In this document: one piece after another, positions 1-54,256 of the stretch
How the letters are laid out: every line of letters starts with the position of its first letter
How positions within the stretch are numbered: position 1 is the first letter of the stretch
Virus record (IMG/VR): IMGVR_UViG_3300030328_001943
Location: 1-54,256 of that record
Direction: 5' to 3' (one strand)
Origin: a virus
Lineage: Duplodnaviria > Caudoviricetes
Length of the DNA: 54,256 nt
The notes under the pieces: model-generated
What the model was told of the DNA's origin: nothing
The model's input: the letters and a program-made list of their open reading frames with translations, nothing else
Databases searched by the model: none
Translations under genes and position numbers: made by a program

Positions 1-102
1 TCTGGCTCCCAATACTGATATTCTTGATAAGCTAACTTTTTAAGTTCTGGAAAATCTAATCTAGTTCTTTGACAGTCAAGTAAAATAATTGAATCAGGGG
101 CA
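1..102. repeat. Assembly terminal redundancy, copy 1 (circular genome)
   Basis: 1-102 matches 54155-54256 except g99 vs c54253. Confidence 0.97.
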
Positions 103-1118
103 TCCTCACTAGGTCTAAAAACACCCCAAGTTGATATGGCTGAATAGTCTGCTGTTTCTTTTTTTGAAAAAGCCGTATCGTAACTTTGAATAATGTATTG
201 AACTGCGGGCAAATTTTCGGACTCCCACTCTTGCCACCACTCACGTTTAATTATAGATCCTTCTTCAGCAGTTGGAGTTTGCAACCATTGTGCGTTCCAT
301 TTTATTAACGGCAAAGACGCTCTTACTCTTTCTAGCTCATCAAAAGACCAAAACTCAGGCCATAAAGGATTATCTGTTTCTGGAAAAACAGCAGGAAACT
401 CTATAACTTCCCATTGATCAGCTTTTAGTTCTTGTTGTGCGGTCAATAATTTAGCTGTTAAATCTGTATTACTCCAACGGGTCATAACTAAAACTATGGC
501 TCCTCCAGGTTGTAGCCTTTGTCTTGGTCCAGATGTGTACCATTCATAACAGGCTTCCATAGCAGTTTTAGATAATGAATCTTGTTCTGAGTGTGGATCA
601 TCTATAATTAATAGATCTGCGCCTCGACCTGTAATAGCTCCTCCTACACCTGCTGCAAAATATTCGCCACCTTTATTGGTTTCCCAACGTCCTGCTGATT
701 TAGAGTCTGCTTGTAATTCTACGTTTGGAAACAGTTTGCTAAATTCTTCTGTGTCCATCATGTTTCTTACTTTTCTACCAAACCTAACGGCTAACTCACC
801 TGTGTGTGTTGTCTGCATAATTTTACGATTTGGTTGTTTGCCCATAATCCAAGCTGGAAAGTAAGTAGATGCAAACTCTGATTTAGTATGACGAGGAGGC
901 ATATTAACAATTAATCGGTTAATTTTACCTTCTGCTATTTGTTGTAATTTATCCGCAAAAATTTCATGATGCCGACCACAAATAAATTCAGGCCACATTT
1001 GTTTTACAAACTCTAAAAAATTTTGTTGACAGTTATCTTGGTTTTTAAGATTATCTAGACGTTCTTTTAACAACAGAGCTTCTTTCATCTCTGTATCGGA
1101 TAAATGTGCTAGGCTCAT
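1..1118 (-). CDS. terL: Terminase large subunit, N-terminal part (continues at 54154-53809; about 487 aa in total)
   Basis: Not in the ORF track. Manual translation from ATG 1118 gives MSLAHLSDTEMKE...RLIVNMPPRHTKSEFAS (Walker A-like), GAITGRGADLLIIDDPHSEQD (Walker B), IQSYDTAFSKKETADYSA (nuclease). In frame with the 53809-54153 ORF across the junction. Confidence 0.95.
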   Translation of the reverse strand, partial: MSLAHLSDTEMKEALLLKERLDNLKNQDNCQQNFLEFVKQMWPEFICGRHHEIFADKLQQIAEGKINRLIVNMPPRHTKSEFASTYFPAWIMGKQPNRKIMQTTHTGELAVRFGRKVRNMMDTEEFSKLFPNVELQADSKSAGRWETNKGGEYFAAGVGGAITGRGADLLIIDDPHSEQDSLSKTAMEACYEWYTSGPRQRLQPGGAIVLVMTRWSNTDLTAKLLTAQQELKADQWEVIEFPAVFPETDNPLWPEFWSFDELERVRASLPLIKWNAQWLQTPTAEEGSIIKREWWQEWESENLPAVQYIIQSYDTAFSKKETADYSAISTWGVFRPSEDAPDSIILLDCQRTRLDFPELKKLAYQEYQYWEP

Positions 1119-4066
1119 AAGGCAGCTAGCATACTATCTATACTAACAAGGCCACCTGTGTTTAAACCTTTTGCCTCACCTTTTATATATTCTTTTAATT
1201 GGTCTGGTCTTAATGCTACTGTCGGTATTTCTCTACCTGACTTTTTATAAAGAGCTGCTACTTCTGGATGTTGTTTTATTACTTTTCTAGCAGAATTACC
1301 ACCTTCTTCTAATGTTTTAAATAAATAACTTAACCTATCCCCAGCTTTACTGTATGCAATATCATCTATCTCTTTAGCAGTATATGGTTTTCCTGTCCTA
1401 AGATTATTGAGTCTTATTGCATAGGGAGTATCTTTAGGCACTCTCATTTTTACACCACCAAATTTAGCTGCCCCTAGATCATAATAAGCACCTAATCTAT
1501 TTTTTATGGGCATGACCTCAAATTCTTTAAACAATTTTAAATCATCAGAATCTATTAATTCTTTTGCAGCAGCTTGTCTGCCCCGTTGTTTCAAGCTAAG
1601 AACTTTATCTATCAATTTTCTAGTTTTATTAGCAGATAAAGCAAATTTACCTAATGGCCCAGCACCAAGGATTGCATAATCTACTGGGTCTGTTGGATCA
1701 AAAATAATATCAGTTACATCTTTAGCTGAAATGGATTCTTCTACAGGCTGAATAGAACCTACGTCTGAAGAAATATCTATAGGCAATATAACTTTGTTCA
1801 ATTCGTTTAAGGATTCTTGTATACTTACAGGACCACCATTTTTGAAAGCATTAATGCCTTTCTTTTTGACTGCGTTTATAAACTCATCAGTAAAAATATA
1901 ATGTGCTCCAGATATAGTCTTTGGCAAGTTATCATCAACATTCCTTATATCGTAAATAAATTTAACATCATCTGAATTACCGCCCATTTCTCTTACTATC
2001 TTTTTTAATTCGTTTGCAGCTTCAACATATTGTGATTGAACAATAAAGTTTGCATCCCTACCACCACCTTCTCTAGATACAACTTTTTGTGGTCCATCAA
2101 TATAAATACCACCATAATTTCTACGGACTGCATCATTAACTCTGGCACGAGTTACGATTTTTGTTACCACTGGCCTATTTCGAACAGCAAAATCATCTAC
2201 ATCAAATAAGTAAGGTGGATATTCAAAACTAGAAAGTGGTTTAACAAAAACATCATCACCAACTTGCAAATGTTTATTTTTTGCTAAGTCAGATGATTTT
2301 TTTATGTATTTTAAAAAAGATCCTTTAACTCTGCCTTGGTAAAAGTCATCTGCGTACTTTTGATAAGATTCTTTCAAAAAATCTGTTAATGTGCCTTTAA
2401 TTTTTGCAGCATTAGGTATGCCGTAAGTAATGTTATAACCATCTTTAATAAAAGGATCTATTTTATTTTTAGCTTTTATTACAAATTCAGGCTCATCAAA
2501 CAACCTATCATTAACATCATCATATCTAAAAATACTTCTAGGTTTTTTATTAAACTCTGTAACTTCTTTGTTAAATTCATTAAAAGTATCGCCTAATTCT
2601 TTTGCTGCTTTTGGGTCTTTGTAAGCAGTATCTATGTCTTTTCTTTTGCGAACTTTTGCTATACCTTCGGCGTAATCTGATTGAATCCTGTTTAGGTTTT
2701 TAACAACTAAATCTTTATCACTTAATTCTTCTACTGTTCTACCAGGAGCTACTAAACTTTCTTTTATACCTCTAATACTGTCATTTAAATCTCTAGATTC
2801 TGCTTTCATCATTTTTAAAAAATTTTCACTGTCTAAATTTGGCAATATTTCTTTTAAACCTCTGACGTAATCATGATGCGTTTCTCCCAAATCGTGTTGT
2901 TCTAAAGGGTTTTTGAATATAACTCTAAAGCCACCATCTGCTTTGCGATCTGGAACTTTGAAAGGTTTGCCTGGGACAACGGCATCAAAATGTTTAGCAA
3001 GTTCTTTGTCCAAATCAGCAACTTTGTAATCCTTAACCTTGCGACGCATTTTATTTGTGACATCGCTTTTTATTAGTCGAGTTGGATCGCCATAAAAATT
3101 ATATTTCACATAGTCTCTTGATTGGGCTAAGGTATCTGCTAAAGCGTCTCTCATATTTGATTCTAAAGTTAAAAAATCAATATCTGTCGAACCATCAAAA
3201 ACTAATACATCATCATAATATTGATTAAAATGCGCATCACCCATTTCTTTTTTTGCATCTAAGCCTTTGACGCGGTAAGAAGCTTCTTGCTTATTGCCCA
3301 AACCATAACCACTTAAAGTTCCTTGATCTACTGATTTATTTGGATCTATTTCAAATTTGAAATAATCTAATTGTTTTTCTTCTAGATAATTATCCAAACC
3401 CTTAACATTTATTTTATTTTCTATAGAACCAAATCTTTTGACAAAATCTTTGTGTAGGGTTCCATCAGGATTTAAAACATCCAAAGCTCTTAGTTCATTA
3501 TTGGGGACTTTGTTTTTAAGTTTGTTCAACAAAGAGTTCATTTTCATCTGGTCAGGATAGTTGCCTGTATAAAGTTCTTTACGAACGGTTGAAACTAAGC
3601 CTGTGGCATCATCTATTGGATCGCCGATTGTAAAATTACCAGTATTGGGATAGGTAAGTTCTGTTAAGGGCCTGTCCTTGTCTAGCTTAGGTACTTCTAT
3701 TTTTTTCGGTTTAGGTAAGTCGGCTGGTTGAGCAACTGGGGCTTGAATAGTATCTTTAGGTATAGCTTTAGTTGTAGGACGAACGCCTCTTAACAATCTA
3801 AACAAAGGAATCAAAGATGCAGCAGTCAAACCTGTTAAGGCTCCATAACCAGCTCCACCCAAAATATCACCTTCTTTAATTTTTTCTTTGGCTCTGGTAG
3901 AAAACTCATAGGTTTCATAGGCTGCTAAAGCGTCACCTACGCCTGGGGATATTGATATGCCTACTTGGTCTAGAAGCGGTAGTTCTTCAAACTTAGAGTA
4001 AGCGTCGCGAACTTTGCCTTCTTGAACTAAATCTGCTATTTCTGCACTAATGTCTGCTCTAGACAT
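1115..4066 (-). CDS. Large putative virion-internal/ejected multidomain protein (983 aa)
   Basis: Long ORF whose stop overlaps the terL start (ATGA). Hydrophobic Gly-rich hairpin near the N-terminus, HF...RIQSD segment, FKNGG and LNTGG motifs. Confidence 0.6.
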   Translation of the reverse strand: MSRADISAEIADLVQEGKVRDAYSKFEELPLLDQVGISISPGVGDALAAYETYEFSTRAKEKIKEGDILGGAGYGALTGLTAASLIPLFRLLRGVRPTTKAIPKDTIQAPVAQPADLPKPKKIEVPKLDKDRPLTELTYPNTGNFTIGDPIDDATGLVSTVRKELYTGNYPDQMKMNSLLNKLKNKVPNNELRALDVLNPDGTLHKDFVKRFGSIENKINVKGLDNYLEEKQLDYFKFEIDPNKSVDQGTLSGYGLGNKQEASYRVKGLDAKKEMGDAHFNQYYDDVLVFDGSTDIDFLTLESNMRDALADTLAQSRDYVKYNFYGDPTRLIKSDVTNKMRRKVKDYKVADLDKELAKHFDAVVPGKPFKVPDRKADGGFRVIFKNPLEQHDLGETHHDYVRGLKEILPNLDSENFLKMMKAESRDLNDSIRGIKESLVAPGRTVEELSDKDLVVKNLNRIQSDYAEGIAKVRKRKDIDTAYKDPKAAKELGDTFNEFNKEVTEFNKKPRSIFRYDDVNDRLFDEPEFVIKAKNKIDPFIKDGYNITYGIPNAAKIKGTLTDFLKESYQKYADDFYQGRVKGSFLKYIKKSSDLAKNKHLQVGDDVFVKPLSSFEYPPYLFDVDDFAVRNRPVVTKIVTRARVNDAVRRNYGGIYIDGPQKVVSREGGGRDANFIVQSQYVEAANELKKIVREMGGNSDDVKFIYDIRNVDDNLPKTISGAHYIFTDEFINAVKKKGINAFKNGGPVSIQESLNELNKVILPIDISSDVGSIQPVEESISAKDVTDIIFDPTDPVDYAILGAGPLGKFALSANKTRKLIDKVLSLKQRGRQAAAKELIDSDDLKLFKEFEVMPIKNRLGAYYDLGAAKFGGVKMRVPKDTPYAIRLNNLRTGKPYTAKEIDDIAYSKAGDRLSYLFKTLEEGGNSARKVIKQHPEVAALYKKSGREIPTVALRPDQLKEYIKGEAKGLNTGGLVSIDSMLAAL

Positions 4067-5259
4067 TAGCTTAATCCTTTAGATCTTCCTAGTATGTCGC
4101 TAATTGATGCAAGATCTATATTACTCATGGTTCTACCACCAGATATACTGTCAATAAGTTCTTGAATTTTTAATTTACTAGACAAAGAATCTAAAATGTC
4201 TTGCTGGTCTTTATCTACTAAACTACTATCTAATTTAGCAGTTATAGTCTCAACCGTTTTTACAAAATTAGGTTTATCTTTATCAATTTTTTTGGCAGTT
4301 ACAATTGTTTCTCCACCTGCATTAAATTTCGGTAAGGCTTCTCTTCGTTCATCAACAGCTTCTTGTAAAGATTTTTGCATAGCTTTATTTTGTTTTGAAC
4401 TGAAGCTTTTGCGTACTTCATCTCCAAATCTGCCTTTTTTTAACCTATCGCGTAACGATTCTTGAAAGCCTCTTAACATAAAATTAGGTATTCCGCCTAT
4501 CCCTTCTGCACCCATATCTTCACCAGGATTTATTTGTCTTAGTAAATCAGGCCTATTTCTAAAGTTTTCAACGGTTGCCCTAAAACTATCTTCATCTCGA
4601 TCTAAGTCGCCAGGCATATTACTTAGTCTTATTTTGGCTGCCATCAAATTATTCATTTGCTCGCCTATCATATTGACCATATTTTGATCGTTATTCATTT
4701 GAGCCTCATTTAAGTCTAATTCCAATCTATCTAACTCAACATCAATACCAAATATTTGTTGTTCTGGACTTGCATTTAAGAAATCAACGATACTGCCACT
4801 CATATCTTGTGGTGGATTTAAAACAGATCCTAATCCTGATGCTAATGCTCTATCTTGTCTAGATAAAGGAGTATCTTTATCAGCCATTAATCCATCTTGA
4901 AACATAGGTACTCGCATGCCAAATTCTGGTGAAAATTTTTCTGGCCTAGGAATCATTCTGTTTTCCATACCCATAATTGGTTGGGGGGGAGTCATAGGCA
5001 TACTTGGCAGCATATTATTTGGCTGGGCTAGGGTACCTGATATACCTCTAAGATTACGCATGATATTTTGTTTAACACTATCGGGCAATCCTCCCATAGG
5101 AGATATTTTAGGCATTTGACTAAAATCCATATCGCCAATAGGTTGACCAAAGATTGTTGGGTTGAAAGAAGGCATTCTACCTCTAAAACGCATATCTCCA
5201 ATATTAGGCTTCATAGGAGAAACTGCCATTTTGTTTCTTAGTCTACTAAAAAAACCCAT
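4066..5259 (-). CDS. Putative virion-internal protein (397 aa, Met/Pro-rich N-terminus)
   Basis: ORF coupled to both neighbours; amphipathic start MGFFSRLRNK; FNAGG motif. Confidence 0.55.
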   Translation of the reverse strand: MGFFSRLRNKMAVSPMKPNIGDMRFRGRMPSFNPTIFGQPIGDMDFSQMPKISPMGGLPDSVKQNIMRNLRGISGTLAQPNNMLPSMPMTPPQPIMGMENRMIPRPEKFSPEFGMRVPMFQDGLMADKDTPLSRQDRALASGLGSVLNPPQDMSGSIVDFLNASPEQQIFGIDVELDRLELDLNEAQMNNDQNMVNMIGEQMNNLMAAKIRLSNMPGDLDRDEDSFRATVENFRNRPDLLRQINPGEDMGAEGIGGIPNFMLRGFQESLRDRLKKGRFGDEVRKSFSSKQNKAMQKSLQEAVDERREALPKFNAGGETIVTAKKIDKDKPNFVKTVETITAKLDSSLVDKDQQDILDSLSSKLKIQELIDSISGGRTMSNIDLASISDILGRSKGLS

Positions 5260-5558
5260 TACATCATGCCCATATTCATCTCAGGCTGACTTTCTCCCAT
5301 CAATAATTTCTCAACCATTTCTAATTCTTCAATAGTTAAGCCTATTTCAGCCAAAAATTGTGCTATTTCTTCCTCTGTAGCTCCATTTGCCTCTAATTGG
5401 GCAACAATATTTATGATCTCTTGTAAAGATTGTAAGGCTTCTTGCTTTTCTTCGGGGGAAATTTGAGATAATTCTTGCATGAGCATATTTTCAGGCGACA
5501 TATCCATACTTTGATTGCCTTGATTTAGACTCTGTTCTATTTGATCTAGTTCGTCCAT
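5259..5558 (-). CDS. Acidic helical hypothetical protein, first gene of the late operon
   Basis: ORF with AGGAGA ribosome-binding site just upstream. Confidence 0.7.
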   Translation of the reverse strand: MDELDQIEQSLNQGNQSMDMSPENMLMQELSQISPEEKQEALQSLQEIINIVAQLEANGATEEEIAQFLAEIGLTIEELEMVEKLLMGESQPEMNMGMM

Positions 5559-5836
5559 ATTTTTCTCCTGTAAAAAGGGTACGAAATATATATAAGGAAG
5601 GAGAAAGACCGTAATCGGGGTTGTTCCACTCGTACCCTTTTTAACTTACCAAAGATTGTAACACTAGGTTTATAAAAAAAGATAGGGTTGTGCTACAAAT
5701 CATTATTATTTGAGAGAGATGTTGTGTAAAGCTTGTGTTATATGCCTTGCATTTTTTTTAGCGATGGGGGGGTTTTCCATCCCAGCGCGCTCCCTCCGAT
5801 CACCTGCCCAAAAGAATCCTGCTCTTTTGAGTGGAC

Positions 5837-5862
5837 AAAAAAAAGGACACCTAAGTGTCCTT
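5837..5862 (-). terminator. Intrinsic terminator
   Basis: AAGGACAC/GTGTCCTT stem followed by a T-tract on the minus strand, downstream of the 5897-6049 ORF. Confidence 0.65.
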
Positions 5863-5896
5863 AATAATTTGACATCAAAGTATGATGTCGATTTAA

Positions 5897-6049
5897 CTAC
5901 TTCATAATCTCCCTCCTATGTAGTTGTGCTTTTTTATTTTGTTTCCACAAAGTCTTAACTTTGTGAACAGCTTGTATTTCATTCCGATATACATACGGAG
6001 TTATAAAATAGTTTGTATTACCCGTAGGAAAAATCCTAACCTCATACAT
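5897..6049 (-). CDS. Small hypothetical protein (50 aa)
   Basis: Manual translation MYEVRIFPTGNTNYFITPYVYRNEIQAVHKVKTLWKQNKKAQLHRREIMK; below the track cutoff; weak RBS. Confidence 0.45.
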   Translation of the reverse strand: MYEVRIFPTGNTNYFITPYVYRNEIQAVHKVKTLWKQNKKAQLHRREIMK

Positions 6050-6059
6050 GATGTCAACC

Positions 6060-6275
6060 TTAGTTGACATCATCACGAATAGGTAAAAGGTTATTAGGTT
6101 GATTATTGCCTAATGCCTGAGTTTCTTGATTACTAAACAAAGCCATATATTCCTCATAACATATCTGACCATTACGAATTACTGTAATGCCATTTATTAC
6201 AAGTTCCTGACAATTCTCTTCTAAAGCAAGACCAACAACCTGTTCACCTTGCATTATTTGTATATTCAATTTCAT
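6060..6275 (-). CDS. Hypothetical early protein
   Basis: ORF with GGAGA RBS and an upstream promoter-like sequence. Confidence 0.65.
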   Translation of the reverse strand: MKLNIQIMQGEQVVGLALEENCQELVINGITVIRNGQICYEEYMALFSNQETQALGNNQPNNLLPIRDDVN

Positions 6276-6302
6276 AGTTTTTCTCCAAATGTTTATTGTT
6301 CT

Positions 6303-6333
6303 AATATAACACGATTTGATTACTATGTGTAAA
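6303..6333 (-). promoter_or_regulatory. Sigma70-like promoter with overlapping TTAC-N5-GTAA operator
   Basis: TTTACA-19-TATATT (long spacer); operator at 6320-6332. Confidence 0.5.
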
Positions 6334-6624
6334 TTAATTTAATTTTATTTTTTAGACCTAAATCTAGCTTGACGACACCCTGGAGTGCGTTTTTTTTGTG
6401 TTAGGTGTGGTTTAGCTTTGCTAACCTAAAGAAAGAAACAACTACATTTGAAATCCCGATCCCGATATTACTCTATTAATAAATAGACTAAAAAGAACAA
6501 AAGTATTAATAGGAGTATATCCACGAGCAGACGCCAGCGCGCGCGCTAACTTTTGTTATGTGTGTGACAAAGGGCCAGGCATCTGGGGCAACTATGAAAC
6601 CCAGAGCCCGACCCGACCCGAGAC

Positions 6625-6990
6625 TTATCTATCACAAAAAATGACATCAAAGCCATAGTATGTTTCAAGATACCAGTCCTGGATTCCCTGAGGAAAGCTA
6701 TAACTATCTGGACAGGATCCCAAAGAATAGCCGACACCCCAGTCATGCGGTCCAGCCTCATATGTAACCCAAATATCTCCCTTATCCACTTCTGAGAATT
6801 TTGAACTATCATCTGACATGCTTACTTCCCATTTAGGATCGTGCCCAGTTCTCCTGGCTTGTTCCTTTAGGGCTATATACAATTGCTTTGCTGCCTCTGC
6901 TTTTGGCACTTTCTGCGTGACAAAATCAGGCAACAGACTTGGATCTAGCTCAAAATAATAATTGAACCCTTTCTCTTTTACATTTGACAT
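6625..6990 (-). CDS. Hypothetical early protein (121 aa)
   Basis: AAGGAGA RBS and its own promoter; WVTYEAGPHDW motif. Confidence 0.75.
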   Translation of the reverse strand: MSNVKEKGFNYYFELDPSLLPDFVTQKVPKAEAAKQLYIALKEQARRTGHDPKWEVSMSDDSSKFSEVDKGDIWVTYEAGPHDWGVGYSLGSCPDSYSFPQGIQDWYLETYYGFDVIFCDR

Positions 6991-7019
6991 ATTACTTCTC
7001 CTTTTTTATATGTAAGCTC

Positions 7020-7048
7020 AATATACAGATTATTTTACTGATTGTAAA
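7020..7048 (-). promoter_or_regulatory. Sigma70-like promoter with operator
   Basis: TTTACA-17-TATATT; TTAC-tgatt-GTAA at 7035-7047. Confidence 0.7.
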
Positions 7049-7290
7049 CCCTTCTTTTAATATTAATTAACGCTGCATTTTTGGCATCTAACGCAGCCGA
7101 AGGGCCTGGATGGAAGCTCAGGTGTTAGGTGTTAACCAAAAAAAATTCAAATCCCAGTCCAGATCCTGAATTTAGATCCCGATTCCCGATTGTTTTTGAT
7201 TTATAGATCTCTTTTAGGCAACAAGAAACTTTCCCCCTGGAAAGAGGGCCAATTTTTTGTGTGAGGTGTTATTTAAAAAATTAGATGACC

Positions 7291-7322
7291 AAAAAAAACG
7301 GGATTGAATATCAATCCCGTTT
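7291..7322 (-). terminator. Intrinsic terminator
   Basis: 12-bp stem AAACGGGATTGA/TCAATCCCGTTT with a T-tract on the minus strand, downstream of 7377-7613. Confidence 0.7.
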
Positions 7323-7376
7323 CCCGTTTATTCTATTAGTATGATTAGGACTAACAGTAGTAATATTAAAAACCAT

Positions 7377-7613
7377 TCAAGCATTCATTTTATCTTCCTT
7401 TTTTAGTGGATTTTTTGGAAGTAAAAAATCAGACTTGACTAATTCTTTTAACATTTCTTTTGGTAGATGACTTAATATGTCTAATGCTACATCAATCATA
7501 AATCTATATTCTTCGTAGCTTTTATCCATTCTGCTATATCTACCCATAACTCTATAACCAAGTACGCTAAAATCATCTAGCTTGATTGAAGTTAATTTTT
7601 TATTTTTAGACAT
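7377..7613 (-). CDS. Hypothetical early protein
   Basis: ORF overlapping the upstream gene; AGGAG RBS. Confidence 0.65.
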   Translation of the reverse strand: MSKNKKLTSIKLDDFSVLGYRVMGRYSRMDKSYEEYRFMIDVALDILSHLPKEMLKELVKSDFLLPKNPLKKEDKMNA

Positions 7614-7788
7614 ACTTTACTCCTCTATTAAATGAACAATAAAGTCGCCAAGCCTTAACAAGCATTTCTGCTTCTTCTTTAGGTAATTGGAACGCTTCGA
7701 CCAAAGATTGAGAATAACTCAATACAGTATTTTTTTTAGACGCTTGAAGTTCGTCTAAGAACTCAAAATACACAGTTTCATTTTTCAT
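7606..7788 (-). CDS. Hypothetical early protein
   Basis: AAGGAGA RBS and promoter. Confidence 0.7.
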   Translation of the reverse strand: MKNETVYFEFLDELQASKKNTVLSYSQSLVEAFQLPKEEAEMLVKAWRLYCSFNRGVKYV

Positions 7789-7817
7789 ATACTTCTCCTT
7801 TATTAATATGAACCTTG

Positions 7818-7845
7818 ATTATAACAAATGAATACTAAGTGTAAA
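7818..7845 (-). promoter_or_regulatory. Sigma70 promoter (extended -10) with operator
   Basis: TTTACA-16-TATAAT with TGn extension; ATAC-taagt-GTAA at 7832-7844. Confidence 0.75.
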
Positions 7846-8288
7846 CCTTTTTTTTATAGTTGACACAACGCAGTTTTACCAGCGCGCGCGCTAACTTGGT
7901 CTTAGGTGTAAATTTCTACCAGAAACCTAGCTTCTAAATAATAAATAATACAAACCCCGATCCCGTTTTACTCTTGACATACTTGACAGGCAGGAGATCC
8001 CAGCGCGCGCTCCATCCAGCTCTATAGTGTTATAAAAAAATTTTTAACCACCTGGTTTTTTACTATAAACAGTCCCGTTCCCGTCCCGATTACCTGAAGT
8101 GCCAGGAGGGCCCTCTGGATCTCCTGAGTGATGTGTATGTGTTAAAGTATACATATGGTTCAAAATAGCAAAAAAGCTATCCCGTCCCGTCCCGTTTGAA
8201 TTTATATTGGCAGACCGACCGAGGGACAAAGAAAATGCTAATAATCTCACCCCCCTATGAAAATAATATTATTTACAATATTTTATAG

Positions 8289-8336
8289 ATACTAATAGTA
8301 ATCTCCATAAAAGTATGTATAATTTACATATAGTAA
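8289..8336 (+). promoter_or_regulatory. Rightward promoter flanked by two operators
   Basis: TATAAT at 8318-8323; ATAC-taata-GTAA at 8289-8301; TTAC-atata-GTAA at 8324-8336. Confidence 0.6.
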
Positions 8337-8354
8337 TCATTAACAGGAGAAATA

Positions 8355-8771
8355 ATGAAATACAAATTGAAAGAAAATAATAAATTTACGCATATCAGGA
8401 AGAACACTTTTGATATACCAACAGGGCCGTTAGATAGTCCTATAACGAACGGACATGAACTCTACGAGTTTCTTATGAGTATAGCTAACAAAGAACGCTA
8501 TCAGTTCAAAGGAAGAGGTAGAGGTAGCCGTAAGAAATACGGAACTGTTAGAGATCTACCAATAGAATACGCTGAAAAAATAGCACTCTATCACTCTACT
8601 AGAGATCATATTGCTTACAAAGAAATACAAGAATTAGAAAGATCTAACTCAGCTTGGAAGATTAGCTGTCAGTTAGAAAATGTTATGTCAGCGATTGAAG
8701 ATCATAACGCAGAGTTTAATAACGATTTAGAAGTAGAATTTAGCAACAAGGAGGAGTTATGCCAAGAGTAA
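8355..8771 (+). CDS. Hypothetical early protein
   Basis: AGGAGA RBS; basic RYQFKGRGRGSRKKYG segment. Confidence 0.75.
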   Translation: MKYKLKENNKFTHIRKNTFDIPTGPLDSPITNGHELYEFLMSIANKERYQFKGRGRGSRKKYGTVRDLPIEYAEKIALYHSTRDHIAYKEIQELERSNSAWKISCQLENVMSAIEDHNAEFNNDLEVEFSNKEELCQE

Positions 8772-8995
8772 AACATCTAACCAGAGGAACGACTATAGAA
8801 CTTACAGCAGAGGAATCTCATAAGTTTATAGATCTAATTAATGAACTTGATAATACTTTATTTACAGTTTATGAAATACAAGATTTATATTTATCAGACA
8901 TACAAAAATTAAATGATTTAAAGCTTCATTTAATTAGGTTGTTTAATTTAGATTATGACAGGGACGACCGCAGATATATTAAGGAGAAAAAATAA
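8759..8995 (+). CDS. Hypothetical protein
   Basis: GGAGGAG RBS; operon context. Confidence 0.75.
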   Translation: MPRVKHLTRGTTIELTAEESHKFIDLINELDNTLFTVYEIQDLYLSDIQKLNDLKLHLIRLFNLDYDRDDRRYIKEKK

Positions 8996-9384
8996 TGTCT
9001 ACATATTACAGACCAAGCACACCAATACCATTAGATGATATTAAGAACAACAAGAGTCTTAAACTACAAGGCTTTAAAGTGGTTCAAGAAGATGGAGAAC
9101 AATATTTTTATTGTGATTCATATTTACATTTTAGTACAGACAACAAAAATAATGTGATAGATCTATACAGATACAACAGCAATAATGCTGATGATGTATT
9201 AGAGCCGTTGTCTATAGAGTTTGGAGTAGATTTCATTAGTGAGTATGAGGACGAATACCAGGATCTAGCAAGTCCAGATACACCTGTAATGACTTTTAGT
9301 TGGGAGAGCCTAGCAGAGCAAGGCCATTCACCTAAGATGATTGAAAGTACTTTAGCAGAACAAGGAAATGAAAATGAAATATGA
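8995..9384 (+). CDS. Hypothetical protein
   Basis: AAGGAG RBS; translational coupling. Confidence 0.75.
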   Translation: MSTYYRPSTPIPLDDIKNNKSLKLQGFKVVQEDGEQYFYCDSYLHFSTDNKNNVIDLYRYNSNNADDVLEPLSIEFGVDFISEYEDEYQDLASPDTPVMTFSWESLAEQGHSPKMIESTLAEQGNENEI

Positions 9385-9559
9385 AGTTAAGACCGACCCC
9401 AGATATTGGGATTGTGATTGCGATAATAAATACATACATCTTAAAACAGACAAATTGTCTTGTTCTATATGTGGAATGACTGAAGATGAGTGTTCGGATT
9501 CAAGACCGAATGAAATTAAATTGTATTATACAAATTATAAGGAAAACCAAGATGGATAA
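9368..9559 (+). CDS. Small putative zinc-binding protein
   Basis: WDCDC...H...CSIC motif. Confidence 0.65.
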   Translation: MKMKYEVKTDPRYWDCDCDNKYIHLKTDKLSCSICGMTEDECSDSRPNEIKLYYTNYKENQDG

Positions 9560-9776
9560 AGATAAACAGAAAAGGTTAAAAAAACTTTGGTGGTCCTTGT
9601 TTGAACTAACAAGCGAACTAGGAGATTTAAATTCTAGGGACGTGGTTCATTTAGGTATCTCATTCTTTGGAACAGTAGGAATTGATTGTGCACCTACAGA
9701 ACAAGAAGGCAAAGAATACATGATAGACATAATTAATAATTTGGAATTTAAAAAAAGGAGTGCAGATGAAAGTTGA
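9552..9776 (+). CDS. Hypothetical protein
   Basis: Track ORF 9486-9776; likely start ATG 9552 after AAGGA. Confidence 0.65.
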   Translation: MDKDKQKRLKKLWWSLFELTSELGDLNSRDVVHLGISFFGTVGIDCAPTEQEGKEYMIDIINNLEFKKRSADES

Positions 9777-9921
9777 AAAACTTATAAAAATTCTACAAAA
9801 GTTTAATCCTAAAGATGAAGTAATTTTCTATCACTTAAAAAACTACAATCTAAAAGGTTGTCAGTTAGAAACTGTTATAGAAACTGAGTTAGGTGTTGAA
9901 CTAACAGTAGAGGATAACTAA
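9766..9921 (+). CDS. Small hypothetical protein (51 aa)
   Basis: AAGGAG RBS; MKVEKLIKILQKFNPKDEVIF...; below the track cutoff. Confidence 0.7.
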   Translation: MKVEKLIKILQKFNPKDEVIFYHLKNYNLKGCQLETVIETELGVELTVEDN

Positions 9922-9974
9922 GATGCTTGAAGTATTAGTTGCTATAATTGTCTTATCAGCTTTAGCTTCATTTA

Positions 9975-10175
9975 GAGATTAGTTTTTGCTGGGTGGAGGT
10001 ATGTATATTTATACTTCTCCAAAACTCTGCTTGGCAAGTGACTCTTTGATAGTTTGAGTCGTTAATCCAAAACTATCACTTAAACAAAGTGGTGCTGACG
10101 AGATTCACGAGGTCAGTTAAATGATGACTTGTTAAATACTCCAGCCACACCTTTTACTGGAGTTATTTATGGAAT
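9975..10175 (+). ncRNA. Candidate structured RNA with an H-type pseudoknot
   Basis: Intergenic and stem-rich: GACTC/GAGTC crossed with TGATAGTTT/AAACTATCA; also GCTGAC/GTCAGT and ACTCCAG/CTGGAGT; G-U pairs favour the + strand. Confidence 0.45.
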
Positions 10176-10180
10176 GGTTT

Positions 10181-10732
10181 TTATTTTTCTGCGTTATCGC
10201 TTTGTTGATTGTCGAGTAAAGGATCTTCTGGCTTTACTTCAATAGTTTGTCCTAATAACTGTGCTAACCTTTTCTCTACTTCTTCCCTAGACATTTGATC
10301 TATTGTCCCGTATTTAACTTCTTTGCGATCCACAACCAGGCCTCCAACCTTCAAGAGCATACCCTGGGCTGCAACAGCAGCGTTATAACTGCCGTTCTCT
10401 AAGGCTTTATCCCGTATGGTATACAAATCTTGGACAGCCCGATCATAATTGAGTTCATACTTCTTTTTAACTTCATTCATTAAATGATGATATTCAGATC
10501 TAACGAGTGGATTCATCATTAACTTATTAGCTTGTTGGCGTGGATCTTTGTACCCAGCCTTACTTGCAGCTTCAATCAAGCTTTCGCGTGGATTATTAAC
10601 TGCGTTCCAGATAAACAAGTGTTGCCTACGATTCAGGCGTTTATCAAGTGTAAAATATTCTATTGGGGGATCATCAGTATCTTTGATGATGGGATTATAT
10701 ACTAGCTTTTCGTCAGCGACTCTTGGTTTCAT
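10181..10732 (-). CDS. terS: Terminase small subunit
   Basis: HTH LNRRQHLF...EAASKAGY...ANKLMMNPLV, then helical RDKALENGSYNAAVAA and VDRKEV segments typical of TerS. Confidence 0.85.
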   Translation of the reverse strand: MKPRVADEKLVYNPIIKDTDDPPIEYFTLDKRLNRRQHLFIWNAVNNPRESLIEAASKAGYKDPRQQANKLMMNPLVRSEYHHLMNEVKKKYELNYDRAVQDLYTIRDKALENGSYNAAVAAQGMLLKVGGLVVDRKEVKYGTIDQMSREEVEKRLAQLLGQTIEVKPEDPLLDNQQSDNAEK

Positions 10733-10849
10733 AAGTACTTATAAATATTACCTTACCCTACCAATCCTTATAGTATTACCGAGATGATAGCATCTGAGCT
10801 GAGCGCGCGTCAATATATTTTTTATAAATATATGTATGTTTTATTTATT

Positions 10850-10950
10850 ACTCTGACAAAAATGACAAAAATAAAAAAATCCCGAAACCCCCGTGTTTAT
10901 AAGGTTTTCTTGCGTCATGACACTTATGACAATAATACGACAATAATAAT
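10850..10950. repeat. (T)GACAA iterons flanking an inverted repeat; candidate replication origin
   Basis: TGACAAA twice, GAAACC...GGTTTTC, GTCATGAC palindrome, GACAATAATA twice, next to an AT-rich tract. Confidence 0.4.
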
Positions 10951-10956
10951 TTATGT

Positions 10957-11229
10957 TTATTTTGTTTTAACTTTGCCATTTTTATGAACATCATAAACTC
11001 TTTTATGAAAATATTTTATAAACTCACAAACTTCATTAGCTTTATAGCAAGCTTCTTTGTGTTCAAGTTCTAAACTAAAATAAACTGTTAATGCTGTGTG
11101 TCCAATGTCTTTTAAAGGCAGATTATATGAATCAAGTCTATTCATCATTTGTTTTAAAGATTCTTTTTTAATATCATCTTTACTCTTCATTCTCCCTTTT
11201 AAAATATCTATACCTTTTTTATGTGCCAT
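10957..11229 (-). CDS. Hypothetical protein
   Basis: ORF in the leftward operon. Confidence 0.65.
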   Translation of the reverse strand: MAHKKGIDILKGRMKSKDDIKKESLKQMMNRLDSYNLPLKDIGHTALTVYFSLELEHKEACYKANEVCEFIKYFHKRVYDVHKNGKVKTK

Positions 11230-11233
11230 GTTC

Positions 11234-11563
11234 TCAAGACTCCGTAAGACTATATTTTAGCGTTAATTCTTCACCTGATTTAACTTTTACAGTAGTAACT
11301 AAATCGTACATATCCATCTCTAAGAATGTATTAACTTTTTTCACTAAAACACAATTTGGTTTATCCGAGTGGTTGATAAAACCGCCTAATGGCATACGGA
11401 TTAAATTAAGGTGAGTTTTTGCTCTATTAGATCTTATATGCGATATACCTAAATTAGTGTTGCCTGTTATATCTTCAACTGCAAATAGACCCAAACCCTC
11501 TATATCACTAGGCTGTATTGTTAAACAGTCTGGTAAGGGCCTATAACTAAATTTATCACTCAT
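11234..11563 (-). CDS. SET-domain protein (putative lysine methyltransferase)
   Basis: S.IEGLGLFA, GFINHSDKPNC and GEELTLKY SET signatures; likely start 11563. Confidence 0.85.
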   Translation of the reverse strand: MSDKFSYRPLPDCLTIQPSDIEGLGLFAVEDITGNTNLGISHIRSNRAKTHLNLIRMPLGGFINHSDKPNCVLVKKVNTFLEMDMYDLVTTVKVKSGEELTLKYSLTES

Positions 11564-11747
11564 ATTTACCGCTAATGCCATGAAACTCGTCCCACATATC
11601 ATTTAGGTTGTCTAAATAGAATGATGATTCATATTGCGAACTTATCTTTATTAGATTGTTCTTGAACTCATTAACAGTCTCGGCACCCTCTATAGCTATC
11701 TCACAATCACTTTCAAACTGAATTAATAGATCTTTTAGTCTTGACAT
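11556..11747 (-). CDS. Hypothetical protein
   Basis: AGGAG RBS. Confidence 0.65.
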   Translation of the reverse strand: MSRLKDLLIQFESDCEIAIEGAETVNEFKNNLIKISSQYESSFYLDNLNDMWDEFHGISGKYE

Positions 11748-11923
11748 AAATACTCCTTTTTCTTTTTTTTGTAATCTTTAATTATCCATTCAATTTGTAT
11801 GGCTAGAGATCTCATACCTAAAGCATGATCGCTTTCTCTATCGTCCTCATGATCGGTGTCAATAAGAACAGTGTTAGTTAACTGTTTGATCTCTTCAATG
11901 CACTCAGTTTCCAAATCCCTCAT
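11735..11923 (-). CDS. Hypothetical protein
   Basis: AAGGAG RBS. Confidence 0.65.
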   Translation of the reverse strand: MRDLETECIEEIKQLTNTVLIDTDHEDDRESDHALGMRSLAIQIEWIIKDYKKKKKEYLCQD

Positions 11924-11980
11924 GTTATACTCCTTTTAAGCAAGGGAGTTCTAGCCAGGCCCCCTTGATCCTGATAGATG

Positions 11981-12202
11981 TCAATATGTACGGAGAGCAG
12001 TACTAACATCACTAGATAAGCCAAGATCATGTAAAAACATCAGAACATCAGTTCTGGGATCCTCACACTCTACTCCCACAAAACTTTTGTAATACTTTCT
12101 GTAATTATAAGTCAGCTCATCTAGATCTCCAAACCCGTCCATACACGCATTTTTAAAGGCATTATTAATATTTAATCTAAATTGTTCTTCCTTATCATAC
12201 AT
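11981..12202 (-). CDS. Hypothetical protein
   Basis: First ORF of the leftward operon from the 12.2 kb divergent region. Confidence 0.6.
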   Translation of the reverse strand: MYDKEEQFRLNINNAFKNACMDGFGDLDELTYNYRKYYKSFVGVECEDPRTDVLMFLHDLGLSSDVSTALRTY

Positions 12203-12220
12203 AATTTAATCTCGTTGTAG

Positions 12221-12256
12221 TAGACATATTATATGAAACTCTTTACAATTACAAAC
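12221..12256. promoter_or_regulatory. Overlapping divergent sigma70 promoters
   Basis: Plus strand TAGACA-17-TACAAT (12221-12249); minus strand TTGTAA...TATAAT. Confidence 0.55.
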
Positions 12257-12277
12257 TATATATATAAGGAGTAGTTT

Positions 12278-12424
12278 ATGTCTGAAGAAAAATCAGATTT
12301 CGACTGGGAAAAAGAGCAGAAAAAAGATTATAACTTTATAGTCATATCTGAATTTATCTCTATCGTCGAAGAAATTAGTAAAATAATTAATCGTAAAAAC
12401 GAGGAGAAAAAAGATGGAAAATAA
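12278..12424 (+). CDS. Small hypothetical protein (48 aa)
   Basis: TAAGGAG RBS; MSEEKSDFDWEKEQKKDYNF...; below the track cutoff. Confidence 0.6.
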   Translation: MSEEKSDFDWEKEQKKDYNFIVISEFISIVEEISKIINRKNEEKKDGK

Positions 12425-13301
12425 AGAGCTACCACAAGATCTAGCAGAACAACGCCAAATAATTATGGGTGATGCTTTCTACCTGCCTGGTATAAGTAAT
12501 AATGATTATCATGCTTCATCAGGCGTATCATCATCAATTATCAGAAAGTTTGGCAGAAGTCAGCTTCATGCTTTGCGAGAAGAAGTAGAAAAAACACCAG
12601 CTTTACGCTTTGGATCCGCAGCCCACTCTTATATTGTTGAGGGAGAAAATGTATTTAACAATGAAGTGGCTTGCATCAGTGGATCTCCCTATACCAACGC
12701 TAACAAACAATTGCGCGCTGACTATGAGGCTAGAGGCTTAACAGTAATAACCGTTGAAGAAAGAGATAGGATTATTGATATGAGTAATTCTCTTTTACCA
12801 GAGGCATATAAGATGTTGAACCCTGACGAGGGTGATTATCCAGGTGCATTTGAATCACCATATGAGCAAGCAATATATTGGTATGAAAAAGGATTATTGT
12901 TAAAAGTCAAATCTGATGTCATACGCAAGCCTTTGAATCATCCGCACGCATCTAACTCAGTTATCTTAATTGATTATAAAACTACGGCTGATTGTTCTCC
13001 TAAGGGGTTTACCAGTTCAATTTATAAGTTTGACTATCACCTGCAAGCTGCTTGGTATAAGAGAGCTTACGAGAGAGCTGGTCTTAAAGTTGAAGGTTTT
13101 GCTTTTGTTGCTCAAGAAAAGAAAATACCTTACGCATCTAAAATATTTTGGATTAGTAATGCAGATATGGATAAAGGTTGGGTTTATTTGGATAGATTGA
13201 TTACTGAATACAAATCAGTAGTAAATGGAGCAAGTCCAACAATCTACAACACGCCACATCAAGTCAATATAGATATAGTATGGAGAAAAGAAAATGGATA
13301 A
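12414..13301 (+). CDS. RecE/ExoVIII-like PD-(D/E)XK exonuclease (DUF3799-like)
   Basis: YH...SSS, FGSAAH, KSDVI, IDYKTT and YHLQAAWY motifs. Confidence 0.85.
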   Translation: MENKELPQDLAEQRQIIMGDAFYLPGISNNDYHASSGVSSSIIRKFGRSQLHALREEVEKTPALRFGSAAHSYIVEGENVFNNEVACISGSPYTNANKQLRADYEARGLTVITVEERDRIIDMSNSLLPEAYKMLNPDEGDYPGAFESPYEQAIYWYEKGLLLKVKSDVIRKPLNHPHASNSVILIDYKTTADCSPKGFTSSIYKFDYHLQAAWYKRAYERAGLKVEGFAFVAQEKKIPYASKIFWISNADMDKGWVYLDRLITEYKSVVNGASPTIYNTPHQVNIDIVWRKENG

Positions 13302-13518
13302 AGATAACGCTGTTTATACGCCACCACACTATACTCAAGGTGAGATAGAGTTTATACAAGCTATGAGATCTATGCTTACGCCAGAAGAGTTTAAAGGTTT
13401 TTGCAAAGGTAATGCCGTTAAATATATCTGGCGTGAAGCACATAAGGGTAAAAGCAAGCAAGATTTAGAAAAGGCCGTTGTATATCTTAACTGGGCTATT
13501 AATCAAATGGAGTATTAG
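13294..13518 (+). CDS. DUF3310 family protein (T7 gp1.7-like)
   Basis: PPHY...GNAVKYIWR...KG...DLEKA motif. Confidence 0.85.
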   Translation: MDKDNAVYTPPHYTQGEIEFIQAMRSMLTPEEFKGFCKGNAVKYIWREAHKGKSKQDLEKAVVYLNWAINQMEY

Positions 13519-13519
13519 A

Positions 13520-13768
13520 ATGAAAGAGATTGAACAAATTAAAATGCGTAAAGATATTGAGGTTTTAAAAGATAAATACAATATAAGAATACTTAGTCTT
13601 GCAAAAAAAATGGGTTTACGTGAAGTTAATCTTAGAAATTTTATGGATGGTAGAAAACTTATTGACAGAAATCATGAGATAGTAAAACAAGGATTACTGG
13701 ATGTTATGCAAGAAATTAAAGAAGCTAAAGAATATAAAGGCTTTGACCAAGGAGAAAATAATGTCTGA
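13520..13768 (+). CDS. Putative HTH DNA-binding protein
   Basis: LSLAKKMGLREVNLRNFMDG resembles a helix-turn-helix. Confidence 0.5.
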   Translation: MKEIEQIKMRKDIEVLKDKYNIRILSLAKKMGLREVNLRNFMDGRKLIDRNHEIVKQGLLDVMQEIKEAKEYKGFDQGENNV

Positions 13769-13916
13769 AAAAGAAGATAACAACATACCAACAATACAGA
13801 GGAACTTTGCAGATGATTTTATAACTATATCTTATCCAAATGGTAAGGTGATAAAATCTTATATTGATGGTAGAAAAAAAGATGTAATTATATTTGAGGG
13901 AGAAAATGATGATTGA
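13761..13916 (+). CDS. Small hypothetical protein
   Basis: AAGGAG RBS; start at ATG 13761. Confidence 0.6.
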   Translation: MSEKEDNNIPTIQRNFADDFITISYPNGKVIKSYIDGRKKDVIIFEGENDD

Positions 13917-14040
13917 TGTTTTAATATGGTTATTTGTAATCTTTTTAGTCTGGAATGTGCTGGCAATGTCTTTAGTTTATACTCGTAGATGGGTAGATAG
14001 AAATAAACAAGATATAGTTAAGTGCAAATGGACAAAGTAA
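13909..14040 (+). CDS. Small membrane protein (43 aa)
   Basis: MIDVLIWLFVIFLVWNVLAMSLVYTRRW...; GGAGA RBS. Confidence 0.5.
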   Translation: MIDVLIWLFVIFLVWNVLAMSLVYTRRWVDRNKQDIVKCKWTK

Positions 14041-14903
14041 ATCCATACTTCCTAAAAAATCCCTCTTTAATTAGCTTTTCAGGTGGTCGCACATCTGGAT
14101 ATATGCTGTATCAAATACTAAAAGCACATGACGGCAAGTTGCCAGATGATGTCTTTGTTGTGTTTGCTAATACAGGTAAAGAGATGCCTGAAACATTAGA
14201 CTTTATTCAAGAAGTTGGTGATAAGTGGGGCATAGATATTCGCTGGTTAGAATTAGATATACATGATGAAAGGCCTATATTTAGATCTAAAGAAGTAAAT
14301 TATGAAACTGCAAGCAGAAATGGAGAGCCGTTTGAAGCATTAATAGACAGGAAAATGATGCTGCCAAATACAGTTATGCGGATCTGCACAGTTGAAATGA
14401 AAATTAAAGTCCTGGCAAGGTTCATGAGATCTAACGGTTTTAAAGAATGGGATAATGTTGTTGGCCTTAGATATGACGAACCTCATAGGGTAGCAAGAAT
14501 GAAAGCAAACAATGACAAAGATTTAGAGTCTTGGTTTTCATTAGCACCATTATATGATGCCAAAGTGGTTGTTGAAGATGTTTCAGAATTTTGGAACAAA
14601 AGTAATTTTGATTTACAGCTTACAAACTTTAACGGTAAAACCCCTGCAGGCAATTGTGATCTATGTTATTTAAAAGGTGTTGGAACTCTTACAAGAGTTA
14701 TTAAAGAAAAGCCAGAGCTAGCAGATTGGTGGATAGCACAAGAAGAAAAGATAAGAAAACACAAAGAAAAAATGGGCAGTAAATACAACGCCCAATTTAA
14801 AAATAATATTTCTTTTATAGAATTAAAAGAACAAGCTACAGCGCCCAACGTAATGCCAGAACTTTTTCCTGATGATGGAACGAGTTGTTTTTGTACGGAT
14901 TAA
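14028..14903 (+). CDS. PAPS-reductase-family (PP-loop) Cys-rich protein
   Basis: SFSGGRTS, FANTGKE...T, RICT..MK, GLRYDE..R, GNCDLC and C-terminal CFC motifs. Confidence 0.85.
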   Translation: MDKVNPYFLKNPSLISFSGGRTSGYMLYQILKAHDGKLPDDVFVVFANTGKEMPETLDFIQEVGDKWGIDIRWLELDIHDERPIFRSKEVNYETASRNGEPFEALIDRKMMLPNTVMRICTVEMKIKVLARFMRSNGFKEWDNVVGLRYDEPHRVARMKANNDKDLESWFSLAPLYDAKVVVEDVSEFWNKSNFDLQLTNFNGKTPAGNCDLCYLKGVGTLTRVIKEKPELADWWIAQEEKIRKHKEKMGSKYNAQFKNNISFIELKEQATAPNVMPELFPDDGTSCFCTD

Positions 14904-14928
14904 AAAGAGTGGGGCCTTTCAGCCCCAC
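14902..14928 (-). terminator. Intrinsic terminator between convergent genes
   Basis: GTGGGGCT-GAAA-GGCCCCAC-TCTTTTT on the minus strand. Confidence 0.8.
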
Positions 14929-14939
14929 CAAGGACACTC

Positions 14940-15425
14940 TTAAAACGATGGCTTATTGCCAACCTTTGGCTTTTCAAGAGCTTTGTAAGTAGGTTCTGCA
15001 GCTGAACTAATTTTAGTTCTATTCTGCTCATCCTTAACAGTCTCACCCAAATTATTAACCCAATCGTTAGGTGCAACATATAAATTAATCATAAGTTCTT
15101 TACCTACAAATTGATTGTATGTAGTTGGAAAACTTGTCATACCTAAAGCTTGAGTAATCATAGTTAAAAAACCATTATTAAGTTTTTTAGTTTCTAGATT
15201 TGGATGCCAAACACTTAAATATTCTCTATAGTTTTTGTATTTACCATTTTCTAGCTCATACACAAACTTTAAGCTTTTGTTTCCATTCTCTTCTTTAATA
15301 TGCTCACTACATTCAATAATTTTAGCTTTAACATATCCATCTGGAGCAACAGTTTTTTTTGGCTCTTGCTCCGCCTCAGGCATATCTTTTGGATCTACCC
15401 AATCTATTCCTTCAAAATCAGACAC
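14940..15425 (-). CDS. DUF669-like single-stranded DNA-binding protein
   Basis: VAPDGY..KI..C, OB-like pattern, C-terminal PSF; GTG start 15425 after AGGAGG; lies downstream of the AAA gene. Confidence 0.7.
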   Translation of the reverse strand: MSDFEGIDWVDPKDMPEAEQEPKKTVAPDGYVKAKIIECSEHIKEENGNKSLKFVYELENGKYKNYREYLSVWHPNLETKKLNNGFLTMITQALGMTSFPTTYNQFVGKELMINLYVAPNDWVNNLGETVKDEQNRTKISSAAEPTYKALEKPKVGNKPSF

Positions 15426-16164
15426 TATGCACCTCCTGTTCATTATCTGACTGTTCAACAACATTTAACGTATTATCGTTAAATCCCAATTTAGCTATGA
15501 TGTCTGTAGCATTAGTTGGTTCATAAGTCTCCAACTTGCCACTTCTATCTTTCGCAGTAAAACCATCATGTGTACTGGTCTGCAGCCACCTAGTGTAAAC
15601 AGGCTCATCATTCTCACCTTGTTCTTCAGCAACTCTTAAAACCAAGACTTCATCAAATAAATACATGATTTCTTGACCGAGTTTGGTCCCTACCATGAGT
15701 GGTTCATAAATCATAGTATTGTCTACATTTTGTTTGCTCATTTTTGCAAGGAACAAAACGTGCATATGCAGATCTCTGTAAGATCTCATAACATTTACTA
15801 CAGATGATTTAACTAAACCATATGCTTTTCTAGGATCTTTATGTCTTGCAAGCTCAGCTTCTAGCATTACTTCACTAATCTCTGATATTGAATCAAGACA
15901 TACAGTATCATATTCTAAGCTACCATTCTTAAGTTGATCATGAATTTCCATAACTTCATGAGCTTCCTTAACTTCGATAGCATCAACATTTTTGCTGTCT
16001 TTAATGGAAAGCAGTCCAGCCTCTGCACTAATCATTAAGATTTTACCAGGAGCGGTAGAACATAGTGTTGTTTTACCAGATCCTGCCTCCCCATATACTA
16101 AAATCTTAGCGCCCTGATTATCAACTAATTCGCTAGGGCTAACGATACGGTTTTTTATATTCAT
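15418..16164 (-). CDS. AAA_24/Sak4-like ATPase (putative recombinase)
   Basis: YGEAGSGKTT, TVCLDSISE and AKDRSG motifs. Confidence 0.88.
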   Translation of the reverse strand: MNIKNRIVSPSELVDNQGAKILVYGEAGSGKTTLCSTAPGKILMISAEAGLLSIKDSKNVDAIEVKEAHEVMEIHDQLKNGSLEYDTVCLDSISEISEVMLEAELARHKDPRKAYGLVKSSVVNVMRSYRDLHMHVLFLAKMSKQNVDNTMIYEPLMVGTKLGQEIMYLFDEVLVLRVAEEQGENDEPVYTRWLQTSTHDGFTAKDRSGKLETYEPTNATDIIAKLGFNDNTLNVVEQSDNEQEVHSV

Positions 16165-16205
16165 ATTTACTCCTTAAATATATTTGATTTATCCTAACAT
16201 ATCAT

Positions 16206-16244
16206 TTACTATGTGTAAAACATTTATTTAGAATGTGTAAAACA
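16206..16244. promoter_or_regulatory. Tandem operators in the divergent switch region
   Basis: TTAC-tatgt-GTAA at 16206-16218 and TTAG-aatgt-GTAA at 16228-16240, 22 bp apart; ATGTGTAAAACA direct repeat. Confidence 0.65.
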
Positions 16245-16625
16245 CAAAAAGTATCGGGATTGTATATGACAAAAAAAACAAGTTGGATTGACGAAATGCA
16301 GAACAAAAATTATTGGATGGCTGATTATTTCCATATCCAAAAAGTATTGGCAAGCAAACAAATTAAATTGCTTGATGCAATCAACATTAAACCAACATTA
16401 AAGGAAAGACAAGTGAAAAGAATAACATTAAAAGATTGGATTGAATTTCTTGGTATGCCAAAAGCTGCTAAGGAATGTAATGTATCAGAGGCCACTATAA
16501 AAGCCTGGCGATATGGTTACAGACAACCTTCAATTGAAAAAGCAAAAGAAATTATCGTGGCTTCAGAGGGGAGACTGGATTACGAATCTATCTTCGGTGA
16601 AATAAAAGATTTTGTTGAAATTTAA
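16233..16625 (+). CDS. Cro-like HTH transcriptional regulator (true start probably downstream of 16233)
   Basis: KAAKECNVSEATIKAWRYGYRQPS HTH motif. Confidence 0.8.
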   Translation: MCKTQKVSGLYMTKKTSWIDEMQNKNYWMADYFHIQKVLASKQIKLLDAINIKPTLKERQVKRITLKDWIEFLGMPKAAKECNVSEATIKAWRYGYRQPSIEKAKEIIVASEGRLDYESIFGEIKDFVEI

Positions 16626-16628
16626 TAA

Positions 16629-18749
16629 ATGTTTCAGCTTAATGTTGATGAACATGATTCATCACACGACTTAGCGCTTGCATATTTTGATAACGGTTAT
16701 AACGTAGTACCTCTTCAAAGGTCCGATAAAAAACCACCGTCTTTTTTTAAAGGTTGGGAACAATATAAAACTACGCGGCCTGAAAGAAGTGAAGTATCTA
16801 GCTGGTTTCAAAATAGAGACAATCTTTCAGTTGCTATAGTTTGTGGTTCATTTTTAGTTGTAGATGCTGACAGCCCAGAGTCAATGACTTGGGTTGAAGA
16901 AAACTTACCTATTACTCCTGTTAAAGTTTTAACAGGTAAAGGTATGCACTTTTATTACAATAATCCACAAAACTATACAACATTTGCCACTAGACGTACT
17001 GACGAGACACCTAGCGAGCGCTTAATAGATATTAGGGGCGTAGGTGGTCTTATTATTGCACCTTTCAATAGACACGCTAATGGACAGATCTATAAGTTAA
17101 AAACCATTCCTGAATGGGATGTTATGGACCATAACGATTTACCTGATTTTACAGAGGTAGAATGGAAAAAAGTAACAGGCGTTTCAAATACTATTTCAAA
17201 TAACTCTACAGCGCCATTTGCATTAGACGGCGTTAATGAAGGTAGCCGTAATGATAGTGCAGCAAGACTAGCAGGCTATCTTATATCTAAAAATGTTAAC
17301 CAAGATTTTATTAAGTTTTTTATGCACTCTTGGAATGATCAAAATAAACCCCCTTTACCTCAAAAAGAAGTTGAAAGTGTTGTAGATAATGTAAAGAAAA
17401 CTCATGATAGAAAAAATGCAGTTGCTCCATTATTTGTTAAAGAACAAGACAACATAAGCCGTCCTAAAAACTTATTTAATCCACCAGGATTACTTAAAGA
17501 TATGTTTGATTTCTGTGAGTCTTTAGCTCAGGTTCCACAACCAGAACTATCCGTTGTTGCAGCTTTGTCATTAGCTAGTGTTAGTTGTGGCAGATTATAT
17601 AGAACTGAAATGAATAATTATTCAAGTTTATATTTTATGTGTGTAGCTAAATCAGGCCAAGGTAAAGAAAACATAAAAACATTTGTTGAGACAGTTTTAA
17701 ACGAAAGCAAACATAAAGATCTTGTCGTAGGAGATGGCTATACATCTAGTGGTGCTGTTCATTCGGTTTTACAAGTAAGACCAACGCAGATCACCATTAT
17801 GGATGAGTTTGGTAAAAGATTAGAGTCGATTAGCCATCAATCAAACTCTAACAGAGAAGATGGCATACAAACTCTTATGGAAGCTTGGGGAAGATGTCAC
17901 GGTGTTTTAAGAGCAGACAACTATTCTTTAATGGGTGTGCCAGATGATGTAAAAGAAAAGATGATGAACAGACAAACTTTAAAACCAGCTATTACCCTGG
18001 TTGGCTTATCAGTTCCAAAGAACTTCTACAAAGCTTTACATAGTGGCCGTATAGCAGACGGTTTCTTAAATAGGTTTATGGTTATTGAATCAAAAGAACC
18101 CAGACGAGTAGCAGGCTTAAAGAAGTGGACAAAGCCACCAGTCACAATAGTCAATTGGATAAACATGATACGTTCATCTCGTTTTCAAACTGACGAATTG
18201 GGACAAAATAATTCTCAATTAAATCCTGCTCAAAATGTTTTAACTTTTGATAATCATGCTAAAGACATGTTGCAAGAGTTTGCAAAAGAAATAGTTCAAA
18301 GACAAGACATACTTGAAAAAGAAAATTTAGAACCGTTGCTTTCAAGATCTAGAGAAAAAGCTATGCGTCTATCTCTAATTTGTGCATTAGCGACAGATGT
18401 AAAAGCTAAGGTCATTAATGGAGATGCTATGCGGTGGGCAATAGACTACGTTAAATACTACGATCTTATGTTTATAGAAGCTTGTAGAGACAAGGTTGCT
18501 AGTTCTGCAACTGAATCAAGAATCAAACAAGTTTTATCATTTATTAGATCTAGAGGTGGCGAGGGTATATCTAAACGAGAAGTTGATCGACATGAATTAT
18601 TTAGAAGTATGAAGTCTTATGAAGTCAAAGAGATTATTGAAAGGCTTACTAATGCAAGAGAGATACAAGAGATTGATGTCAAAGTAGGTGGTAAAGGTAG
18701 ACCAACCAAAAGATATGTAGCAATAGATCCAACATTTTACGAGGAGTAA
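16629..18749 (+). CDS. Prim-Pol primase/polymerase with PriCT and DUF3987-like helicase domains
   Basis: VVDAD, TGKGMHFYY, DIRGVGG, EGSRND, AKSGQGKE and DEFG motifs. Confidence 0.9.
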   Translation: MFQLNVDEHDSSHDLALAYFDNGYNVVPLQRSDKKPPSFFKGWEQYKTTRPERSEVSSWFQNRDNLSVAIVCGSFLVVDADSPESMTWVEENLPITPVKVLTGKGMHFYYNNPQNYTTFATRRTDETPSERLIDIRGVGGLIIAPFNRHANGQIYKLKTIPEWDVMDHNDLPDFTEVEWKKVTGVSNTISNNSTAPFALDGVNEGSRNDSAARLAGYLISKNVNQDFIKFFMHSWNDQNKPPLPQKEVESVVDNVKKTHDRKNAVAPLFVKEQDNISRPKNLFNPPGLLKDMFDFCESLAQVPQPELSVVAALSLASVSCGRLYRTEMNNYSSLYFMCVAKSGQGKENIKTFVETVLNESKHKDLVVGDGYTSSGAVHSVLQVRPTQITIMDEFGKRLESISHQSNSNREDGIQTLMEAWGRCHGVLRADNYSLMGVPDDVKEKMMNRQTLKPAITLVGLSVPKNFYKALHSGRIADGFLNRFMVIESKEPRRVAGLKKWTKPPVTIVNWINMIRSSRFQTDELGQNNSQLNPAQNVLTFDNHAKDMLQEFAKEIVQRQDILEKENLEPLLSRSREKAMRLSLICALATDVKAKVINGDAMRWAIDYVKYYDLMFIEACRDKVASSATESRIKQVLSFIRSRGGEGISKREVDRHELFRSMKSYEVKEIIERLTNAREIQEIDVKVGGKGRPTKRYVAIDPTFYEE

Positions 18750-18751
18750 GT

Positions 18752-19216
18752 ATGAAAACACCATCATTTGAAACACATTTAGATCAAAAAAGAGAAGAAC
18801 GTATAGCTGGTTTTTTAGAGTCAGAATGGGATGTTTCCTGTCATAAATTACCAATTAGCTATGGCTTAGATTATTGGATTGAATCAAAAGAAAAATGTTA
18901 TTGGTGTGAGGTTAAGTGTAGATCTATACCATATGATAAATACGATACTTTAATATTAAGTGCAAATAAACTTACTAAAGGATCTATGCACTCTATGGCT
19001 ACTGGTTATCCTTTTATTATAGTATTTGGTATGACTGATGGTGTTTACATGCACACTTGGAGATCTGAACAGCGCTATGAGATTATGATGAACATCAGCC
19101 AAAATCCAACATATGCCGAAGATAATGAACCTTATGTGCATATACCTAAGGGCCAAATAGAAATATTGAGAGAAAGTCCACTTGGCTATTTAAGTTCAGA
19201 TATTGGTTATTCATGA
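18752..19216 (+). CDS. PD-(D/E)XK endonuclease-like protein
   Basis: YGLDY...EVKCR motif. Confidence 0.7.
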   Translation: MKTPSFETHLDQKREERIAGFLESEWDVSCHKLPISYGLDYWIESKEKCYWCEVKCRSIPYDKYDTLILSANKLTKGSMHSMATGYPFIIVFGMTDGVYMHTWRSEQRYEIMMNISQNPTYAEDNEPYVHIPKGQIEILRESPLGYLSSDIGYS

Positions 19217-19386
19217 AAAAAAATACCAAGTCTACTAAACTTACGGATGCTCAAACTGCGTGGCTTCAAAGACAGCAATTGTTTGAATCACACCCTATCT
19301 ACAAAAGTAATTTAGTTAGACAGATATGCGTTTTGTTTGATGGCGTTGTTGAAGAAGTAGATGGTAAAAAAATATCTAAACTATAG
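19213..19386 (+). CDS. Small hypothetical protein (57 aa)
   Basis: ATGA overlap with the upstream stop; below the track cutoff. Confidence 0.5.
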   Translation: MKKNTKSTKLTDAQTAWLQRQQLFESHPIYKSNLVRQICVLFDGVVEEVDGKKISKL

Positions 19387-22300
19387 GTCTGCCAGCTATT
19401 TGCTCGGCAAAATCAATCCTATCAGCATCTAGTCCTCTATTAATATCTATAGATCCAATCTCTGGAAACTGTATCGGTGTAGTTTGTGTAATTTGTCTCT
19501 GACGTGATATTTGATCATCAAAGTCTGCTGCTTGATCAATTGTAGTATCTATGACTTCAGATGCTTGGTCAGAAATCTGATCAATAATGCCTGTTTGTTG
19601 AATATCTTCTGATAGAGCATCAAATTCTTCTTGTGTAAGTTTTGAGAAGTCGTTGAAACCTCTACCTACTAATCTTATACCTTCTTGTCTTGCAGCTTGT
19701 TCAAAAGCTTCTACGACTCTTATTACTGAACCTTTATCTGTTTTAGTCATTAACTTTAAAAATCCAGGCCTAGAGAATAAATTTCTAAACAAAGCAAGAC
19801 TTGCAATAGTAGGCAACATGCTAATGTTGAATGCGTTTACAGCAATACCAGCAGCAATAAGTGTTCCTGCTGCACCACCTCTGCCTACTTCTCCAGGTGT
19901 TAAATCATCTATAGTATCAGCCAAATCTCTCAAACCTCGTCTAGTTTCTCTGCCGAACATAGCATCAAGAGTCTCATCACCATAACTATCCAAACTATTT
20001 TTTAGATTATTTGCTTTGAAAATATCTGTTATGTTTCCTTTGCCATTTAGATCTATAGAATTTTTAATTAATTTATTCATGCTGGCTCTTTGAATTTGTC
20101 CAAAGACTTCTGGTGAAACCGTATCTTTTAAAATCTGTATGTTATTGCCTGCGTTTGGTCTAAATATTTTTTTAGTGGCCTCGTCCACTCCAATTCTAGG
20201 CAACTCTGAGATAGCTGCATTCGCTTCAAAGTCAGCTAATTTTTGTGAATCTTCTGCTAGATCTCTTAATTTATCAACAAATTTTTTACCTGCATTTGGT
20301 TTATACAAACCTCTTTCAGTAGCCGTTATATCATCTGCTAACTTTAAAATATCTTTTGGCTTAAGATTAGGTCTGATTCTGCTTATTTGTTCTATGGTAT
20401 CTGTTATTTGTTGTGCTTGACCATCAAATAACATATCTAATTTTTTTGGATATTGTCCTTGAAATCTTCTAATGTATCTTGCAAAGTCATTAAAATTAAT
20501 TGGATCTAAACCAAAAGATGTGGAATCTTCCAAAGCATCTCTAAACAATCTTCTTTGTAACATAGTTTTTATTTCAAGTTCTTTTGTAGATTTAATTCCA
20601 ACATCTGCTTGATAGCCGTCAAACTCTTTGATAGCTCTAAAAAACATGCCTAAATCTTTATCAGAACCTTTTTTGACTAAAGTTTGAAAAACATCATAAT
20701 CATCAAAAGCACCAGTATTTTCAGCATTTGCTATGGCTCTTTTTATTTTTATATTATCAAAAGCTTCACGTCTGGTTCTATATGTTAAATTAGCGTCTTG
20801 TAATTCTTTGACTACCCCAACTAACTCCTTTTGTTGGTCTTTTGTCATTTTGGGTTCCAGTCTTTCTAAACCTTCAGCATCAAACTTTCTCATAAATATT
20901 TTAGGATCCTGAAAATCATCTAATGTGTTTTCAAATTCTTTCAAAACTTTGCCTAAAAAATTAGAGTCTTGACCCTTGATAATTTCCTGAGCCTCTACTT
21001 TTTTTAATTTACTAATAATGTTTCGCATCTGTGTCAGATTTAAAAGTTCATCTGCTGCGCCACTTGAACTAGATATTTCGTCTAAATATTCAACTAATTG
21101 TTCTACAGCTTTTGCAACACCTGTAACATCTTCTGTTCTTGCTACATTAAAGTTGAACGCTGGATTATTGATTTTGTATTCTTCTGTCATTTTCTTGATC
21201 TTTGGCAATAACCTATGTTTGATGTTGTCAGAAAAGACTCTTTGAGCATTTATTGGTAAAGCAGCAAAAGCGTTATCTAATGCGTTATATCTTTCAAATG
21301 CCTGTTTTAAAACCAAATCATCTGCTTGAGTTAGTGCATCTTTCATAATTCCACCAATCTCATCTTGTGTATAAGCAACATTATAAAGATCGAAATTATT
21401 TGTTTCTTCAACTATATCGTTGAAAAAAGATTCTAATTGTTTTGTAGTGTCAGCCTCTGCTTGTTGTAATTTTCTTAAACGAGCAGTCACTTGTTCATCT
21501 AAAGATCCTTTTGTTGATTCATCTATGTATTTAATCAAAGAAGCTTTTTCGGTATTAATATTTTTAAGAGTCGTATCTAATTCATTAAAGATAAAATCTT
21601 TTAGATCTTCGCCTCTTTTGCCTGGACCAAATATTTGTTCTCCTACGGCCTGCGTTCTACCTACTAACTTTCTACCTAAGGTTTGTTGTGCAACAGCTGC
21701 ACCTGCTTTATAAAGACTTACTTTGCCGTCTTTTATAGCTTTTTGTATTTCTTTCTCAGTTGCTTCTCTGCGTAAGCTTCTATCCAATTTTTTGACATCA
21801 CCTATAGATATTTTTCTAGCAGCTAAGTTATATAATCTCAACTTATCGGTTGCTACATTTTTGCCAAGTAGTAATTTATACCCAGTACCAATTAATTCGC
21901 CAATTGTTTGTCCACCAAAACCTAAAACAAATTCACTACCAAGATTCATAGCTTGTTCATTCCTGTCTTTAAGGTTAAAGCCTTCTTGGGCATCAAGTAC
22001 TTCCTCTGCTGCCTCACCAGCTACAGATCCTAAACCAGCACGAAAAGCTCTTTCTAGCCTAGGTCTACCTACCAGTAAATTGAAGATACCTTTAAATACT
22101 TGTCTTTGTGGAGATAAAGCCGCTATGGCACCTAACACAGGACCTACGGTTCCAGATAGATCTGCTAGATCTCCCCCTTTAAGATTTAAAGTTCTTTCAT
22201 CAATAATAGTGTTGATAGGTTCTTCTGAGCCATCACTTAACGTAACGGTTTTGTAATCTAGACCTAATTGTTTCATGCCCATAGGTGTAACTGCTAACTG

Positions 22301-22582
22301 GCCTTTACTGTTTCTTGTAAAACCATCAGAGCCTAACAAATTAGTCATCAAAGCGTCTTGTTCTGCAAACATTTTAGGTCCTATTTCTATACGGCCTAGT
22401 TTAGATCTCAAACCTTTTATATTGGGGACACCAGTTTCATAATCAAAAAAAACATTATCTAACGACTCACTACCTTGATTGAAAGCAATATCTGCTTTTA
22501 CTAATTTAATAGCCTCATCAATATTATTAGCTTCTTTAGTAACATAATTACCTGGGCTAATTTGTATAGTAAATTCTTGCAT
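19376..22582 (-). CDS. Large putative ejection/internal virion protein (1068 aa)
   Basis: Helical, with Gly/Ala-rich hydrophobic segments near both ends; last gene of the tail module. Confidence 0.65.
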   Translation of the reverse strand: MQEFTIQISPGNYVTKEANNIDEAIKLVKADIAFNQGSESLDNVFFDYETGVPNIKGLRSKLGRIEIGPKMFAEQDALMTNLLGSDGFTRNSKGQLAVTPMGMKQLGLDYKTVTLSDGSEEPINTIIDERTLNLKGGDLADLSGTVGPVLGAIAALSPQRQVFKGIFNLLVGRPRLERAFRAGLGSVAGEAAEEVLDAQEGFNLKDRNEQAMNLGSEFVLGFGGQTIGELIGTGYKLLLGKNVATDKLRLYNLAARKISIGDVKKLDRSLRREATEKEIQKAIKDGKVSLYKAGAAVAQQTLGRKLVGRTQAVGEQIFGPGKRGEDLKDFIFNELDTTLKNINTEKASLIKYIDESTKGSLDEQVTARLRKLQQAEADTTKQLESFFNDIVEETNNFDLYNVAYTQDEIGGIMKDALTQADDLVLKQAFERYNALDNAFAALPINAQRVFSDNIKHRLLPKIKKMTEEYKINNPAFNFNVARTEDVTGVAKAVEQLVEYLDEISSSSGAADELLNLTQMRNIISKLKKVEAQEIIKGQDSNFLGKVLKEFENTLDDFQDPKIFMRKFDAEGLERLEPKMTKDQQKELVGVVKELQDANLTYRTRREAFDNIKIKRAIANAENTGAFDDYDVFQTLVKKGSDKDLGMFFRAIKEFDGYQADVGIKSTKELEIKTMLQRRLFRDALEDSTSFGLDPINFNDFARYIRRFQGQYPKKLDMLFDGQAQQITDTIEQISRIRPNLKPKDILKLADDITATERGLYKPNAGKKFVDKLRDLAEDSQKLADFEANAAISELPRIGVDEATKKIFRPNAGNNIQILKDTVSPEVFGQIQRASMNKLIKNSIDLNGKGNITDIFKANNLKNSLDSYGDETLDAMFGRETRRGLRDLADTIDDLTPGEVGRGGAAGTLIAAGIAVNAFNISMLPTIASLALFRNLFSRPGFLKLMTKTDKGSVIRVVEAFEQAARQEGIRLVGRGFNDFSKLTQEEFDALSEDIQQTGIIDQISDQASEVIDTTIDQAADFDDQISRQRQITQTTPIQFPEIGSIDINRGLDADRIDFAEQIAGRPIV

Positions 22583-24702
22583 TAGTTGATTTGTTGGCCA
22601 CTTAAGTTAAACACAGGATTATTGATTGATTGTGCAGTTTGATTAAATTGCAAAAGTGGATTAGAAGGATCTGCCGCTAAAACTCTTTCTAACAAAGTCA
22701 TATTTTCAACGCCAAGAGCTCCTCTGCCTCTAAGCAACGGATCATTTAAAGTTCTATTTATAGATGATATAGTTCTTTTTCTGGTCCGTTGATTTGTTAT
22801 TAAACTATCTCTACTTGCTCTAAGTTTTTCTAATTGTTTTTGTGGCGCCGTTGTAAAATCCAATCCACCAAATATTCTATCAAGAATATCTCTGTCAACA
22901 TTTGATATAGTTTTACCAGACTCATTTAAAATATCTTTAATATTTCTTTGTTTGACTATTTCTATAAAGTTATCTATTTTTGTTGCATCAGACAATTCAG
23001 CTATTGGTATATTAAAAAAAGTTGCTGCTTCATCTTTAAATCTGTTAAATCTTCCCATTAATCCAGTTACTTTTGTACCATTCTTAACTGCATTATCAAA
23101 GAGTTCGATAGCTTGATTCATGAAGCTAATTGCTTGCTCACCACCTTCGTAATAACCTATTTCTTCATTTATTTGGGACTTTGCGTCATTAACTTTAAAC
23201 AAATCAGTAACTCCAAAATCTCCAGAAGATGCTTTTTCTTTAGCAATAATTTTTTTCAATTCTTTAGTTAAGTCTCTTTCTTCTTGTCTAATTTTTTCTG
23301 ATCTAGCTGCTTCAGTAGCTGCAAATGTTGCAGCAGCTCCAGATAAAGCATCAGTTAAATTATTGGCTTTTGATTGTGTTCCTAATGAAGAAAAGAATCT
23401 AGCTAAACCTCTACCATAATCTTTAGTTTCCAATTCTTTTGTTAGCTTATCGGATGACGGAGAAGGACCAGGAGCTGGTGTAATAACTTTTTCTTTGCCG
23501 TCTGCTCCAATAATACCAGCTAATTTTTGTGGATCTTTTGTACCTGCATCTTTTCCTTGAGTGCCAAAGTCTATAAGATCATCTGCTAATTTATTATCAT
23601 CAATATCTTCTTGTGTTACTTTTGTAGGATCTGTAGGCTTATCAACACCAAAATCTATTTTATCAGGATCTATTGGTTCTTCTGGTGGTGTTAAATTTTT
23701 GGCTACGACTACTGTTTCATCAGCTTCAGGTTCGTATTTAGTTGTTATGTCTTTTATTCCCTCTGTAATTTCATCTCTATCAGCTTTACCAACTAATTTT
23801 ATGCCTGGTATGTTTTGAACTTGAAACTCAGCTAAATCTTGCACGTTAAAGTCTTTACCTAAATCAATACCTCTAAAAACAGGATTTTCTTTAAATTCTT
23901 GTACTGCTCTCCCACCTTGAAAACTTTTTCCAAATTCAACTAATTTTCTTATAGCACCTTTACCTAAATCAAATGCACCATAAGCTGCAGTTTGTGCAAA
24001 TGATCCAAAATCTTCAGGTGTTTCTAAAAAACCCTCTTTTCCATATCCAAGTCTTTGCCTAAATTCATCATCTGGTACATCTAATTTACCAAATGGCTCA
24101 TCACCTTTTGCCCAATTTACAAGCACATTATCTATATCTCTAGACATAGTAGTACTAGGATCACTTGAATAAGCCAAATTCAATATTGGATAAATCTGCA
24201 TACCGTCAAGTATGCCTTTGTCTAAAAGTTCTTTGAAATTAGACGGGAGCTCGTAGATATTGCCTTTTACCATAATTCTATTTGAGCCAATATCTGCTTT
24301 GGTTGTTGGTGGTGTAAAGCTAGTGTCTTTACTTACAGGTATGATTGAATCTAGTGGGCCAGCTGGTGATTTAGACATACTTGCAATATCACCACTAAAA
24401 TCAGCCACCTCTGTTGTTGGAGCAACATTTTGACCACCTAATTCCTGTATACGATACAAAGGCACATCCAAACCTTGTTGAGCTAATTCAGATTGTATTT
24501 GACTTGCAGGCAATCCTCTATCAACTTTGCTTTGTATAAGTGGATCATAAATAGGATTACTAATTCTATCTCTAAATATTTGATCAACAGTCATGCCGCT
24601 GTTTAACATTTCTGCTTGTGCAATTGTTTCTGGGTTGGTTAAACCTGTTGGCAAACCACGCCTTTGACGTTCTCTGTTGATTGTTACAATTGCTAGTTCC
24701 AT
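22582..24702 (-). CDS. Putative ejection/internal virion protein (706 aa)
   Basis: Position and composition; GKTISNVDR segment. Confidence 0.6.
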   Translation of the reverse strand: MELAIVTINRERQRRGLPTGLTNPETIAQAEMLNSGMTVDQIFRDRISNPIYDPLIQSKVDRGLPASQIQSELAQQGLDVPLYRIQELGGQNVAPTTEVADFSGDIASMSKSPAGPLDSIIPVSKDTSFTPPTTKADIGSNRIMVKGNIYELPSNFKELLDKGILDGMQIYPILNLAYSSDPSTTMSRDIDNVLVNWAKGDEPFGKLDVPDDEFRQRLGYGKEGFLETPEDFGSFAQTAAYGAFDLGKGAIRKLVEFGKSFQGGRAVQEFKENPVFRGIDLGKDFNVQDLAEFQVQNIPGIKLVGKADRDEITEGIKDITTKYEPEADETVVVAKNLTPPEEPIDPDKIDFGVDKPTDPTKVTQEDIDDNKLADDLIDFGTQGKDAGTKDPQKLAGIIGADGKEKVITPAPGPSPSSDKLTKELETKDYGRGLARFFSSLGTQSKANNLTDALSGAAATFAATEAARSEKIRQEERDLTKELKKIIAKEKASSGDFGVTDLFKVNDAKSQINEEIGYYEGGEQAISFMNQAIELFDNAVKNGTKVTGLMGRFNRFKDEAATFFNIPIAELSDATKIDNFIEIVKQRNIKDILNESGKTISNVDRDILDRIFGGLDFTTAPQKQLEKLRASRDSLITNQRTRKRTISSINRTLNDPLLRGRGALGVENMTLLERVLAADPSNPLLQFNQTAQSINNPVFNLSGQQIN

Positions 24703-25926
24703 TTAAGCGCCATATATGTTGGAGTATAAACCGCCATATAGACCTGCGGCACCTTGTAATCCAGCTGTAAGTGGATCTCTTGGTACTCCATATTGGCTTG
24801 AAATGGTAGCTGCAGATGAACGATATTGAGGTAGTAAGCCAGCAATACCTGATAAAGTTTGTAAAGGCCTTTGTTGTTGTCCCATTTGTTGTGCAAACTG
24901 TCTTTGGAATTGTGTTTCTTGAATACCTCTTGGTATCTGACCCAAACTTCTTAATTGATTTTGTTGGCTCTGAGCTAATTGCTGTTGGAAACCGCCAAGC
25001 TGTCCTAATTGTCCACCATACCCAGCTAACTGCGTACCTAAACCTGCAGCAGTTGATCCGCGTTGAGCACCTAAACCTAGCAAATCACCAGCAAACCCTC
25101 GTTGTGCTGATGCTTCAGTTCCACCAAGTCCAGCAATAGAACTGGCCAACTGTCTTTGTGCGTCTAGTTGCCTACCAAATTCACCCATACCTAATTGTTG
25201 GGCTCTTTCAAAGCCTCTACTTCTAATTCCTGATATTGCTTCTCCTAAACCTCTACCTAAGGCTCTTTGTCTTTCTGCTGCGCCAAGCCTTGCTCTAGAA
25301 CCAAAAGCAGATTCTCCACCTCTAGCTATATCTCCTGCTCTTTGTCTAATATCTTGTTGTGCTGAGGTTCTTAAAGCATCATCAATTGTTCTATCAATAA
25401 CTTGTTGCTCAAAAGGATTCATGAATTGTTGTGTGAACCTAGGGTCATAAGATAATCCAGATATATTTCTAAGTATGTCTCTGGATTCTCCTAAGGCTCC
25501 CTGAAGTCCTGTTAGGCCTGTGCCTAATATTTGTTCGGCTCTACCAAAATAAGGCTCCTGTAGACTCTCAGCTCGTCTAGATTGCTCTATTGCTTGGTTT
25601 ATTAAAGCTTGGTTTTGAGATAGAAATGGTGTAAATGATCCTATGCCTGCGCGAGCTTGATCTAATGCTGCTTGTTCTAAATCACTTATTTGTGCAGTTT
25701 GTTGTAAGGGTACATCTTGACTAATTAAATTGCCTGCAGCATCTCTGATTTGTTGTAAAAAACCTGGAGAGTCAGCGGTACCAAAATACAGTTGCGTTAA
25801 TCTAGGATCTCCTAATTGTTCATTAGCGGCTTGACCTTGCAATACTGGCGCAATAGGGGCAGCTCTAGTGTAATCACCACTAAAAGATTTTTTTAATCTA
25901 TCGTAAATATTAACCATAGTTTTCAA
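24703..25926 (-). CDS. Gln/Gly/Ala-rich putative DNA-transfer (ejection) protein
   Basis: FMNPF..QVID and AFGSRA motifs; Gln/Gly/Ala-rich helices. Confidence 0.65.
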   Translation of the reverse strand: MKTMVNIYDRLKKSFSGDYTRAAPIAPVLQGQAANEQLGDPRLTQLYFGTADSPGFLQQIRDAAGNLISQDVPLQQTAQISDLEQAALDQARAGIGSFTPFLSQNQALINQAIEQSRRAESLQEPYFGRAEQILGTGLTGLQGALGESRDILRNISGLSYDPRFTQQFMNPFEQQVIDRTIDDALRTSAQQDIRQRAGDIARGGESAFGSRARLGAAERQRALGRGLGEAISGIRSRGFERAQQLGMGEFGRQLDAQRQLASSIAGLGGTEASAQRGFAGDLLGLGAQRGSTAAGLGTQLAGYGGQLGQLGGFQQQLAQSQQNQLRSLGQIPRGIQETQFQRQFAQQMGQQQRPLQTLSGIAGLLPQYRSSAATISSQYGVPRDPLTAGLQGAAGLYGGLYSNIYGA

Positions 25927-27340
25927 ATGTTTTCATTAATTTCATCATGTTATCTGCACCTTTTTCTCTACTTGGTTTGCCAGATACATTCATACTTAAT
26001 TTATCTTTACCAGTCTTAACTGTAAAAGCTCCAATACCTCTAACTGCTTTAGCAGTCATAACAAATTCACCATCACTCAGCATAGCAGGTATATCATCAC
26101 TTGTACCTGTGCCAGGACCTTCAGATTCTCCACCTTGCCTCATATCTAAAACTTTTTCTGCTTGGCCGCCATCTGCAAATCTTCTGACACCAACATCAAA
26201 ACCCATATTGCCACCAAAAGTTTGTGGCTGAGCTAAATCTGGTCTTATGCTTTGTCTTACATCTTGCATACCACCTGATGCTCTTTCTGCAGCCTCTTTA
26301 TTTAATTTGCCATAGCCTATAGCTAATGCTGCTATTGCAGGATCTATTATTGGGCCACGACCATCATCTGGTGTTTGAAAGGGTGACTTTAAGACATCTT
26401 CTATACCTCTAATAAATCCTGGCGTTCTTCTGCCAAAAAAACTGCCCTCTTGCACATTAGGTCCATAAACATCTTCTAGTCCACTTCTTCCACCTAATCC
26501 AATGGCATCTCCTATACCTTTAATAAATCCTGGGGTTTTGCCGCCAAAAAAAGAACCCTGCGATTGACCCATAAGTGCAGCATATTGACTTTTAACTTGA
26601 TCTGCTGGGTACATTTGCCCATCTTTACCTAAAATAAAACCCCTGCCGTTTATTTCTCTATAAGAATTTGGTTGAAATTGATTTAAAAAATCATTAGCAC
26701 TGTCGCCTCCAGATGTTCTTATAAATCCTCCTGTTGGCATCATATTTGGCATCTGTTGGCCTGCAGGCATCCCACCTCGCATTACTTGACTCATTATGCC
26801 TTTAGGCGAAAACATACTTCCTATTCCAGAAGTAATGGCGTCTTTTCCAAATGTTAAAGCACTACCTAATCCACCACCAGACCCTGCAGTTATAGCAGTT
26901 CCTACGTTACCCATACCAGGTATGCTGCCTACAAAACTACCAATACCGCTTGCAACATTACCTAAACCAACTTTACCTAATAATGATCCACCTACAGCGC
27001 CTAATGCTTGCCCTACACCTGGTATTAATACAGCAGCAGGTAATGCTACTTTTGCCACTTTTTTAACGGCATTTTTAACTTTTTTAAATACTTTGGATAA
27101 AAATCCAAATTCTGGTAATCCTGTATTTGGATTTATAATTGCTAGGCTGTTGCCTACTTCATATTCTTGAGGATTTAAACCAACATTTTTCATGTCGGTT
27201 TCGACCATCTGCCTTGTTTCTGGTCTAATGACTGGCGGTACAACCATTTCACCTTTAGCTACATGAACTAGCTGATTATCTTCGTTCCTGCCTAAGGCTG
27301 CTATACCTGTTAATTTTTTCTTCTCTGATGCACTAAGCAT
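25910..27340 (-). CDS. Putative ejection/pilot protein with an amphipathic helix
   Basis: GRNED..VHV..GE.V, INPNTGLPEF, and the tape-measure-like GPGTGTSDDIPAMLSDGEFV motif. Confidence 0.65.
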   Translation of the reverse strand: MLSASEKKKLTGIAALGRNEDNQLVHVAKGEMVVPPVIRPETRQMVETDMKNVGLNPQEYEVGNSLAIINPNTGLPEFGFLSKVFKKVKNAVKKVAKVALPAAVLIPGVGQALGAVGGSLLGKVGLGNVASGIGSFVGSIPGMGNVGTAITAGSGGGLGSALTFGKDAITSGIGSMFSPKGIMSQVMRGGMPAGQQMPNMMPTGGFIRTSGGDSANDFLNQFQPNSYREINGRGFILGKDGQMYPADQVKSQYAALMGQSQGSFFGGKTPGFIKGIGDAIGLGGRSGLEDVYGPNVQEGSFFGRRTPGFIRGIEDVLKSPFQTPDDGRGPIIDPAIAALAIGYGKLNKEAAERASGGMQDVRQSIRPDLAQPQTFGGNMGFDVGVRRFADGGQAEKVLDMRQGGESEGPGTGTSDDIPAMLSDGEFVMTAKAVRGIGAFTVKTGKDKLSMNVSGKPSREKGADNMMKLMKTFENYG

Positions 27341-27355
27341 TTATAACCTCATGTT

Positions 27356-27664
27356 TTATGTAGTTACAGTAACTGATCCTACACTTCCTGTTGCAGATAA
27401 TCCTGTTAAGTAAGTACGGTGGCTGGTTAAATCAATAAATTCAGTACCGTCAAATACTTGCAACACCTCATTAGTGGTATTGAATATAAGCGTACCTCTA
27501 TTAAAATTTAGAGAATCACGTTCAGTAGTTGATAATTGTATTGTATTATCAGGGTCTACTGCTCCCAAGTTTATCTCTAAAATGCGAACAAGTCTATTAA
27601 ATAGTTCAACTGAAACTGTGTCGCCTACAGCTATAGGTAGCTGAGAGGGTAGCAGTTTGCTCAT
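27356..27664 (-). CDS. Small tail-associated protein
   Basis: TTERDSL...GTLIFNTT...LQVFDGT.F fibre-type motif. Confidence 0.6.
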   Translation of the reverse strand: MSKLLPSQLPIAVGDTVSVELFNRLVRILEINLGAVDPDNTIQLSTTERDSLNFNRGTLIFNTTNEVLQVFDGTEFIDLTSHRTYLTGLSATGSVGSVTVTT

Positions 27665-29535
27665 CTTCTACCGTCTTGTTTTACATCCATACGGGTTGCG
27701 CCTAAACGCCACCCTACTGATAGATTGCCGTCATTAGTAGCGTCATCATTTGATTCAAGTCGCAAAACTGCCTGTCTGCCTCGGGCTCTAACGTGTAATT
27801 GATTTGTGTCACTTTTTACTTCGCTAGTAGATTTAGTGGTTAAACTTGAACCATTTGCATTTCTAGTTTTTACAATTAAATTTACTGAGCAATTATTGGA
27901 ATCTTCTATAAATCTTACATCAGGCAATATTCTGCGAATAAATTGGAAATTGTTGCCATCTCCTATATCAAAATCTGAGCTTTCAATAAATACACCAGTC
28001 ATAGGCGAACCATCATCATTAAAACCTATTTCATGTTGAAATAAATAACTGTTAGCAGTAGCTTGAGGAAATGATTCAACACCTGAATCCAGCCAAGCAG
28101 TTCTCACTAACTGACCGTAATACCAAACTTTATCTTGATAGTTATAAATCACATATCTATCTATTTCCGTAGAACTTGCAGACGGATAGAACCAACCTAC
28201 TTCATTTTCTTTGGTGTTTGTAAAAGCATGTATCTTAAAAGATTGACTTTCATTTATATCTGAAAAAACATAATTTAATACATTACAAGGTAACTTTTGA
28301 ACCGTACCGTTATAAATATAAAAATTATCGTAAGACATAAAATATATGCCTTGTGGTGCAGTTATAGCACCTTTTGGTGATATTAAACCTGTAGCTTCGT
28401 TAATAAGGTTTACTGCAAATGTAAATGGTGGGCCAACAAAACGCATACTGTAAACTGAAGTATCAGTAAATATAACAATTTCTTGTCTAGCTTTGACAGC
28501 GCCTATAATTAAAGATCCAGAAGAAAGACGTAAAGATCCAGCAGTATTAGTAATTTTTGGCTCAAAATCTAATTCATTTTCTTGATCACTAAAAGCAATC
28601 AACATAGGATCTATAGTTCCTGTTCTTGCAGTACCGCCTGCATTTAGTGGATCTGCTCCCAAAATAATTAAATGTCTATCAATTTCTGATGTTATAACTT
28701 GTAATCCTTTTGTAGGAACAAGATTGGCTCCTGATCTGCCAGATAAAGAAACGGCTCTTGTTGTTAAACCATCACTTTCTATCCACTCAAAAATACCTGC
28801 ACCCCTGGGATTAATAACTAAATTTTCGCCAAAATTATCGTGTGTCCATAATCTGAGCTGATTTACAGATGATATGCTTGTAGAAGATCCCCAAGTCCCA
28901 TCACCCCAAGAACTTACACCCCAACCAGTAGATGCCACAAAAACATCTAAGCCAGTATTAATTTGATATGCACCTACAACAGAACTACCACCATTACCTG
29001 TATCGCTTGAATTAGCAGTAACTGTTACTCCGCTAGTATTTTTAGCTTCTATAGTATAGCTATTAGCATTTACTATAGTTGCTATTTGATATTCTTGATT
29101 GAGAACTGCAGAGTTTATATTACCGCCAAGACTTGATGCTCCAGAAAATGTAACGAAATCATTCTTAACAGCCCCATGTGCTGTATCAGCTACGGTTATG
29201 GTTGCATCTCCATTTGATGCAGAAAATGTTACATCTCCTGCGCCAGTAGTAAGTCTTATAGGCGTTACATCATTAAAATTATTACCTTCTTTGATGTAAT
29301 ATTTTAAGTTAGTGCCAATTCCTAGATACTTGGCACCATCTAAAGCAATCCAATTATGTAATGCTCTAGATGTTCCCAGATATGTATTTGTGCTTAGTTT
29401 TTCCCATCCACCAAATTTTTCAGGTCTGCCACTGCGAAACCTAATTAAATTACAATCAAACCAACCTCCCTCATTATCGTATTGAGTTCCTTCTCTAACG
29501 ATACCTGGTCTAAATGTAATTTTGTTAATAGGCAT
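27661..29535 (-). CDS. Tail nozzle/stabilisation protein (P22 gp10-like)
   Basis: 624 aa and beta-rich; IRFRSGRPEKFGGW, AFSDQEN and C-terminal DGRR; precedes the ejection genes. Confidence 0.65.
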   Translation of the reverse strand: MPINKITFRPGIVREGTQYDNEGGWFDCNLIRFRSGRPEKFGGWEKLSTNTYLGTSRALHNWIALDGAKYLGIGTNLKYYIKEGNNFNDVTPIRLTTGAGDVTFSASNGDATITVADTAHGAVKNDFVTFSGASSLGGNINSAVLNQEYQIATIVNANSYTIEAKNTSGVTVTANSSDTGNGGSSVVGAYQINTGLDVFVASTGWGVSSWGDGTWGSSTSISSVNQLRLWTHDNFGENLVINPRGAGIFEWIESDGLTTRAVSLSGRSGANLVPTKGLQVITSEIDRHLIILGADPLNAGGTARTGTIDPMLIAFSDQENELDFEPKITNTAGSLRLSSGSLIIGAVKARQEIVIFTDTSVYSMRFVGPPFTFAVNLINEATGLISPKGAITAPQGIYFMSYDNFYIYNGTVQKLPCNVLNYVFSDINESQSFKIHAFTNTKENEVGWFYPSASSTEIDRYVIYNYQDKVWYYGQLVRTAWLDSGVESFPQATANSYLFQHEIGFNDDGSPMTGVFIESSDFDIGDGNNFQFIRRILPDVRFIEDSNNCSVNLIVKTRNANGSSLTTKSTSEVKSDTNQLHVRARGRQAVLRLESNDDATNDGNLSVGWRLGATRMDVKQDGRR

Positions 29536-29979
29536 CTATACTTCTGTCCAATCCTTGCCTTCAAACAATAAAGCTTCTGCTTCTCGTCTACGAATAAGAC
29601 CATCGTTTATAACGCCACTTACTTTGTTCCAACGCTTTAGTTGATTAGGCACTTCTTCGTAATCTTTTTCATTTAAAACTTTTAACATAGTGCTTTCATG
29701 CAGATTGGTTGAGCCTAGATTATATGTCCAAGAAACTAAAGCATCGAACTGACATTGTTCTAAATTCACTTTAATTGCTTTTTCTACATATTCGCAGTAT
29801 TCATCTAATTCATTAAGCAACATATTGTCTGCTTGTTCTTTGGATATAGTCATACCTTCTCTAACATTTTTTGTATGTCCATATCCTATTGTCCAAACTC
29901 CTGCTGGACATTTATAAGCCTCTAATTCGCAACCTTCAAATTTTTTAATTAATGATAAGCCTTCGTTTGATATATTCAT
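29536..29979 (-). CDS. Endolysin, GH24 lysozyme
   Basis: IKKFEGC.LEAYKCPAGVWTIGYGHT and GLIRRREAE motifs; start at ATG 29979. Confidence 0.93.
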   Translation of the reverse strand: MNISNEGLSLIKKFEGCELEAYKCPAGVWTIGYGHTKNVREGMTISKEQADNMLLNELDEYCEYVEKAIKVNLEQCQFDALVSWTYNLGSTNLHESTMLKVLNEKDYEEVPNQLKRWNKVSGVINDGLIRRREAEALLFEGKDWTEV

Positions 29980-29980
29980 T

Positions 29981-30361
29981 TTAATAATCCCCCCAAACTT
30001 TTGTTTTTTTACCACCCCAGTATTCAACTGCATGGCCTTCGTTAATAAGCATTTGGCAAATGTCATCATTATTTTCTGTGTAAGGAATCGCAAGTATTCT
30101 GCCATATTTACCTTTGCCCAATGATTTAATTGTTATAGATCCTGCACATAACTCAATTAACCTGTCTTTAGCCGCTAACCCAAGTTTTTTTTCTGCTAAA
30201 TCTCGGGTCCTTGACTCAGGGGTGTCTATGCCTGCCAACCTGCAGCGTTGTTTATGCAAACGAACATCAAATCCTAAGTCAAGGGTAACATCAATAGTAT
30301 CGCCATCAACCACTCTTTCAACGGTTGCTTTGTATACATATGGTTCTGGTTTACTGCTCAT
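29981..30361 (-). CDS. Thermonuclease (SNase-like)
   Basis: RVVDGDTID, RLAGIDTPE and KYGRILA motifs. Confidence 0.92.
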   Translation of the reverse strand: MSSKPEPYVYKATVERVVDGDTIDVTLDLGFDVRLHKQRCRLAGIDTPESRTRDLAEKKLGLAAKDRLIELCAGSITIKSLGKGKYGRILAIPYTENNDDICQMLINEGHAVEYWGGKKTKVWGDY

Positions 30362-30734
30362 CTTTATTAGTAGTTACCTTTCTATAATACACAACCACGT
30401 CTTTTAGTTCTGTAATATATCTTTTTATCTCTTGCATATTGTAAGCCATAACTTCGTAATCAGGAATTGTCATAGCTAGAAAGACCAACTCGCCTTCTTG
30501 TTTTTCTATTCTTTCAAGCTGTTCTTCCCAATTTTCAGGCGTTACTGTAATCCACTGCAATTCTTTAAGATCTATTTCTCTAGGCATAATAGGTTGTACT
30601 ATTTGCCTTTCAATAGGTTTAGCAGAGACTTGTATCTGTTTAGTTGGCAGTAGGCTGCAACTGCAAGCCATTATCAAGACTATCAACAGTGGTGCTGATT
30701 TTCTCAATATCTTCCATAATGTGTTTTGTACCAT
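30351..30734 (-). CDS. Outer-membrane spanin (lipoprotein; start probably near 30707)
   Basis: Signal peptide with lipobox-like IMACSC; overlaps the 3' end of the i-spanin in another frame. Confidence 0.7.
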   Translation of the reverse strand: MVQNTLWKILRKSAPLLIVLIMACSCSLLPTKQIQVSAKPIERQIVQPIMPREIDLKELQWITVTPENWEEQLERIEKQEGELVFLAMTIPDYEVMAYNMQEIKRYITELKDVVVYYRKVTTNKDEQ

Positions 30735-31035
30735 TATTTATTTTCCTTTCCATTTCAACTGGGTCAGCCAATATTTTTGAGGCTAACTCATAATTTTGTA
30801 TAAACTGTGTATATCTATTTAATTCTCTTTGGGCTATTTGACTTTTAACACTTAAGTCTTGGAGTTGTTTAGTTTGCAATTCAAAATCTGCCTGCAAGCT
30901 TTTTATGGTTTCTTCTTGCGTAGATACAGCGCCCTCTAAAACAGCATTATTAGTTTGCAGTATTTGGTTTTGGCTATACAAGTAGTAAGAAAGTGCAAGC
31001 AAAACTAAAACTATACCCATTAAAACCTTACTCAT
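30640..31035 (-). CDS. Inner-membrane spanin
   Basis: N-terminal TM segment followed by a long coiled coil; start at ATG 31035. Confidence 0.7.
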   Translation of the reverse strand: MSKVLMGIVLVLLALSYYLYSQNQILQTNNAVLEGAVSTQEETIKSLQADFELQTKQLQDLSVKSQIAQRELNRYTQFIQNYELASKILADPVEMERKINNGTKHIMEDIEKISTTVDSLDNGLQLQPTAN

Positions 31036-31234
31036 TATCCATACACCAATTCCAAGCATCGTGATCCTGGTATAAAAATGCCTGGCATTTTTTATATTTT
31101 TCTCGCCATTTATCAGAGTCAAACTTATCGTTCCACTCTAGGCTAGAGTTTTCTGCTATGGGTATAAATTTAGATGGAGTTGAACAACTTATTAAAAAGA
31201 TGCTTGTTAATCCTGCAAGCAATACTTTAGACAT
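31028..31234 (-). CDS. Small lipoprotein
   Basis: MSKVLLAGLTSIFLISC lipobox; two further Cys residues. Confidence 0.65.
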   Translation of the reverse strand: MSKVLLAGLTSIFLISCSTPSKFIPIAENSSLEWNDKFDSDKWREKYKKCQAFLYQDHDAWNWCMDNE

Positions 31235-31241
31235 GCACATG

Positions 31242-31418
31242 TTAATGTAATATTTTTTCTTTTTCATTTTCTGTAATTACTATGTCGGTAAGCTCTCCAA
31301 GAACAATATAACCGTTTACTTCTGCAACTGTTTCAGCTTCCTTTATATTATTTGCATGTATATTCGGGCCTTCGTATTCTTTTTCATCATGTGTAAATTT
31401 AGTAATAAAAATTTTCAC
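31242..31418 (-). CDS. Small hypothetical protein (58 aa), paralog of 53615-53812
   Basis: Manual translation from GTG: MKIFITKFTHDEKEYEGPNIHANNIKEAETVAEVNGYIVLGELTDIVITENEKEKILH. Confidence 0.7.
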   Translation of the reverse strand: MKIFITKFTHDEKEYEGPNIHANNIKEAETVAEVNGYIVLGELTDIVITENEKEKILH

Positions 31419-31420
31419 TT

Positions 31421-31768
31421 TTACCCTGCTAGTGGATTTTTATTATCATCTTTAATTTCTTCTATTTGCTTATCAAGACTTTCTAAATCAGCTTTGATGG
31501 TTGCTATGTCAGTTTTTATGTCTGTGACATCAGGCACATCAATACCATCTATCTCTTTTTCTAAAAATTGTACTGATGTTTCTATAGATGCAAAGCGTTC
31601 TTCAATAACTTGTACGTTATCTTCTGCTTCGCTTATACCGCCAATCTTAGCCTCCAGGTTTTCTAATCTATTGACATACTCAGCTCCTTGATAACCAAAG
31701 CCAGCAAGTGTGCCAACGATACCTACAAGTGCAATTATTTGTGTTGTTTTATTTTGTAACCAGTCCAT
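31421..31768 (-). CDS. Membrane-anchored coiled-coil protein
   Basis: TM segment IIALVGIVGTLAGFGY, heptad repeats, C-terminal NPLAG. Confidence 0.75.
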   Translation of the reverse strand: MDWLQNKTTQIIALVGIVGTLAGFGYQGAEYVNRLENLEAKIGGISEAEDNVQVIEERFASIETSVQFLEKEIDGIDVPDVTDIKTDIATIKADLESLDKQIEEIKDDNKNPLAG

Positions 31769-31769
31769 A

Positions 31770-33995
31770 TTACCTCCATATTTCAGGTTGATTTTGCATC
31801 ATGCTTTGTAAATTATTTATATTTGTACTCGCATAATTATAAAAAGCGTTTATGTTGTCATCTAGTGTAGCAGAGGTGTATATATCTTGAGAAGTGTACC
31901 AACTAGGACTATCAGGAATAGTAGTTTGCGTATATGAGTTAAATTGTGGTACATATCCTATCAAAGCAACCAAACTTGACTCATCACTATACTCACCTGT
32001 GGCTTGTTGTTCCTCTTGCATTTCTTCTTGTTGGGCCTCTATATTTTGGGCGATAATTTTGTCTGCTATTTGATCAGCCTCTGATTGCGTCATTACACCA
32101 CCAATAGCAGTATCTATTTCACCTTGCACGTTTTGAACTTGCACATCAGCCATTACTACCTCTGTACCGCCATCAACAGTATTCATAGGCGTGATACTAA
32201 CCGTTACAGATCCACCAACATCTCCGCTCATAGATAAAACTTGGTTGTTTTGGGCTGTAGCACTAGCATATTGATCTGAAATACTAGGCGAACTAGATGT
32301 GCTGATACCCCCACCAGATCCAGAACTAGATGTTTGATTAGCTACGGTAGAGCTGACATTTGCATTAGAACTTGATTGGGTGCTAGTAGAACCATAGTTC
32401 ACGCTGCTTGAGGCTGCGTTTAAGGCGTTTTTAATAACATTAAGTGCAACAACCCTATTTTTGTTTTTACCTGTAGGCTCATCACTCTCAATAACTTCTA
32501 GATCTTCTATTATTTCTTCTTGCTGTTCTTCTTCAACCTCTGCCAATCTTTCTTGTTCTAGTTCTTCAAAAACTTCTTCTAGTTCTTCAAAGACTTCTTC
32601 AACCGCCTCTTCTTCAAATATCTCTTCTATAAACTCTTCTTCAGGCTCATCTCTTTCAACAATTCTTTCTTCTCTAATCTCTTCTCTTATATCTCTAGTT
32701 TCTTCTTCAAACCAATCATCAAGTTCTTCTATAGTATTGATGGCTAAAAAACTTTCAGGCTCTGTAAAATCTTCTACAAATAAAGTTTCTTGTAGGACAA
32801 ACTGTTCTAACAGCACATCTTCTTGGTGTAGTGGATCTTCATGCCTAGGTCTAAAATCATCTATAAATGGCAAAGGTTCTGGATCAAAAAAAATAATAAA
32901 CTCATCTCCTTCAGGTTCACCAAAAAAATCCTCAAAGTCATCATGACCAAACTCTTCAAAAGGCGGAAACATCTCCTCTTCAAAAATATCTATAACTATA
33001 AACGGCTCCTCTTCATGATGATGCGGGCCATCATCTATAAATATACCTGTGGCAAATTGCTCTTGCTCATCTTCAAAACCAAAGTCAACATTACTGTCAT
33101 CAAAGAAAGCTACTGATTCTTCTTGTCTAAAACCAGGGCAAAAAGACGCGTATTGAGGATCTTCGTCACATTGTTGGTCATCATAAGCAGACCAATAACT
33201 AGGACATGATTCACTATAAAGCTGACTTATATTACATTGTTGTGTTAATAAAGCATCAGCATAACCGCTACAGCTAGAATTATTTAATGGATTGCTACAA
33301 TCAATACCATTACCTGCACCAGATCCATACAAAGAACCACCGTTCTCTAATGTGGTGTTGATAGCTGTATTGTTCCAGTTAGTGTTTACGCAAGTAGAAG
33401 AGTTGGTTGTGCCAGTAGAACACTCATCATGATGATAATAAGTGTATGAATTGCTTTTATTAGAACCTACTTCGCCAATTAACACATCATGGTTAATAAT
33501 ATTTAATTCTCTGTAGCGAATATCAAAAGAATTATTGTTCCAAAGTATGACTTCAAAGCTGTTGTCTGTATTTGAACGATTGTATTCCCTAAGACGATAC
33601 CATCCAAAAATCATCTTTGAACTATCGCCCCAAGACTTCATGCGAGAGTTACTATCTCTTATGAGATCAGTCCAGAAAGGGTAAATGGTATAAGTGTGCT
33701 GTCCGTTAATAGGGTCAGGAGTATAGTCGTTGCAATAGCTGCCGCTATTACCAAAATGTAAACAGCCGTTGGTAGCCATTCTTGCCTGTGAAAACGTAGA
33801 GCCGTAAAAAGTAAAGTTAAAAGAAAGATCAATTGCAGGTGAAATACCGTCATCAACTACCTCGTATGCTAATTCACCTTGAAAATTATTAGCGTTATCA
33901 TGTAAGTCAAATAACGGTTGATTGGCTTCGTATGTGTATTGGCCTGGCAGATTCCAGGATAGAAGGATTAACCCCCATATAATTCTTTTTTGCAT
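31770..33995 (-). CDS. Exported multidomain protein (NIDO-like domain, Cys-rich repeats, Glu-rich stalk)
   Basis: Signal-peptide-like N-terminus; DD.....DLSFNFTFYG......ATNG..F and IYPFWTDL; C-x-x-x-P/L-x-x-x-x-C repeats. Confidence 0.7.
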   Translation of the reverse strand: MQKRIIWGLILLSWNLPGQYTYEANQPLFDLHDNANNFQGELAYEVVDDGISPAIDLSFNFTFYGSTFSQARMATNGCLHFGNSGSYCNDYTPDPINGQHTYTIYPFWTDLIRDSNSRMKSWGDSSKMIFGWYRLREYNRSNTDNSFEVILWNNNSFDIRYRELNIINHDVLIGEVGSNKSNSYTYYHHDECSTGTTNSSTCVNTNWNNTAINTTLENGGSLYGSGAGNGIDCSNPLNNSSCSGYADALLTQQCNISQLYSESCPSYWSAYDDQQCDEDPQYASFCPGFRQEESVAFFDDSNVDFGFEDEQEQFATGIFIDDGPHHHEEEPFIVIDIFEEEMFPPFEEFGHDDFEDFFGEPEGDEFIIFFDPEPLPFIDDFRPRHEDPLHQEDVLLEQFVLQETLFVEDFTEPESFLAINTIEELDDWFEEETRDIREEIREERIVERDEPEEEFIEEIFEEEAVEEVFEELEEVFEELEQERLAEVEEEQQEEIIEDLEVIESDEPTGKNKNRVVALNVIKNALNAASSSVNYGSTSTQSSSNANVSSTVANQTSSSGSGGGISTSSSPSISDQYASATAQNNQVLSMSGDVGGSVTVSITPMNTVDGGTEVVMADVQVQNVQGEIDTAIGGVMTQSEADQIADKIIAQNIEAQQEEMQEEQQATGEYSDESSLVALIGYVPQFNSYTQTTIPDSPSWYTSQDIYTSATLDDNINAFYNYASTNINNLQSMMQNQPEIWR

Positions 33996-35092
33996 TGTTT
34001 TTTAGATTTTGTTTTGCTTACAACCACTCTACTAACTAGACCTGCAACATCATTTTGTATTCTATCTCTTTTAGGGTTATGTTCTTGACTACACTTTGCA
34101 ACAAACTCTTTTTCAATATCTTTTTTATCGGGTCTTTTAGAAGGATTAGCTAACCATAATTTTTTTGCTTCTTCTCCTATCTTGCCTTCATATGGAGCAG
34201 GTGTGCCTGCTTGCCACATAGCTTTAAACACTCTTTCGTCTTGAGCTAACAAAGATATTGCAGCTACTTTCATTCCCATATCATATAAATATTTAGATAA
34301 TTTAAGTCTTTCACAATTCATATCTCTTACAGACTTACCACCAGATAAACCAAATACTTGACCTTGAAAAGCTCCACTTAGCCCAGTAGTACATAAATCC
34401 TGTGAATAACTCATTATAGATGGGGCAATAGCACTAGCTGGTGGTGCTTCAGACTTTACATTTTGATTAATTGTCTGAACTGATTTTGATTCATTAATAT
34501 TTCTATTGGTGTTATCAGATTTAGTGTTGTTGTTATTCTGATTAACATTATTAGTCTGCACGTTTGATTGCGAAGTAGATTCATTAATATTTCTATTTGT
34601 ATTGTCAGACGTGCTAGTTGATGTATTTACATTCGTATTATTGACAGTTTGATTTACTGTTGAATTTACATTACTGGTTGAAGTAGATGTGTTTATATTT
34701 GTATTAGTATTATTTGATGTGCTAGTAGCGGTCGAAGTATTTACATTTGTATTTACATTTGTGTTTTGATTTGTATTTACATTTGTATTGGTCGAAGTAT
34801 TGTTATTAGTCGATACGTTAGTATTTGTTGAAACATTAGTATTGCTTGTAGTCGTATTATTGGTATTAGTGTTTGTGTTAGTGTTCGTATTGGTATTATT
34901 TGTGGTGGTTTGATTTGTTGTATAAACATTAGAATTTTCACAATATTGTGTGCCGTTTACGCAAGCTGTACCAGATTGTTGAGAAGATTGGGCGTTTACT
35001 TTAATAGAAATACCTGCAACTAATGTTATACAAAACATTAATGCTGCCCAAACAAGCATATTATCATGCTTTCTTTGGTCATCATTCTTCAT
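33968..35092 (-). CDS. Exported protein with Asn/Thr repeats and a Cys-containing C-terminal domain
   Basis: Signal peptide ending VNA-Q; about 150 aa N/T-rich region; SAIAPS...DLC..G.SG...NCERLKLSK domain. Confidence 0.75.
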   Translation of the reverse strand: MKNDDQRKHDNMLVWAALMFCITLVAGISIKVNAQSSQQSGTACVNGTQYCENSNVYTTNQTTTNNTNTNTNTNTNTNNTTTSNTNVSTNTNVSTNNNTSTNTNVNTNQNTNVNTNVNTSTATSTSNNTNTNINTSTSTSNVNSTVNQTVNNTNVNTSTSTSDNTNRNINESTSQSNVQTNNVNQNNNNTKSDNTNRNINESKSVQTINQNVKSEAPPASAIAPSIMSYSQDLCTTGLSGAFQGQVFGLSGGKSVRDMNCERLKLSKYLYDMGMKVAAISLLAQDERVFKAMWQAGTPAPYEGKIGEEAKKLWLANPSKRPDKKDIEKEFVAKCSQEHNPKRDRIQNDVAGLVSRVVVSKTKSKKQCKKELYGG

Positions 35093-35475
35093 TAATCTTC
35101 GCCTTTAAATTGTTTACTGCTCCCTGTTGTTCCTGCATATAAACCAAACCAAGCAGCACCAGCTCCCACAACAATAGATATTAGGCCAGACTGCTCAAAT
35201 GTAGGTTCTGGCAGTTCCATAAACCAAATAGTGCATTTATACAATAAAACTATGTAAACGGTAAGAAAGGCTCTTGGAAATATTCTCCAAGAGTCAACTG
35301 CTTTTGCTAGATGAATCCATTTTTGATGGGGGTTTTTGGTTGTATCATCTTCAAGATCTCTAATTTTATCTTTCAATTGAGATATTTCTTCAATCATAGC
35401 CATAAATTTATTGAGATCCATCTCAACTTCATTACGGTCCATATCACCAGAAAATGTGCTTCTATGTTCGTTCAT
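35092..35475 (-). CDS. Holin-like protein with two TM segments
   Basis: DSWRIFPR, then TM1 and TM2 SGLISIVVGAGAAWFGLY. Confidence 0.65.
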   Translation of the reverse strand: MNEHRSTFSGDMDRNEVEMDLNKFMAMIEEISQLKDKIRDLEDDTTKNPHQKWIHLAKAVDSWRIFPRAFLTVYIVLLYKCTIWFMELPEPTFEQSGLISIVVGAGAAWFGLYAGTTGSSKQFKGED

Positions 35476-35657
35476 TATAAAAATTTAGCTAAAACTACAC
35501 TAATTACGATAAATGGGTAAACGCCCCATATCATATTTTCAAGCTTATCAAATCTTTTAGATCCTGATTCAAGACGTTCCTCTATATTTTTGTATCTTTG
35601 AGCACATTCTTTTTCATGTATCTCAATTTTATGTAAAGGATCGTCATAAATATTCAC
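35475..35657 (-). CDS. Coiled-coil protein with a C-terminal TM (lysis-associated)
   Basis: HEKECAQRY..I..RL...F..LE followed by a TM; GTG start at 35657. Confidence 0.65.
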   Translation of the reverse strand: MNIYDDPLHKIEIHEKECAQRYKNIEERLESGSKRFDKLENMIWGVYPFIVISVVLAKFL

Positions 35658-35658
35658 T

Positions 35659-35901
35659 TTATTTTTTACGCTTTTTTTTCTTTTTTTTAACTTTAACAGT
35701 TGTATAAGCTTCATTTATATCTTGAGTAGATGGGTCGTCTGCAACGTATCTACCTTTTTTATTTCTTGCTCTTACTAATTCTGTTTCTTCTACTATTTCT
35801 TTTACTACGGGCTCTGCTTTCTTTACTTCTTTTAGAGGATTAGGAAGCTCGTCTGATGGCAAGGGCTTAAAGAAATTAATTACCTTTTTCCACCAACTCA
35901 T
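35659..35901 (-). CDS. Hypothetical protein
   Basis: Amphipathic N-terminus, RARNKKGRYVADDPST..NEA motif, poly-Lys tail. Confidence 0.7.
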   Translation of the reverse strand: MSWWKKVINFFKPLPSDELPNPLKEVKKAEPVVKEIVEETELVRARNKKGRYVADDPSTQDINEAYTTVKVKKKKKKRKK

Positions 35902-36065
35902 TTGTCTTTTGCTTTGCCTACATTAATTGCACACCAGTCAATAAGCCAATATACCTTTGCAAGCATTTGATTGTCCTTTGGTGTGGGTGTTAAAGCACAA
36001 ATAAGTGAGGCGCCTGATATTACCCAAGGTGCTAACTGTATTAATTTAAAAGTTAAATCTAACAT
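35898..36065 (-). CDS. Small holin-like membrane protein (55 aa)
   Basis: Manual translation MLDLTFKLIQLAPWVISGASLICALTPTPKDNQMLAKVYWLIDWCAINVGKAKDK; AGGAG RBS. Confidence 0.7.
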   Translation of the reverse strand: MLDLTFKLIQLAPWVISGASLICALTPTPKDNQMLAKVYWLIDWCAINVGKAKDK

Positions 36066-36074
36066 ATTTTACTC

Positions 36075-36644
36075 CTATGAAGTTGGTTCTGTTGGCCACT
36101 CACCAAGCGGTCTAACTGGTGGGTTGGCATTATTGTAAACATATAGTGCGGCTAGAGCATCTACATCTGAGACTGCATTTATTTTTGTTTTCATGTCAGT
36201 TGCCGCTGTTCTTACTGCTACTCTATAGTCTAACCAATCTGAAGGTATGGCTTTAGAACTTTCTGCATTTCTAACCACCATCCAATCATTAGGTTGTAGT
36301 AAACTATAAGCTTGATTATCTATTGTTTTTAAATGTTGATATTTCAAACCTCTAACTAAAGTATCGCCTGAACCTGAATCATCTAAAGGCATGGCTTTAG
36401 CTGTGCCATAGGTGGCTGTAACTTTATTACTAGCAAATTTAAAACTTTGATCTGTATTATTATAGTATGCTGGGTCTTTATAATTCGTGTTATCTATGAC
36501 CACCTCATAAACACCTATAGCTTCTAGCTCAGAGCTAGTCCACATACTAAAAATATTACTAGGATAATTTACATCTCCTAGTGTTATTGCTTTTGGTCGG
36601 TTATAGACCTTACTTACTTTACTATCTTCTACTAATGCCCACAT
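36075..36644 (-). CDS. Tail fibre assembly/chaperone-like protein
   Basis: LL..NDWMVVR...W.DYR.AVR...WP..P motif; follows the fibre genes. Confidence 0.7.
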   Translation of the reverse strand: MWALVEDSKVSKVYNRPKAITLGDVNYPSNIFSMWTSSELEAIGVYEVVIDNTNYKDPAYYNNTDQSFKFASNKVTATYGTAKAMPLDDSGSGDTLVRGLKYQHLKTIDNQAYSLLQPNDWMVVRNAESSKAIPSDWLDYRVAVRTAATDMKTKINAVSDVDALAALYVYNNANPPVRPLGEWPTEPTS

Positions 36645-36659
36645 ATTATTATCTTACCT

Positions 36660-37703
36660 CTATCTTGCTGTTGTTGGAATACCTTCCGATGTTACGAATG
36701 GGTTTTCTGCAAATGCAGCAAATATATAACTATGCCCATTACCATTTATACCTGTGTTATTTGTTCTAAATCTAAAACCATTAGAAACAAGGTCCATAGG
36801 AAGCGATGATAAATGTTCTTCATCAACATTTAAATTAGGAAAATAATAGTCAGTAACTGGATTCATTGTGCTTCTTTCACTGTCTAATATCCACCAGTTA
36901 TAACCTGCATTAGCATAATTTTTAAGTATTATCATTGCAGGTTTAAATCCTGTGTAAACAAATACCCCACTTGCATTTCCATTTCCTTTATAACTACCAA
37001 ACTTGCTATAACCTTGTATAGATGTAAAACAATAAGATATAAAATTATCAGTAGCTTGAAATTGGCTTGATGTATGAAAAACTGAACTTGTAGGAGCAGT
37101 GCTTCCATAAGGATAATCGCCTGTTGTTTGTGCTGAATCTAAATTTAATCCTACAAAATTTCCACTTGTTAAACCTCTGTGATAAACACACCAGTCTGCT
37201 GTTCCACCTAGTCTTTTAGTTATTATCATATGTGGTACTGCGCCCAAACCATGTCCAATAGTAGTTGTAGTAAGACTTCCTGCGCCAAGCCATTTGGCAA
37301 TAGTAAATCCTGCTGTTTGATTGGCTTGAACAGTGCTGTTTGTTCCGCCGTCTGAATTTGTGCTAGTAGAGCCTGCGCCACATTTCCACTGCCAACTCAT
37401 ACTTACTTCACCATTAACATTGTTGCCACCACCTGCGGGCAAACTAAAACCATCTGTTTGAAAGGCTTGTATTACAGAACTAGCAGTATCCTCTGCTGAT
37501 GATAAATTAGACCTTAGATATTTTGTAACTCCTCTAGTGCTGTCTTGCCACATATGAGAAGAAGCGGTATCAGTTTTTATCCAAACTAAATCGGGTTGTA
37601 AATCACTATTACCTGCATTTGTAACACTTCTATCTGAACCAGTTCCCGTGTACTCTGTTCCTTGAAAGTGTGCTGATGGGTCGTCTATTGTTGTATAAGC
37701 CAT
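36660..37703 (-). CDS. Tail fibre/receptor-binding protein
   Basis: YTGTG repeats, QPDLVWIK, HGLGAVP and YTGFKPA motifs. Confidence 0.75.
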   Translation of the reverse strand: MAYTTIDDPSAHFQGTEYTGTGSDRSVTNAGNSDLQPDLVWIKTDTASSHMWQDSTRGVTKYLRSNLSSAEDTASSVIQAFQTDGFSLPAGGGNNVNGEVSMSWQWKCGAGSTSTNSDGGTNSTVQANQTAGFTIAKWLGAGSLTTTTIGHGLGAVPHMIITKRLGGTADWCVYHRGLTSGNFVGLNLDSAQTTGDYPYGSTAPTSSVFHTSSQFQATDNFISYCFTSIQGYSKFGSYKGNGNASGVFVYTGFKPAMIILKNYANAGYNWWILDSERSTMNPVTDYYFPNLNVDEEHLSSLPMDLVSNGFRFRTNNTGINGNGHSYIFAAFAENPFVTSEGIPTTAR

Positions 37704-37704
37704 A

Positions 37705-39189
37705 TTATCCGAACTCGTTTAAATTTGCAGTATTAAGAGAATAGTATCCAGTTGGTGGAGCATACTCAAAGTTTCCATATCCATTTGCATCTGCGTTTCC
37801 TGAAGATACTGTATTAGCGTGGAACCCACCAAAGTTTGCTTGAATACTATTGTCTGAATCATATTGAGATACACCAAAATAAGTATCACCAGTCCAAGGT
37901 ATAGCATAGCCATTATTACTTGCTGGGTTATCAGAAAGCAACCAGCTTCCATCTTTTGCCCAATATATTTTGTGGTTATCCATATCTAGTGCAACACTTA
38001 TCAAATCCCCTGCATTAAATTTACTAGCAGTTCCACCATCATCTTGTGCAGGATAAGTCGCACCATTTTGACCATACAAAGAAACACTATAACCACTAGA
38101 GCCACTATGTCCTACATAGACACCACCACTTGCTATTACAAGATCAAATCGTTCTGCTTGTGCTGCTCCAATCATGGTATAAACAGGCGTGCCTGAACCA
38201 GTAATATAAAACTCTGCATACCATTTACCTTGTGATACAGCTATAGTTGATAAAGCAGTATCCCAACCTGAAATACCTGCTGCTTCTGTTCCCCCTTGTG
38301 TAATGTTTAAACCACCAGGATAACCATCATTTGCACCAGTAGCACTAAACAAACCATTCCAAGTTGCATAATTCGTAGTTGGAGAATCAGATGATTGATC
38401 TACTGCTGAAATATTATTTAAAGACCAATTATTTGCATTTCCACTATCATCTGCACCAAGACTTGAAGAATCCTCAAAGTCTAAATAAAAACCATTGGTG
38501 CCATAAGAACCTGTATATTTTTTTGGAATCCAAATACCAGTATCACTATCAGTTTCTCCAAAATCTGAGGGAGCTAATGCTTGTCCTTCGACCCAATTTA
38601 TTTCAGTCATATAACCATTAAGTCCTTGAGCAAAACCTGTAGAGGCATTATAGTAACCTCCTATGGTGTGAACAACATCTCCATCAGTACCATCATTCTT
38701 TTTACCCCAAACAGATTTAGCATTTACACTAGGGTTGGTGTCTGTAGAAAAATCAGTTATTTCTGCACCATTAACATACAGCTTCATTCTATCTCCAGCA
38801 GTAGAATTGGCTGTGTCCCATACTGCTACTATGTGATACCACGCACTATAATCTCGAAAAACTGCTGTTGTTCTTAGTTCAGCAACACCATCTTCATCTG
38901 AGTTGTTTCTAAATCCTAAATGTTCTCCTCTAAAACGAATATCAAAATCACTTTGTGCATCTGCTGCTCCAAACATTCTTTCTTTTGGAGCAGTTGATGT
39001 ATCTTCATTTGGAATATGTTTTACCCACATAGAAGCAGTCCATAGAACTCTGTTCCAGTCTGAACCTGAAGTACCTCTAGTATCATATAAATATTCTGTG
39101 CTAGCTGAATTAAACTTTAAAGAGTTATCAATCTGATAAGGGCCAGTAGATATGCTTCCTCTATTTGCTGTACGCTGTAGCGTTTCCAT
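37705..39189 (-). CDS. Tail fibre protein with LamG/ConA-like and SPRY-like domains
   Basis: FRDYSAWYHIV, KLYVNG, GKWYAEF, ALDMDNHKIYW and ANFG motifs. Confidence 0.8.
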   Translation of the reverse strand: METLQRTANRGSISTGPYQIDNSLKFNSASTEYLYDTRGTSGSDWNRVLWTASMWVKHIPNEDTSTAPKERMFGAADAQSDFDIRFRGEHLGFRNNSDEDGVAELRTTAVFRDYSAWYHIVAVWDTANSTAGDRMKLYVNGAEITDFSTDTNPSVNAKSVWGKKNDGTDGDVVHTIGGYYNASTGFAQGLNGYMTEINWVEGQALAPSDFGETDSDTGIWIPKKYTGSYGTNGFYLDFEDSSSLGADDSGNANNWSLNNISAVDQSSDSPTTNYATWNGLFSATGANDGYPGGLNITQGGTEAAGISGWDTALSTIAVSQGKWYAEFYITGSGTPVYTMIGAAQAERFDLVIASGGVYVGHSGSSGYSVSLYGQNGATYPAQDDGGTASKFNAGDLISVALDMDNHKIYWAKDGSWLLSDNPASNNGYAIPWTGDTYFGVSQYDSDNSIQANFGGFHANTVSSGNADANGYGNFEYAPPTGYYSLNTANLNEFG

Positions 39190-39190
39190 A

Positions 39191-40171
39191 TTAGGTTTGT
39201 GCTAGATTTTGAACTCTGCCGATTTCCTGCCAAACTGATCCGTTGTATCTAAAAGATAAAATATCTGTTTTGTTGGCTGTAGCTGTAATCGTGGGAGCTG
39301 TGCTGGCAGCAAATTCAAAGACTGTATTCCAAGCAATTGTTCTAGCTGTACCACCTTGAGCTATTTCTACAGAAATAATCGCACCTTCTACAGCATTACT
39401 GGGAGCTGAAAACGTGGTGTTCTCAGTTGTAACATGATATGCGTTTGCGGCAGCTCTTGCATCCCAAGCTACTGCATTAGAGCTTGAGGTGATAGCTACT
39501 TGGCTAATATTAGCTGAAGTAGAAGCTGTAACTTTTTTAGGCATTGTTACGAACTGATCTTCATCTACTGAAATAGCTGGTGTTGTACCAACTGTTGAGC
39601 CTAGTCCTATAACTAAATCATCAGCACTATCATCTAAGCCAACATAAAAATCTTGTGCATTGCCATCAAACACAATTTTAGTATCTTCAGCAGTAGCATC
39701 ACCTATGGTTAAAGTTGTACCGTTAATTGATAAGCTATCTGTAACAGCTAGATCTGTAAGTGCGTCTAAAACTGCTGCTCCAGAACCTGCTCCATCTAAT
39801 TGTACTACCGCTACTTTGCCTGGAGCGATAGTTACATTAGCTCCAGATCCTTGCGATATAATTATATTTTGGGATCCACTTGTTGCATTTTCAATTATTT
39901 GAACCCTTTTCATAGTATTAGGGCCAATAGTTATTGTGCAAGCTGAATCTAACGTGCCTGTATATTTTAAATAAAAAGCCCTGCCTTCATCAGAACTACC
40001 ATCTGCAACTGTTGTGGTGTGAGTATCTGCGTTAGTAGTAATTGCTTCTGTTCCTACACCTAAAGCCTCTCCTATCAACTCTAAATTGGTATTTGTAGAA
40101 GTACCCCAAGTTCCAGACTCATCACCTGTTGCTATTTCTTTTAACCTTAAATTATTAACGTAAGTTGCCAT
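39191..40171 (-). CDS. Tail fibre, proximal part
   Basis: ATGDESGTWGTSTNTNL N-terminal anchor; Thr/Ala-rich. Confidence 0.7.
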   Translation of the reverse strand: MATYVNNLRLKEIATGDESGTWGTSTNTNLELIGEALGVGTEAITTNADTHTTTVADGSSDEGRAFYLKYTGTLDSACTITIGPNTMKRVQIIENATSGSQNIIISQGSGANVTIAPGKVAVVQLDGAGSGAAVLDALTDLAVTDSLSINGTTLTIGDATAEDTKIVFDGNAQDFYVGLDDSADDLVIGLGSTVGTTPAISVDEDQFVTMPKKVTASTSANISQVAITSSSNAVAWDARAAANAYHVTTENTTFSAPSNAVEGAIISVEIAQGGTARTIAWNTVFEFAASTAPTITATANKTDILSFRYNGSVWQEIGRVQNLAQT

Positions 40172-40198
40172 AGTTTTTTACCTCGTTTCTATATTAAA

Positions 40199-40840
40199 TT
40201 ATGCCGCCACTTCTGTCCAATTAGGAGTTTGATTATCATCTACCTCTTGCCATTTAAACGGAGTACCAAGTTCTCCGCTTGCAGAGACACCTGTAATTGT
40301 AACATTAGCTTTGCAATTAAAACTTGGATTTCCAACTGATCCTATCACCTGATTTACAAGCCCACCAACATTAAACCTATTATCAGTTTGAGTTGTTGCA
40401 GTACCAAGGGCTGAGGTACTCGCTTGTCCTGTTGGTGTTTGATTGGCTTTGGCTGTAATGGTTGGAGTGCCAAGGCCTCCTGTGGCTTCTAAACCTGTAA
40501 TACTTGTGTTAGCCTCTGCATCAATTGTTGCAGTACCAAGTGCTGATGTGCCAGCCAAGCCTGAAATTGTTAGAGTATTATTTGAAATTGTGGTAGCTGT
40601 TCCAAGCGCTGATACACCTGCAAAACCATTAACACCTATTTGACCCTCTGCGTCTACCGCAACCCCACCATTTACTGCTGTTATGCTTAATCCTGTAAGA
40701 GTGACCTTTGCTTCAGCATCTGTTGTTACTGTGCCTAATGCGGATGTGGCTGCAGATGGTGCTGTTAGTGTTACTGGTATAGCTTCGCCCCATGTGAGCT
40801 GACCCCATGTGCCTCGACCCCAGCCGTTTATAATAGCCAT
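40199..40840 (-). CDS. Tail/structural protein with beta repeats
   Basis: WG..TWG..TWG start; repeated lTG..a.salGt units. Confidence 0.6.
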   Translation of the reverse strand: MAIINGWGRGTWGQLTWGEAIPVTLTAPSAATSALGTVTTDAEAKVTLTGLSITAVNGGVAVDAEGQIGVNGFAGVSALGTATTISNNTLTISGLAGTSALGTATIDAEANTSITGLEATGGLGTPTITAKANQTPTGQASTSALGTATTQTDNRFNVGGLVNQVIGSVGNPSFNCKANVTITGVSASGELGTPFKWQEVDDNQTPNWTEVAA

Positions 40841-40852
40841 ACTAGGCTAAAA

Positions 40853-41278
40853 CTAAGCTATTCTAATAATAGCCGTAGAAGCTGCTGCTGCTGGAAATAC
40901 AATTGTAAAGTCTCCAGCGGTAGATGTTTTGTCTCCACCAAAATCTATGGTAGCAACTGATTTATCGCTATTGGTATCGTTATAAATCATACAACCTCTA
41001 GCTGTAACTGTAGCTGTACTAAAAGTTAAATCAGCAAAATCAGTAAAACCAGTAGTTCCACTTGATGTTGGTGCAACTTTAGTAAGTGCAGATCCACCAG
41101 ATGTATAGTTTGTACCAGATGCTTGACCTGTTGTAGTAAAGGCTGTAGTTGTAGCTCCTAAAGTAGCTGAACTTGTATATAAAGCAAGTTTGAAAGCGTT
41201 TCCGTTTGTCGCAAAGTTATGCGTAGCAGTAAGAAGCTCTTTCTTAAAACTTGTAGTTAATGTTGATGATATTGCCAT
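40853..41278 (-). CDS. Conserved virion structural protein
   Basis: SFKKELL...H.F....FKLALYT and DFGGDKTST.G.FTI.FP motifs. Confidence 0.65.
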   Translation of the reverse strand: MAISSTLTTSFKKELLTATHNFATNGNAFKLALYTSSATLGATTTAFTTTGQASGTNYTSGGSALTKVAPTSSGTTGFTDFADLTFSTATVTARGCMIYNDTNSDKSVATIDFGGDKTSTAGDFTIVFPAAAASTAIIRIA

Positions 41279-41571
41279 TATTTCAACTCCTTAAATATTT
41301 TTGCCAAATCTTCGTGTCCTTGACTAACAAGTAAATTATGTATAGTACATCTTTCACTATTGATAGCCTGTTTTATATAATAAAGTATTGTTTTATAAAT
41401 TGCTAGTTTGTAAGCTTCGGCTTGCTGTCTAACGTGTGGAGCAGCGTTTTCTGAAATACTACAGATCCTATTTGTAAGCTGTTCTGCCCACCACTCAGGA
41501 TCGTGGCCTTTGTTGATTTCTGTTTTTACTGTTATTAAGCCTAAGTTTGAGCTTGCAGAGTCATCTATCAT
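41278..41571 (-). CDS. Hypothetical protein
   Basis: Translationally coupled ORF. Confidence 0.7.
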   Translation of the reverse strand: MIDDSASSNLGLITVKTEINKGHDPEWWAEQLTNRICSISENAAPHVRQQAEAYKLAIYKTILYYIKQAINSERCTIHNLLVSQGHEDLAKIFKELK

Positions 41572-41574
41572 TTT

Positions 41575-42306
41575 CTACCATTTGTTAGGTTCAACAGGGC
41601 TTGTTTTATCATCATGCCTACCAATTAACATAGCATCAGGAGTTTTTCTTTTATATTGTAATTCGCTGGCTTTTTTAACAATAAGCTTATCTTCATCAAT
41701 TAAAGGAACCAGGGGATCTGCAAGCCTATGATAACCATATAGCTTTTCTTGTATAGGTATAGATGTATCTAACAAAGTTGATGTTTGTGCTATACCAACC
41801 TCTATACCAGCGTGCATACATTTTGATAACCAAAACTCTACACACGCTCTGCCTGACTCGGCAAAGTGTAAATTGCCTTTGTAAGTAAAATCTACGCCAT
41901 ACATACGAATGGCTCCAACTTTATTCCAGAGTGCAAAAGCTATGGCGTAAGCAACGGTGTTGTTCAAGTAAGTACAACTAAGATCTTTAACTATTTCTTC
42001 AATAGGATATAAAACTAGATTTTTGGCTCTTTCATCTAGCTCGCATGTATAAATAGGTTTTTTGCCGTCTTTAAGAAGTTTATTCATACCATGCGTTTGA
42101 CCGCCAGCATCATCGCTATCAAGAAATCTTGATGGTGGGTCCATCATAAAAGTACGGTCGTGAAATATAACAGAACCAACTGCGTTGATTCCCCATACCT
42201 CATCAAAGTGATCGCCGTGAGATGCGGCTAAATTGTATTCAAACCAGCTTTTGCCAAGACCAACAATAGCAATGGTTTTACCCTCGAGTTTTTTTATTGG
42301 TTTCAT
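41575..42306 (-). CDS. Putative glycosyltransferase-like enzyme (Maf/sialyltransferase-like pattern)
   Basis: IAIVGLGKS...VWGIN...D...NNTVAYAIAFAL...IRMYGVDF. Confidence 0.5.
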   Translation of the reverse strand: MKPIKKLEGKTIAIVGLGKSWFEYNLAASHGDHFDEVWGINAVGSVIFHDRTFMMDPPSRFLDSDDAGGQTHGMNKLLKDGKKPIYTCELDERAKNLVLYPIEEIVKDLSCTYLNNTVAYAIAFALWNKVGAIRMYGVDFTYKGNLHFAESGRACVEFWLSKCMHAGIEVGIAQTSTLLDTSIPIQEKLYGYHRLADPLVPLIDEDKLIVKKASELQYKRKTPDAMLIGRHDDKTSPVEPNKW

Positions 42307-42312
42307 ATATTT

Positions 42313-42984
42313 CTACGATACGTTTGTTCTTAGCGAGTCGTATCGATACTCGTCTCTTCTACCTCTTGCTTCAGCTTTATTTTTTAATCTGTTTATTTCT
42401 TGTAAAAATCTGTTTTCGTACAAAGCTAATAAATCAGGCTCTCCTTTCATAAAAGTGTAAGCTTCAACTAAACAACCGTATATTAAAGCATTTCTAGCAT
42501 GTTCTGCTAACCAAGTTCCAGTTGTATCAGTTACTAAAGAATTAGGCTTATATAAATAATGTAGTTCTACTTCGTAGCTTGAATTTGGAGTAGGAGCAAC
42601 AATAAGTGTTGACTCTTTTGTACCTGTTGCTAAATCCTTGTCATAATCTCCATAATAAAGTGGTAGACCATACTTTGTACTATCGGTTGGATCTGGTGTG
42701 TACTCTTGCATAAAGCTTGTATGTTTTTTTTCTAAAAAATTATACTCGCCATTTGAATCAATTGTTGCCAAAGAAAAACTTAGTTCAAAGTCAGATGGAG
42801 CTGTCAAAAACCTAGAACCTAAAGTAAGTTGTCCTTTAACATTTTTTCTAAAATAATCAAACTGCACTAGCTCAAATATTCTTTCTTCTGCATTTTTTAT
42901 AATATCATCAAGAGTATTTACAAAAGTAGTATCATCATTTTCTACATAGTTTTGAATGATTGTTTTGAGTTCTGTCAGCGTCAT
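42313..42984 (-). CDS. Neck/tail adaptor protein
   Basis: I..AEERI, P.YY, APTP...Y.VELHY and L.YG.LVEA..FMK motifs. Confidence 0.65.
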   Translation of the reverse strand: MTLTELKTIIQNYVENDDTTFVNTLDDIIKNAEERIFELVQFDYFRKNVKGQLTLGSRFLTAPSDFELSFSLATIDSNGEYNFLEKKHTSFMQEYTPDPTDSTKYGLPLYYGDYDKDLATGTKESTLIVAPTPNSSYEVELHYLYKPNSLVTDTTGTWLAEHARNALIYGCLVEAYTFMKGEPDLLALYENRFLQEINRLKNKAEARGRRDEYRYDSLRTNVS

Positions 42985-43676
42985 GTTGTATTTATAGTAC
43001 CGCCCATACCTGAATGATTAGTACAGTAATAATAAAGCGTAGGTGCTCCACTTGCAACTTCTATCTGAGTGTAAGCCCCTGAAGATCCTGGAGTTCCTGA
43101 TGTGGTTACGCCAGTAGTGTACTCAGATCCACCGCTATGAGTTCCATTTGAAGTAGTTGAAAATCTTAATGGGTGCCCAGAATTACTGCTATCAGATTGG
43201 TCAAAACGGTAAGTACTGCCCTCAGTCAAATCTAATGTAGCTTGCCTTGAACCATTAATATAAAAATAATTAGAACCGTAATAACTTGCAACCGTAACAG
43301 TGTAAGTTGTAATTGATGGCGCTGGAGTCGGGGCAGGTGTAGGAGAAGGTGTTGGGCTTGCTGTTGAAACACCGCTAATTGTAACTTCTCCTACGGCACT
43401 ATCAACCCTAAACCCAGCTATTGACCTGCTTATAATATTATCGTTATTAGAGATAACAAAACCTTGACCAACTTCTTTATCGGTATCAGGTCTTGGCTTG
43501 TATAAACTTTGTGCGTCAGCTGGAGAGTTAGAAGTTTCTAGTTGTGGATGTTTTTTTTCAAAACAACTTGGACAAACTTTCAATCCATTCCATTCTTGTT
43601 TAAGTTGTAATAACTTGTATCTGAAACCGCATCTATCACATATAGCTAATGCTTTTTTGCCACTAGCATAAGCCAT
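42981..43676 (-). CDS. Zinc-ribbon protein fused to a cupredoxin-like domain
   Basis: CDRC...CPSC; Pro/Thr linker; GHPLRFS and LYYYCTNHSGMG. Confidence 0.7.
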   Translation of the reverse strand: MAYASGKKALAICDRCGFRYKLLQLKQEWNGLKVCPSCFEKKHPQLETSNSPADAQSLYKPRPDTDKEVGQGFVISNNDNIISRSIAGFRVDSAVGEVTISGVSTASPTPSPTPAPTPAPSITTYTVTVASYYGSNYFYINGSRQATLDLTEGSTYRFDQSDSSNSGHPLRFSTTSNGTHSGGSEYTTGVTTSGTPGSSGAYTQIEVASGAPTLYYYCTNHSGMGGTINTT

Positions 43677-44347
43677 TACAAGCCTCTAAGGTAAGGTCTA
43701 ATTTTAAATGATGCTCTATCTTCGTCTTGTGATTGTGCTCTAGCAAACTCTTCTTCATAAACTTGTTTAAGTAATGGAGTTTTTTCAGGCGCTCTTTTCA
43801 TTGATATGTAATAAGCTAAACCTGCAGAGAAACAAGGATAAAATCTGAATGGCATGTCCATATTGTCTGTTGCTGTATCTGCATCATCCATACGAACAAT
43901 TTTATTGAATACTAAAATATCAGTAGAATTTTCTGGTGTAGGCCAAACATTAATAACTGGTATGCTTTGTTTATCTAAAAAAAATTGTGTTGGCCTTGCT
44001 TTTGTAGTTTTATTAGGAATGTTTATATATTCACTTCTACTTAATCTAGTCATACTTAAATCTGTTTGATTATCACTTACGGTTTTCCTAGAAACCATAT
44101 CTAATATATCTATAACATTTGCATTTAAAGTATATGCAGATGTCCCCTCAGTAACGGTTTGAGTGGTTTGTTCAATAGTCCATTGATTTAAACCACGATT
44201 GGCCCACTCTGCTAGCATAATATTTATAGATCTACGAGCAGTTCTCAAATCATACCCTGTCCTAAGTTCAATACCGCATCTTTCAAAGGCTTCTTCAATA
44301 AACTCAGTTACATTTGGTTCAAAATCTGTACTACCTGAAGTTGCCAT
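43676..44347 (-). CDS. Head-tail adaptor protein
   Basis: IEEAFERCG...TARRS.N....WANRG and IPNK....RP motifs; neck position. Confidence 0.7.
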   Translation of the reverse strand: MATSGSTDFEPNVTEFIEEAFERCGIELRTGYDLRTARRSINIMLAEWANRGLNQWTIEQTTQTVTEGTSAYTLNANVIDILDMVSRKTVSDNQTDLSMTRLSRSEYINIPNKTTKARPTQFFLDKQSIPVINVWPTPENSTDILVFNKIVRMDDADTATDNMDMPFRFYPCFSAGLAYYISMKRAPEKTPLLKQVYEEEFARAQSQDEDRASFKIRPYLRGL

Positions 44348-45027
44348 TATTCCTCCGTATCGTTGTATAAGTTATCGAATACTCGATTAACATCCAACGT
44401 ATAGTCTAAATCAGATTTTGAATAATGTATATGTGCTGATGGTCTAAAATCTGGCGCACCACTTCCTGTTTCAAACCAAGCAGGATGTGTAACTCTAACT
44501 CTATTGTTGGGTAAACCAACTATATTGCCTGTCCAATTACCAGCATCTAATAGTTCTAAAACATGTGTGCTTTTATGTTGTGCAGGATCATCAGCTATCT
44601 CACTTTCTGCATAATCCACCGTAAAGTAATATTTTGCTGGAAACATCTTGCCGTCTATTTTAGCAAGCCAGGGACAAGGAGTTGCTCTATTGATTACATA
44701 TACAGAATTATGATGTGAAGAACAGTCCCAAGGCTGAGCATCATGAACTGCCATAGGCTCTGGCCATTGATCAAAAGGTGTATCGCCAACTAAAGCTGTT
44801 ATGGGCATACGGGCCCACATAGCGCCACCATGAACCGTATCTTCTGGTTCTCCTTCTGCTTCTATTCCTGTGAATATTATATGAAAACCAAGACATCTAT
44901 TTGGCATGGTAGTAACACCCACAGCCATAGCGTGTAAAAACTCGCCATGATATTTGTCGTGGTTATGAGTGTACTCTCTTCTTACCCAGCATTTAAAATG
45001 CGGGATGTTATTGTAAAGATAAGACAA
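44347..45027 (-). CDS. Conserved hypothetical protein (His/Cys-rich, possibly an enzyme)
   Basis: GAMWARMPI.A, QPWDC.S, QHK..H and LPNNR motifs. Confidence 0.75.
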   Translation of the reverse strand: MSYLYNNIPHFKCWVRREYTHNHDKYHGEFLHAMAVGVTTMPNRCLGFHIIFTGIEAEGEPEDTVHGGAMWARMPITALVGDTPFDQWPEPMAVHDAQPWDCSSHHNSVYVINRATPCPWLAKIDGKMFPAKYYFTVDYAESEIADDPAQHKSTHVLELLDAGNWTGNIVGLPNNRVRVTHPAWFETGSGAPDFRPSAHIHYSKSDLDYTLDVNRVFDNLYNDTEE

Positions 45028-45028
45028 T

Positions 45029-45202
45029 TTAAGCTTTTACTAACTTATACCCTTTTTTCTTAGCTTGAGATCTAATTTGTGCAAGCGTCATGCTTTTAGC
45101 TGCGCCACCTTTACGCATACCTTTCATGCCACCTTTTGCGTAACCTTTGGATTTTTTACCCTTAAGACCACCATTACTAAAACCTTTAGTTTTTTTAAAC
45201 AT
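45029..45202 (-). CDS. Small Lys/Gly-rich protein (57 aa) with three xxGG repeats
   Basis: Manual translation MFKKTKGFSNGGLKGKKSKGYAKGGMKGMRKGGAAKSMTLAQIRSQAKKKGYKLVKA; AGGAGA RBS. Confidence 0.75.
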   Translation of the reverse strand: MFKKTKGFSNGGLKGKKSKGYAKGGMKGMRKGGAAKSMTLAQIRSQAKKKGYKLVKA

Positions 45203-45210
45203 AATATCTC

Positions 45211-45645
45211 CTACGATTTTGTAGTCACTTTTCTTCTATTACCTAAAACAGCTCCACAGCCTTTTGCTATAAAGCCACCTCCTTTAAGTTTAACACGATT
45301 TTGTTTTTTCATGTTTTTTTCAATAACGGATTGCATGTGTTCTTCGTAAGAAGTTTGCACACCATCATCCATTCCAAATTTGTTACTTTTTTTTGGCATA
45401 CCGCCTCCTGATAATTTATTAGAAACATTAATTGGTTTACCTTTTCTTTTTGGATTTGGGTCTTTGCGACGTTTTCTAGCTACTAATTTAGCTCTTTCTT
45501 GTTTAGACATGCCTTCAGCTTTTTTGCGTGGTAAACACTTAGGCTTACCTTCTGCTTCTTTTTTGCTTCCGCATGATCCTAGTATTGTACCGTCAGCTCC
45601 AATCCTAACCCAATCTTCGTCTAGCCATTTTTGCAATTGACCCAT
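45211..45645 (-). CDS. Basic protein
   Basis: L.KW..EDWV.I, CG...PKCLP, LKGGG..A.GCG motifs. Confidence 0.75.
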   Translation of the reverse strand: MGQLQKWLDEDWVRIGADGTILGSCGSKKEAEGKPKCLPRKKAEGMSKQERAKLVARKRRKDPNPKRKGKPINVSNKLSGGGMPKKSNKFGMDDGVQTSYEEHMQSVIEKNMKKQNRVKLKGGGFIAKGCGAVLGNRRKVTTKS

Positions 45646-45649
45646 AACT

Positions 45650-45880
45650 TTAACCAGATGATCTCATTACAGCACCAAAACCTGCGTTAGCAATACCACC
45701 ACCAGCAAACTTTTTTCTTTTGCTTTTTTTAGCTTTTGATTTTTTTGCATAGTTTGGATCCTTACAATATTTAGATGCTGCTAAATTGGCATATGCACTG
45801 GGATAAACATCAAAAGTTCTTTTAGCCCAAGCTTTACCTTCTGGACATATCTTGCCTTTACTCTTTGTTTTCTTTGCCAT
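45650..45880 (-). CDS. Small basic protein
   Basis: C..GK..AK..F.VYPSAYAN; FAGGG motif. Confidence 0.75.
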   Translation of the reverse strand: MAKKTKSKGKICPEGKAWAKRTFDVYPSAYANLAASKYCKDPNYAKKSKAKKSKRKKFAGGGIANAGFGAVMRSSG

Positions 45881-45896
45881 TATTTTATTTTATTAA

Positions 45897-46163
45897 TTAA
45901 CAACGCCATTGTCTGCGTGACCAGTAATTTGCTTTAGTTCTATCACTACCTAAACTTTTACTGCGTGCACAGTAAGCTTTTCTTTTTTTAGGATTATTAG
46001 GATGAGCTCCTAGTTTAGGATCCCCAAATGTAACACGCTTTATTTTTCCTGAAGCAGGATCTCTAACGAAAACTTCTCTAGTTTTTTTACCAAATCCAGG
46101 AGAACCTTTAGAGATTCTCCTAGGTTTGTTCAGGGTTACTTTTTTACCCTTATACTCGGCCAT
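45897..46163 (-). CDS. Small basic protein
   Basis: V.FGDP, RKAYCARS and ANYWSR..W.C motifs. Confidence 0.75.
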   Translation of the reverse strand: MAEYKGKKVTLNKPRRISKGSPGFGKKTREVFVRDPASGKIKRVTFGDPKLGAHPNNPKKRKAYCARSKSLGSDRTKANYWSRRQWRC

Positions 46164-46567
46164 TAATCGTATTTCTTAATTAACACCAAGATAATATTGT
46201 AAGTATCGCCACTAGAATGACCGACTGTTGTAAAATCTATGTCTCCAGTCACTCCACTGCCCGCATTGTTAGGGATAGCTGTAAAGTAATCATAATACTC
46301 ATCACCTGTACTATCAGCAGGCAAACCTGCTAATAATACATTTGTAGAAGCATCAAATTCTATATTTACGCCCATACCTCTTGTCATCCAATAAATACGC
46401 GCAACAGAAACTTTGGTACAGGTTTCACCCCTGCCGTTTTTCGCTAACGCAGATACGTCAACCTTTTTAACAGCGCTTTCGCCTGAACCGTCTGAAACAT
46501 TAGTAAATTTAACAACGGCTTGTCTGTCGCCATCCTGTATTGTTTGGGATGTAACTGTATCAGCCAT
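46163..46567 (-). CDS. Putative virion structural protein
   Basis: Beta-rich ORF downstream of the capsid genes. Confidence 0.6.
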   Translation of the reverse strand: MADTVTSQTIQDGDRQAVVKFTNVSDGSGESAVKKVDVSALAKNGRGETCTKVSVARIYWMTRGMGVNIEFDASTNVLLAGLPADSTGDEYYDYFTAIPNNAGSGVTGDIDFTTVGHSSGDTYNIILVLIKKYD

Positions 46568-46582
46568 ATTTAACTCCTAATA

Positions 46583-47089
46583 TTAAGCGTCAGCAAATGG
46601 AGTTACTATAGTTCCTGAAGCTAATACTATACCTTCGATATTGTATTTAGCAGATGCCATAGCAGTACATCTAATAACAGAGCCTACAAGACCACCTTTG
46701 GTTGTACCGTTAAAAGTAACTACATCGTTTGATGCGCCTGATATGAATACTTTACCACTTGCGTTATCTTTACCAATATAAAGACCACCAACAAACTTGT
46801 CTGTACCATCAGTTAAGATGTCCATATCAGTAGCTGCGGTTTCAATAACAAAAGTAAAACTAGCGCCTAGGTTATTTAATTGATTTGGGTCATCGTCGCT
46901 GCCTGGTGCAGTAGCAACAATACTTGGTAAAGTAAATTTACCATCAGCATCGTTACAAAGTAATATTTTGCCTGCATGAGCATCAACGGTCAAAGTAGTA
47001 TCAGCTGTTAAGCTAACAACACTTGCATTACCCGATGAAATAAAACCAGATAAGGATCTAACTGGTCCTGAAAAAGTTGATTTAGCCAT
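46583..47089 (-). CDS. Putative head fibre/decoration protein
   Basis: MAKSTFSGPVRS..GF start; beta-rich. Confidence 0.6.
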   Translation of the reverse strand: MAKSTFSGPVRSLSGFISSGNASVVSLTADTTLTVDAHAGKILLCNDADGKFTLPSIVATAPGSDDDPNQLNNLGASFTFVIETAATDMDILTDGTDKFVGGLYIGKDNASGKVFISGASNDVVTFNGTTKGGLVGSVIRCTAMASAKYNIEGIVLASGTIVTPFADA

Positions 47090-47104
47090 AATTTCTCCTA
47101 ACTA

Positions 47105-47170
47105 AATATGTTGCGCCATCTTTGGAGTAAGTCTGCCGAGCCAGTTGGTGCAACGATTAATCTCGGTTTA
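47105..47170 (-). ncRNA. Structured RNA, probable Mu-gpT-DE motif
   Basis: Stem GTTGCACCA/TGGCGCAAC, inner CTG/CAG, CCGAG/CTCGG pseudoknot; located downstream of the gpT-like MCP gene. Confidence 0.55.
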
Positions 47171-47193
47171 TTTGATTGTAAGTTAAATATTAG

Positions 47194-47222
47194 AAAAAAG
47201 AAAGGGAGCCGAAGCTCCCTTT
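47194..47222 (-). terminator. Intrinsic terminator after the MCP gene
   Basis: AAAGGGAGC-TTCG-GCTCCCTTT-CTTTTTT. Confidence 0.9.
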
Positions 47223-47246
47223 ACATTAGAGGAGTTAATCTCTGGG

Positions 47247-48155
47247 TTAAGCCCCTTGAGATCCAAACACGCATCTGTAGTTAGAGAAACCAAAAGAATA
47301 TCTTTCTCTAGCTTTGTAGCGCATATTTCCAGTATCAAAGTCACCTTCCAATGAAGTTGTCATTGGAGATCTTTGAAAATGCTTGAAGCCATCTGGACAG
47401 TCAGTTTTCAAGAAGAAAGCATCAGTATCTGTCAGATAGTGGTTTACCACATACCCTTGAGGAATCATGCCTTGATTTCTAATTGAGTTGATGTCGTTGT
47501 CAGATGTTCCAACTCTTCCAGGACTGCTCATAAGTCTATCAGCAACAAATTGCAATGCAGGTGGGATAATTAATTTTTGCCCTTGCAAAGCAATAGTTAA
47601 ATTTCTGTCATCAACAAATGTTGAGATAGATATAAGTGCATCTTCCAAAGAAGTTTCATTCAGATCGGTGAATGAAGAAGGCCTGTTACTTAGTGTGCCA
47701 CCACCACCAAGAGGGTGATCTGTAGCAATAAGTGGTTTGCCGTCTCCACCATTATGGTCTGTTGAAAACGCATTATTTAAAATCGAAGCTGCTTTAATTT
47801 GCTTCGTATTCGCCATAGATCTAGCCAAAGCTTTTGTATACCTTGAACCAAGTCTATCGTAAAGGTTATCCTCGACTGCTTCTTCAGTTAGAGAGAAAGC
47901 AAGCGATATGGTTTCGTGTGTGTAACGAGATGTATAACCCTCAGTTGAGTTATCAAATGATACACCTGCACCTTCAGCTTTTGTTGGTGCACTGCCGAAA
48001 CCAACGATCATTACTTCTTCTTCAAACGCTCTGTCTGAAGTTTCAGTATCGAAGATCTCTTCGTGTTCAGAATCGTAACGGTTGTATTCCATGCCAAAGA
48101 GGGCATTTAATCCTGGTTCCAATTCTTTCGCTAATTGAGCTCTATTAATTGCCAT
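47247..48155 (-). CDS. Major capsid protein (Mu gpT-like family)
   Basis: MAINRAQLAKELEPGLNALFGMEY...GDFDTGNMRYKARERYSFG; follows the scaffold and precedes a strong terminator. Confidence 0.88.
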   Translation of the reverse strand: MAINRAQLAKELEPGLNALFGMEYNRYDSEHEEIFDTETSDRAFEEEVMIVGFGSAPTKAEGAGVSFDNSTEGYTSRYTHETISLAFSLTEEAVEDNLYDRLGSRYTKALARSMANTKQIKAASILNNAFSTDHNGGDGKPLIATDHPLGGGGTLSNRPSSFTDLNETSLEDALISISTFVDDRNLTIALQGQKLIIPPALQFVADRLMSSPGRVGTSDNDINSIRNQGMIPQGYVVNHYLTDTDAFFLKTDCPDGFKHFQRSPMTTSLEGDFDTGNMRYKARERYSFGFSNYRCVFGSQGA

Positions 48156-48167
48156 GATTTATACCTC

Positions 48168-48752
48168 TTAAGCTAAGCCAGCGCCTTTAACGCCCATTAT
48201 GTGATTTTGAATTACTACAAGCACATTAGTATTCGCTGAACCAACATCTGAATTATCAGGATCTTCTGATATATCAATTGCTTTCAACGGCAACGTAGTA
48301 GCTGTAGCCCCTGTGGTGACGTCTAATTCTGCGCCTGATTGGCCAGTGATAGTACTTGAACTGTTTGTATAAACAATATCAAAGTTACCGAACAAGTCAG
48401 CAACTGGGAAAGTATCATCAGCTTGGATTTCATACACAACATCAGGATCGTCAATTACAAAAGCGATAATGTCTGAAGCATTAGTGCTCGCTGGATAGTG
48501 AGCGCTAAAGACCTGTTCGCTTGTTGTAGGATCGGTATATTGACACCCTTGAAAAACTCCAACTATAGGAACTGTTCCGCCATCAGCGTGGATTTCTACA
48601 CCCCCACCAGTGACTTGAGCAACCATATCTCCTGTGAAGATACTGGTTCCATAGTTTGCAGCGATTCTATATCTGTTTGTTCCACCAGATAAAGGAGCAC
48701 CACTTAGTTTTTTAACAGGTTTCATACCGAATGAAGCATCTTTATTTGCCAT
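48168..48752 (-). CDS. Putative capsid decoration/minor capsid protein
   Basis: FG.KPV, IF.GD.V, GVF.GC.YTDP and V.DDP motifs; immediately upstream of the MCP gene. Confidence 0.65.
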   Translation of the reverse strand: MANKDASFGMKPVKKLSGAPLSGGTNRYRIAANYGTSIFTGDMVAQVTGGGVEIHADGGTVPIVGVFQGCQYTDPTTSEQVFSAHYPASTNASDIIAFVIDDPDVVYEIQADDTFPVADLFGNFDIVYTNSSSTITGQSGAELDVTTGATATTLPLKAIDISEDPDNSDVGSANTNVLVVIQNHIMGVKGAGLA

Positions 48753-48796
48753 TTTAATTACCTATATTGTTAAAAATATTTTTCAGTAGAAAAAGA

Positions 48797-49270
48797 TTAA
48801 GATCTTTCACCACCACCAAAAGTAACGCTTGAACTTCTCTTCGGATTTAAAATCGGAGAAGATGGGTCAGATTCCTTCATCAAATCATTATCAATTGCAT
48901 CTTGTTGCATTTGGGCGCGGCTAGAAAAATAAGCGTTTCTTTCTTCGCGTATCTCATTTGGAATCTTTGCCAAAAGCAGTCCACCCACAGCAATAACACC
49001 TGCGTGCTTTCCATCGTCCATAGTAGGAAGCTCAAAGTCTCCAATCTCTTCTTTGCGTACGAGTTCAAAACCCTCACGCAATCTAGACATTACATTCTTT
49101 TTATCTTCCTGACCAACGATTTCAGCCCTAATCCACCTGTAAGTATAACCCTCAGGGGCTGGTGGTGTTTCTAACATTGATGGGGGACGCCATCTTTTGC
49201 GAGTCTCACTATCGGCTCGTGTGCTTGCAGAACGAGGAGTTCTGTTGGTTGAATCTGTTTTTTCTACCAT
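48797..49270 (-). CDS. Conserved head-module hypothetical protein
   Basis: W.PPS.L..P.AP.GY.YRWIR, REG.E.V and GGLLLA motifs. Confidence 0.7.
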   Translation of the reverse strand: MVEKTDSTNRTPRSASTRADSETRKRWRPPSMLETPPAPEGYTYRWIRAEIVGQEDKKNVMSRLREGFELVRKEEIGDFELPTMDDGKHAGVIAVGGLLLAKIPNEIREERNAYFSSRAQMQQDAIDNDLMKESDPSSPILNPKRSSSVTFGGGERS

Positions 49271-49277
49271 TTTTTTA

Positions 49278-50246
49278 TTACCTCTTATATTTTGCGTACT
49301 CTGTAAGGGGTACGTCTAATTTTTTAGCCATTTGGACTTCAGATGGCGTTAATCGAACTTGTCTTTTACCGCCAGCTTTTGAATCTGCCCTATTGGCTGA
49401 TGCAACTTTTTGTGTTGCATTTTTTTGTGTTCTTTGTCCATAAATTTCATCTTGGACTCTTTTATCTAACTCTGAATAATAATTTTGTGGATTATAATCA
49501 GGGTGAGTATTTTCATTAGACATTAATTCCATATGAATGTCCATAGCTTTTTCTGTTTCTGGATTTGCTGGAACGTAACCCTCAGGCCCAGTATGACCAT
49601 ACTTTCTTAACTCTGCCTGATTATTAGAATATCTAAGTTGCCAAAAATCTTGTTTAGAAATCCAGTCTTGTGCTTCTTGTGATGGAACAGGAGTTTGTAT
49701 TTGATTTGCAAATACTTGATTAAATTGATCATCTAAATTAACAGGTTCCTGGTTAGAGATGTTGTTTTTTGCTTCTTTAAGTTTATTTTCCTCACCAGTA
49801 ATCCTAGTCAATATATCTAAAGCTTTTGTTTGTTTTGCAGTATCGCCATCTGCAATTGCATCTTCCAAGGCTTTTTGTGTTTGAGCCCTTTGTGATTCTA
49901 GTTTGGATTCAGCCTCTGATAGATAATTTTTTTCATAAGCAGCAGAATTTTGTTGTAAAGATTGATATTTATCTTTTAATTCTTTTGCATAGTTAAATGC
50001 GTATTCTTGACCTCTTTCAGCTTCACGCCATTTTTTTGTTAAATCGTTTATTCTTTTTTGAACACCTTTAGAATAATCTTCTAACTCTTCTTTTGATTCT
50101 GTTGCTTTTTCTTCAACAACATCTTCTGCAGTTTCTTCTACTACTTCTATTTCTTCTTCTTTTTCTACAGGATCTTCCTGTGGAGCATCTAGATCAATAA
50201 TTTGATCTTCTGCTTCTGTATTTTCTACTTTATTTTCTTCTAGCAT
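49278..50246 (-). CDS. Capsid scaffolding protein
   Basis: Acidic N-terminus, YS..VQKRI..LT coiled coil, C-terminal VRLT.SEV.MAKKL.VPL.EYAK. Confidence 0.75.
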   Translation of the reverse strand: MLEENKVENTEAEDQIIDLDAPQEDPVEKEEEIEVVEETAEDVVEEKATESKEELEDYSKGVQKRINDLTKKWREAERGQEYAFNYAKELKDKYQSLQQNSAAYEKNYLSEAESKLESQRAQTQKALEDAIADGDTAKQTKALDILTRITGEENKLKEAKNNISNQEPVNLDDQFNQVFANQIQTPVPSQEAQDWISKQDFWQLRYSNNQAELRKYGHTGPEGYVPANPETEKAMDIHMELMSNENTHPDYNPQNYYSELDKRVQDEIYGQRTQKNATQKVASANRADSKAGGKRQVRLTPSEVQMAKKLDVPLTEYAKYKR

Positions 50247-50258
50247 AATTACCTTATG

Positions 50259-50720
50259 TTACAGCGTGACAATATCATCTGGATCTGCGATCGTAGCGAT
50301 AACCTCATCATCGTTAATAATACGGCACTCAGCATTATCGCCTAGTTTAAAGCGTGCTCCTGCGTACCTCCCAATCAAAACCCATTGTTTTTCTTGACAC
50401 CAAGGTTTTGAACCAAATTTAGTTGTATCTGTATAACAAAGTGGACCCATTTTTACTACATAAGCTACTACCGAGGCCAAGGCTTCTCTATCTACCGTAT
50501 CTTTAACTAACTCTATACCGCCTTTACTTACACCTCTGCCTCTGTAAGGCAATATTAATATTCTCCAACCAGCAGGTTCTGGCATACGGTCTAATAGTGA
50601 TTGTTTTAATAAAGTTGGATCTAAAACTCTATCTTCCGCTGTAACGAAAGCTTTTTGAACTTCTGATTTTTTTTTGTTGTTTTCTGCGGCAATATGGTCA
50701 GGAACTATTACTTTCTTCAT
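50259..50720 (-). CDS. groES: GroES-like co-chaperonin
   Basis: P.GWRILI, SKGGI.L mobile loop, V..GP, RYAG and RIINDDEVIA motifs. Confidence 0.85.
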   Translation of the reverse strand: MKKVIVPDHIAAENNKKKSEVQKAFVTAEDRVLDPTLLKQSLLDRMPEPAGWRILILPYRGRGVSKGGIELVKDTVDREALASVVAYVVKMGPLCYTDTTKFGSKPWCQEKQWVLIGRYAGARFKLGDNAECRIINDDEVIATIADPDDIVTL

Positions 50721-50904
50721 CTTGCATTATTTTCCCTAGCAGCTCTCTATATGTATTTTCTGCGTCAACTAGAGAACTGTAACGTCCACGCAGATATTGA
50801 TACTGATCAAAATCTTTTACACCAGCTAACATGGTATCAGTAATATCTTCTTTTTTTTGTTTTACTTCTTTAAAGAATTTATTACTTACCCACTCTACTG
50901 ACAT
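50698..50904 (-). CDS. Hypothetical protein
   Basis: GVKDFDQY.YL.G motif; translationally coupled. Confidence 0.7.
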   Translation of the reverse strand: MSVEWVSNKFFKEVKQKKEDITDTMLAGVKDFDQYQYLRGRYSSLVDAENTYRELLGKIMQDEESNSS

Positions 50905-51110
50905 TAATAAATACCAGAGAATTTGCCACCAAATTCAGCAGCGCCCATACCCCTAGCTTTACCTTTACCCATACCTGGTTTTGGATTGGTATCGGCTGAA
51001 AAAGTACTTTCATCAGTCTTAAAAGATACGGAACCTTTGTTACCGTAATCTTGTTTACCTTTCTTAATTTTAGGTTCAGATAAATTTTTAATATTAGTTT
51101 TTTTAATCAT
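50904..51110 (-). CDS. Small basic protein
   Basis: KARGMGAAEFG..F motif. Confidence 0.7.
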   Translation of the reverse strand: MIKKTNIKNLSEPKIKKGKQDYGNKGSVSFKTDESTFSADTNPKPGMGKGKARGMGAAEFGGKFSGIY

Positions 51111-51149
51111 TTTGTAATTTTGGATAAATTTTTTTTAATTTGCAACCTT

Positions 51150-53615
51150 TTAACTATTTTTCTTAAACATATTTAACATTTGCATTTCTTTTTGTTGAGC
51201 TAATCTTGCTCTTGCCGTTGCATCTTTTATGTCTGCGATCTCTTCTTGGGTATCTATTCGTTCTCTGTCTACCTGATCTCTACGCAAAGATTCTTCAACT
51301 CGACGTTGTTGATCTACTTGGAATTGTTGTTGTTCTTGAGCCAACTCTTGACCTTTCAAAGCAAGTTCTTGTTTTCTTATTGCGACAAGTGGATCTTCGT
51401 CTTGTGGTGCAGATATTTGATTTGTGTATTCGATCATTAACTCACTTAATATCGGAGCAGAAAATTGTGCTAACAAATCATTTGCTTGTGTTAATAAAGG
51501 TATAGCCTCAGCGTCTGGCAATTGTTCAGATTGTTGAATTAGTTGTTGATACTGATTTAATACCTCAGGAGGCATTTGTTGTTGTGCTAAACCATCAGCT
51601 TTCATTTGTAAATGTTGCATGATGTGCGAATGTATTAAAGCCTGTACTTGTGCGTTCATTTGCACAGGCGGGGTATTTAATAAACTCATATGCACAGAAA
51701 TATGAGCATCGTGATTTTGTTGAGGAAAAGCTTGAGCTGGCGTACCCATAAGCAAACCATTATTTTCAATTCCAGCTTCAGTTGGGCGTGGTTGTGCATC
51801 AGGAGGTGGCATTAATAATTGATCTATATTATCCACACCTATAGCAGCATACATTCGACGATAGGATTCATGAATACCTTGTGGGCCATGAACTGAGGGA
51901 TTTGATTGTACCAACTGCATTAGTTCTTGTGCCATAGCAATCCTTTGTGAGGTGCTAAATATATCAGGATTGCTAACAGGTATAATATCAACCCTATCGT
52001 CAAAATCTGAAACTTTCACATTTAAATTACCGTTAGCTGTCATGTACGGATATTCTGGCGGTAATGAGTCTTTGAATATTTCTGCTAACAGTTTAAATTC
52101 TTTCTTTTGTGCGTTGTGTAATCTTTTGTGTATAGCTGACAAAACTTTTGTAGATCTTTCTAGTAATGCAAGTGTTGTGCCTACTGGAGCATTAGGATTG
52201 CCTTGACCTGTATTTATTTCTGCTATAGACGCAAACTTTTGACCAGAATCAACCAATATACCTAGAAGGTTAAGCAAAGTACCGCTTGGTTCTTTGAAAG
52301 GCAACGGTTGTATAGATTCTCTCAAAGATCCGCCAGGGGCATCTACATCTCTAAACTCTCCAGGCTGTATAGGGGTGTCCTCATCCCTAATTCTAATACC
52401 TCTTGTCTTGAACCCAGCAGGTAGGTTAGCAAGGGTACCTGCATCGATTAATTGCCTTAATATTGACGTAGATGCCTTTGACAATCCTCCGATCATATGT
52501 GTTAGACCGAAACCATAAAATCCTAAACCAGGTAAAAATTTAAAATGAACAAAATATTCAATTTTATTTTTTAATGGATCTTCTTCTTTAAAATTTCTGC
52601 GTATAGATAAAACTTTATCGTTGTAAGAATCTATCGTAACTATGTAAGGTAATTTAACGCCTGTAAATTCTCCATTTTCATTTACATCCTCAAAACCTGG
52701 CAAGTCTAAATTACAGTGAACTTCGTATAAATTTGCTACTTCATCACCGTCGTATTGTGACTGAATACCAGATAGCTCATCTATTTCTTCTTTAACTTGA
52801 GATCCTGCATCTAAATCACCCTGACCTGTATCAAACATTCTGTAGAATCCAATAGCTTGAAGTTTTCTTACTTCATTTTCTGGCATTTTTATAATGTTAG
52901 TAATTCTAGGACATGATTCTAAATCTGTAGTGTAGTAAGGAACTACTAAATCTTCGGGTGCTACAAATTTTGATATGGCTCTACCAAGAGTTTCATCATA
53001 ATAAACTTTTTTAAATGCAGATCCTGCTAAAGGTAAATAAAATAAAAGTTGATCTAATTCTTCGTCAAACTCTTGCATGACATGAACTATTTGATAATTC
53101 ATAAACTCTTGAACTCTTTGAGCTTGTTCTTCAATCACAGAGTTATAATCACCAATTACTTGACTTTTGACTGGTCCTCCACTAGGGAATAATTCTTTGT
53201 AGGCCTGAGCTTGGAAAGTGGTGACAGCTTCTCCTAGTAATGGATGTATTACACCTGAAGCGCCCTCAAATGGTTCGCTTCTTTCATCATCAAACTTCAT
53301 GCCCAAATATTTAAGGCCGTCAGTATATGTATTTTCCCAATCTTCTCGTGCTGCTTTGTCTTTTTCTATTGAGCCTACTAGGTTTGATGCTATCTCTTGC
53401 AAGTCTCTTTCATCTAATAATTCAGCTAAATTATCTTCAAAGTTATTTTCAATAGGCATATCAACTTGACCTAAAATAGCTCCACCATCTTCAGTCATAG
53501 TGACATTTGGATCTTCTTCTTCTAGAACTTCTACAACAGTATTAAGTTCATCTTGTTCTTGGGAAACAGATTTAGTTACGTCTACTGGTATGTCTCTTTG
53601 ATTTTCAATAGCCAT
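51150..53615 (-). CDS. Portal protein
   Basis: 821 aa, downstream of terL; PFEGASGV.HPLL, GSAFKKVYYD, LIDAGTLANLP; Gln-rich coiled-coil tail. Confidence 0.9.
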   Translation of the reverse strand: MAIENQRDIPVDVTKSVSQEQDELNTVVEVLEEEDPNVTMTEDGGAILGQVDMPIENNFEDNLAELLDERDLQEIASNLVGSIEKDKAAREDWENTYTDGLKYLGMKFDDERSEPFEGASGVIHPLLGEAVTTFQAQAYKELFPSGGPVKSQVIGDYNSVIEEQAQRVQEFMNYQIVHVMQEFDEELDQLLFYLPLAGSAFKKVYYDETLGRAISKFVAPEDLVVPYYTTDLESCPRITNIIKMPENEVRKLQAIGFYRMFDTGQGDLDAGSQVKEEIDELSGIQSQYDGDEVANLYEVHCNLDLPGFEDVNENGEFTGVKLPYIVTIDSYNDKVLSIRRNFKEEDPLKNKIEYFVHFKFLPGLGFYGFGLTHMIGGLSKASTSILRQLIDAGTLANLPAGFKTRGIRIRDEDTPIQPGEFRDVDAPGGSLRESIQPLPFKEPSGTLLNLLGILVDSGQKFASIAEINTGQGNPNAPVGTTLALLERSTKVLSAIHKRLHNAQKKEFKLLAEIFKDSLPPEYPYMTANGNLNVKVSDFDDRVDIIPVSNPDIFSTSQRIAMAQELMQLVQSNPSVHGPQGIHESYRRMYAAIGVDNIDQLLMPPPDAQPRPTEAGIENNGLLMGTPAQAFPQQNHDAHISVHMSLLNTPPVQMNAQVQALIHSHIMQHLQMKADGLAQQQMPPEVLNQYQQLIQQSEQLPDAEAIPLLTQANDLLAQFSAPILSELMIEYTNQISAPQDEDPLVAIRKQELALKGQELAQEQQQFQVDQQRRVEESLRRDQVDRERIDTQEEIADIKDATARARLAQQKEMQMLNMFKKNS

Positions 53616-53812
53616 TAGTGTAATACCCTCGGCTCTATTTCATCACCGTGTTCTATACTGTGATAAATTTTATCTTTAATCTCACCTACTAATCTAACAT
53701 TAAAATCTTCAGCTTGATTTATAGCTTCTTCAAAAGTTTTTGCAATCACTATGGGACCATCAATAGTCTGACCATTTTTTACATACTCAGTTATAAAAAA
53801 TCTATACATCAA
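53615..53812 (-). CDS. Small hypothetical protein, paralog of 31242-31418
   Basis: FIT...GP...A....EA...AE......GE..D...VLH. Confidence 0.7.
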   Translation of the reverse strand: MMYRFFITEYVKNGQTIDGPIVIAKTFEEAINQAEDFNVRLVGEIKDKIYHSIEHGDEIEPRVLH

Positions 53813-54256
53813 TAATATTCTCGTTTGATAGGTAAGCGATCTCTATCTTCATAATCATCTGACAATGAAACTAAACCACCTTCCCTAAATCTCATCATAG
53901 CTTGAGTCATAGTATCACATAAATCATCATTTGCTCCAAACGGAAAAGATGCACACTCTTCTATCATTTCTTGAGCAAAGCTTTTGTAACTTGGAGCCCA
54001 AACTAAACCACTTTCAAATATTGGTGCAACAGAGTGCATACGAGAGTGTTTGTCATGGCCGCGAGTAGGAGAATAATTAACCACAGGTATGCCTAATCTT
54101 CTAAGCTCATGCGTTAATGGTGTTCCACTTGCTTTACTTTCAATTAACACCATATCTGGCTCCCAATACTGATATTCTTGATAAGCTAACTTTTTAAGTT
54201 CTGGAAAATCTAATCTAGTTCTTTGACAGTCAAGTAAAATAATTGAATCAGGCGCA
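53809..54256 (-). CDS. terL: Terminase large subunit, C-terminal part
   Basis: IESKASG, DK..R and FP.G.NDDLCD nuclease motifs; in frame with 1-1118. Confidence 0.95.
   Translation of the reverse strand, partial: APDSIILLDCQRTRLDFPELKKLAYQEYQYWEPDMVLIESKASGTPLTHELRRLGIPVVNYSPTRGHDKHSRMHSVAPIFESGLVWAPSYKSFAQEMIEECASFPFGANDDLCDTMTQAMMRFREGGLVSLSDDYEDRDRLPIKREYY
54155..54256. repeat. Assembly terminal redundancy, copy 2
   Basis: Matches 1-102 with one mismatch. Confidence 0.97.

Follow-up and report, generated by a model that had tools for sequence, protein, structure and literature searches.

The early region of this marine phage genome carries a three-part, one-directional DNA element that is real and recurs far more often than chance allows. 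Seven copies (modules M1 to M7) lie in the 54,256-base stretch of DNA analysed here, referred to below as the window, and sequence comparison allies the element with none of the known promoters, terminators or RNA families. The modules keep a constant position and polarity, are conserved among relatives, are strand-asymmetric in composition and, in a subset, are integrated with a terminator.

Structure of the modules

Each module combines a GC-rich box 1 with a CCWG word, a GT-rich box 2 and a box 3 of tandem CCCG units; in the window modules, box 1 lies about 30 nt beyond the GT box, on the side opposite to the CCCG tandem. The first-pass annotation had described the array as polar and tripartite, and it was right on both points. 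All seven window copies lie on the plus strand with the boxes in the same order. The positions that it gave were also verified on the sequence, namely the CC(A/T)G of box 1 at 6379, 6534, 7105, 7236, 7879 and 8000 (TCTG at 8114), the ends of box 2 (6408, 6563 and those of the other copies) and the starts of box 3 at 6455, 6607, 7178, 7316, 7956, 8074 and 8181/8186.

M1 (6372–6466) begins with a GC hairpin followed by T8 (6372–6397), has a GT box ending at 6408 and ends in two TCCCGA units (6454–6466). M2 (6534–6621) consists of a (CG)5 palindrome, a GT box ending at 6563–6565 and (CCCGA)x3 at 6607–6621, and stops 3 nt from the stop codon of the minus-strand gene at 6625–6990. In M3 (7095–7191), a GC-rich CCTGG box is followed by two tandem GGTGTTA words (7121–7134) and two TCCCGAT units (7177–7190). 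M4 (7233–7329) has a hairpin with T6, a GT box and a box 3 that is partly inside a terminator: its first unit (7316–7319) forms the 3′ arm, as read on the plus strand, of a bidirectional intrinsic terminator at 7296–7322, and its second unit comes after the terminator stem. The remaining three modules are M5 (7879–7966; (CG)5 palindrome, GT box ending at 7909, CCCCGATCCCG at 7955–7965), M6 (8000–8089; (CG)4 box, TATAGTGTTA ending at 8030–8032, three TCCCG units at 8073–8089) and M7 (8104–8197; CAGGAG/CTCCTG hairpin, TG tract ending at 8142, (TCCCG)x3 at 8180–8195). The early region is headed by three units in tandem, spaced at 121 and 114 bp.

The array had been thought to be confined to positions 6370–8197, but degenerate plus-strand copies lie on either side of it. 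An eighth module at 10795–10895, with a GCGCGC box, a TATGTATGTTTTA box and TCCCGAAACCCCCG, is located upstream of the TerS-like gene (10181–10732, minus strand). Another, at 5712–5830, lies between a minus-strand terminator and a promoter at 5730; it has a GT box as found in relatives (TTGTGTTATATGCCTTGCA) and a C-rich tract, with no tandem CCCGW.

The statistical case rests on 500 first-order Markov resamplings of the whole 54,256-base window. The pattern CCCG-N1-3-CCCG occurs at seven places on the plus strand of the window and at none on the minus strand, against an expectation over both strands of 0.14 on average and 3 at most; when the GT box is added (NGTGT-N30-50-CCCG-N1-3-CCCG), the same count of seven stands against a mean of 0.004 and a maximum of 1. 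The distance from the last NGTGT end to box 3 in the seven window modules is 46, 41, 45, 46, 46, 43 and 38 nt. The claim that spacing is kept holds for the window, at 38–46 nt, but not for the wider family, in which it is kept only loosely: among 50 non-redundant modules, the distance from box 2 to the first CCCG ranges from 16 to 47 nt and falls into groups of 16, 22–27 and 36–47 nt. The box 3 units repeat with periods of 5–7 nt (8, 16 and 9 nt in the relative L312), and those of box 2 with periods of roughly 5–10 nt.

As had been claimed, the spacers differ from one module to the next. The modules also have no fold in common. Identity among copies is restricted to words of at most 13 nt; a 13-nt core, GTGTTAGGTGTTA, is present in M3, in M1 and M4 with one mismatch each, and in the orthologues of all three in the relative L002. 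A-tracts are common in the window spacers. CCAG/CTGG is enriched 5.8-fold in box 1 zones (61 of 68 zones), and GATC occurs in 41 of the 68.

The composition of the modules is strand-asymmetric. On the plus strand, box 2 contains 0% C, whereas C exceeds G by a factor of 1.6 in the spacer and of 2.9 in the box 3 zone, compared with 1.2 in the genome. Taken singly over the stretch that follows box 2 and includes box 3 (58–66 nt), the window modules have C/G ratios of 1.2 to 3.75, against 1.2 for the whole plus strand; the excess is marked only in M3, M5 and M6 and modest in the other four of the seven. Outside the arrays, CCCGW is found 10 times on the plus strand and 16 times on the minus strand of the phage, with no strand skew.

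Genes, promoters and terminators around the modules

The modules punctuate a series of small, leftward-transcribed early genes. Read along the minus strand, a gene and a terminator are followed by boxes 3, 2 and 1 in turn, then by a sigma70-like promoter and the next gene; box 3 always faces the terminator and box 1 the promoter, and this succession, terminator aside, recurs in all three window gaps and at the TerS-like gene. The modules always lie 35–80 nt upstream of early promoters. Three sigma70-like early promoters were predicted on the minus strand: one at 7818–7845 (TTTACA-16-TATAAT, 11/12 matches), about 35 nt downstream of M5 box 1, serving two overlapping genes of 78 and 60 aa at 7377–7788 that are conserved in L002; one at 7020–7048 (10/12 matches), serving the 121-aa gene at 6625–6990, which has no family match and is replaced by an unrelated gene in L002; and one at 6303–6331 (9/12 matches, with TG), serving a 71-aa gene at 6060–6275 that is conserved in the relatives examined. 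An intrinsic terminator on the minus strand at 5843–5862 closes the leftward small-gene units. On the plus strand, a 138-aa gene at 8355–8771 is the first of the rightward early operon, and its protein served as the query for finding relatives.

The same arrangement is seen in the relative L154, where modules have three near-consensus minus-strand promoters to their left (12/12, 11/12 and 11/12 matches) and two of these modules have minus-strand terminators to their right. No tandem-CCCG module was found inside either of the two overlapping, co-transcribed gene pairs examined (7377–7788 in the window and 2965–3752 in L154).

The array sits between the TerS-like gene and TerL. When 53 ORFs (50 of at least 99 aa and three shorter) were compared with PHROGs, no recombinase or integrase was detected, and only a Sak4-like gene and an exonuclease gene turned up; PHROGs and Pfam scans revealed no initiator or partition gene.

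Tests for promoters, terminators and RNA structure

The modules are not ordinary sigma70 promoters. A scan of 5500–9000 for sigma70-like sites returned 13, against 13.7 ± 3.1 in shuffled sequences, and none was within any of the seven modules; among the sites outside the modules are minus-strand ones at 7845, 7048 and 6331 and plus-strand ones from 8207 onwards. No sigma70-like plus-strand promoter was predicted by the scan between 5500 and 8200. The minus strand of the modules carries -35-like hexamers with no accompanying -10.

Neither are most modules intrinsic terminators. Among 93 distinct modules, a terminator-like site was found in 12 on the plus strand and in 24 on the minus strand, and M4 is the sole module with a terminator in the window.

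RNA structure also gave no signal once dinucleotide content was preserved, as had been proposed from the lack of pairing between boxes. Mean folding z-scores against dinucleotide shuffles were -0.13 on the plus strand and -0.24 on the minus strand (n=68), and -0.29 and -0.40 in a set of 31. RNA z-scores of the individual window modules ran from -3.2 to +1.4 on either strand. Box 1 zones showed no significant excess of structure over mononucleotide shuffles (z -0.21 on the plus strand and -0.31 on the minus strand). On the plus strand, folding of the spacer together with box 3 is weak and averages -3.5 kcal/mol across 46 nt. An apparently unstructured plus-strand spacer (z +0.46, p 2e-5 against mononucleotide shuffles) disappeared with dinucleotide shuffles and was discarded as an artefact. 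For the last module, both strands of 19 orthologues were analysed with RNAalifold; the energies were -1.8 and -5.2 kcal/mol, with one and zero compensatory pairs, and no structure was supported. Stems drawn by hand contained a few compensatory changes and broken pairs too. Rfam returned no match at the gathering score and three sub-threshold matches at chance level (E 0.24–1.3), and ARAGORN predicted no tRNA or tmRNA gene. Among public sequencing runs, no RNA dataset was listed as containing 5800–8400.

Several further candidates were rejected. An integron attC site fails, since GTTAGGT fits GTTRRRY in M1 and M3 only, no paired inverse core was seen and no integrase was found among the 53 ORFs. 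Sigma54, ECF-sigma, extended -10 and T7/SP6-like promoters gave inconsistent matches by eye, as did tRNA T-arm mimicry, IHF, CRP and DnaA sites and Z-DNA or H-DNA sinks. Most copies have only two or three C-tracts, which speaks against a G-quadruplex or i-motif, and the single small ORF through box 3, in M7, is not kept in L002.

Distribution among relatives

Its structural genes ally the phage with HTVC023P-type pelagiphages and CRP-901-type roseophages. The modules themselves recur in relatives: across the 18 sources scanned, 97 clusters have one orientation and none the opposite. The counts per strand in five long relatives are 13/0, 12/0, 0/8, 0/13 and 12/0, and a reversed-pattern control gave 0–1 in the same five. 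The modules were not found in five cultured relatives; HTVC023P has different repeats in the equivalent gaps. Word searches of the main texts of three papers on the group (PMC9599517, PMC12753301 and PMC10149686) revealed no such element.

A blastn search of 5500–9500 against phage records gave no close DNA match, and a tblastn search with the 138-aa protein likewise gave none. Other protein queries for relatives returned nothing for the 397-aa neighbour and two matches for the exonuclease. Viral contigs were also searched with TAGGTGT-N35-55-CCCG-N1-3-CCCG, which occurs in at least 117 stretches, mostly by chance; among the matches listed, L025 was useful. The lineage of L025 and L312 carries modules yet shares no early protein with the window by BLAST, and two of the three modules in L025 lie between convergent genes that have their own terminators. 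The number of modules and the number of transcription units covary among relatives. In M1 and M4, the sequence of the box 1 hairpin is wholly different between the window and L002, but the hairpin and its T6–8 are kept. The repeat (CCCGA)x4 occurs at no fewer than 120 loci in 185,579 species genomes; because, among the matches listed, all had at least 48% GC and none was AT-rich, these matches are uninformative about the host.

Discussion

What might such an element do? We tentatively favour the possibility that the modules are directional boundary or insulator elements of early transcription units, read by host machinery. Such machinery, tracking along the DNA or the nascent RNA, would read each module as a directional insulator that might block read-through from the upstream unit and also stop divergent transcription that starts at the AT-rich promoters and runs in the reverse direction. 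Expression of each cassette would then be independent, and the rightward operon would be kept under its own promoter. In favour of this we count the strict polarity, the position at unit boundaries, the links with terminators, the lack of C in box 2 and the C/G ratio of 2.9 in the box 3 zone. The target would presumably be transcription and the reader a host rather than a phage factor, perhaps of the Rho/Nus type or another. To judge from gene content, the reader is probably not a phage protein common to both module-bearing lineages, since the L025/L312 lineage shares no early protein with the window and the 138-aa protein is absent from the module-bearing relative G003 (79% complete). As a candidate reader, the 138-aa protein was also set aside for its poor structure model (pLDDT 52) and its lack of a usable Atlas match.

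Other observations run against an insulator. First, generic terminators or Rho sites would need no conserved TGTGTTA, CCCGW and CCAG/CTGG words. Second, canonical terminators are found in a minority of modules (12 and 24 of 93, as above), and the C/G excess is marked in the window only in M3, M5 and M6. Third, RNA structure is neither favoured nor disfavoured once dinucleotide content is kept, and the modules between convergent genes in L025 lie where terminators already exist. Because no plus-strand sigma70-like promoter was predicted between 5500 and 8200, the source of a plus-strand transcript is an assumption of the insulator reading.

The conserved words invite a broader proposal, which we consider rather doubtful: that the cluster of CCAG/CTGG and GATC, TGTGTTA and the CCCGW repeats together make up an undescribed, host-read, strand-specific punctuation signal at the early-unit boundaries of an uncultured lineage. 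A dedicated tracking factor would then be loaded or halted at the modules, and it might be a termination or antitermination factor, a Chi-like reader that tames an exonuclease, or a translocase.

To a similarly doubtful degree, and in line with the core idea of the first-pass annotation, the boxes may instead be duplex sites for a sequence-specific protein, encoded by the phage or the host and regulatory or architectural in role, that switches the early promoters off or on, perhaps by looping or wrapping. Conservation limited to short words with drifting spacers is what such sites would show; the 13-nt core kept between the window and L002, the CCAG/CTGG enrichment and GATC frequency of box 1 zones, the constant place upstream of early promoters and the frequent A-tracts in the window spacers are all consistent with it. 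Phased sites, however, are ill served by variable unit periods and a distance between box 2 and box 3 of 16–47 nt, and these varying periods argue against the DNA-wrapping signal of the first-pass annotation in the form of a helically phased, double-strand array. Duplex recognition would also not require the strict asymmetry of G/T against C between strands; a box 2 with 0% C and the asymmetric composition fit better with single-strand reading or a tracking enzyme. Moreover, no candidate binder is common to the two module-bearing lineages, and the structure model of the 138-aa protein, with a mean pLDDT of 52, was uninformative.

Could each module be a small plus-strand RNA, or part of one, whose exposed CCCGW units act as seed or sponge motifs? 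We regard this as unlikely. In its favour, module A of L025 is flanked by two terminators; the predicted transcript, about 85 nt long, would open with a 5′ hairpin, leave (CCCGA)x3 single-stranded and close with a terminator that carries further CCCGA units in its loop. The box 1 hairpins and T-runs of M2 and M4 could end RNAs begun in M1 and M3, some hairpins with G-U pairs are viable on the plus strand only (the M7 stem has eight pairs there and five on the minus strand), one stem variant in L134/L135 likewise pairs better on the plus strand, and the spacer and box 3 fold weakly on the plus strand. Against this, none of the seven modules has a plus-strand sigma70-like promoter, RNAalifold found neither a common fold nor a consensus supported by covariation, folding is no different from that of dinucleotide shuffles, Rfam gave no match at the gathering score, and a plus-strand terminator is missing from 81 of the 93 modules.

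Improbable in our view is a role for the boxes as polar, host-specific signals that are read while the DNA is single-stranded or translocated, either as Chi-like sites (taming RecBCD/AddAB) or as KOPS-like translocase-loading sites, with repetition favouring recognition. Strict polarity would be expected of such signals, as would short G-rich words on opposite strands (GT-rich on the plus strand, WCGGG on the minus strand) with free copy number and spacing, and the cultured relatives, which infect other hosts, lack the modules. In some relatives, the junction of box 1 and box 2 carries CTGGTGTG or GCTGGTGT, which we take to be close to the E. coli Chi word, and the reverse complement of box 3, GGGTCGGG, is presumably one base off the E. 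coli KOPS word. The words, however, show no strand skew outside the arrays (CCCGW 10 against 16), and three word classes in a fixed order are unexpected for Chi.

Of much the same low probability is the idea that the modules are minus-strand half-promoters, derived from promoters, that recruit or sequester host RNA polymerase beside the genuine early promoters, or are used by a modified polymerase later in infection. Their make-up would be an UP-like A/T tract, a -35-like hexamer and a GC-rich block at the place of the -10. Read on the minus strand, box 2 is TTTACA in M5, the same as the phage's own -35, TTAACA in M3 and M7, ATAACA in M2, M4 and M6, and CTAACA in M1; the hexamer is often followed by C-N-TA, as in the promoters at 7845 and 6331, and preceded by A/T runs and GG, as in that at 7845. 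Box 1 stands roughly at the -10 place (27–33 nt), and the GT box of the degenerate copy at 5712–5830 overlaps the -35 of a predicted promoter. Yet no -10-like hexamer is found at 16–18 nt in any of the seven modules, promoters of the second subfamily (TTGACA then GGTTGTAACC) resemble box 2 in the hexamer only, the distance from the hexamer to CCAGG/CTGG varies from about 13 to 26 nt, and box 3 and the CCAG/CTGG words are left unaccounted for.

Very unlikely, finally, are TerS/pac, replication-origin or injection-stop signals and dedicated recombination sites for cassette shuffling: the array does lie between the TerS-like gene and TerL with a degenerate copy just upstream of the former, module and transcription-unit numbers do covary, and an inter-module gene is swapped between the window and L002 with a breakpoint directly after M2 box 3, but seven to nine dispersed copies do not have the look of pac, cos or origin sites, the scan of 53 ORFs revealed no recombinase, and identity of at most 13 nt is too short for homologous exchange. 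The first-pass proposals of TerS loading, genome ends, staged injection and cassette recombination drew no specific support. The arrays lie mid-contig in two long relatives (G001 and G002), and one of the four swap breakpoints examined (6626) abuts a module, with the other three at ORF ends or ribosome-binding sites.

Comparison with known systems

The closest parallel is the PeSL, which PMC4122927 describes as a promoter-early stem-loop, a composite terminator/promoter motif in the hyperplastic regions of T4-like phages. Like PeSLs, the modules recur as intergenic regulatory cassettes among early genes that are small, variable and without known function, with neighbouring genes exchanged between close relatives and conserved non-coding flanks; breakpoints at a module number one in four. 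The PeSL itself, in contrast, is a promoter plus stem-loop co-oriented with the genes, whereas here promoters and terminators are separate and the module is an extra part with words of its own (CCWG/GATC, TGTGTTA and CCCGW repeats); the seven window modules lack a promoter-like site and most modules lack a terminator.

Lambdoid nut sites and rrn antiterminators (boxA, boxB and boxC) are also polar, multipart signals, and the minus strand of a module has a CA-rich word (UAACAC; CUUUAACAC in M7), a spacer and often a short GC hairpin, in the order boxA, spacer, boxB. The modules differ in lying upstream of the early promoters, outside their transcripts, in numbering seven to nine copies rather than two, and in missing the pyrimidine-rich 5′ half of boxA, and the hairpin is not general; no N-like protein was identified in the phage. 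Rho-dependent terminators (rut plus pause, for example lambda tR1) are likewise polar and read by a factor, and the module has a C-rich, G-poor, weakly folding plus strand of 45–60 nt and a G-free, CA-rich stretch on the minus strand. Rut sites, though, lack sequence conservation, four of the seven window modules have only a modest C/G excess, and folding is the same as in shuffles.

Iteron and centromere arrays and pac sites made of short direct repeats include R1 parC, P1 pac and SPP1 pac. They resemble the modules in their clustered short direct repeats, the A-tract-rich DNA between them and their fixed order, but iterons keep a period and phase that vary in the modules, the modules are dispersed in many copies per genome, and no partition or initiator gene adjoins them. 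The T7 tandem early promoters A1, A2 and A3 are spaced about 125 bp apart, similar to the three tandem units that head the early region here, except that the modules have no sigma70-like promoter in either direction.

Significance

To our knowledge, nothing is known of early-gene timing in HTVC023P-type or CRP-901-type phages. A conserved polar element at the early-unit boundaries examined offers a concrete handle on this question. CRP-901 and CRP-902 carry no RNA polymerase gene, according to PMC10149686. In this phage group, the variable stretch of small genes that separates TerS from TerL can now be described as organised into cassettes of terminator, module and promoter. If a host factor reads the words of the modules, they may help to assign hosts to uncultured relatives; and if the modules do form a strand-specific punctuation signal, they would uncover a hitherto unrecognized control step of infection as well as a host sequence signature.

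Results

The window comprises a single entire phage genome of 54,256 bp, estimated to be 99% complete; the large terminase gene (TerL) is split across both its ends, so the assembly is circular. By its portal, capsid and terminase sequences, the phage belongs with Pelagibacter phages HTVC023P/HTVC027P, Roseobacter phages CRP-901/902 and phage DSL-LC04; identities to these are 59–70% for the capsid and 43–53% for the portal. The structural genes lie nearly all on the minus strand, and comparison of 53 ORFs with PHROGs and of 22 with Pfam turned up no RNA polymerase gene. The modules occupy a run of small genes without annotated function, flanked by a TerS-like gene with weak matches (10181–10732, minus strand) and TerL (1–1118 plus 53809–54256). 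Four of the small genes are on the minus strand (6060–6275, 6625–6990, 7377–7613 and 7606–7788), and a rightward operon starts at 8355 on the plus strand. The small-gene region and this operon place the TerS-like gene and TerL about 9 kb apart, unlike in the uncultured relative L025, where the two lie side by side. Two further proteins are encoded near the early region: one has a SET domain (11234–11602, Pfam E-value 1.2e-7), and the other is PAPS-reductase-like (14022–14903, PHROG E-value 2.5e-48).

The array is confirmed: the box coordinates of the first-pass annotation all proved correct when checked against the sequence. When both strands were scanned, CCCG-N1-3-CCCG had seven occurrences in total, every one of them on the plus strand and in modules M1–M7 (6372–8197), and no tandem CCCG units were found elsewhere in the window on either strand. 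Resampling the window 500 times under a Markov model gave an expectation of 0.14 for this pattern over both strands (maximum 3) and of 0.004 for the combined GT-box-to-CCCG pattern, which was observed seven times. A repeat search aligned the box 1–box 2 part in four modules and the GT boxes in others. Two degenerate modules share the orientation of M1–M7: 10795–10895 (plus strand), directly upstream of the TerS-like gene, and 5712–5830 (plus strand), whose GT box resembles the one in relatives and precedes a C-rich stretch that lacks tandem CCCGW.

Box 1 is a GC-rich zone with preferred words, not a single sequence: CCAG/CTGG is enriched 5.8-fold (a density of 2.0 per 45 nt where the genome has 0.26) and occurs in 61 of 68 non-redundant zones, GATC in 41 and CCWGG in 39. 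Box 2, a G/T-only tract with 0% C, is made up of TGTGTTA-like units repeating every ~5 to 10 nt, and box 3 comprises 2–6 copies of C3-5-G-(A/T) at periods of 5–7 nt or more; because the unit periods vary, the modules are not phased iterons. Within the window, box 3 begins 38–46 nt after the GT box ends; in the wider family, 16–47 nt separate box 2 and the nearest CCCG, so that spacing is conserved only loosely. Modules with a short distance carry a second CCCG cluster ~40–46 nt out, as read by eye. A 135-aa minus-strand ORF (L025 9927–10334; 1693–2100 in flipped L312, another uncultured relative) overlaps a module's CCCGA repeats with its 3′ end, so coding sequence can contain box 3. A small hairpin is common to two L025 modules (8080–8100 and 8915–8935); its loop, CGTTTTAA, is conserved, and its closing pairs show covariation (GTCT/AGAC versus ATCT/AGAT).

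The 138-aa protein encoded at the head of the rightward early operon (8355..8771, plus strand) retrieved four viral contigs as a single query and 42 metagenome contigs as an alignment; counting those preceded by 100 nt or more of sequence, there were 112 modules, 93 of them distinct. Tandem-CCCG clusters were co-oriented with the 138-aa gene in 29 of the 42 metagenome loci and lay on the opposite strand in none; in the 13 loci where no cluster occurs, the stretch upstream of the gene is always shorter than ~720 nt. That relatives would carry the modules was borne out: the close uncultured relative L002 has all seven in the same places, and scanning 18 sources, the whole window included, with a relaxed pattern gave 97 clusters, every one in the same orientation. 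Five long IMG/VR relatives gave 13/0, 12/0, 0/8, 0/13 and 12/0 matches per strand, with 0–1 for the reversed-pattern control; matches were confined to a few kilobases in four of the five, and those of G003 were more dispersed, with one outlier near 44.7 kb. GT-box and CCCGA modules also occur in a more distant lineage, L025 and G003/L312 (TerL 56–58% identical), which keeps the CCCGA units with free spacing (contiguous in L025; 8, 16 and 9 nt apart in L312). Five cultured relatives showed no motif excess over control. Cultured HTVC023P (10667–17221) has long gaps between the small genes of its TerS–TerL interval, with other short repeats: three copies of a 33-nt unit, five to six of CTAGGAAA and three of a unit of ~40 nt. 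In a second subfamily, the last module is followed by a mirror-like tract consisting of purines only, GGGGGAGAGAGGGAAAGAGAGGGGGG (5100–5130 in the uncultured relative L154, with the corresponding position occupied likewise in 16 more relatives); this tract is matched only weakly in the window (8215–8235).

A separate sigma70-like promoter, located outside the modules, serves each of the small-gene units; the promoter scan of the window placed these at 7845, 7048, 6331 and 5730 (minus strand), and L154 has three, with 11–12 of 12 matches. M4 and one type of module seen in relatives have minus-strand terminators at box 3 or adjoining it. In gene direction, each gene is invariably followed by (a terminator and) box 3, then box 2, box 1, the promoter and the next gene, and no tandem-CCCG module lies within either of the two overlapping, co-transcribed gene pairs examined (7377–7788 in the window; 2965–3752 in L154). 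Two of three L025 modules lie between convergent genes and one in a divergent gap, so that a module requires neither a gene to drive nor a particular neighbour. A hairpin, GACATC...GATGTC (5869–5887), adjoins a minus-strand terminator, is retained in L002 by compensatory change (GGCATC...GATGCC) and is probably a piece of the leftward transcript's 3′ end. A 20-nt inverted repeat (6317–6336 and 8320–8339, 95% complementary) places the word TTTACA(C/T)ATAGTAATCA in a leftward promoter and directly upstream of the first rightward gene, and may be an operator or promoter core common to both.

Discussion

How, then, might the modules be read? Ordinary promoters do not account for them, nor do terminators alone. 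No sigma70-like site lies within any of M1–M7 (13 at 5500–9000, against 13.7 ± 3.1 in shuffles), and terminator-like sites occur in a minority of the 93 distinct modules, 12 on the plus strand and 24 on the minus strand.

Tentatively, we favour a directional boundary or insulator element of early transcription units, with host machinery as the reader. Strict polarity and strand-asymmetric composition suggest a reader that tracks one strand or the nascent RNA. For two modules, M1 and M4, L002 has another hairpin in place of that in box 1 and retains the T6–8 run after it, which is a plus-strand terminator signature. BLAST found no early protein common to both module-bearing lineages, and the 138-aa protein was not found in G003 (79% complete); a host factor is therefore the likelier reader, and would explain the motif's absence from relatives infecting other hosts.

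Double-strand protein-binding sites are somewhat less probable than such a boundary element. Plus-strand small RNAs we consider unlikely. An argument against non-coding RNA had already been made and stands: no tRNA or tmRNA genes were found, Rfam gave no matches at gathering score (three chance-level matches at a permissive threshold), and the modules form no conserved fold, with single-sequence z-scores scattering from −3.2 to +1.4 over M1–M7 and RNAalifold yielding no supported structure on either strand for 19 orthologues of the last module. An apparent plus-strand structure deficit vanished once dinucleotide content was preserved. Two readings are, to a like degree, more doubtful still. 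One is a Chi/KOPS-like polar signal; the other is a promoter-derived half-promoter, for which minus-strand box 2 reads as −35-like hexamers (TTTACA, TTAACA, ATAACA, CTAACA), often after A/T runs like the phage's own promoters, although a GC-rich block fills the −10 position.

Least probable are pac, origin, injection or recombination-site signals. The proposal that modules recombine to shuffle cassettes found no specific support. The 121-aa minus-strand gene (6625–6990) is swapped in L002 for an unrelated 119-aa gene (4314–4660) between flanks 83–84% identical, from stop codon to ribosome-binding site, homology ending directly after box 3 of M2 (6626) and resuming at 6976. Of the four breakpoints examined, only that at 6626 adjoins a module; in another replacement, between L154 and the uncultured relative L142, both fall at ORF boundaries or a ribosome-binding site. 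The modules themselves thus do not appear to be the usual crossover points. Modules and transcription units are gained and lost jointly among relatives, which with the breakpoint map suggests that modules form part of the conserved sequence flanking variable cassettes, like the promoter-early stem-loop cassettes (PeSLs) of T4-like phages (PMC4122927).

A word search of the main texts of three papers on this phage group returned no description of the module. All the models of its function are candidates, and the modules are best described as a new, lineage-specific variety of phage intergenic regulatory cassettes, whose grammar is unusual in being tripartite and strictly polar.

Follow-up and report, generated by a model that had tools for sequence, protein, structure and literature searches.

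Motif-bearing genes of a marine podophage genome

The window, that is the whole stretch of 54,256 nucleotides that was analysed, is a complete HTVC023P-type marine podophage genome of about 54 kb, which encodes SU10-type adaptors and has podophage relatives. Six of its proteins carry the short pattern [FYML]xxGG: three small basic proteins of 57, 144 and 76 aa, a Gly-rich protein of 476 aa and two proteins of 397 and 983 aa (Table 1). Their gene position is the sole reason to regard these six proteins as putatively virion-internal. The original prediction had described the pattern as shared by them, and all 11 strings that it listed (11/11) were located in their ORFs. The 476-aa protein has one extra match (MPTGG) and so does the 983-aa protein (LEEGG), which brings the total to 13. 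Lys or Arg occurs at most three residues upstream in 9 of the 11 listed sites, and the 13 sites lie on average at 0.67 of the length of their proteins.

Table 1. Motif-bearing proteins, their junctions and the neighbouring 226-aa protein (positions in the window)
Feature	Position	Strand	Motif or remark
983-aa protein	1115-4066	-	FKNGG, LNTGG (+ LEEGG)
C-terminal tail LNTGGLVSIDSMLAAL of 983-aa protein	1118..1165	-	
Cassette A of 983-aa protein, residues 750-967	1166..1819	-	between junction and tail
Internal junction of 983-aa protein, residues 741-749	1820..1846	-	FKNGGPVSI
397-aa protein	4066-5259	-	FNAGG
Junction of 397-aa protein, residue 312	4306..4326	-	FNAGGET
476-aa Gly-rich putative ejection protein	25910..27340	-	FADGG, MRQGG (+ MPTGG)
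Tape-measure-type module of 476-aa protein, C-terminal 100 residues (377-476)	25913..26212	-	
Junction of 476-aa protein (M400)	26123-26143	-	MRQGGES, then GPGTGTSDDIPAMLSDGEFVMTAKAV
Junction of 476-aa protein (F388)	26159-26179	-	FADGGQA
226-aa conserved protein, beta-rich, two halves	44347..45027	-	directly downstream of 57-aa ORF
57-aa Lys/Gly-rich ORF	45029..45202	-	FSNGG, YAKGG, MRKGG
Three junction units of 57-aa ORF, residues 8, 21, 29	45098-45181	-	
144-aa basic protein	45211..45645	-	LSGGG, LKGGG
Junction 2 of 144-aa protein, residue 120	45268-45288	-	then conserved tail IAKGCGAVLGNRRKVTTKS
Junction 1 of 144-aa protein, residue 78	45394-45414	-	
76-aa basic protein	45650..45880	-	FAGGG
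Junction of 76-aa protein	45689-45709	-	KFAGGGIA

As originally written, the pattern is not convincingly enriched above chance. Per-protein shuffles of all 78 ORFs gave 18.0 ± 4.0 expected matches for 26 observed (81 of 2000 shuffles reached 26), and a second run gave 17.7 ± 4.0 (14 of 500 reached 26). The six named proteins hold 13 matches against 4.6 ± 2.1 expected (0 of 500 shuffles), a post hoc test as these proteins were picked for carrying the motif; with the six best proteins taken from each shuffle, the selection-corrected excess was 9.23 against 6.98 ± 1.70 (104 of 1000), which is not significant. No motif excess was found in the 40 other late ORFs (10 versus 11.0 expected; 330 of 500 shuffles). 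The 57-aa ORF is the only protein that is outstanding alone (3 versus 0.39 expected; 2 of 1000 shuffles). Enrichment across relatives had been proposed as a check, and in the first 50 kb of each of two related genomes the loose motif showed no excess (DSL-LC04, 20 versus 17.5; HTVC023P, 19 versus 19.4). The narrower form [FYM]AxGG occurs 7 times in the first 50 kb of DSL-LC04 against 1.06 expected (0 of 500 shuffles).

The pattern is also met elsewhere in the genome. The NHS motif of the SET-domain protein matches it and is clearly unrelated to the supposed tag, and matches in the portal and the primase look likewise unrelated. The end of TerL, FREGGLVSL, was considered as a shared portal-binding peptide and rejected: relatives carry GN or GS in place of GG, so that the match is a coincidence. 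When 135 segments centred on GG in relatives of the small proteins were combined into a position matrix, lysine dominated the result, and the matrix was unfit to scan the large proteins.

Junction peptides and module variation in relatives

It is only through the comparison with relatives that the observation becomes solid, and the same comparison redefines the motif. As read from the sequences of these relatives, the real element is a bulky residue (F, Y, M, L, K or R), a small residue (often A, S or K), any residue, two glycines, any residue, and V, I or M. Thus, compared with the pattern first proposed, K or R is also allowed three residues before GG, and the V, I or M two residues past GG matters.

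The C-terminal module of the 476-aa protein resembles the C-termini of tape measure proteins. Indeed, six tape-measure PHROG families align with residues 377-461 (E 1.1e-7 to 1.7e-4), the tape measure protein of JBD30 aligns with residues 399-440 (PDB 8rk3_A, E 0.0019), and the downstream P-A-...-G-E-F-V-x-T element is present as in tape measure proteins; the counterpart in DSL-LC04 is annotated by its depositor as a tail tape measure protein. A search for TMP_2, TMP_C or Tape_meas_lam_C with Pfam/NCBIfam, taken to E 10 for the C-terminal piece, found none of these domains in the 476-aa protein, while lambda gpH and T5 pb2, run as positive controls, did match. The module has 6934 relatives. 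Both junctions were retained in 20 of the 20 sampled, 3 of which carry one or two extra cassettes, each bounded by an additional GY[SYA]xGG[EP]V, and LysM is found in some members of the family. An HMM of this module, searched against the ORFs of the window, found no other protein than the 476-aa protein itself, the next being the 57-aa ORF at E 0.16; the proteins therefore have no more than a short peptide in common. With the motif-bearing pieces, Pfam/NCBIfam searches at E up to 10 returned no relevant match and no model that covers the motif, and no paper describing such a motif was found in the open-access literature, which is not searchable by sequence pattern.

In the family of the 983-aa protein, four architectures are found among 8 proteins, differing by whole cassettes between repeated joints. 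Cassette A alone is found in the window and in P0393, together with B in L085/P0398 and with C in P0394, every added cassette bringing another joint; cassette A is missing in L084, L044 and L042, and in L084 and L044 the protein stops with the tail at the first joint. A GG-[LPFI]-V-... terminus is present in all members (8/8). The first and second joints of L085 (j1 and j2) share 73% nucleotide identity over 66 nt, with IQESLNELN duplicated. A search with the tail (residues 925-983) matched only 7 close relatives, and no Pfam family was found in the window cassette, P0398, P0394, P0318 or P0355. The only hint of an enzyme in the cassettes is HELLH, a string in a relative's cassette B. In the 397-aa protein, FNAGGET separates a variable middle from a conserved C-terminal part of about 85 residues, and the one relative compared, a 327-aa protein of L084, has MSNGGPI at the matching boundary.

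The small basic proteins follow the same organisation. The 57-aa ORF holds 18 Lys and Arg and no Asp or Glu, and its 13 small relatives are tandem arrays of K-x-K-G-[YM]-x-x-G-G-x-[MV] units, each protein containing 4-9 GG; a DNA tandem repeat was looked for beneath the ORF and none was found. The 144-aa protein begins with a W..CG..C.P domain (phrog_23735), and the first GG lies 41-43 residues past C.P in 12 of the 21 relatives that have this domain. Four short forms of the family terminate at the first GG, and at locus L013 the part past the joint is a separate 65-aa ORF. A tail of the form A.GCG is present in 17 of 24 relatives, directly after GG in 11 of these 17. The ESM Atlas returned only viral hypothetical clusters for the 144-aa protein; DUF5872 and DUF6321 appear on some clusters nearby. 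In the 76-aa protein, a YPSAYAN domain (phrog_27331) is followed by the junction and a short C-terminal tail; the GG site lies past this domain in 17 of 21 relatives, and the other four carry Y[FY][KR][KR]GG before it. Modules are shuffled among the small proteins. Spindle-shaped viruses of archaea and a myophage also have members of a neighbouring 88-aa family.

The 226-aa neighbour and the search for a protease

The conserved 226-aa protein had been put forward as a speculative candidate reader or protease, and the protease role is not borne out by our data, in which neither a family-wide Cys/His pair nor a clear protease-like fold match was found. In an alignment of 33 sequences, F48, G68, P75, Y133, G167, P173, N174, R176 and P192 are invariant; C102, H23, H32 and H201 lie outside the invariant and near-invariant columns, and H155 is the only nearly invariant Cys/His candidate. 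The structural model reached a pLDDT of 85.9 with the 33 diverse sequences, against 33.8 with 18 close relatives. No clear fold match was obtained for it with Foldseek against the PDB (best E 0.013) or with VIA against 48,161 chains (best Z 4.3); its BFVD matches were uncharacterised viral proteins only, and the ESM Atlas gave no named family. A methyl-lysine writer/reader pair, suggested by the SET-domain gene, the Lys-rich proteins and a Tudor/chromo-like likeness of the 226-aa protein, was rejected, Z values of at most 4.3 being too weak.

Our Pfam and PHROG scans agree with the earlier remark that no canonical prohead protease is to be seen. Neither the 79 ORFs searched against Pfam nor the 45 ORFs searched against PHROGs yielded a match to any protease family. 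Between the portal and MCP genes, where T4-type capsid-targeting systems have a prohead protease gene, none was recognised in these scans. The interval holds a GroES-like match (phrog_3188; the Pfam Cpn10 match is below cutoff), unknown families, and a 322-aa putative scaffold with a weak coiled-coil match (Fib_alpha, E 0.0015, below cutoff).

Possible processing at module joints, rival explanations and known systems

Our preferred explanation, to which we tentatively give a probability of about 0.4, is that the element acts as a processing site at the junctions between modules. The junction peptides bound the modules of the 476-, 983- and 397-aa proteins and of the three small basic proteins, and relatives gain, lose or duplicate modules at these peptides. 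The cut might fall just past the bulky residue, before x-x-G-G, as in T5 pb2, and multi-module precursors as well as Lys/Gly arrays would be split into pieces during or after particle assembly. For the 476-aa protein, the T5 analogy predicts a cut at F388|A389 and a C-terminal fragment of 88 residues. Since the genome encodes no recognisable protease, the cut would be made by a host enzyme or by an unrecognised activity. A maturation cleavage site had been among the functions first suggested, and it is favoured here by way of analogy only, through the tape-measure match and the cut of T5 pb2 at AEGG. The tandem arrays, the fixed GG positions, the cassettes with their joints, the [FYM]AxGG excess in DSL-LC04 and the processed lambda gpH and TP901-1 Tal also count in favour of the explanation. 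Several observations count against processing. The separate ORF of L013 begins after GG and not before x-x-G-G, which misfits the T5 register; T5 provides the only mapped cut, with R at the bulky position; the partial DNA duplication between two joints of L085 fits recombination equally well; and the wider occurrence of the 88-aa neighbour family was also counted on this side, as were the negative protease scans, the non-significant selection-corrected test, the lack of enrichment in HTVC023P, the weak lambda match and the sharing of no more than a short peptide.

The same peptide could instead be a docking or assembly tag. Together with the hydrophobic tail often found after it, the peptide would bind some component of the particle and so load or anchor cargo. 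We consider this possible but rather doubtful. The portal, the inner face of the capsid, the scaffold, the tail channel and the 226-aa protein are candidate partners, and gene fusion would make tags internal. Beyond the last GG, the tails are conserved and invariably C-terminal (8/8 in the 983-aa family; A.GCG in the 144-aa family), tandem arrays would supply avidity, and the tape measure C-termini of T5 and JBD30 are anchored in the tail tip, according to the published accounts. Moreover, several loci have a 57-type ORF immediately upstream of the 226-aa gene, and in the database protein P0017 (1 contig) the 57-type and 226-type proteins read as though joined in frame. However, no partner is known, and joints that lie deep inside a protein or N-terminal of a domain, as in the 4 of 21 relatives of the 76-aa protein, suit a terminal tag poorly.

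A passive hinge that is also a recombination joint deserves the same limited credence as docking. The Gly-Gly linker would let modules fold or thread independently and its coding sequence would be a crossover point, the peptide itself being neither cut nor recognised. Cassettes gained and lost exactly at joints, the nucleotide similarity of j1 and j2 in L085 and the module shuffling of the small proteins all speak for it. In contrast, the conserved bulky residue and the V, I or M past GG would be needless in a passive linker, and the hinge leaves unexplained both the tandem GG units in a protein without modules to link and the fact that the T5 cut falls at this peptide.

The processing explanation can be extended to a general cutting code of tailed phages, in which a host or unrecognised enzyme would cut before x-x-G-G at every joint, cassettes would be freed as cargo, Lys/Gly arrays would yield polycationic, DNA-neutralising head peptides of about 11 residues, like adenovirus mu, and the processing of lambda gpH and T5 pb2 would be an instance of the rule; this extension seems to us improbable. 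Finally, it is very unlikely that the matches are simply those expected by chance from Gly- and Lys-rich proteins with a four-letter wildcard pattern, as the selection-corrected test, the counts in late ORFs outside the six and the unrelated matches in the SET-domain protein and TerL might suggest, because composition cannot yield the positional conservation, tandem arrays and cassette boundaries seen in relatives, which is a strong counter-argument.

If the peptide is a cutting signal, it would point to a precise site in lambda, F733|A734, as well as in thousands of proteins from uncultured phages, and would offer a rule for parsing multi-module phage proteins into separate parts and a handle on what marine podophages bring into SAR11 and other abundant hosts. 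Should it prove to be a docking tag, it might instead be used for loading foreign proteins into phage particles.

Among known systems, the adenovirus and ASFV proteases had been invoked at first, and this analogy fits poorly. No cysteine protease of that clan, nor any other protease family, was found in the scans, and the bulky residue is one place too far from GG by the adenain consensus, which has a hydrophobic residue two places before GG. Indeed, the bulky residue stands three places before GG in 8 of the 11 sites, which is P5, not P4, for a cut after GG; only LSGGG, LKGGG and FAGGG can be read in the adenain register, and their relatives have K-x-x-GG. The likeness lies in small, very basic proteins with GG sites, and in adenovirus such GG-processed proteins yield DNA-condensing peptides; both viruses are nevertheless eukaryotic and their capsids are unrelated to that of the window phage. 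Other signals are presumably unsuited as well: we take the stretch after GG to be too short in its hydrophobic part for a GlyGly-CTERM/rhombosortase signal, the register to be wrong for a bacteriocin double-glycine leader, for which we also assume that there is no C39 domain, and a self-cleaving module to be unlikely as no nucleophile would stand at the site; 2A-like skipping was likewise considered.

It was already known in the 1970s that tape measure proteins are cut. The Gly-rich C-terminal region of lambda gpH contains FATGG (733-737), YATGG (778-782) and MRDGG (842-846). The first of these is followed by PAGIVHRGEFVFTKEATSRIG, which resembles PAMLSDGEFVMTAKAVRGIG of the window, the pairwise match being weak (BLASTP E 0.077 over 21 residues). 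Pfam PF09718 covers residues 627-701 of gpH, upstream of the motif, and has no match in the window. A cut at F733|A734 would take off 120 residues. According to the 2025 Ur-lambda paper, gpH is converted to gpH* and gpHC with the loss of about 14 kDa from the Gly-rich C-terminal region, both the cut site and the enzyme being given there as unknown (PMC12617516). T5 pb2 is cut after R1127 into pb2* and a 92-residue pb2C (Linares et al. 2023, PMC10038345). The T5 record reads ..VPR|AEGGMMYPG at this site. Like the 476-aa protein, pb2 thus has X-A-x-G-G-hydrophobic near its C-terminus, with a G-E-..-V-V-T element downstream, and its fragment of 92 aa compares with the 88 aa predicted for the 476-aa protein. 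In contrast, T5 is long-tailed and pb2 sets its tail length, whereas the window phage is short-tailed; moreover, pb2 has R at the bulky position and a single site, without repeated joints or cassettes.

Another processed Gly-rich joint is that of TP901-1 Tal, NGGGNSGGGD, at which changes of Gly to Arg are reported to block processing (PMC11409707). What it has in common with the junctions of the window is a Gly-rich joint, which in Tal lies between the structural and the cargo (catalytic) parts of a virion protein. It differs in being a run of Gly, Ser and Asn without a bulky residue or V, I or M, and it belongs to another protein family and to a phage of a Gram-positive host.

Genome identity and the motif in the window

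The 54,256-base window contains an entire phage genome, ~54.15 kb long and either circularly closed or terminally redundant. Its first 30 bases are found again at 54155; the ends therefore overlap by about 102 bases (1-102 with 54155-54256), with an imperfect match. Pfam and PHROGs also identified tail fibre and virion proteins, lysozyme and spanin and, on the opposite side, a replication block of primase-helicase, exonuclease and Sak4. A capsid protein search returned 22 phage records, the best matches being DSL-LC04 (70% identity), the Pelagibacter phages HTVC023P and HTVC027P and the Roseobacter phages CRP-901/902, and there were at least 600 matching stretches in IMG/VR. Capsid matches and gene content thus identify an HTVC023P-type marine podophage. 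Between the portal gene and the putative scaffold gene there is a GroES-like ORF, an arrangement shared with HTVC023P and DSL-LC04; a staphylococcal-nuclease-like ORF is found among the lysis genes and a PAPS-reductase-like ORF in the early region.

Positions of the features discussed, with strand and basis as available
Feature	Positions	Strand	Basis or remark
Large terminase (TerL) gene, split over both window ends	3-1118 and 53809-54255	-	leaves the window at its start and goes on in frame from its end
Tag-like TerL C-terminus MRFREGGLVSLSDDY	53809-54153, residues 86-97 of that piece	-	
Portal	51150-53615		Pfam + PHROGs
Major capsid protein	47247-48155		Pfam + PHROGs
SU10-type adaptors, two	42313-42984; 43676-44347		Pfam + PHROGs
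226-aa protein	44347-45027	-	
88-aa basic protein	45897-46163	-	
GroES-like ORF, 153 aa	50259-50720	-	phrog_3188, E 5e-11
Staphylococcal-nuclease-like ORF	29981-30361	-	PF00565, E 3e-11
SET-domain ORF, 122 aa	11234-11602	-	PF00856, E 1.2e-7, 32.5 bits (cutoff 22.4)
PAPS-reductase-like ORF	14022-14903	+	PF01507; phrog_424

According to the original prediction, [FYML]xxGG recurs in proteins of 57, 144, 76, 476, 397 and 983 aa. All the strings it listed are present, and two additional ones bring the total to 13 instances. Over all 78 ORFs, 26 matches were observed vs 17.7-18.0 expected from per-protein shuffles, a number reached by 81/2000 shuffles in one run and 14/500 in another; portal and primase are among the proteins matched. 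The six named proteins contain the entire excess (13 vs 4.6 expected, with 10 vs 11.0 in the remaining 40 late ORFs). Because the six were chosen for having the motif, each shuffle was also scored by the excess added up over its own six top proteins, and 104/1000 shuffles reached the observed 9.23 (6.98 +/- 1.70 in shuffles). Only the 57-aa ORF is unusual individually (3 vs 0.39 expected, 2/1000 shuffles). The motif as first written is weak in this genome, and the window by itself does not prove it.

GGFINHS of the SET-domain ORF is the SET NHS motif and was rejected as a junction tag; this ORF may encode a lysine methyltransferase, and small proteins very rich in Lys are encoded by the same phage. 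The tag-like TerL C-terminus was rejected too, since relatives carry GN or GS in place of GG, and the stretch therefore belongs to the terminase fold.

Joints and cassettes in the relatives

To follow these proteins in relatives, ORFs were called in two annotated phages and across 80 capsid-gene loci from IMG/VR, then matched to the window proteins. Of the 14 matches to the 57-aa ORF, 13 are small proteins that consist of hardly anything but K-x-K-G-[YM]-x-x-G-G-x-[MV] units (4-9 GG per protein), and one is a larger multi-module protein (429 aa) that contains several units of this type. In the 144-aa family (24 members), the N-terminal domain is present in 21, and in 12 of these 21 the first GG falls 41-43 residues beyond its C.P. 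Four short forms stop near this position, and at one locus the part following the joint is a separate 65-aa ORF. The tail [IV]A[KR]GCGx[VI]M..RK is kept in 17/24, immediately after GG in 11 of the 17. In the 76-aa family (21 members), the GG site is C-terminal to the YPSAYAN domain in 17, and Y[FY][KR][KR]GG precedes this domain in four. Across the small families (135 distinct GG-centred windows, 57 proteins), Y, M and K are about equally frequent at position -3 to GG. The definition of the element as [FYML]xxGG was thus too narrow at -3 and omitted the V/I/M after GG.

The 88-aa basic protein adjoins the tag-bearing ORFs and is itself without a tag. Its family has relatives in the myophage HTVC008M, other podophages and Nitrosopumilaceae (archaeal) spindle-shaped viruses; in view of the myophage and archaeal relatives, the block as a whole should not be taken to serve the capsid specifically. 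PF19846 (DUF6321) is present on database fusions of the 88-aa and 226-aa families.

In the large proteins the joints delimit cassettes. All eight proteins of the 983-aa family terminate in GG-[LPFI]-V-(S-I-D-x-M-L-A-x-L). Those of the IMG/VR loci L084 (763 aa) and L044 (694 aa) stop where the window protein has its internal joint INAFKNGGPVSIQESLNELN, and the window protein (residues 750-967) and the database protein P0393 carry one extra cassette ahead of the tail. A second cassette is present in L085/P0398, and a different one in P0394; every added cassette comes with one additional joint. The first joint of L042 is a diverged stretch without GG. In L085 (gene at 368-4264, +) and P0398, the second cassette (residues ~1005-1282) contains an HELLH string reminiscent of zinc peptidases; this cassette has no Pfam match.

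The last 100 residues of the 476-aa protein have 6934 relatives (E <= 0.001) in proteins of 261-833 aa, whose N-terminal parts are variable, with LysM in some. In 20 of 120 listed relatives, picked non-randomly for length spread, both a joint about 17 residues ahead of GPGTGTSDDIPAML and a second, MRxGG[EP]S, immediately before it were kept in 20/20; 3/20 had one or two extra cassettes, each delimited by a further GY[SYA]xGG[EP]V. The one relative compared with the 397-aa protein (L084, 327 aa) keeps a joint, MSNGGPI, between a variable middle and a conserved C-terminal part. In DSL-LC04, [FYM]AxGG occurs 7 times vs 1.06 expected (0/500 shuffles), in proteins of 825, 759, 645 and 114 aa; HTVC023P shows no enrichment (3 vs 1.11, 52/500 shuffles).

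Possible roles of the junction peptide

The peptide (bulky residue, small residue, x, G, G, x, V/I/M) has conserved flanks and is most likely a junction element selected as a peptide. We favour its reading as a proteolytic processing site, at a probability of roughly 0.4, because in T5, the sole experimental anchor, the cut lies right after the peptide's first residue: pb2 is cut after R1127 (Linares et al., PMC10038345), and the T5 sequence record has AEGGMMYPG directly after this residue. By analogy, the predicted cut in the 476-aa protein would fall at F388|A389, cassettes of 983-type proteins would be split apart at the joints and the Lys/Gly arrays would be chopped to short basic peptides. 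The peptide could instead be a docking tag, a less likely reading for which the invariably C-terminal position of the tails speaks. As likely as the tag is a passive hinge doubling as a recombination joint, for which the duplication of joint DNA speaks, two L085 joints being 73% identical over 66 nt. Chance is very improbable given the data from relatives.

Protease families were found neither in 79 ORFs searched with Pfam nor in 45 searched with PHROGs. The 226-aa protein, first put forward as a speculative candidate reader or protease, is strongly conserved (1205 database proteins, 512 representatives), and its gene lies immediately upstream of the first adaptor gene in the loci examined. 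Its cysteine and most histidines are absent from the conserved columns of 33 diverse members. The confident model (pLDDT 85.9, two beta-rich halves) has no clear fold match (Foldseek E >= 0.013; VIA Z <= 4.3 over 48,161 chains) and matches only uncharacterised viral proteins in BFVD; we see no basis for the protease label. In P0017 (328 aa, metagenomic, one contig), a Lys/Gly tag array reads as fused in frame to a protein of the 226-aa family, which could be a genuine fusion or gene-calling read-through.

Likeness to processed phage proteins

Gene order, tight late-strand spacing and tape-measure similarity suggest that the six proteins are located in the particle. Residues 377-461 of the 476-aa protein are matched by six PHROG families with a tape-measure annotation, and the tape measure protein in entry 8rk3 (evidently from Pseudomonas phage JBD30) aligns with residues 399-440 (E 0.0019). 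The conserved N-terminus of the 476-aa protein (residues ~20-35; gene start at 27340, -) reads ..LVHVAKGEMVVPP.., which resembles its own C-terminal G-E-F-V element and lambda VHRGEFVF and may reflect an internal duplication. No Pfam or NCBIfam model spans the peptide, and we found no open-access paper in which it is presented as a signal of general use for junctions or cutting.

In lambda gpH, FATGG (733-737) is followed by PAGIVHRGEFVFTKEATSRIG, similar to PAMLSDGEFVMTAKAVRGIG in the window; YATGG (778-782) and MRDGG (842-846) come further on. PF09718 spans gpH residues 627-701, upstream of the motif, and the pairwise BLASTP match to the window is weak (E 0.077). About 14 kDa is removed from the glycine-rich C-terminal region of gpH, with site and enzyme both described as unknown (PMC12617516). 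A glycine-rich joint is also processed in TP901-1 Tal, where Gly>Arg changes block processing (PMC11409707), and in DT57C, a T5 relative, the cleaved C-terminal fragment is retained in the tail tip (PMC10713586).
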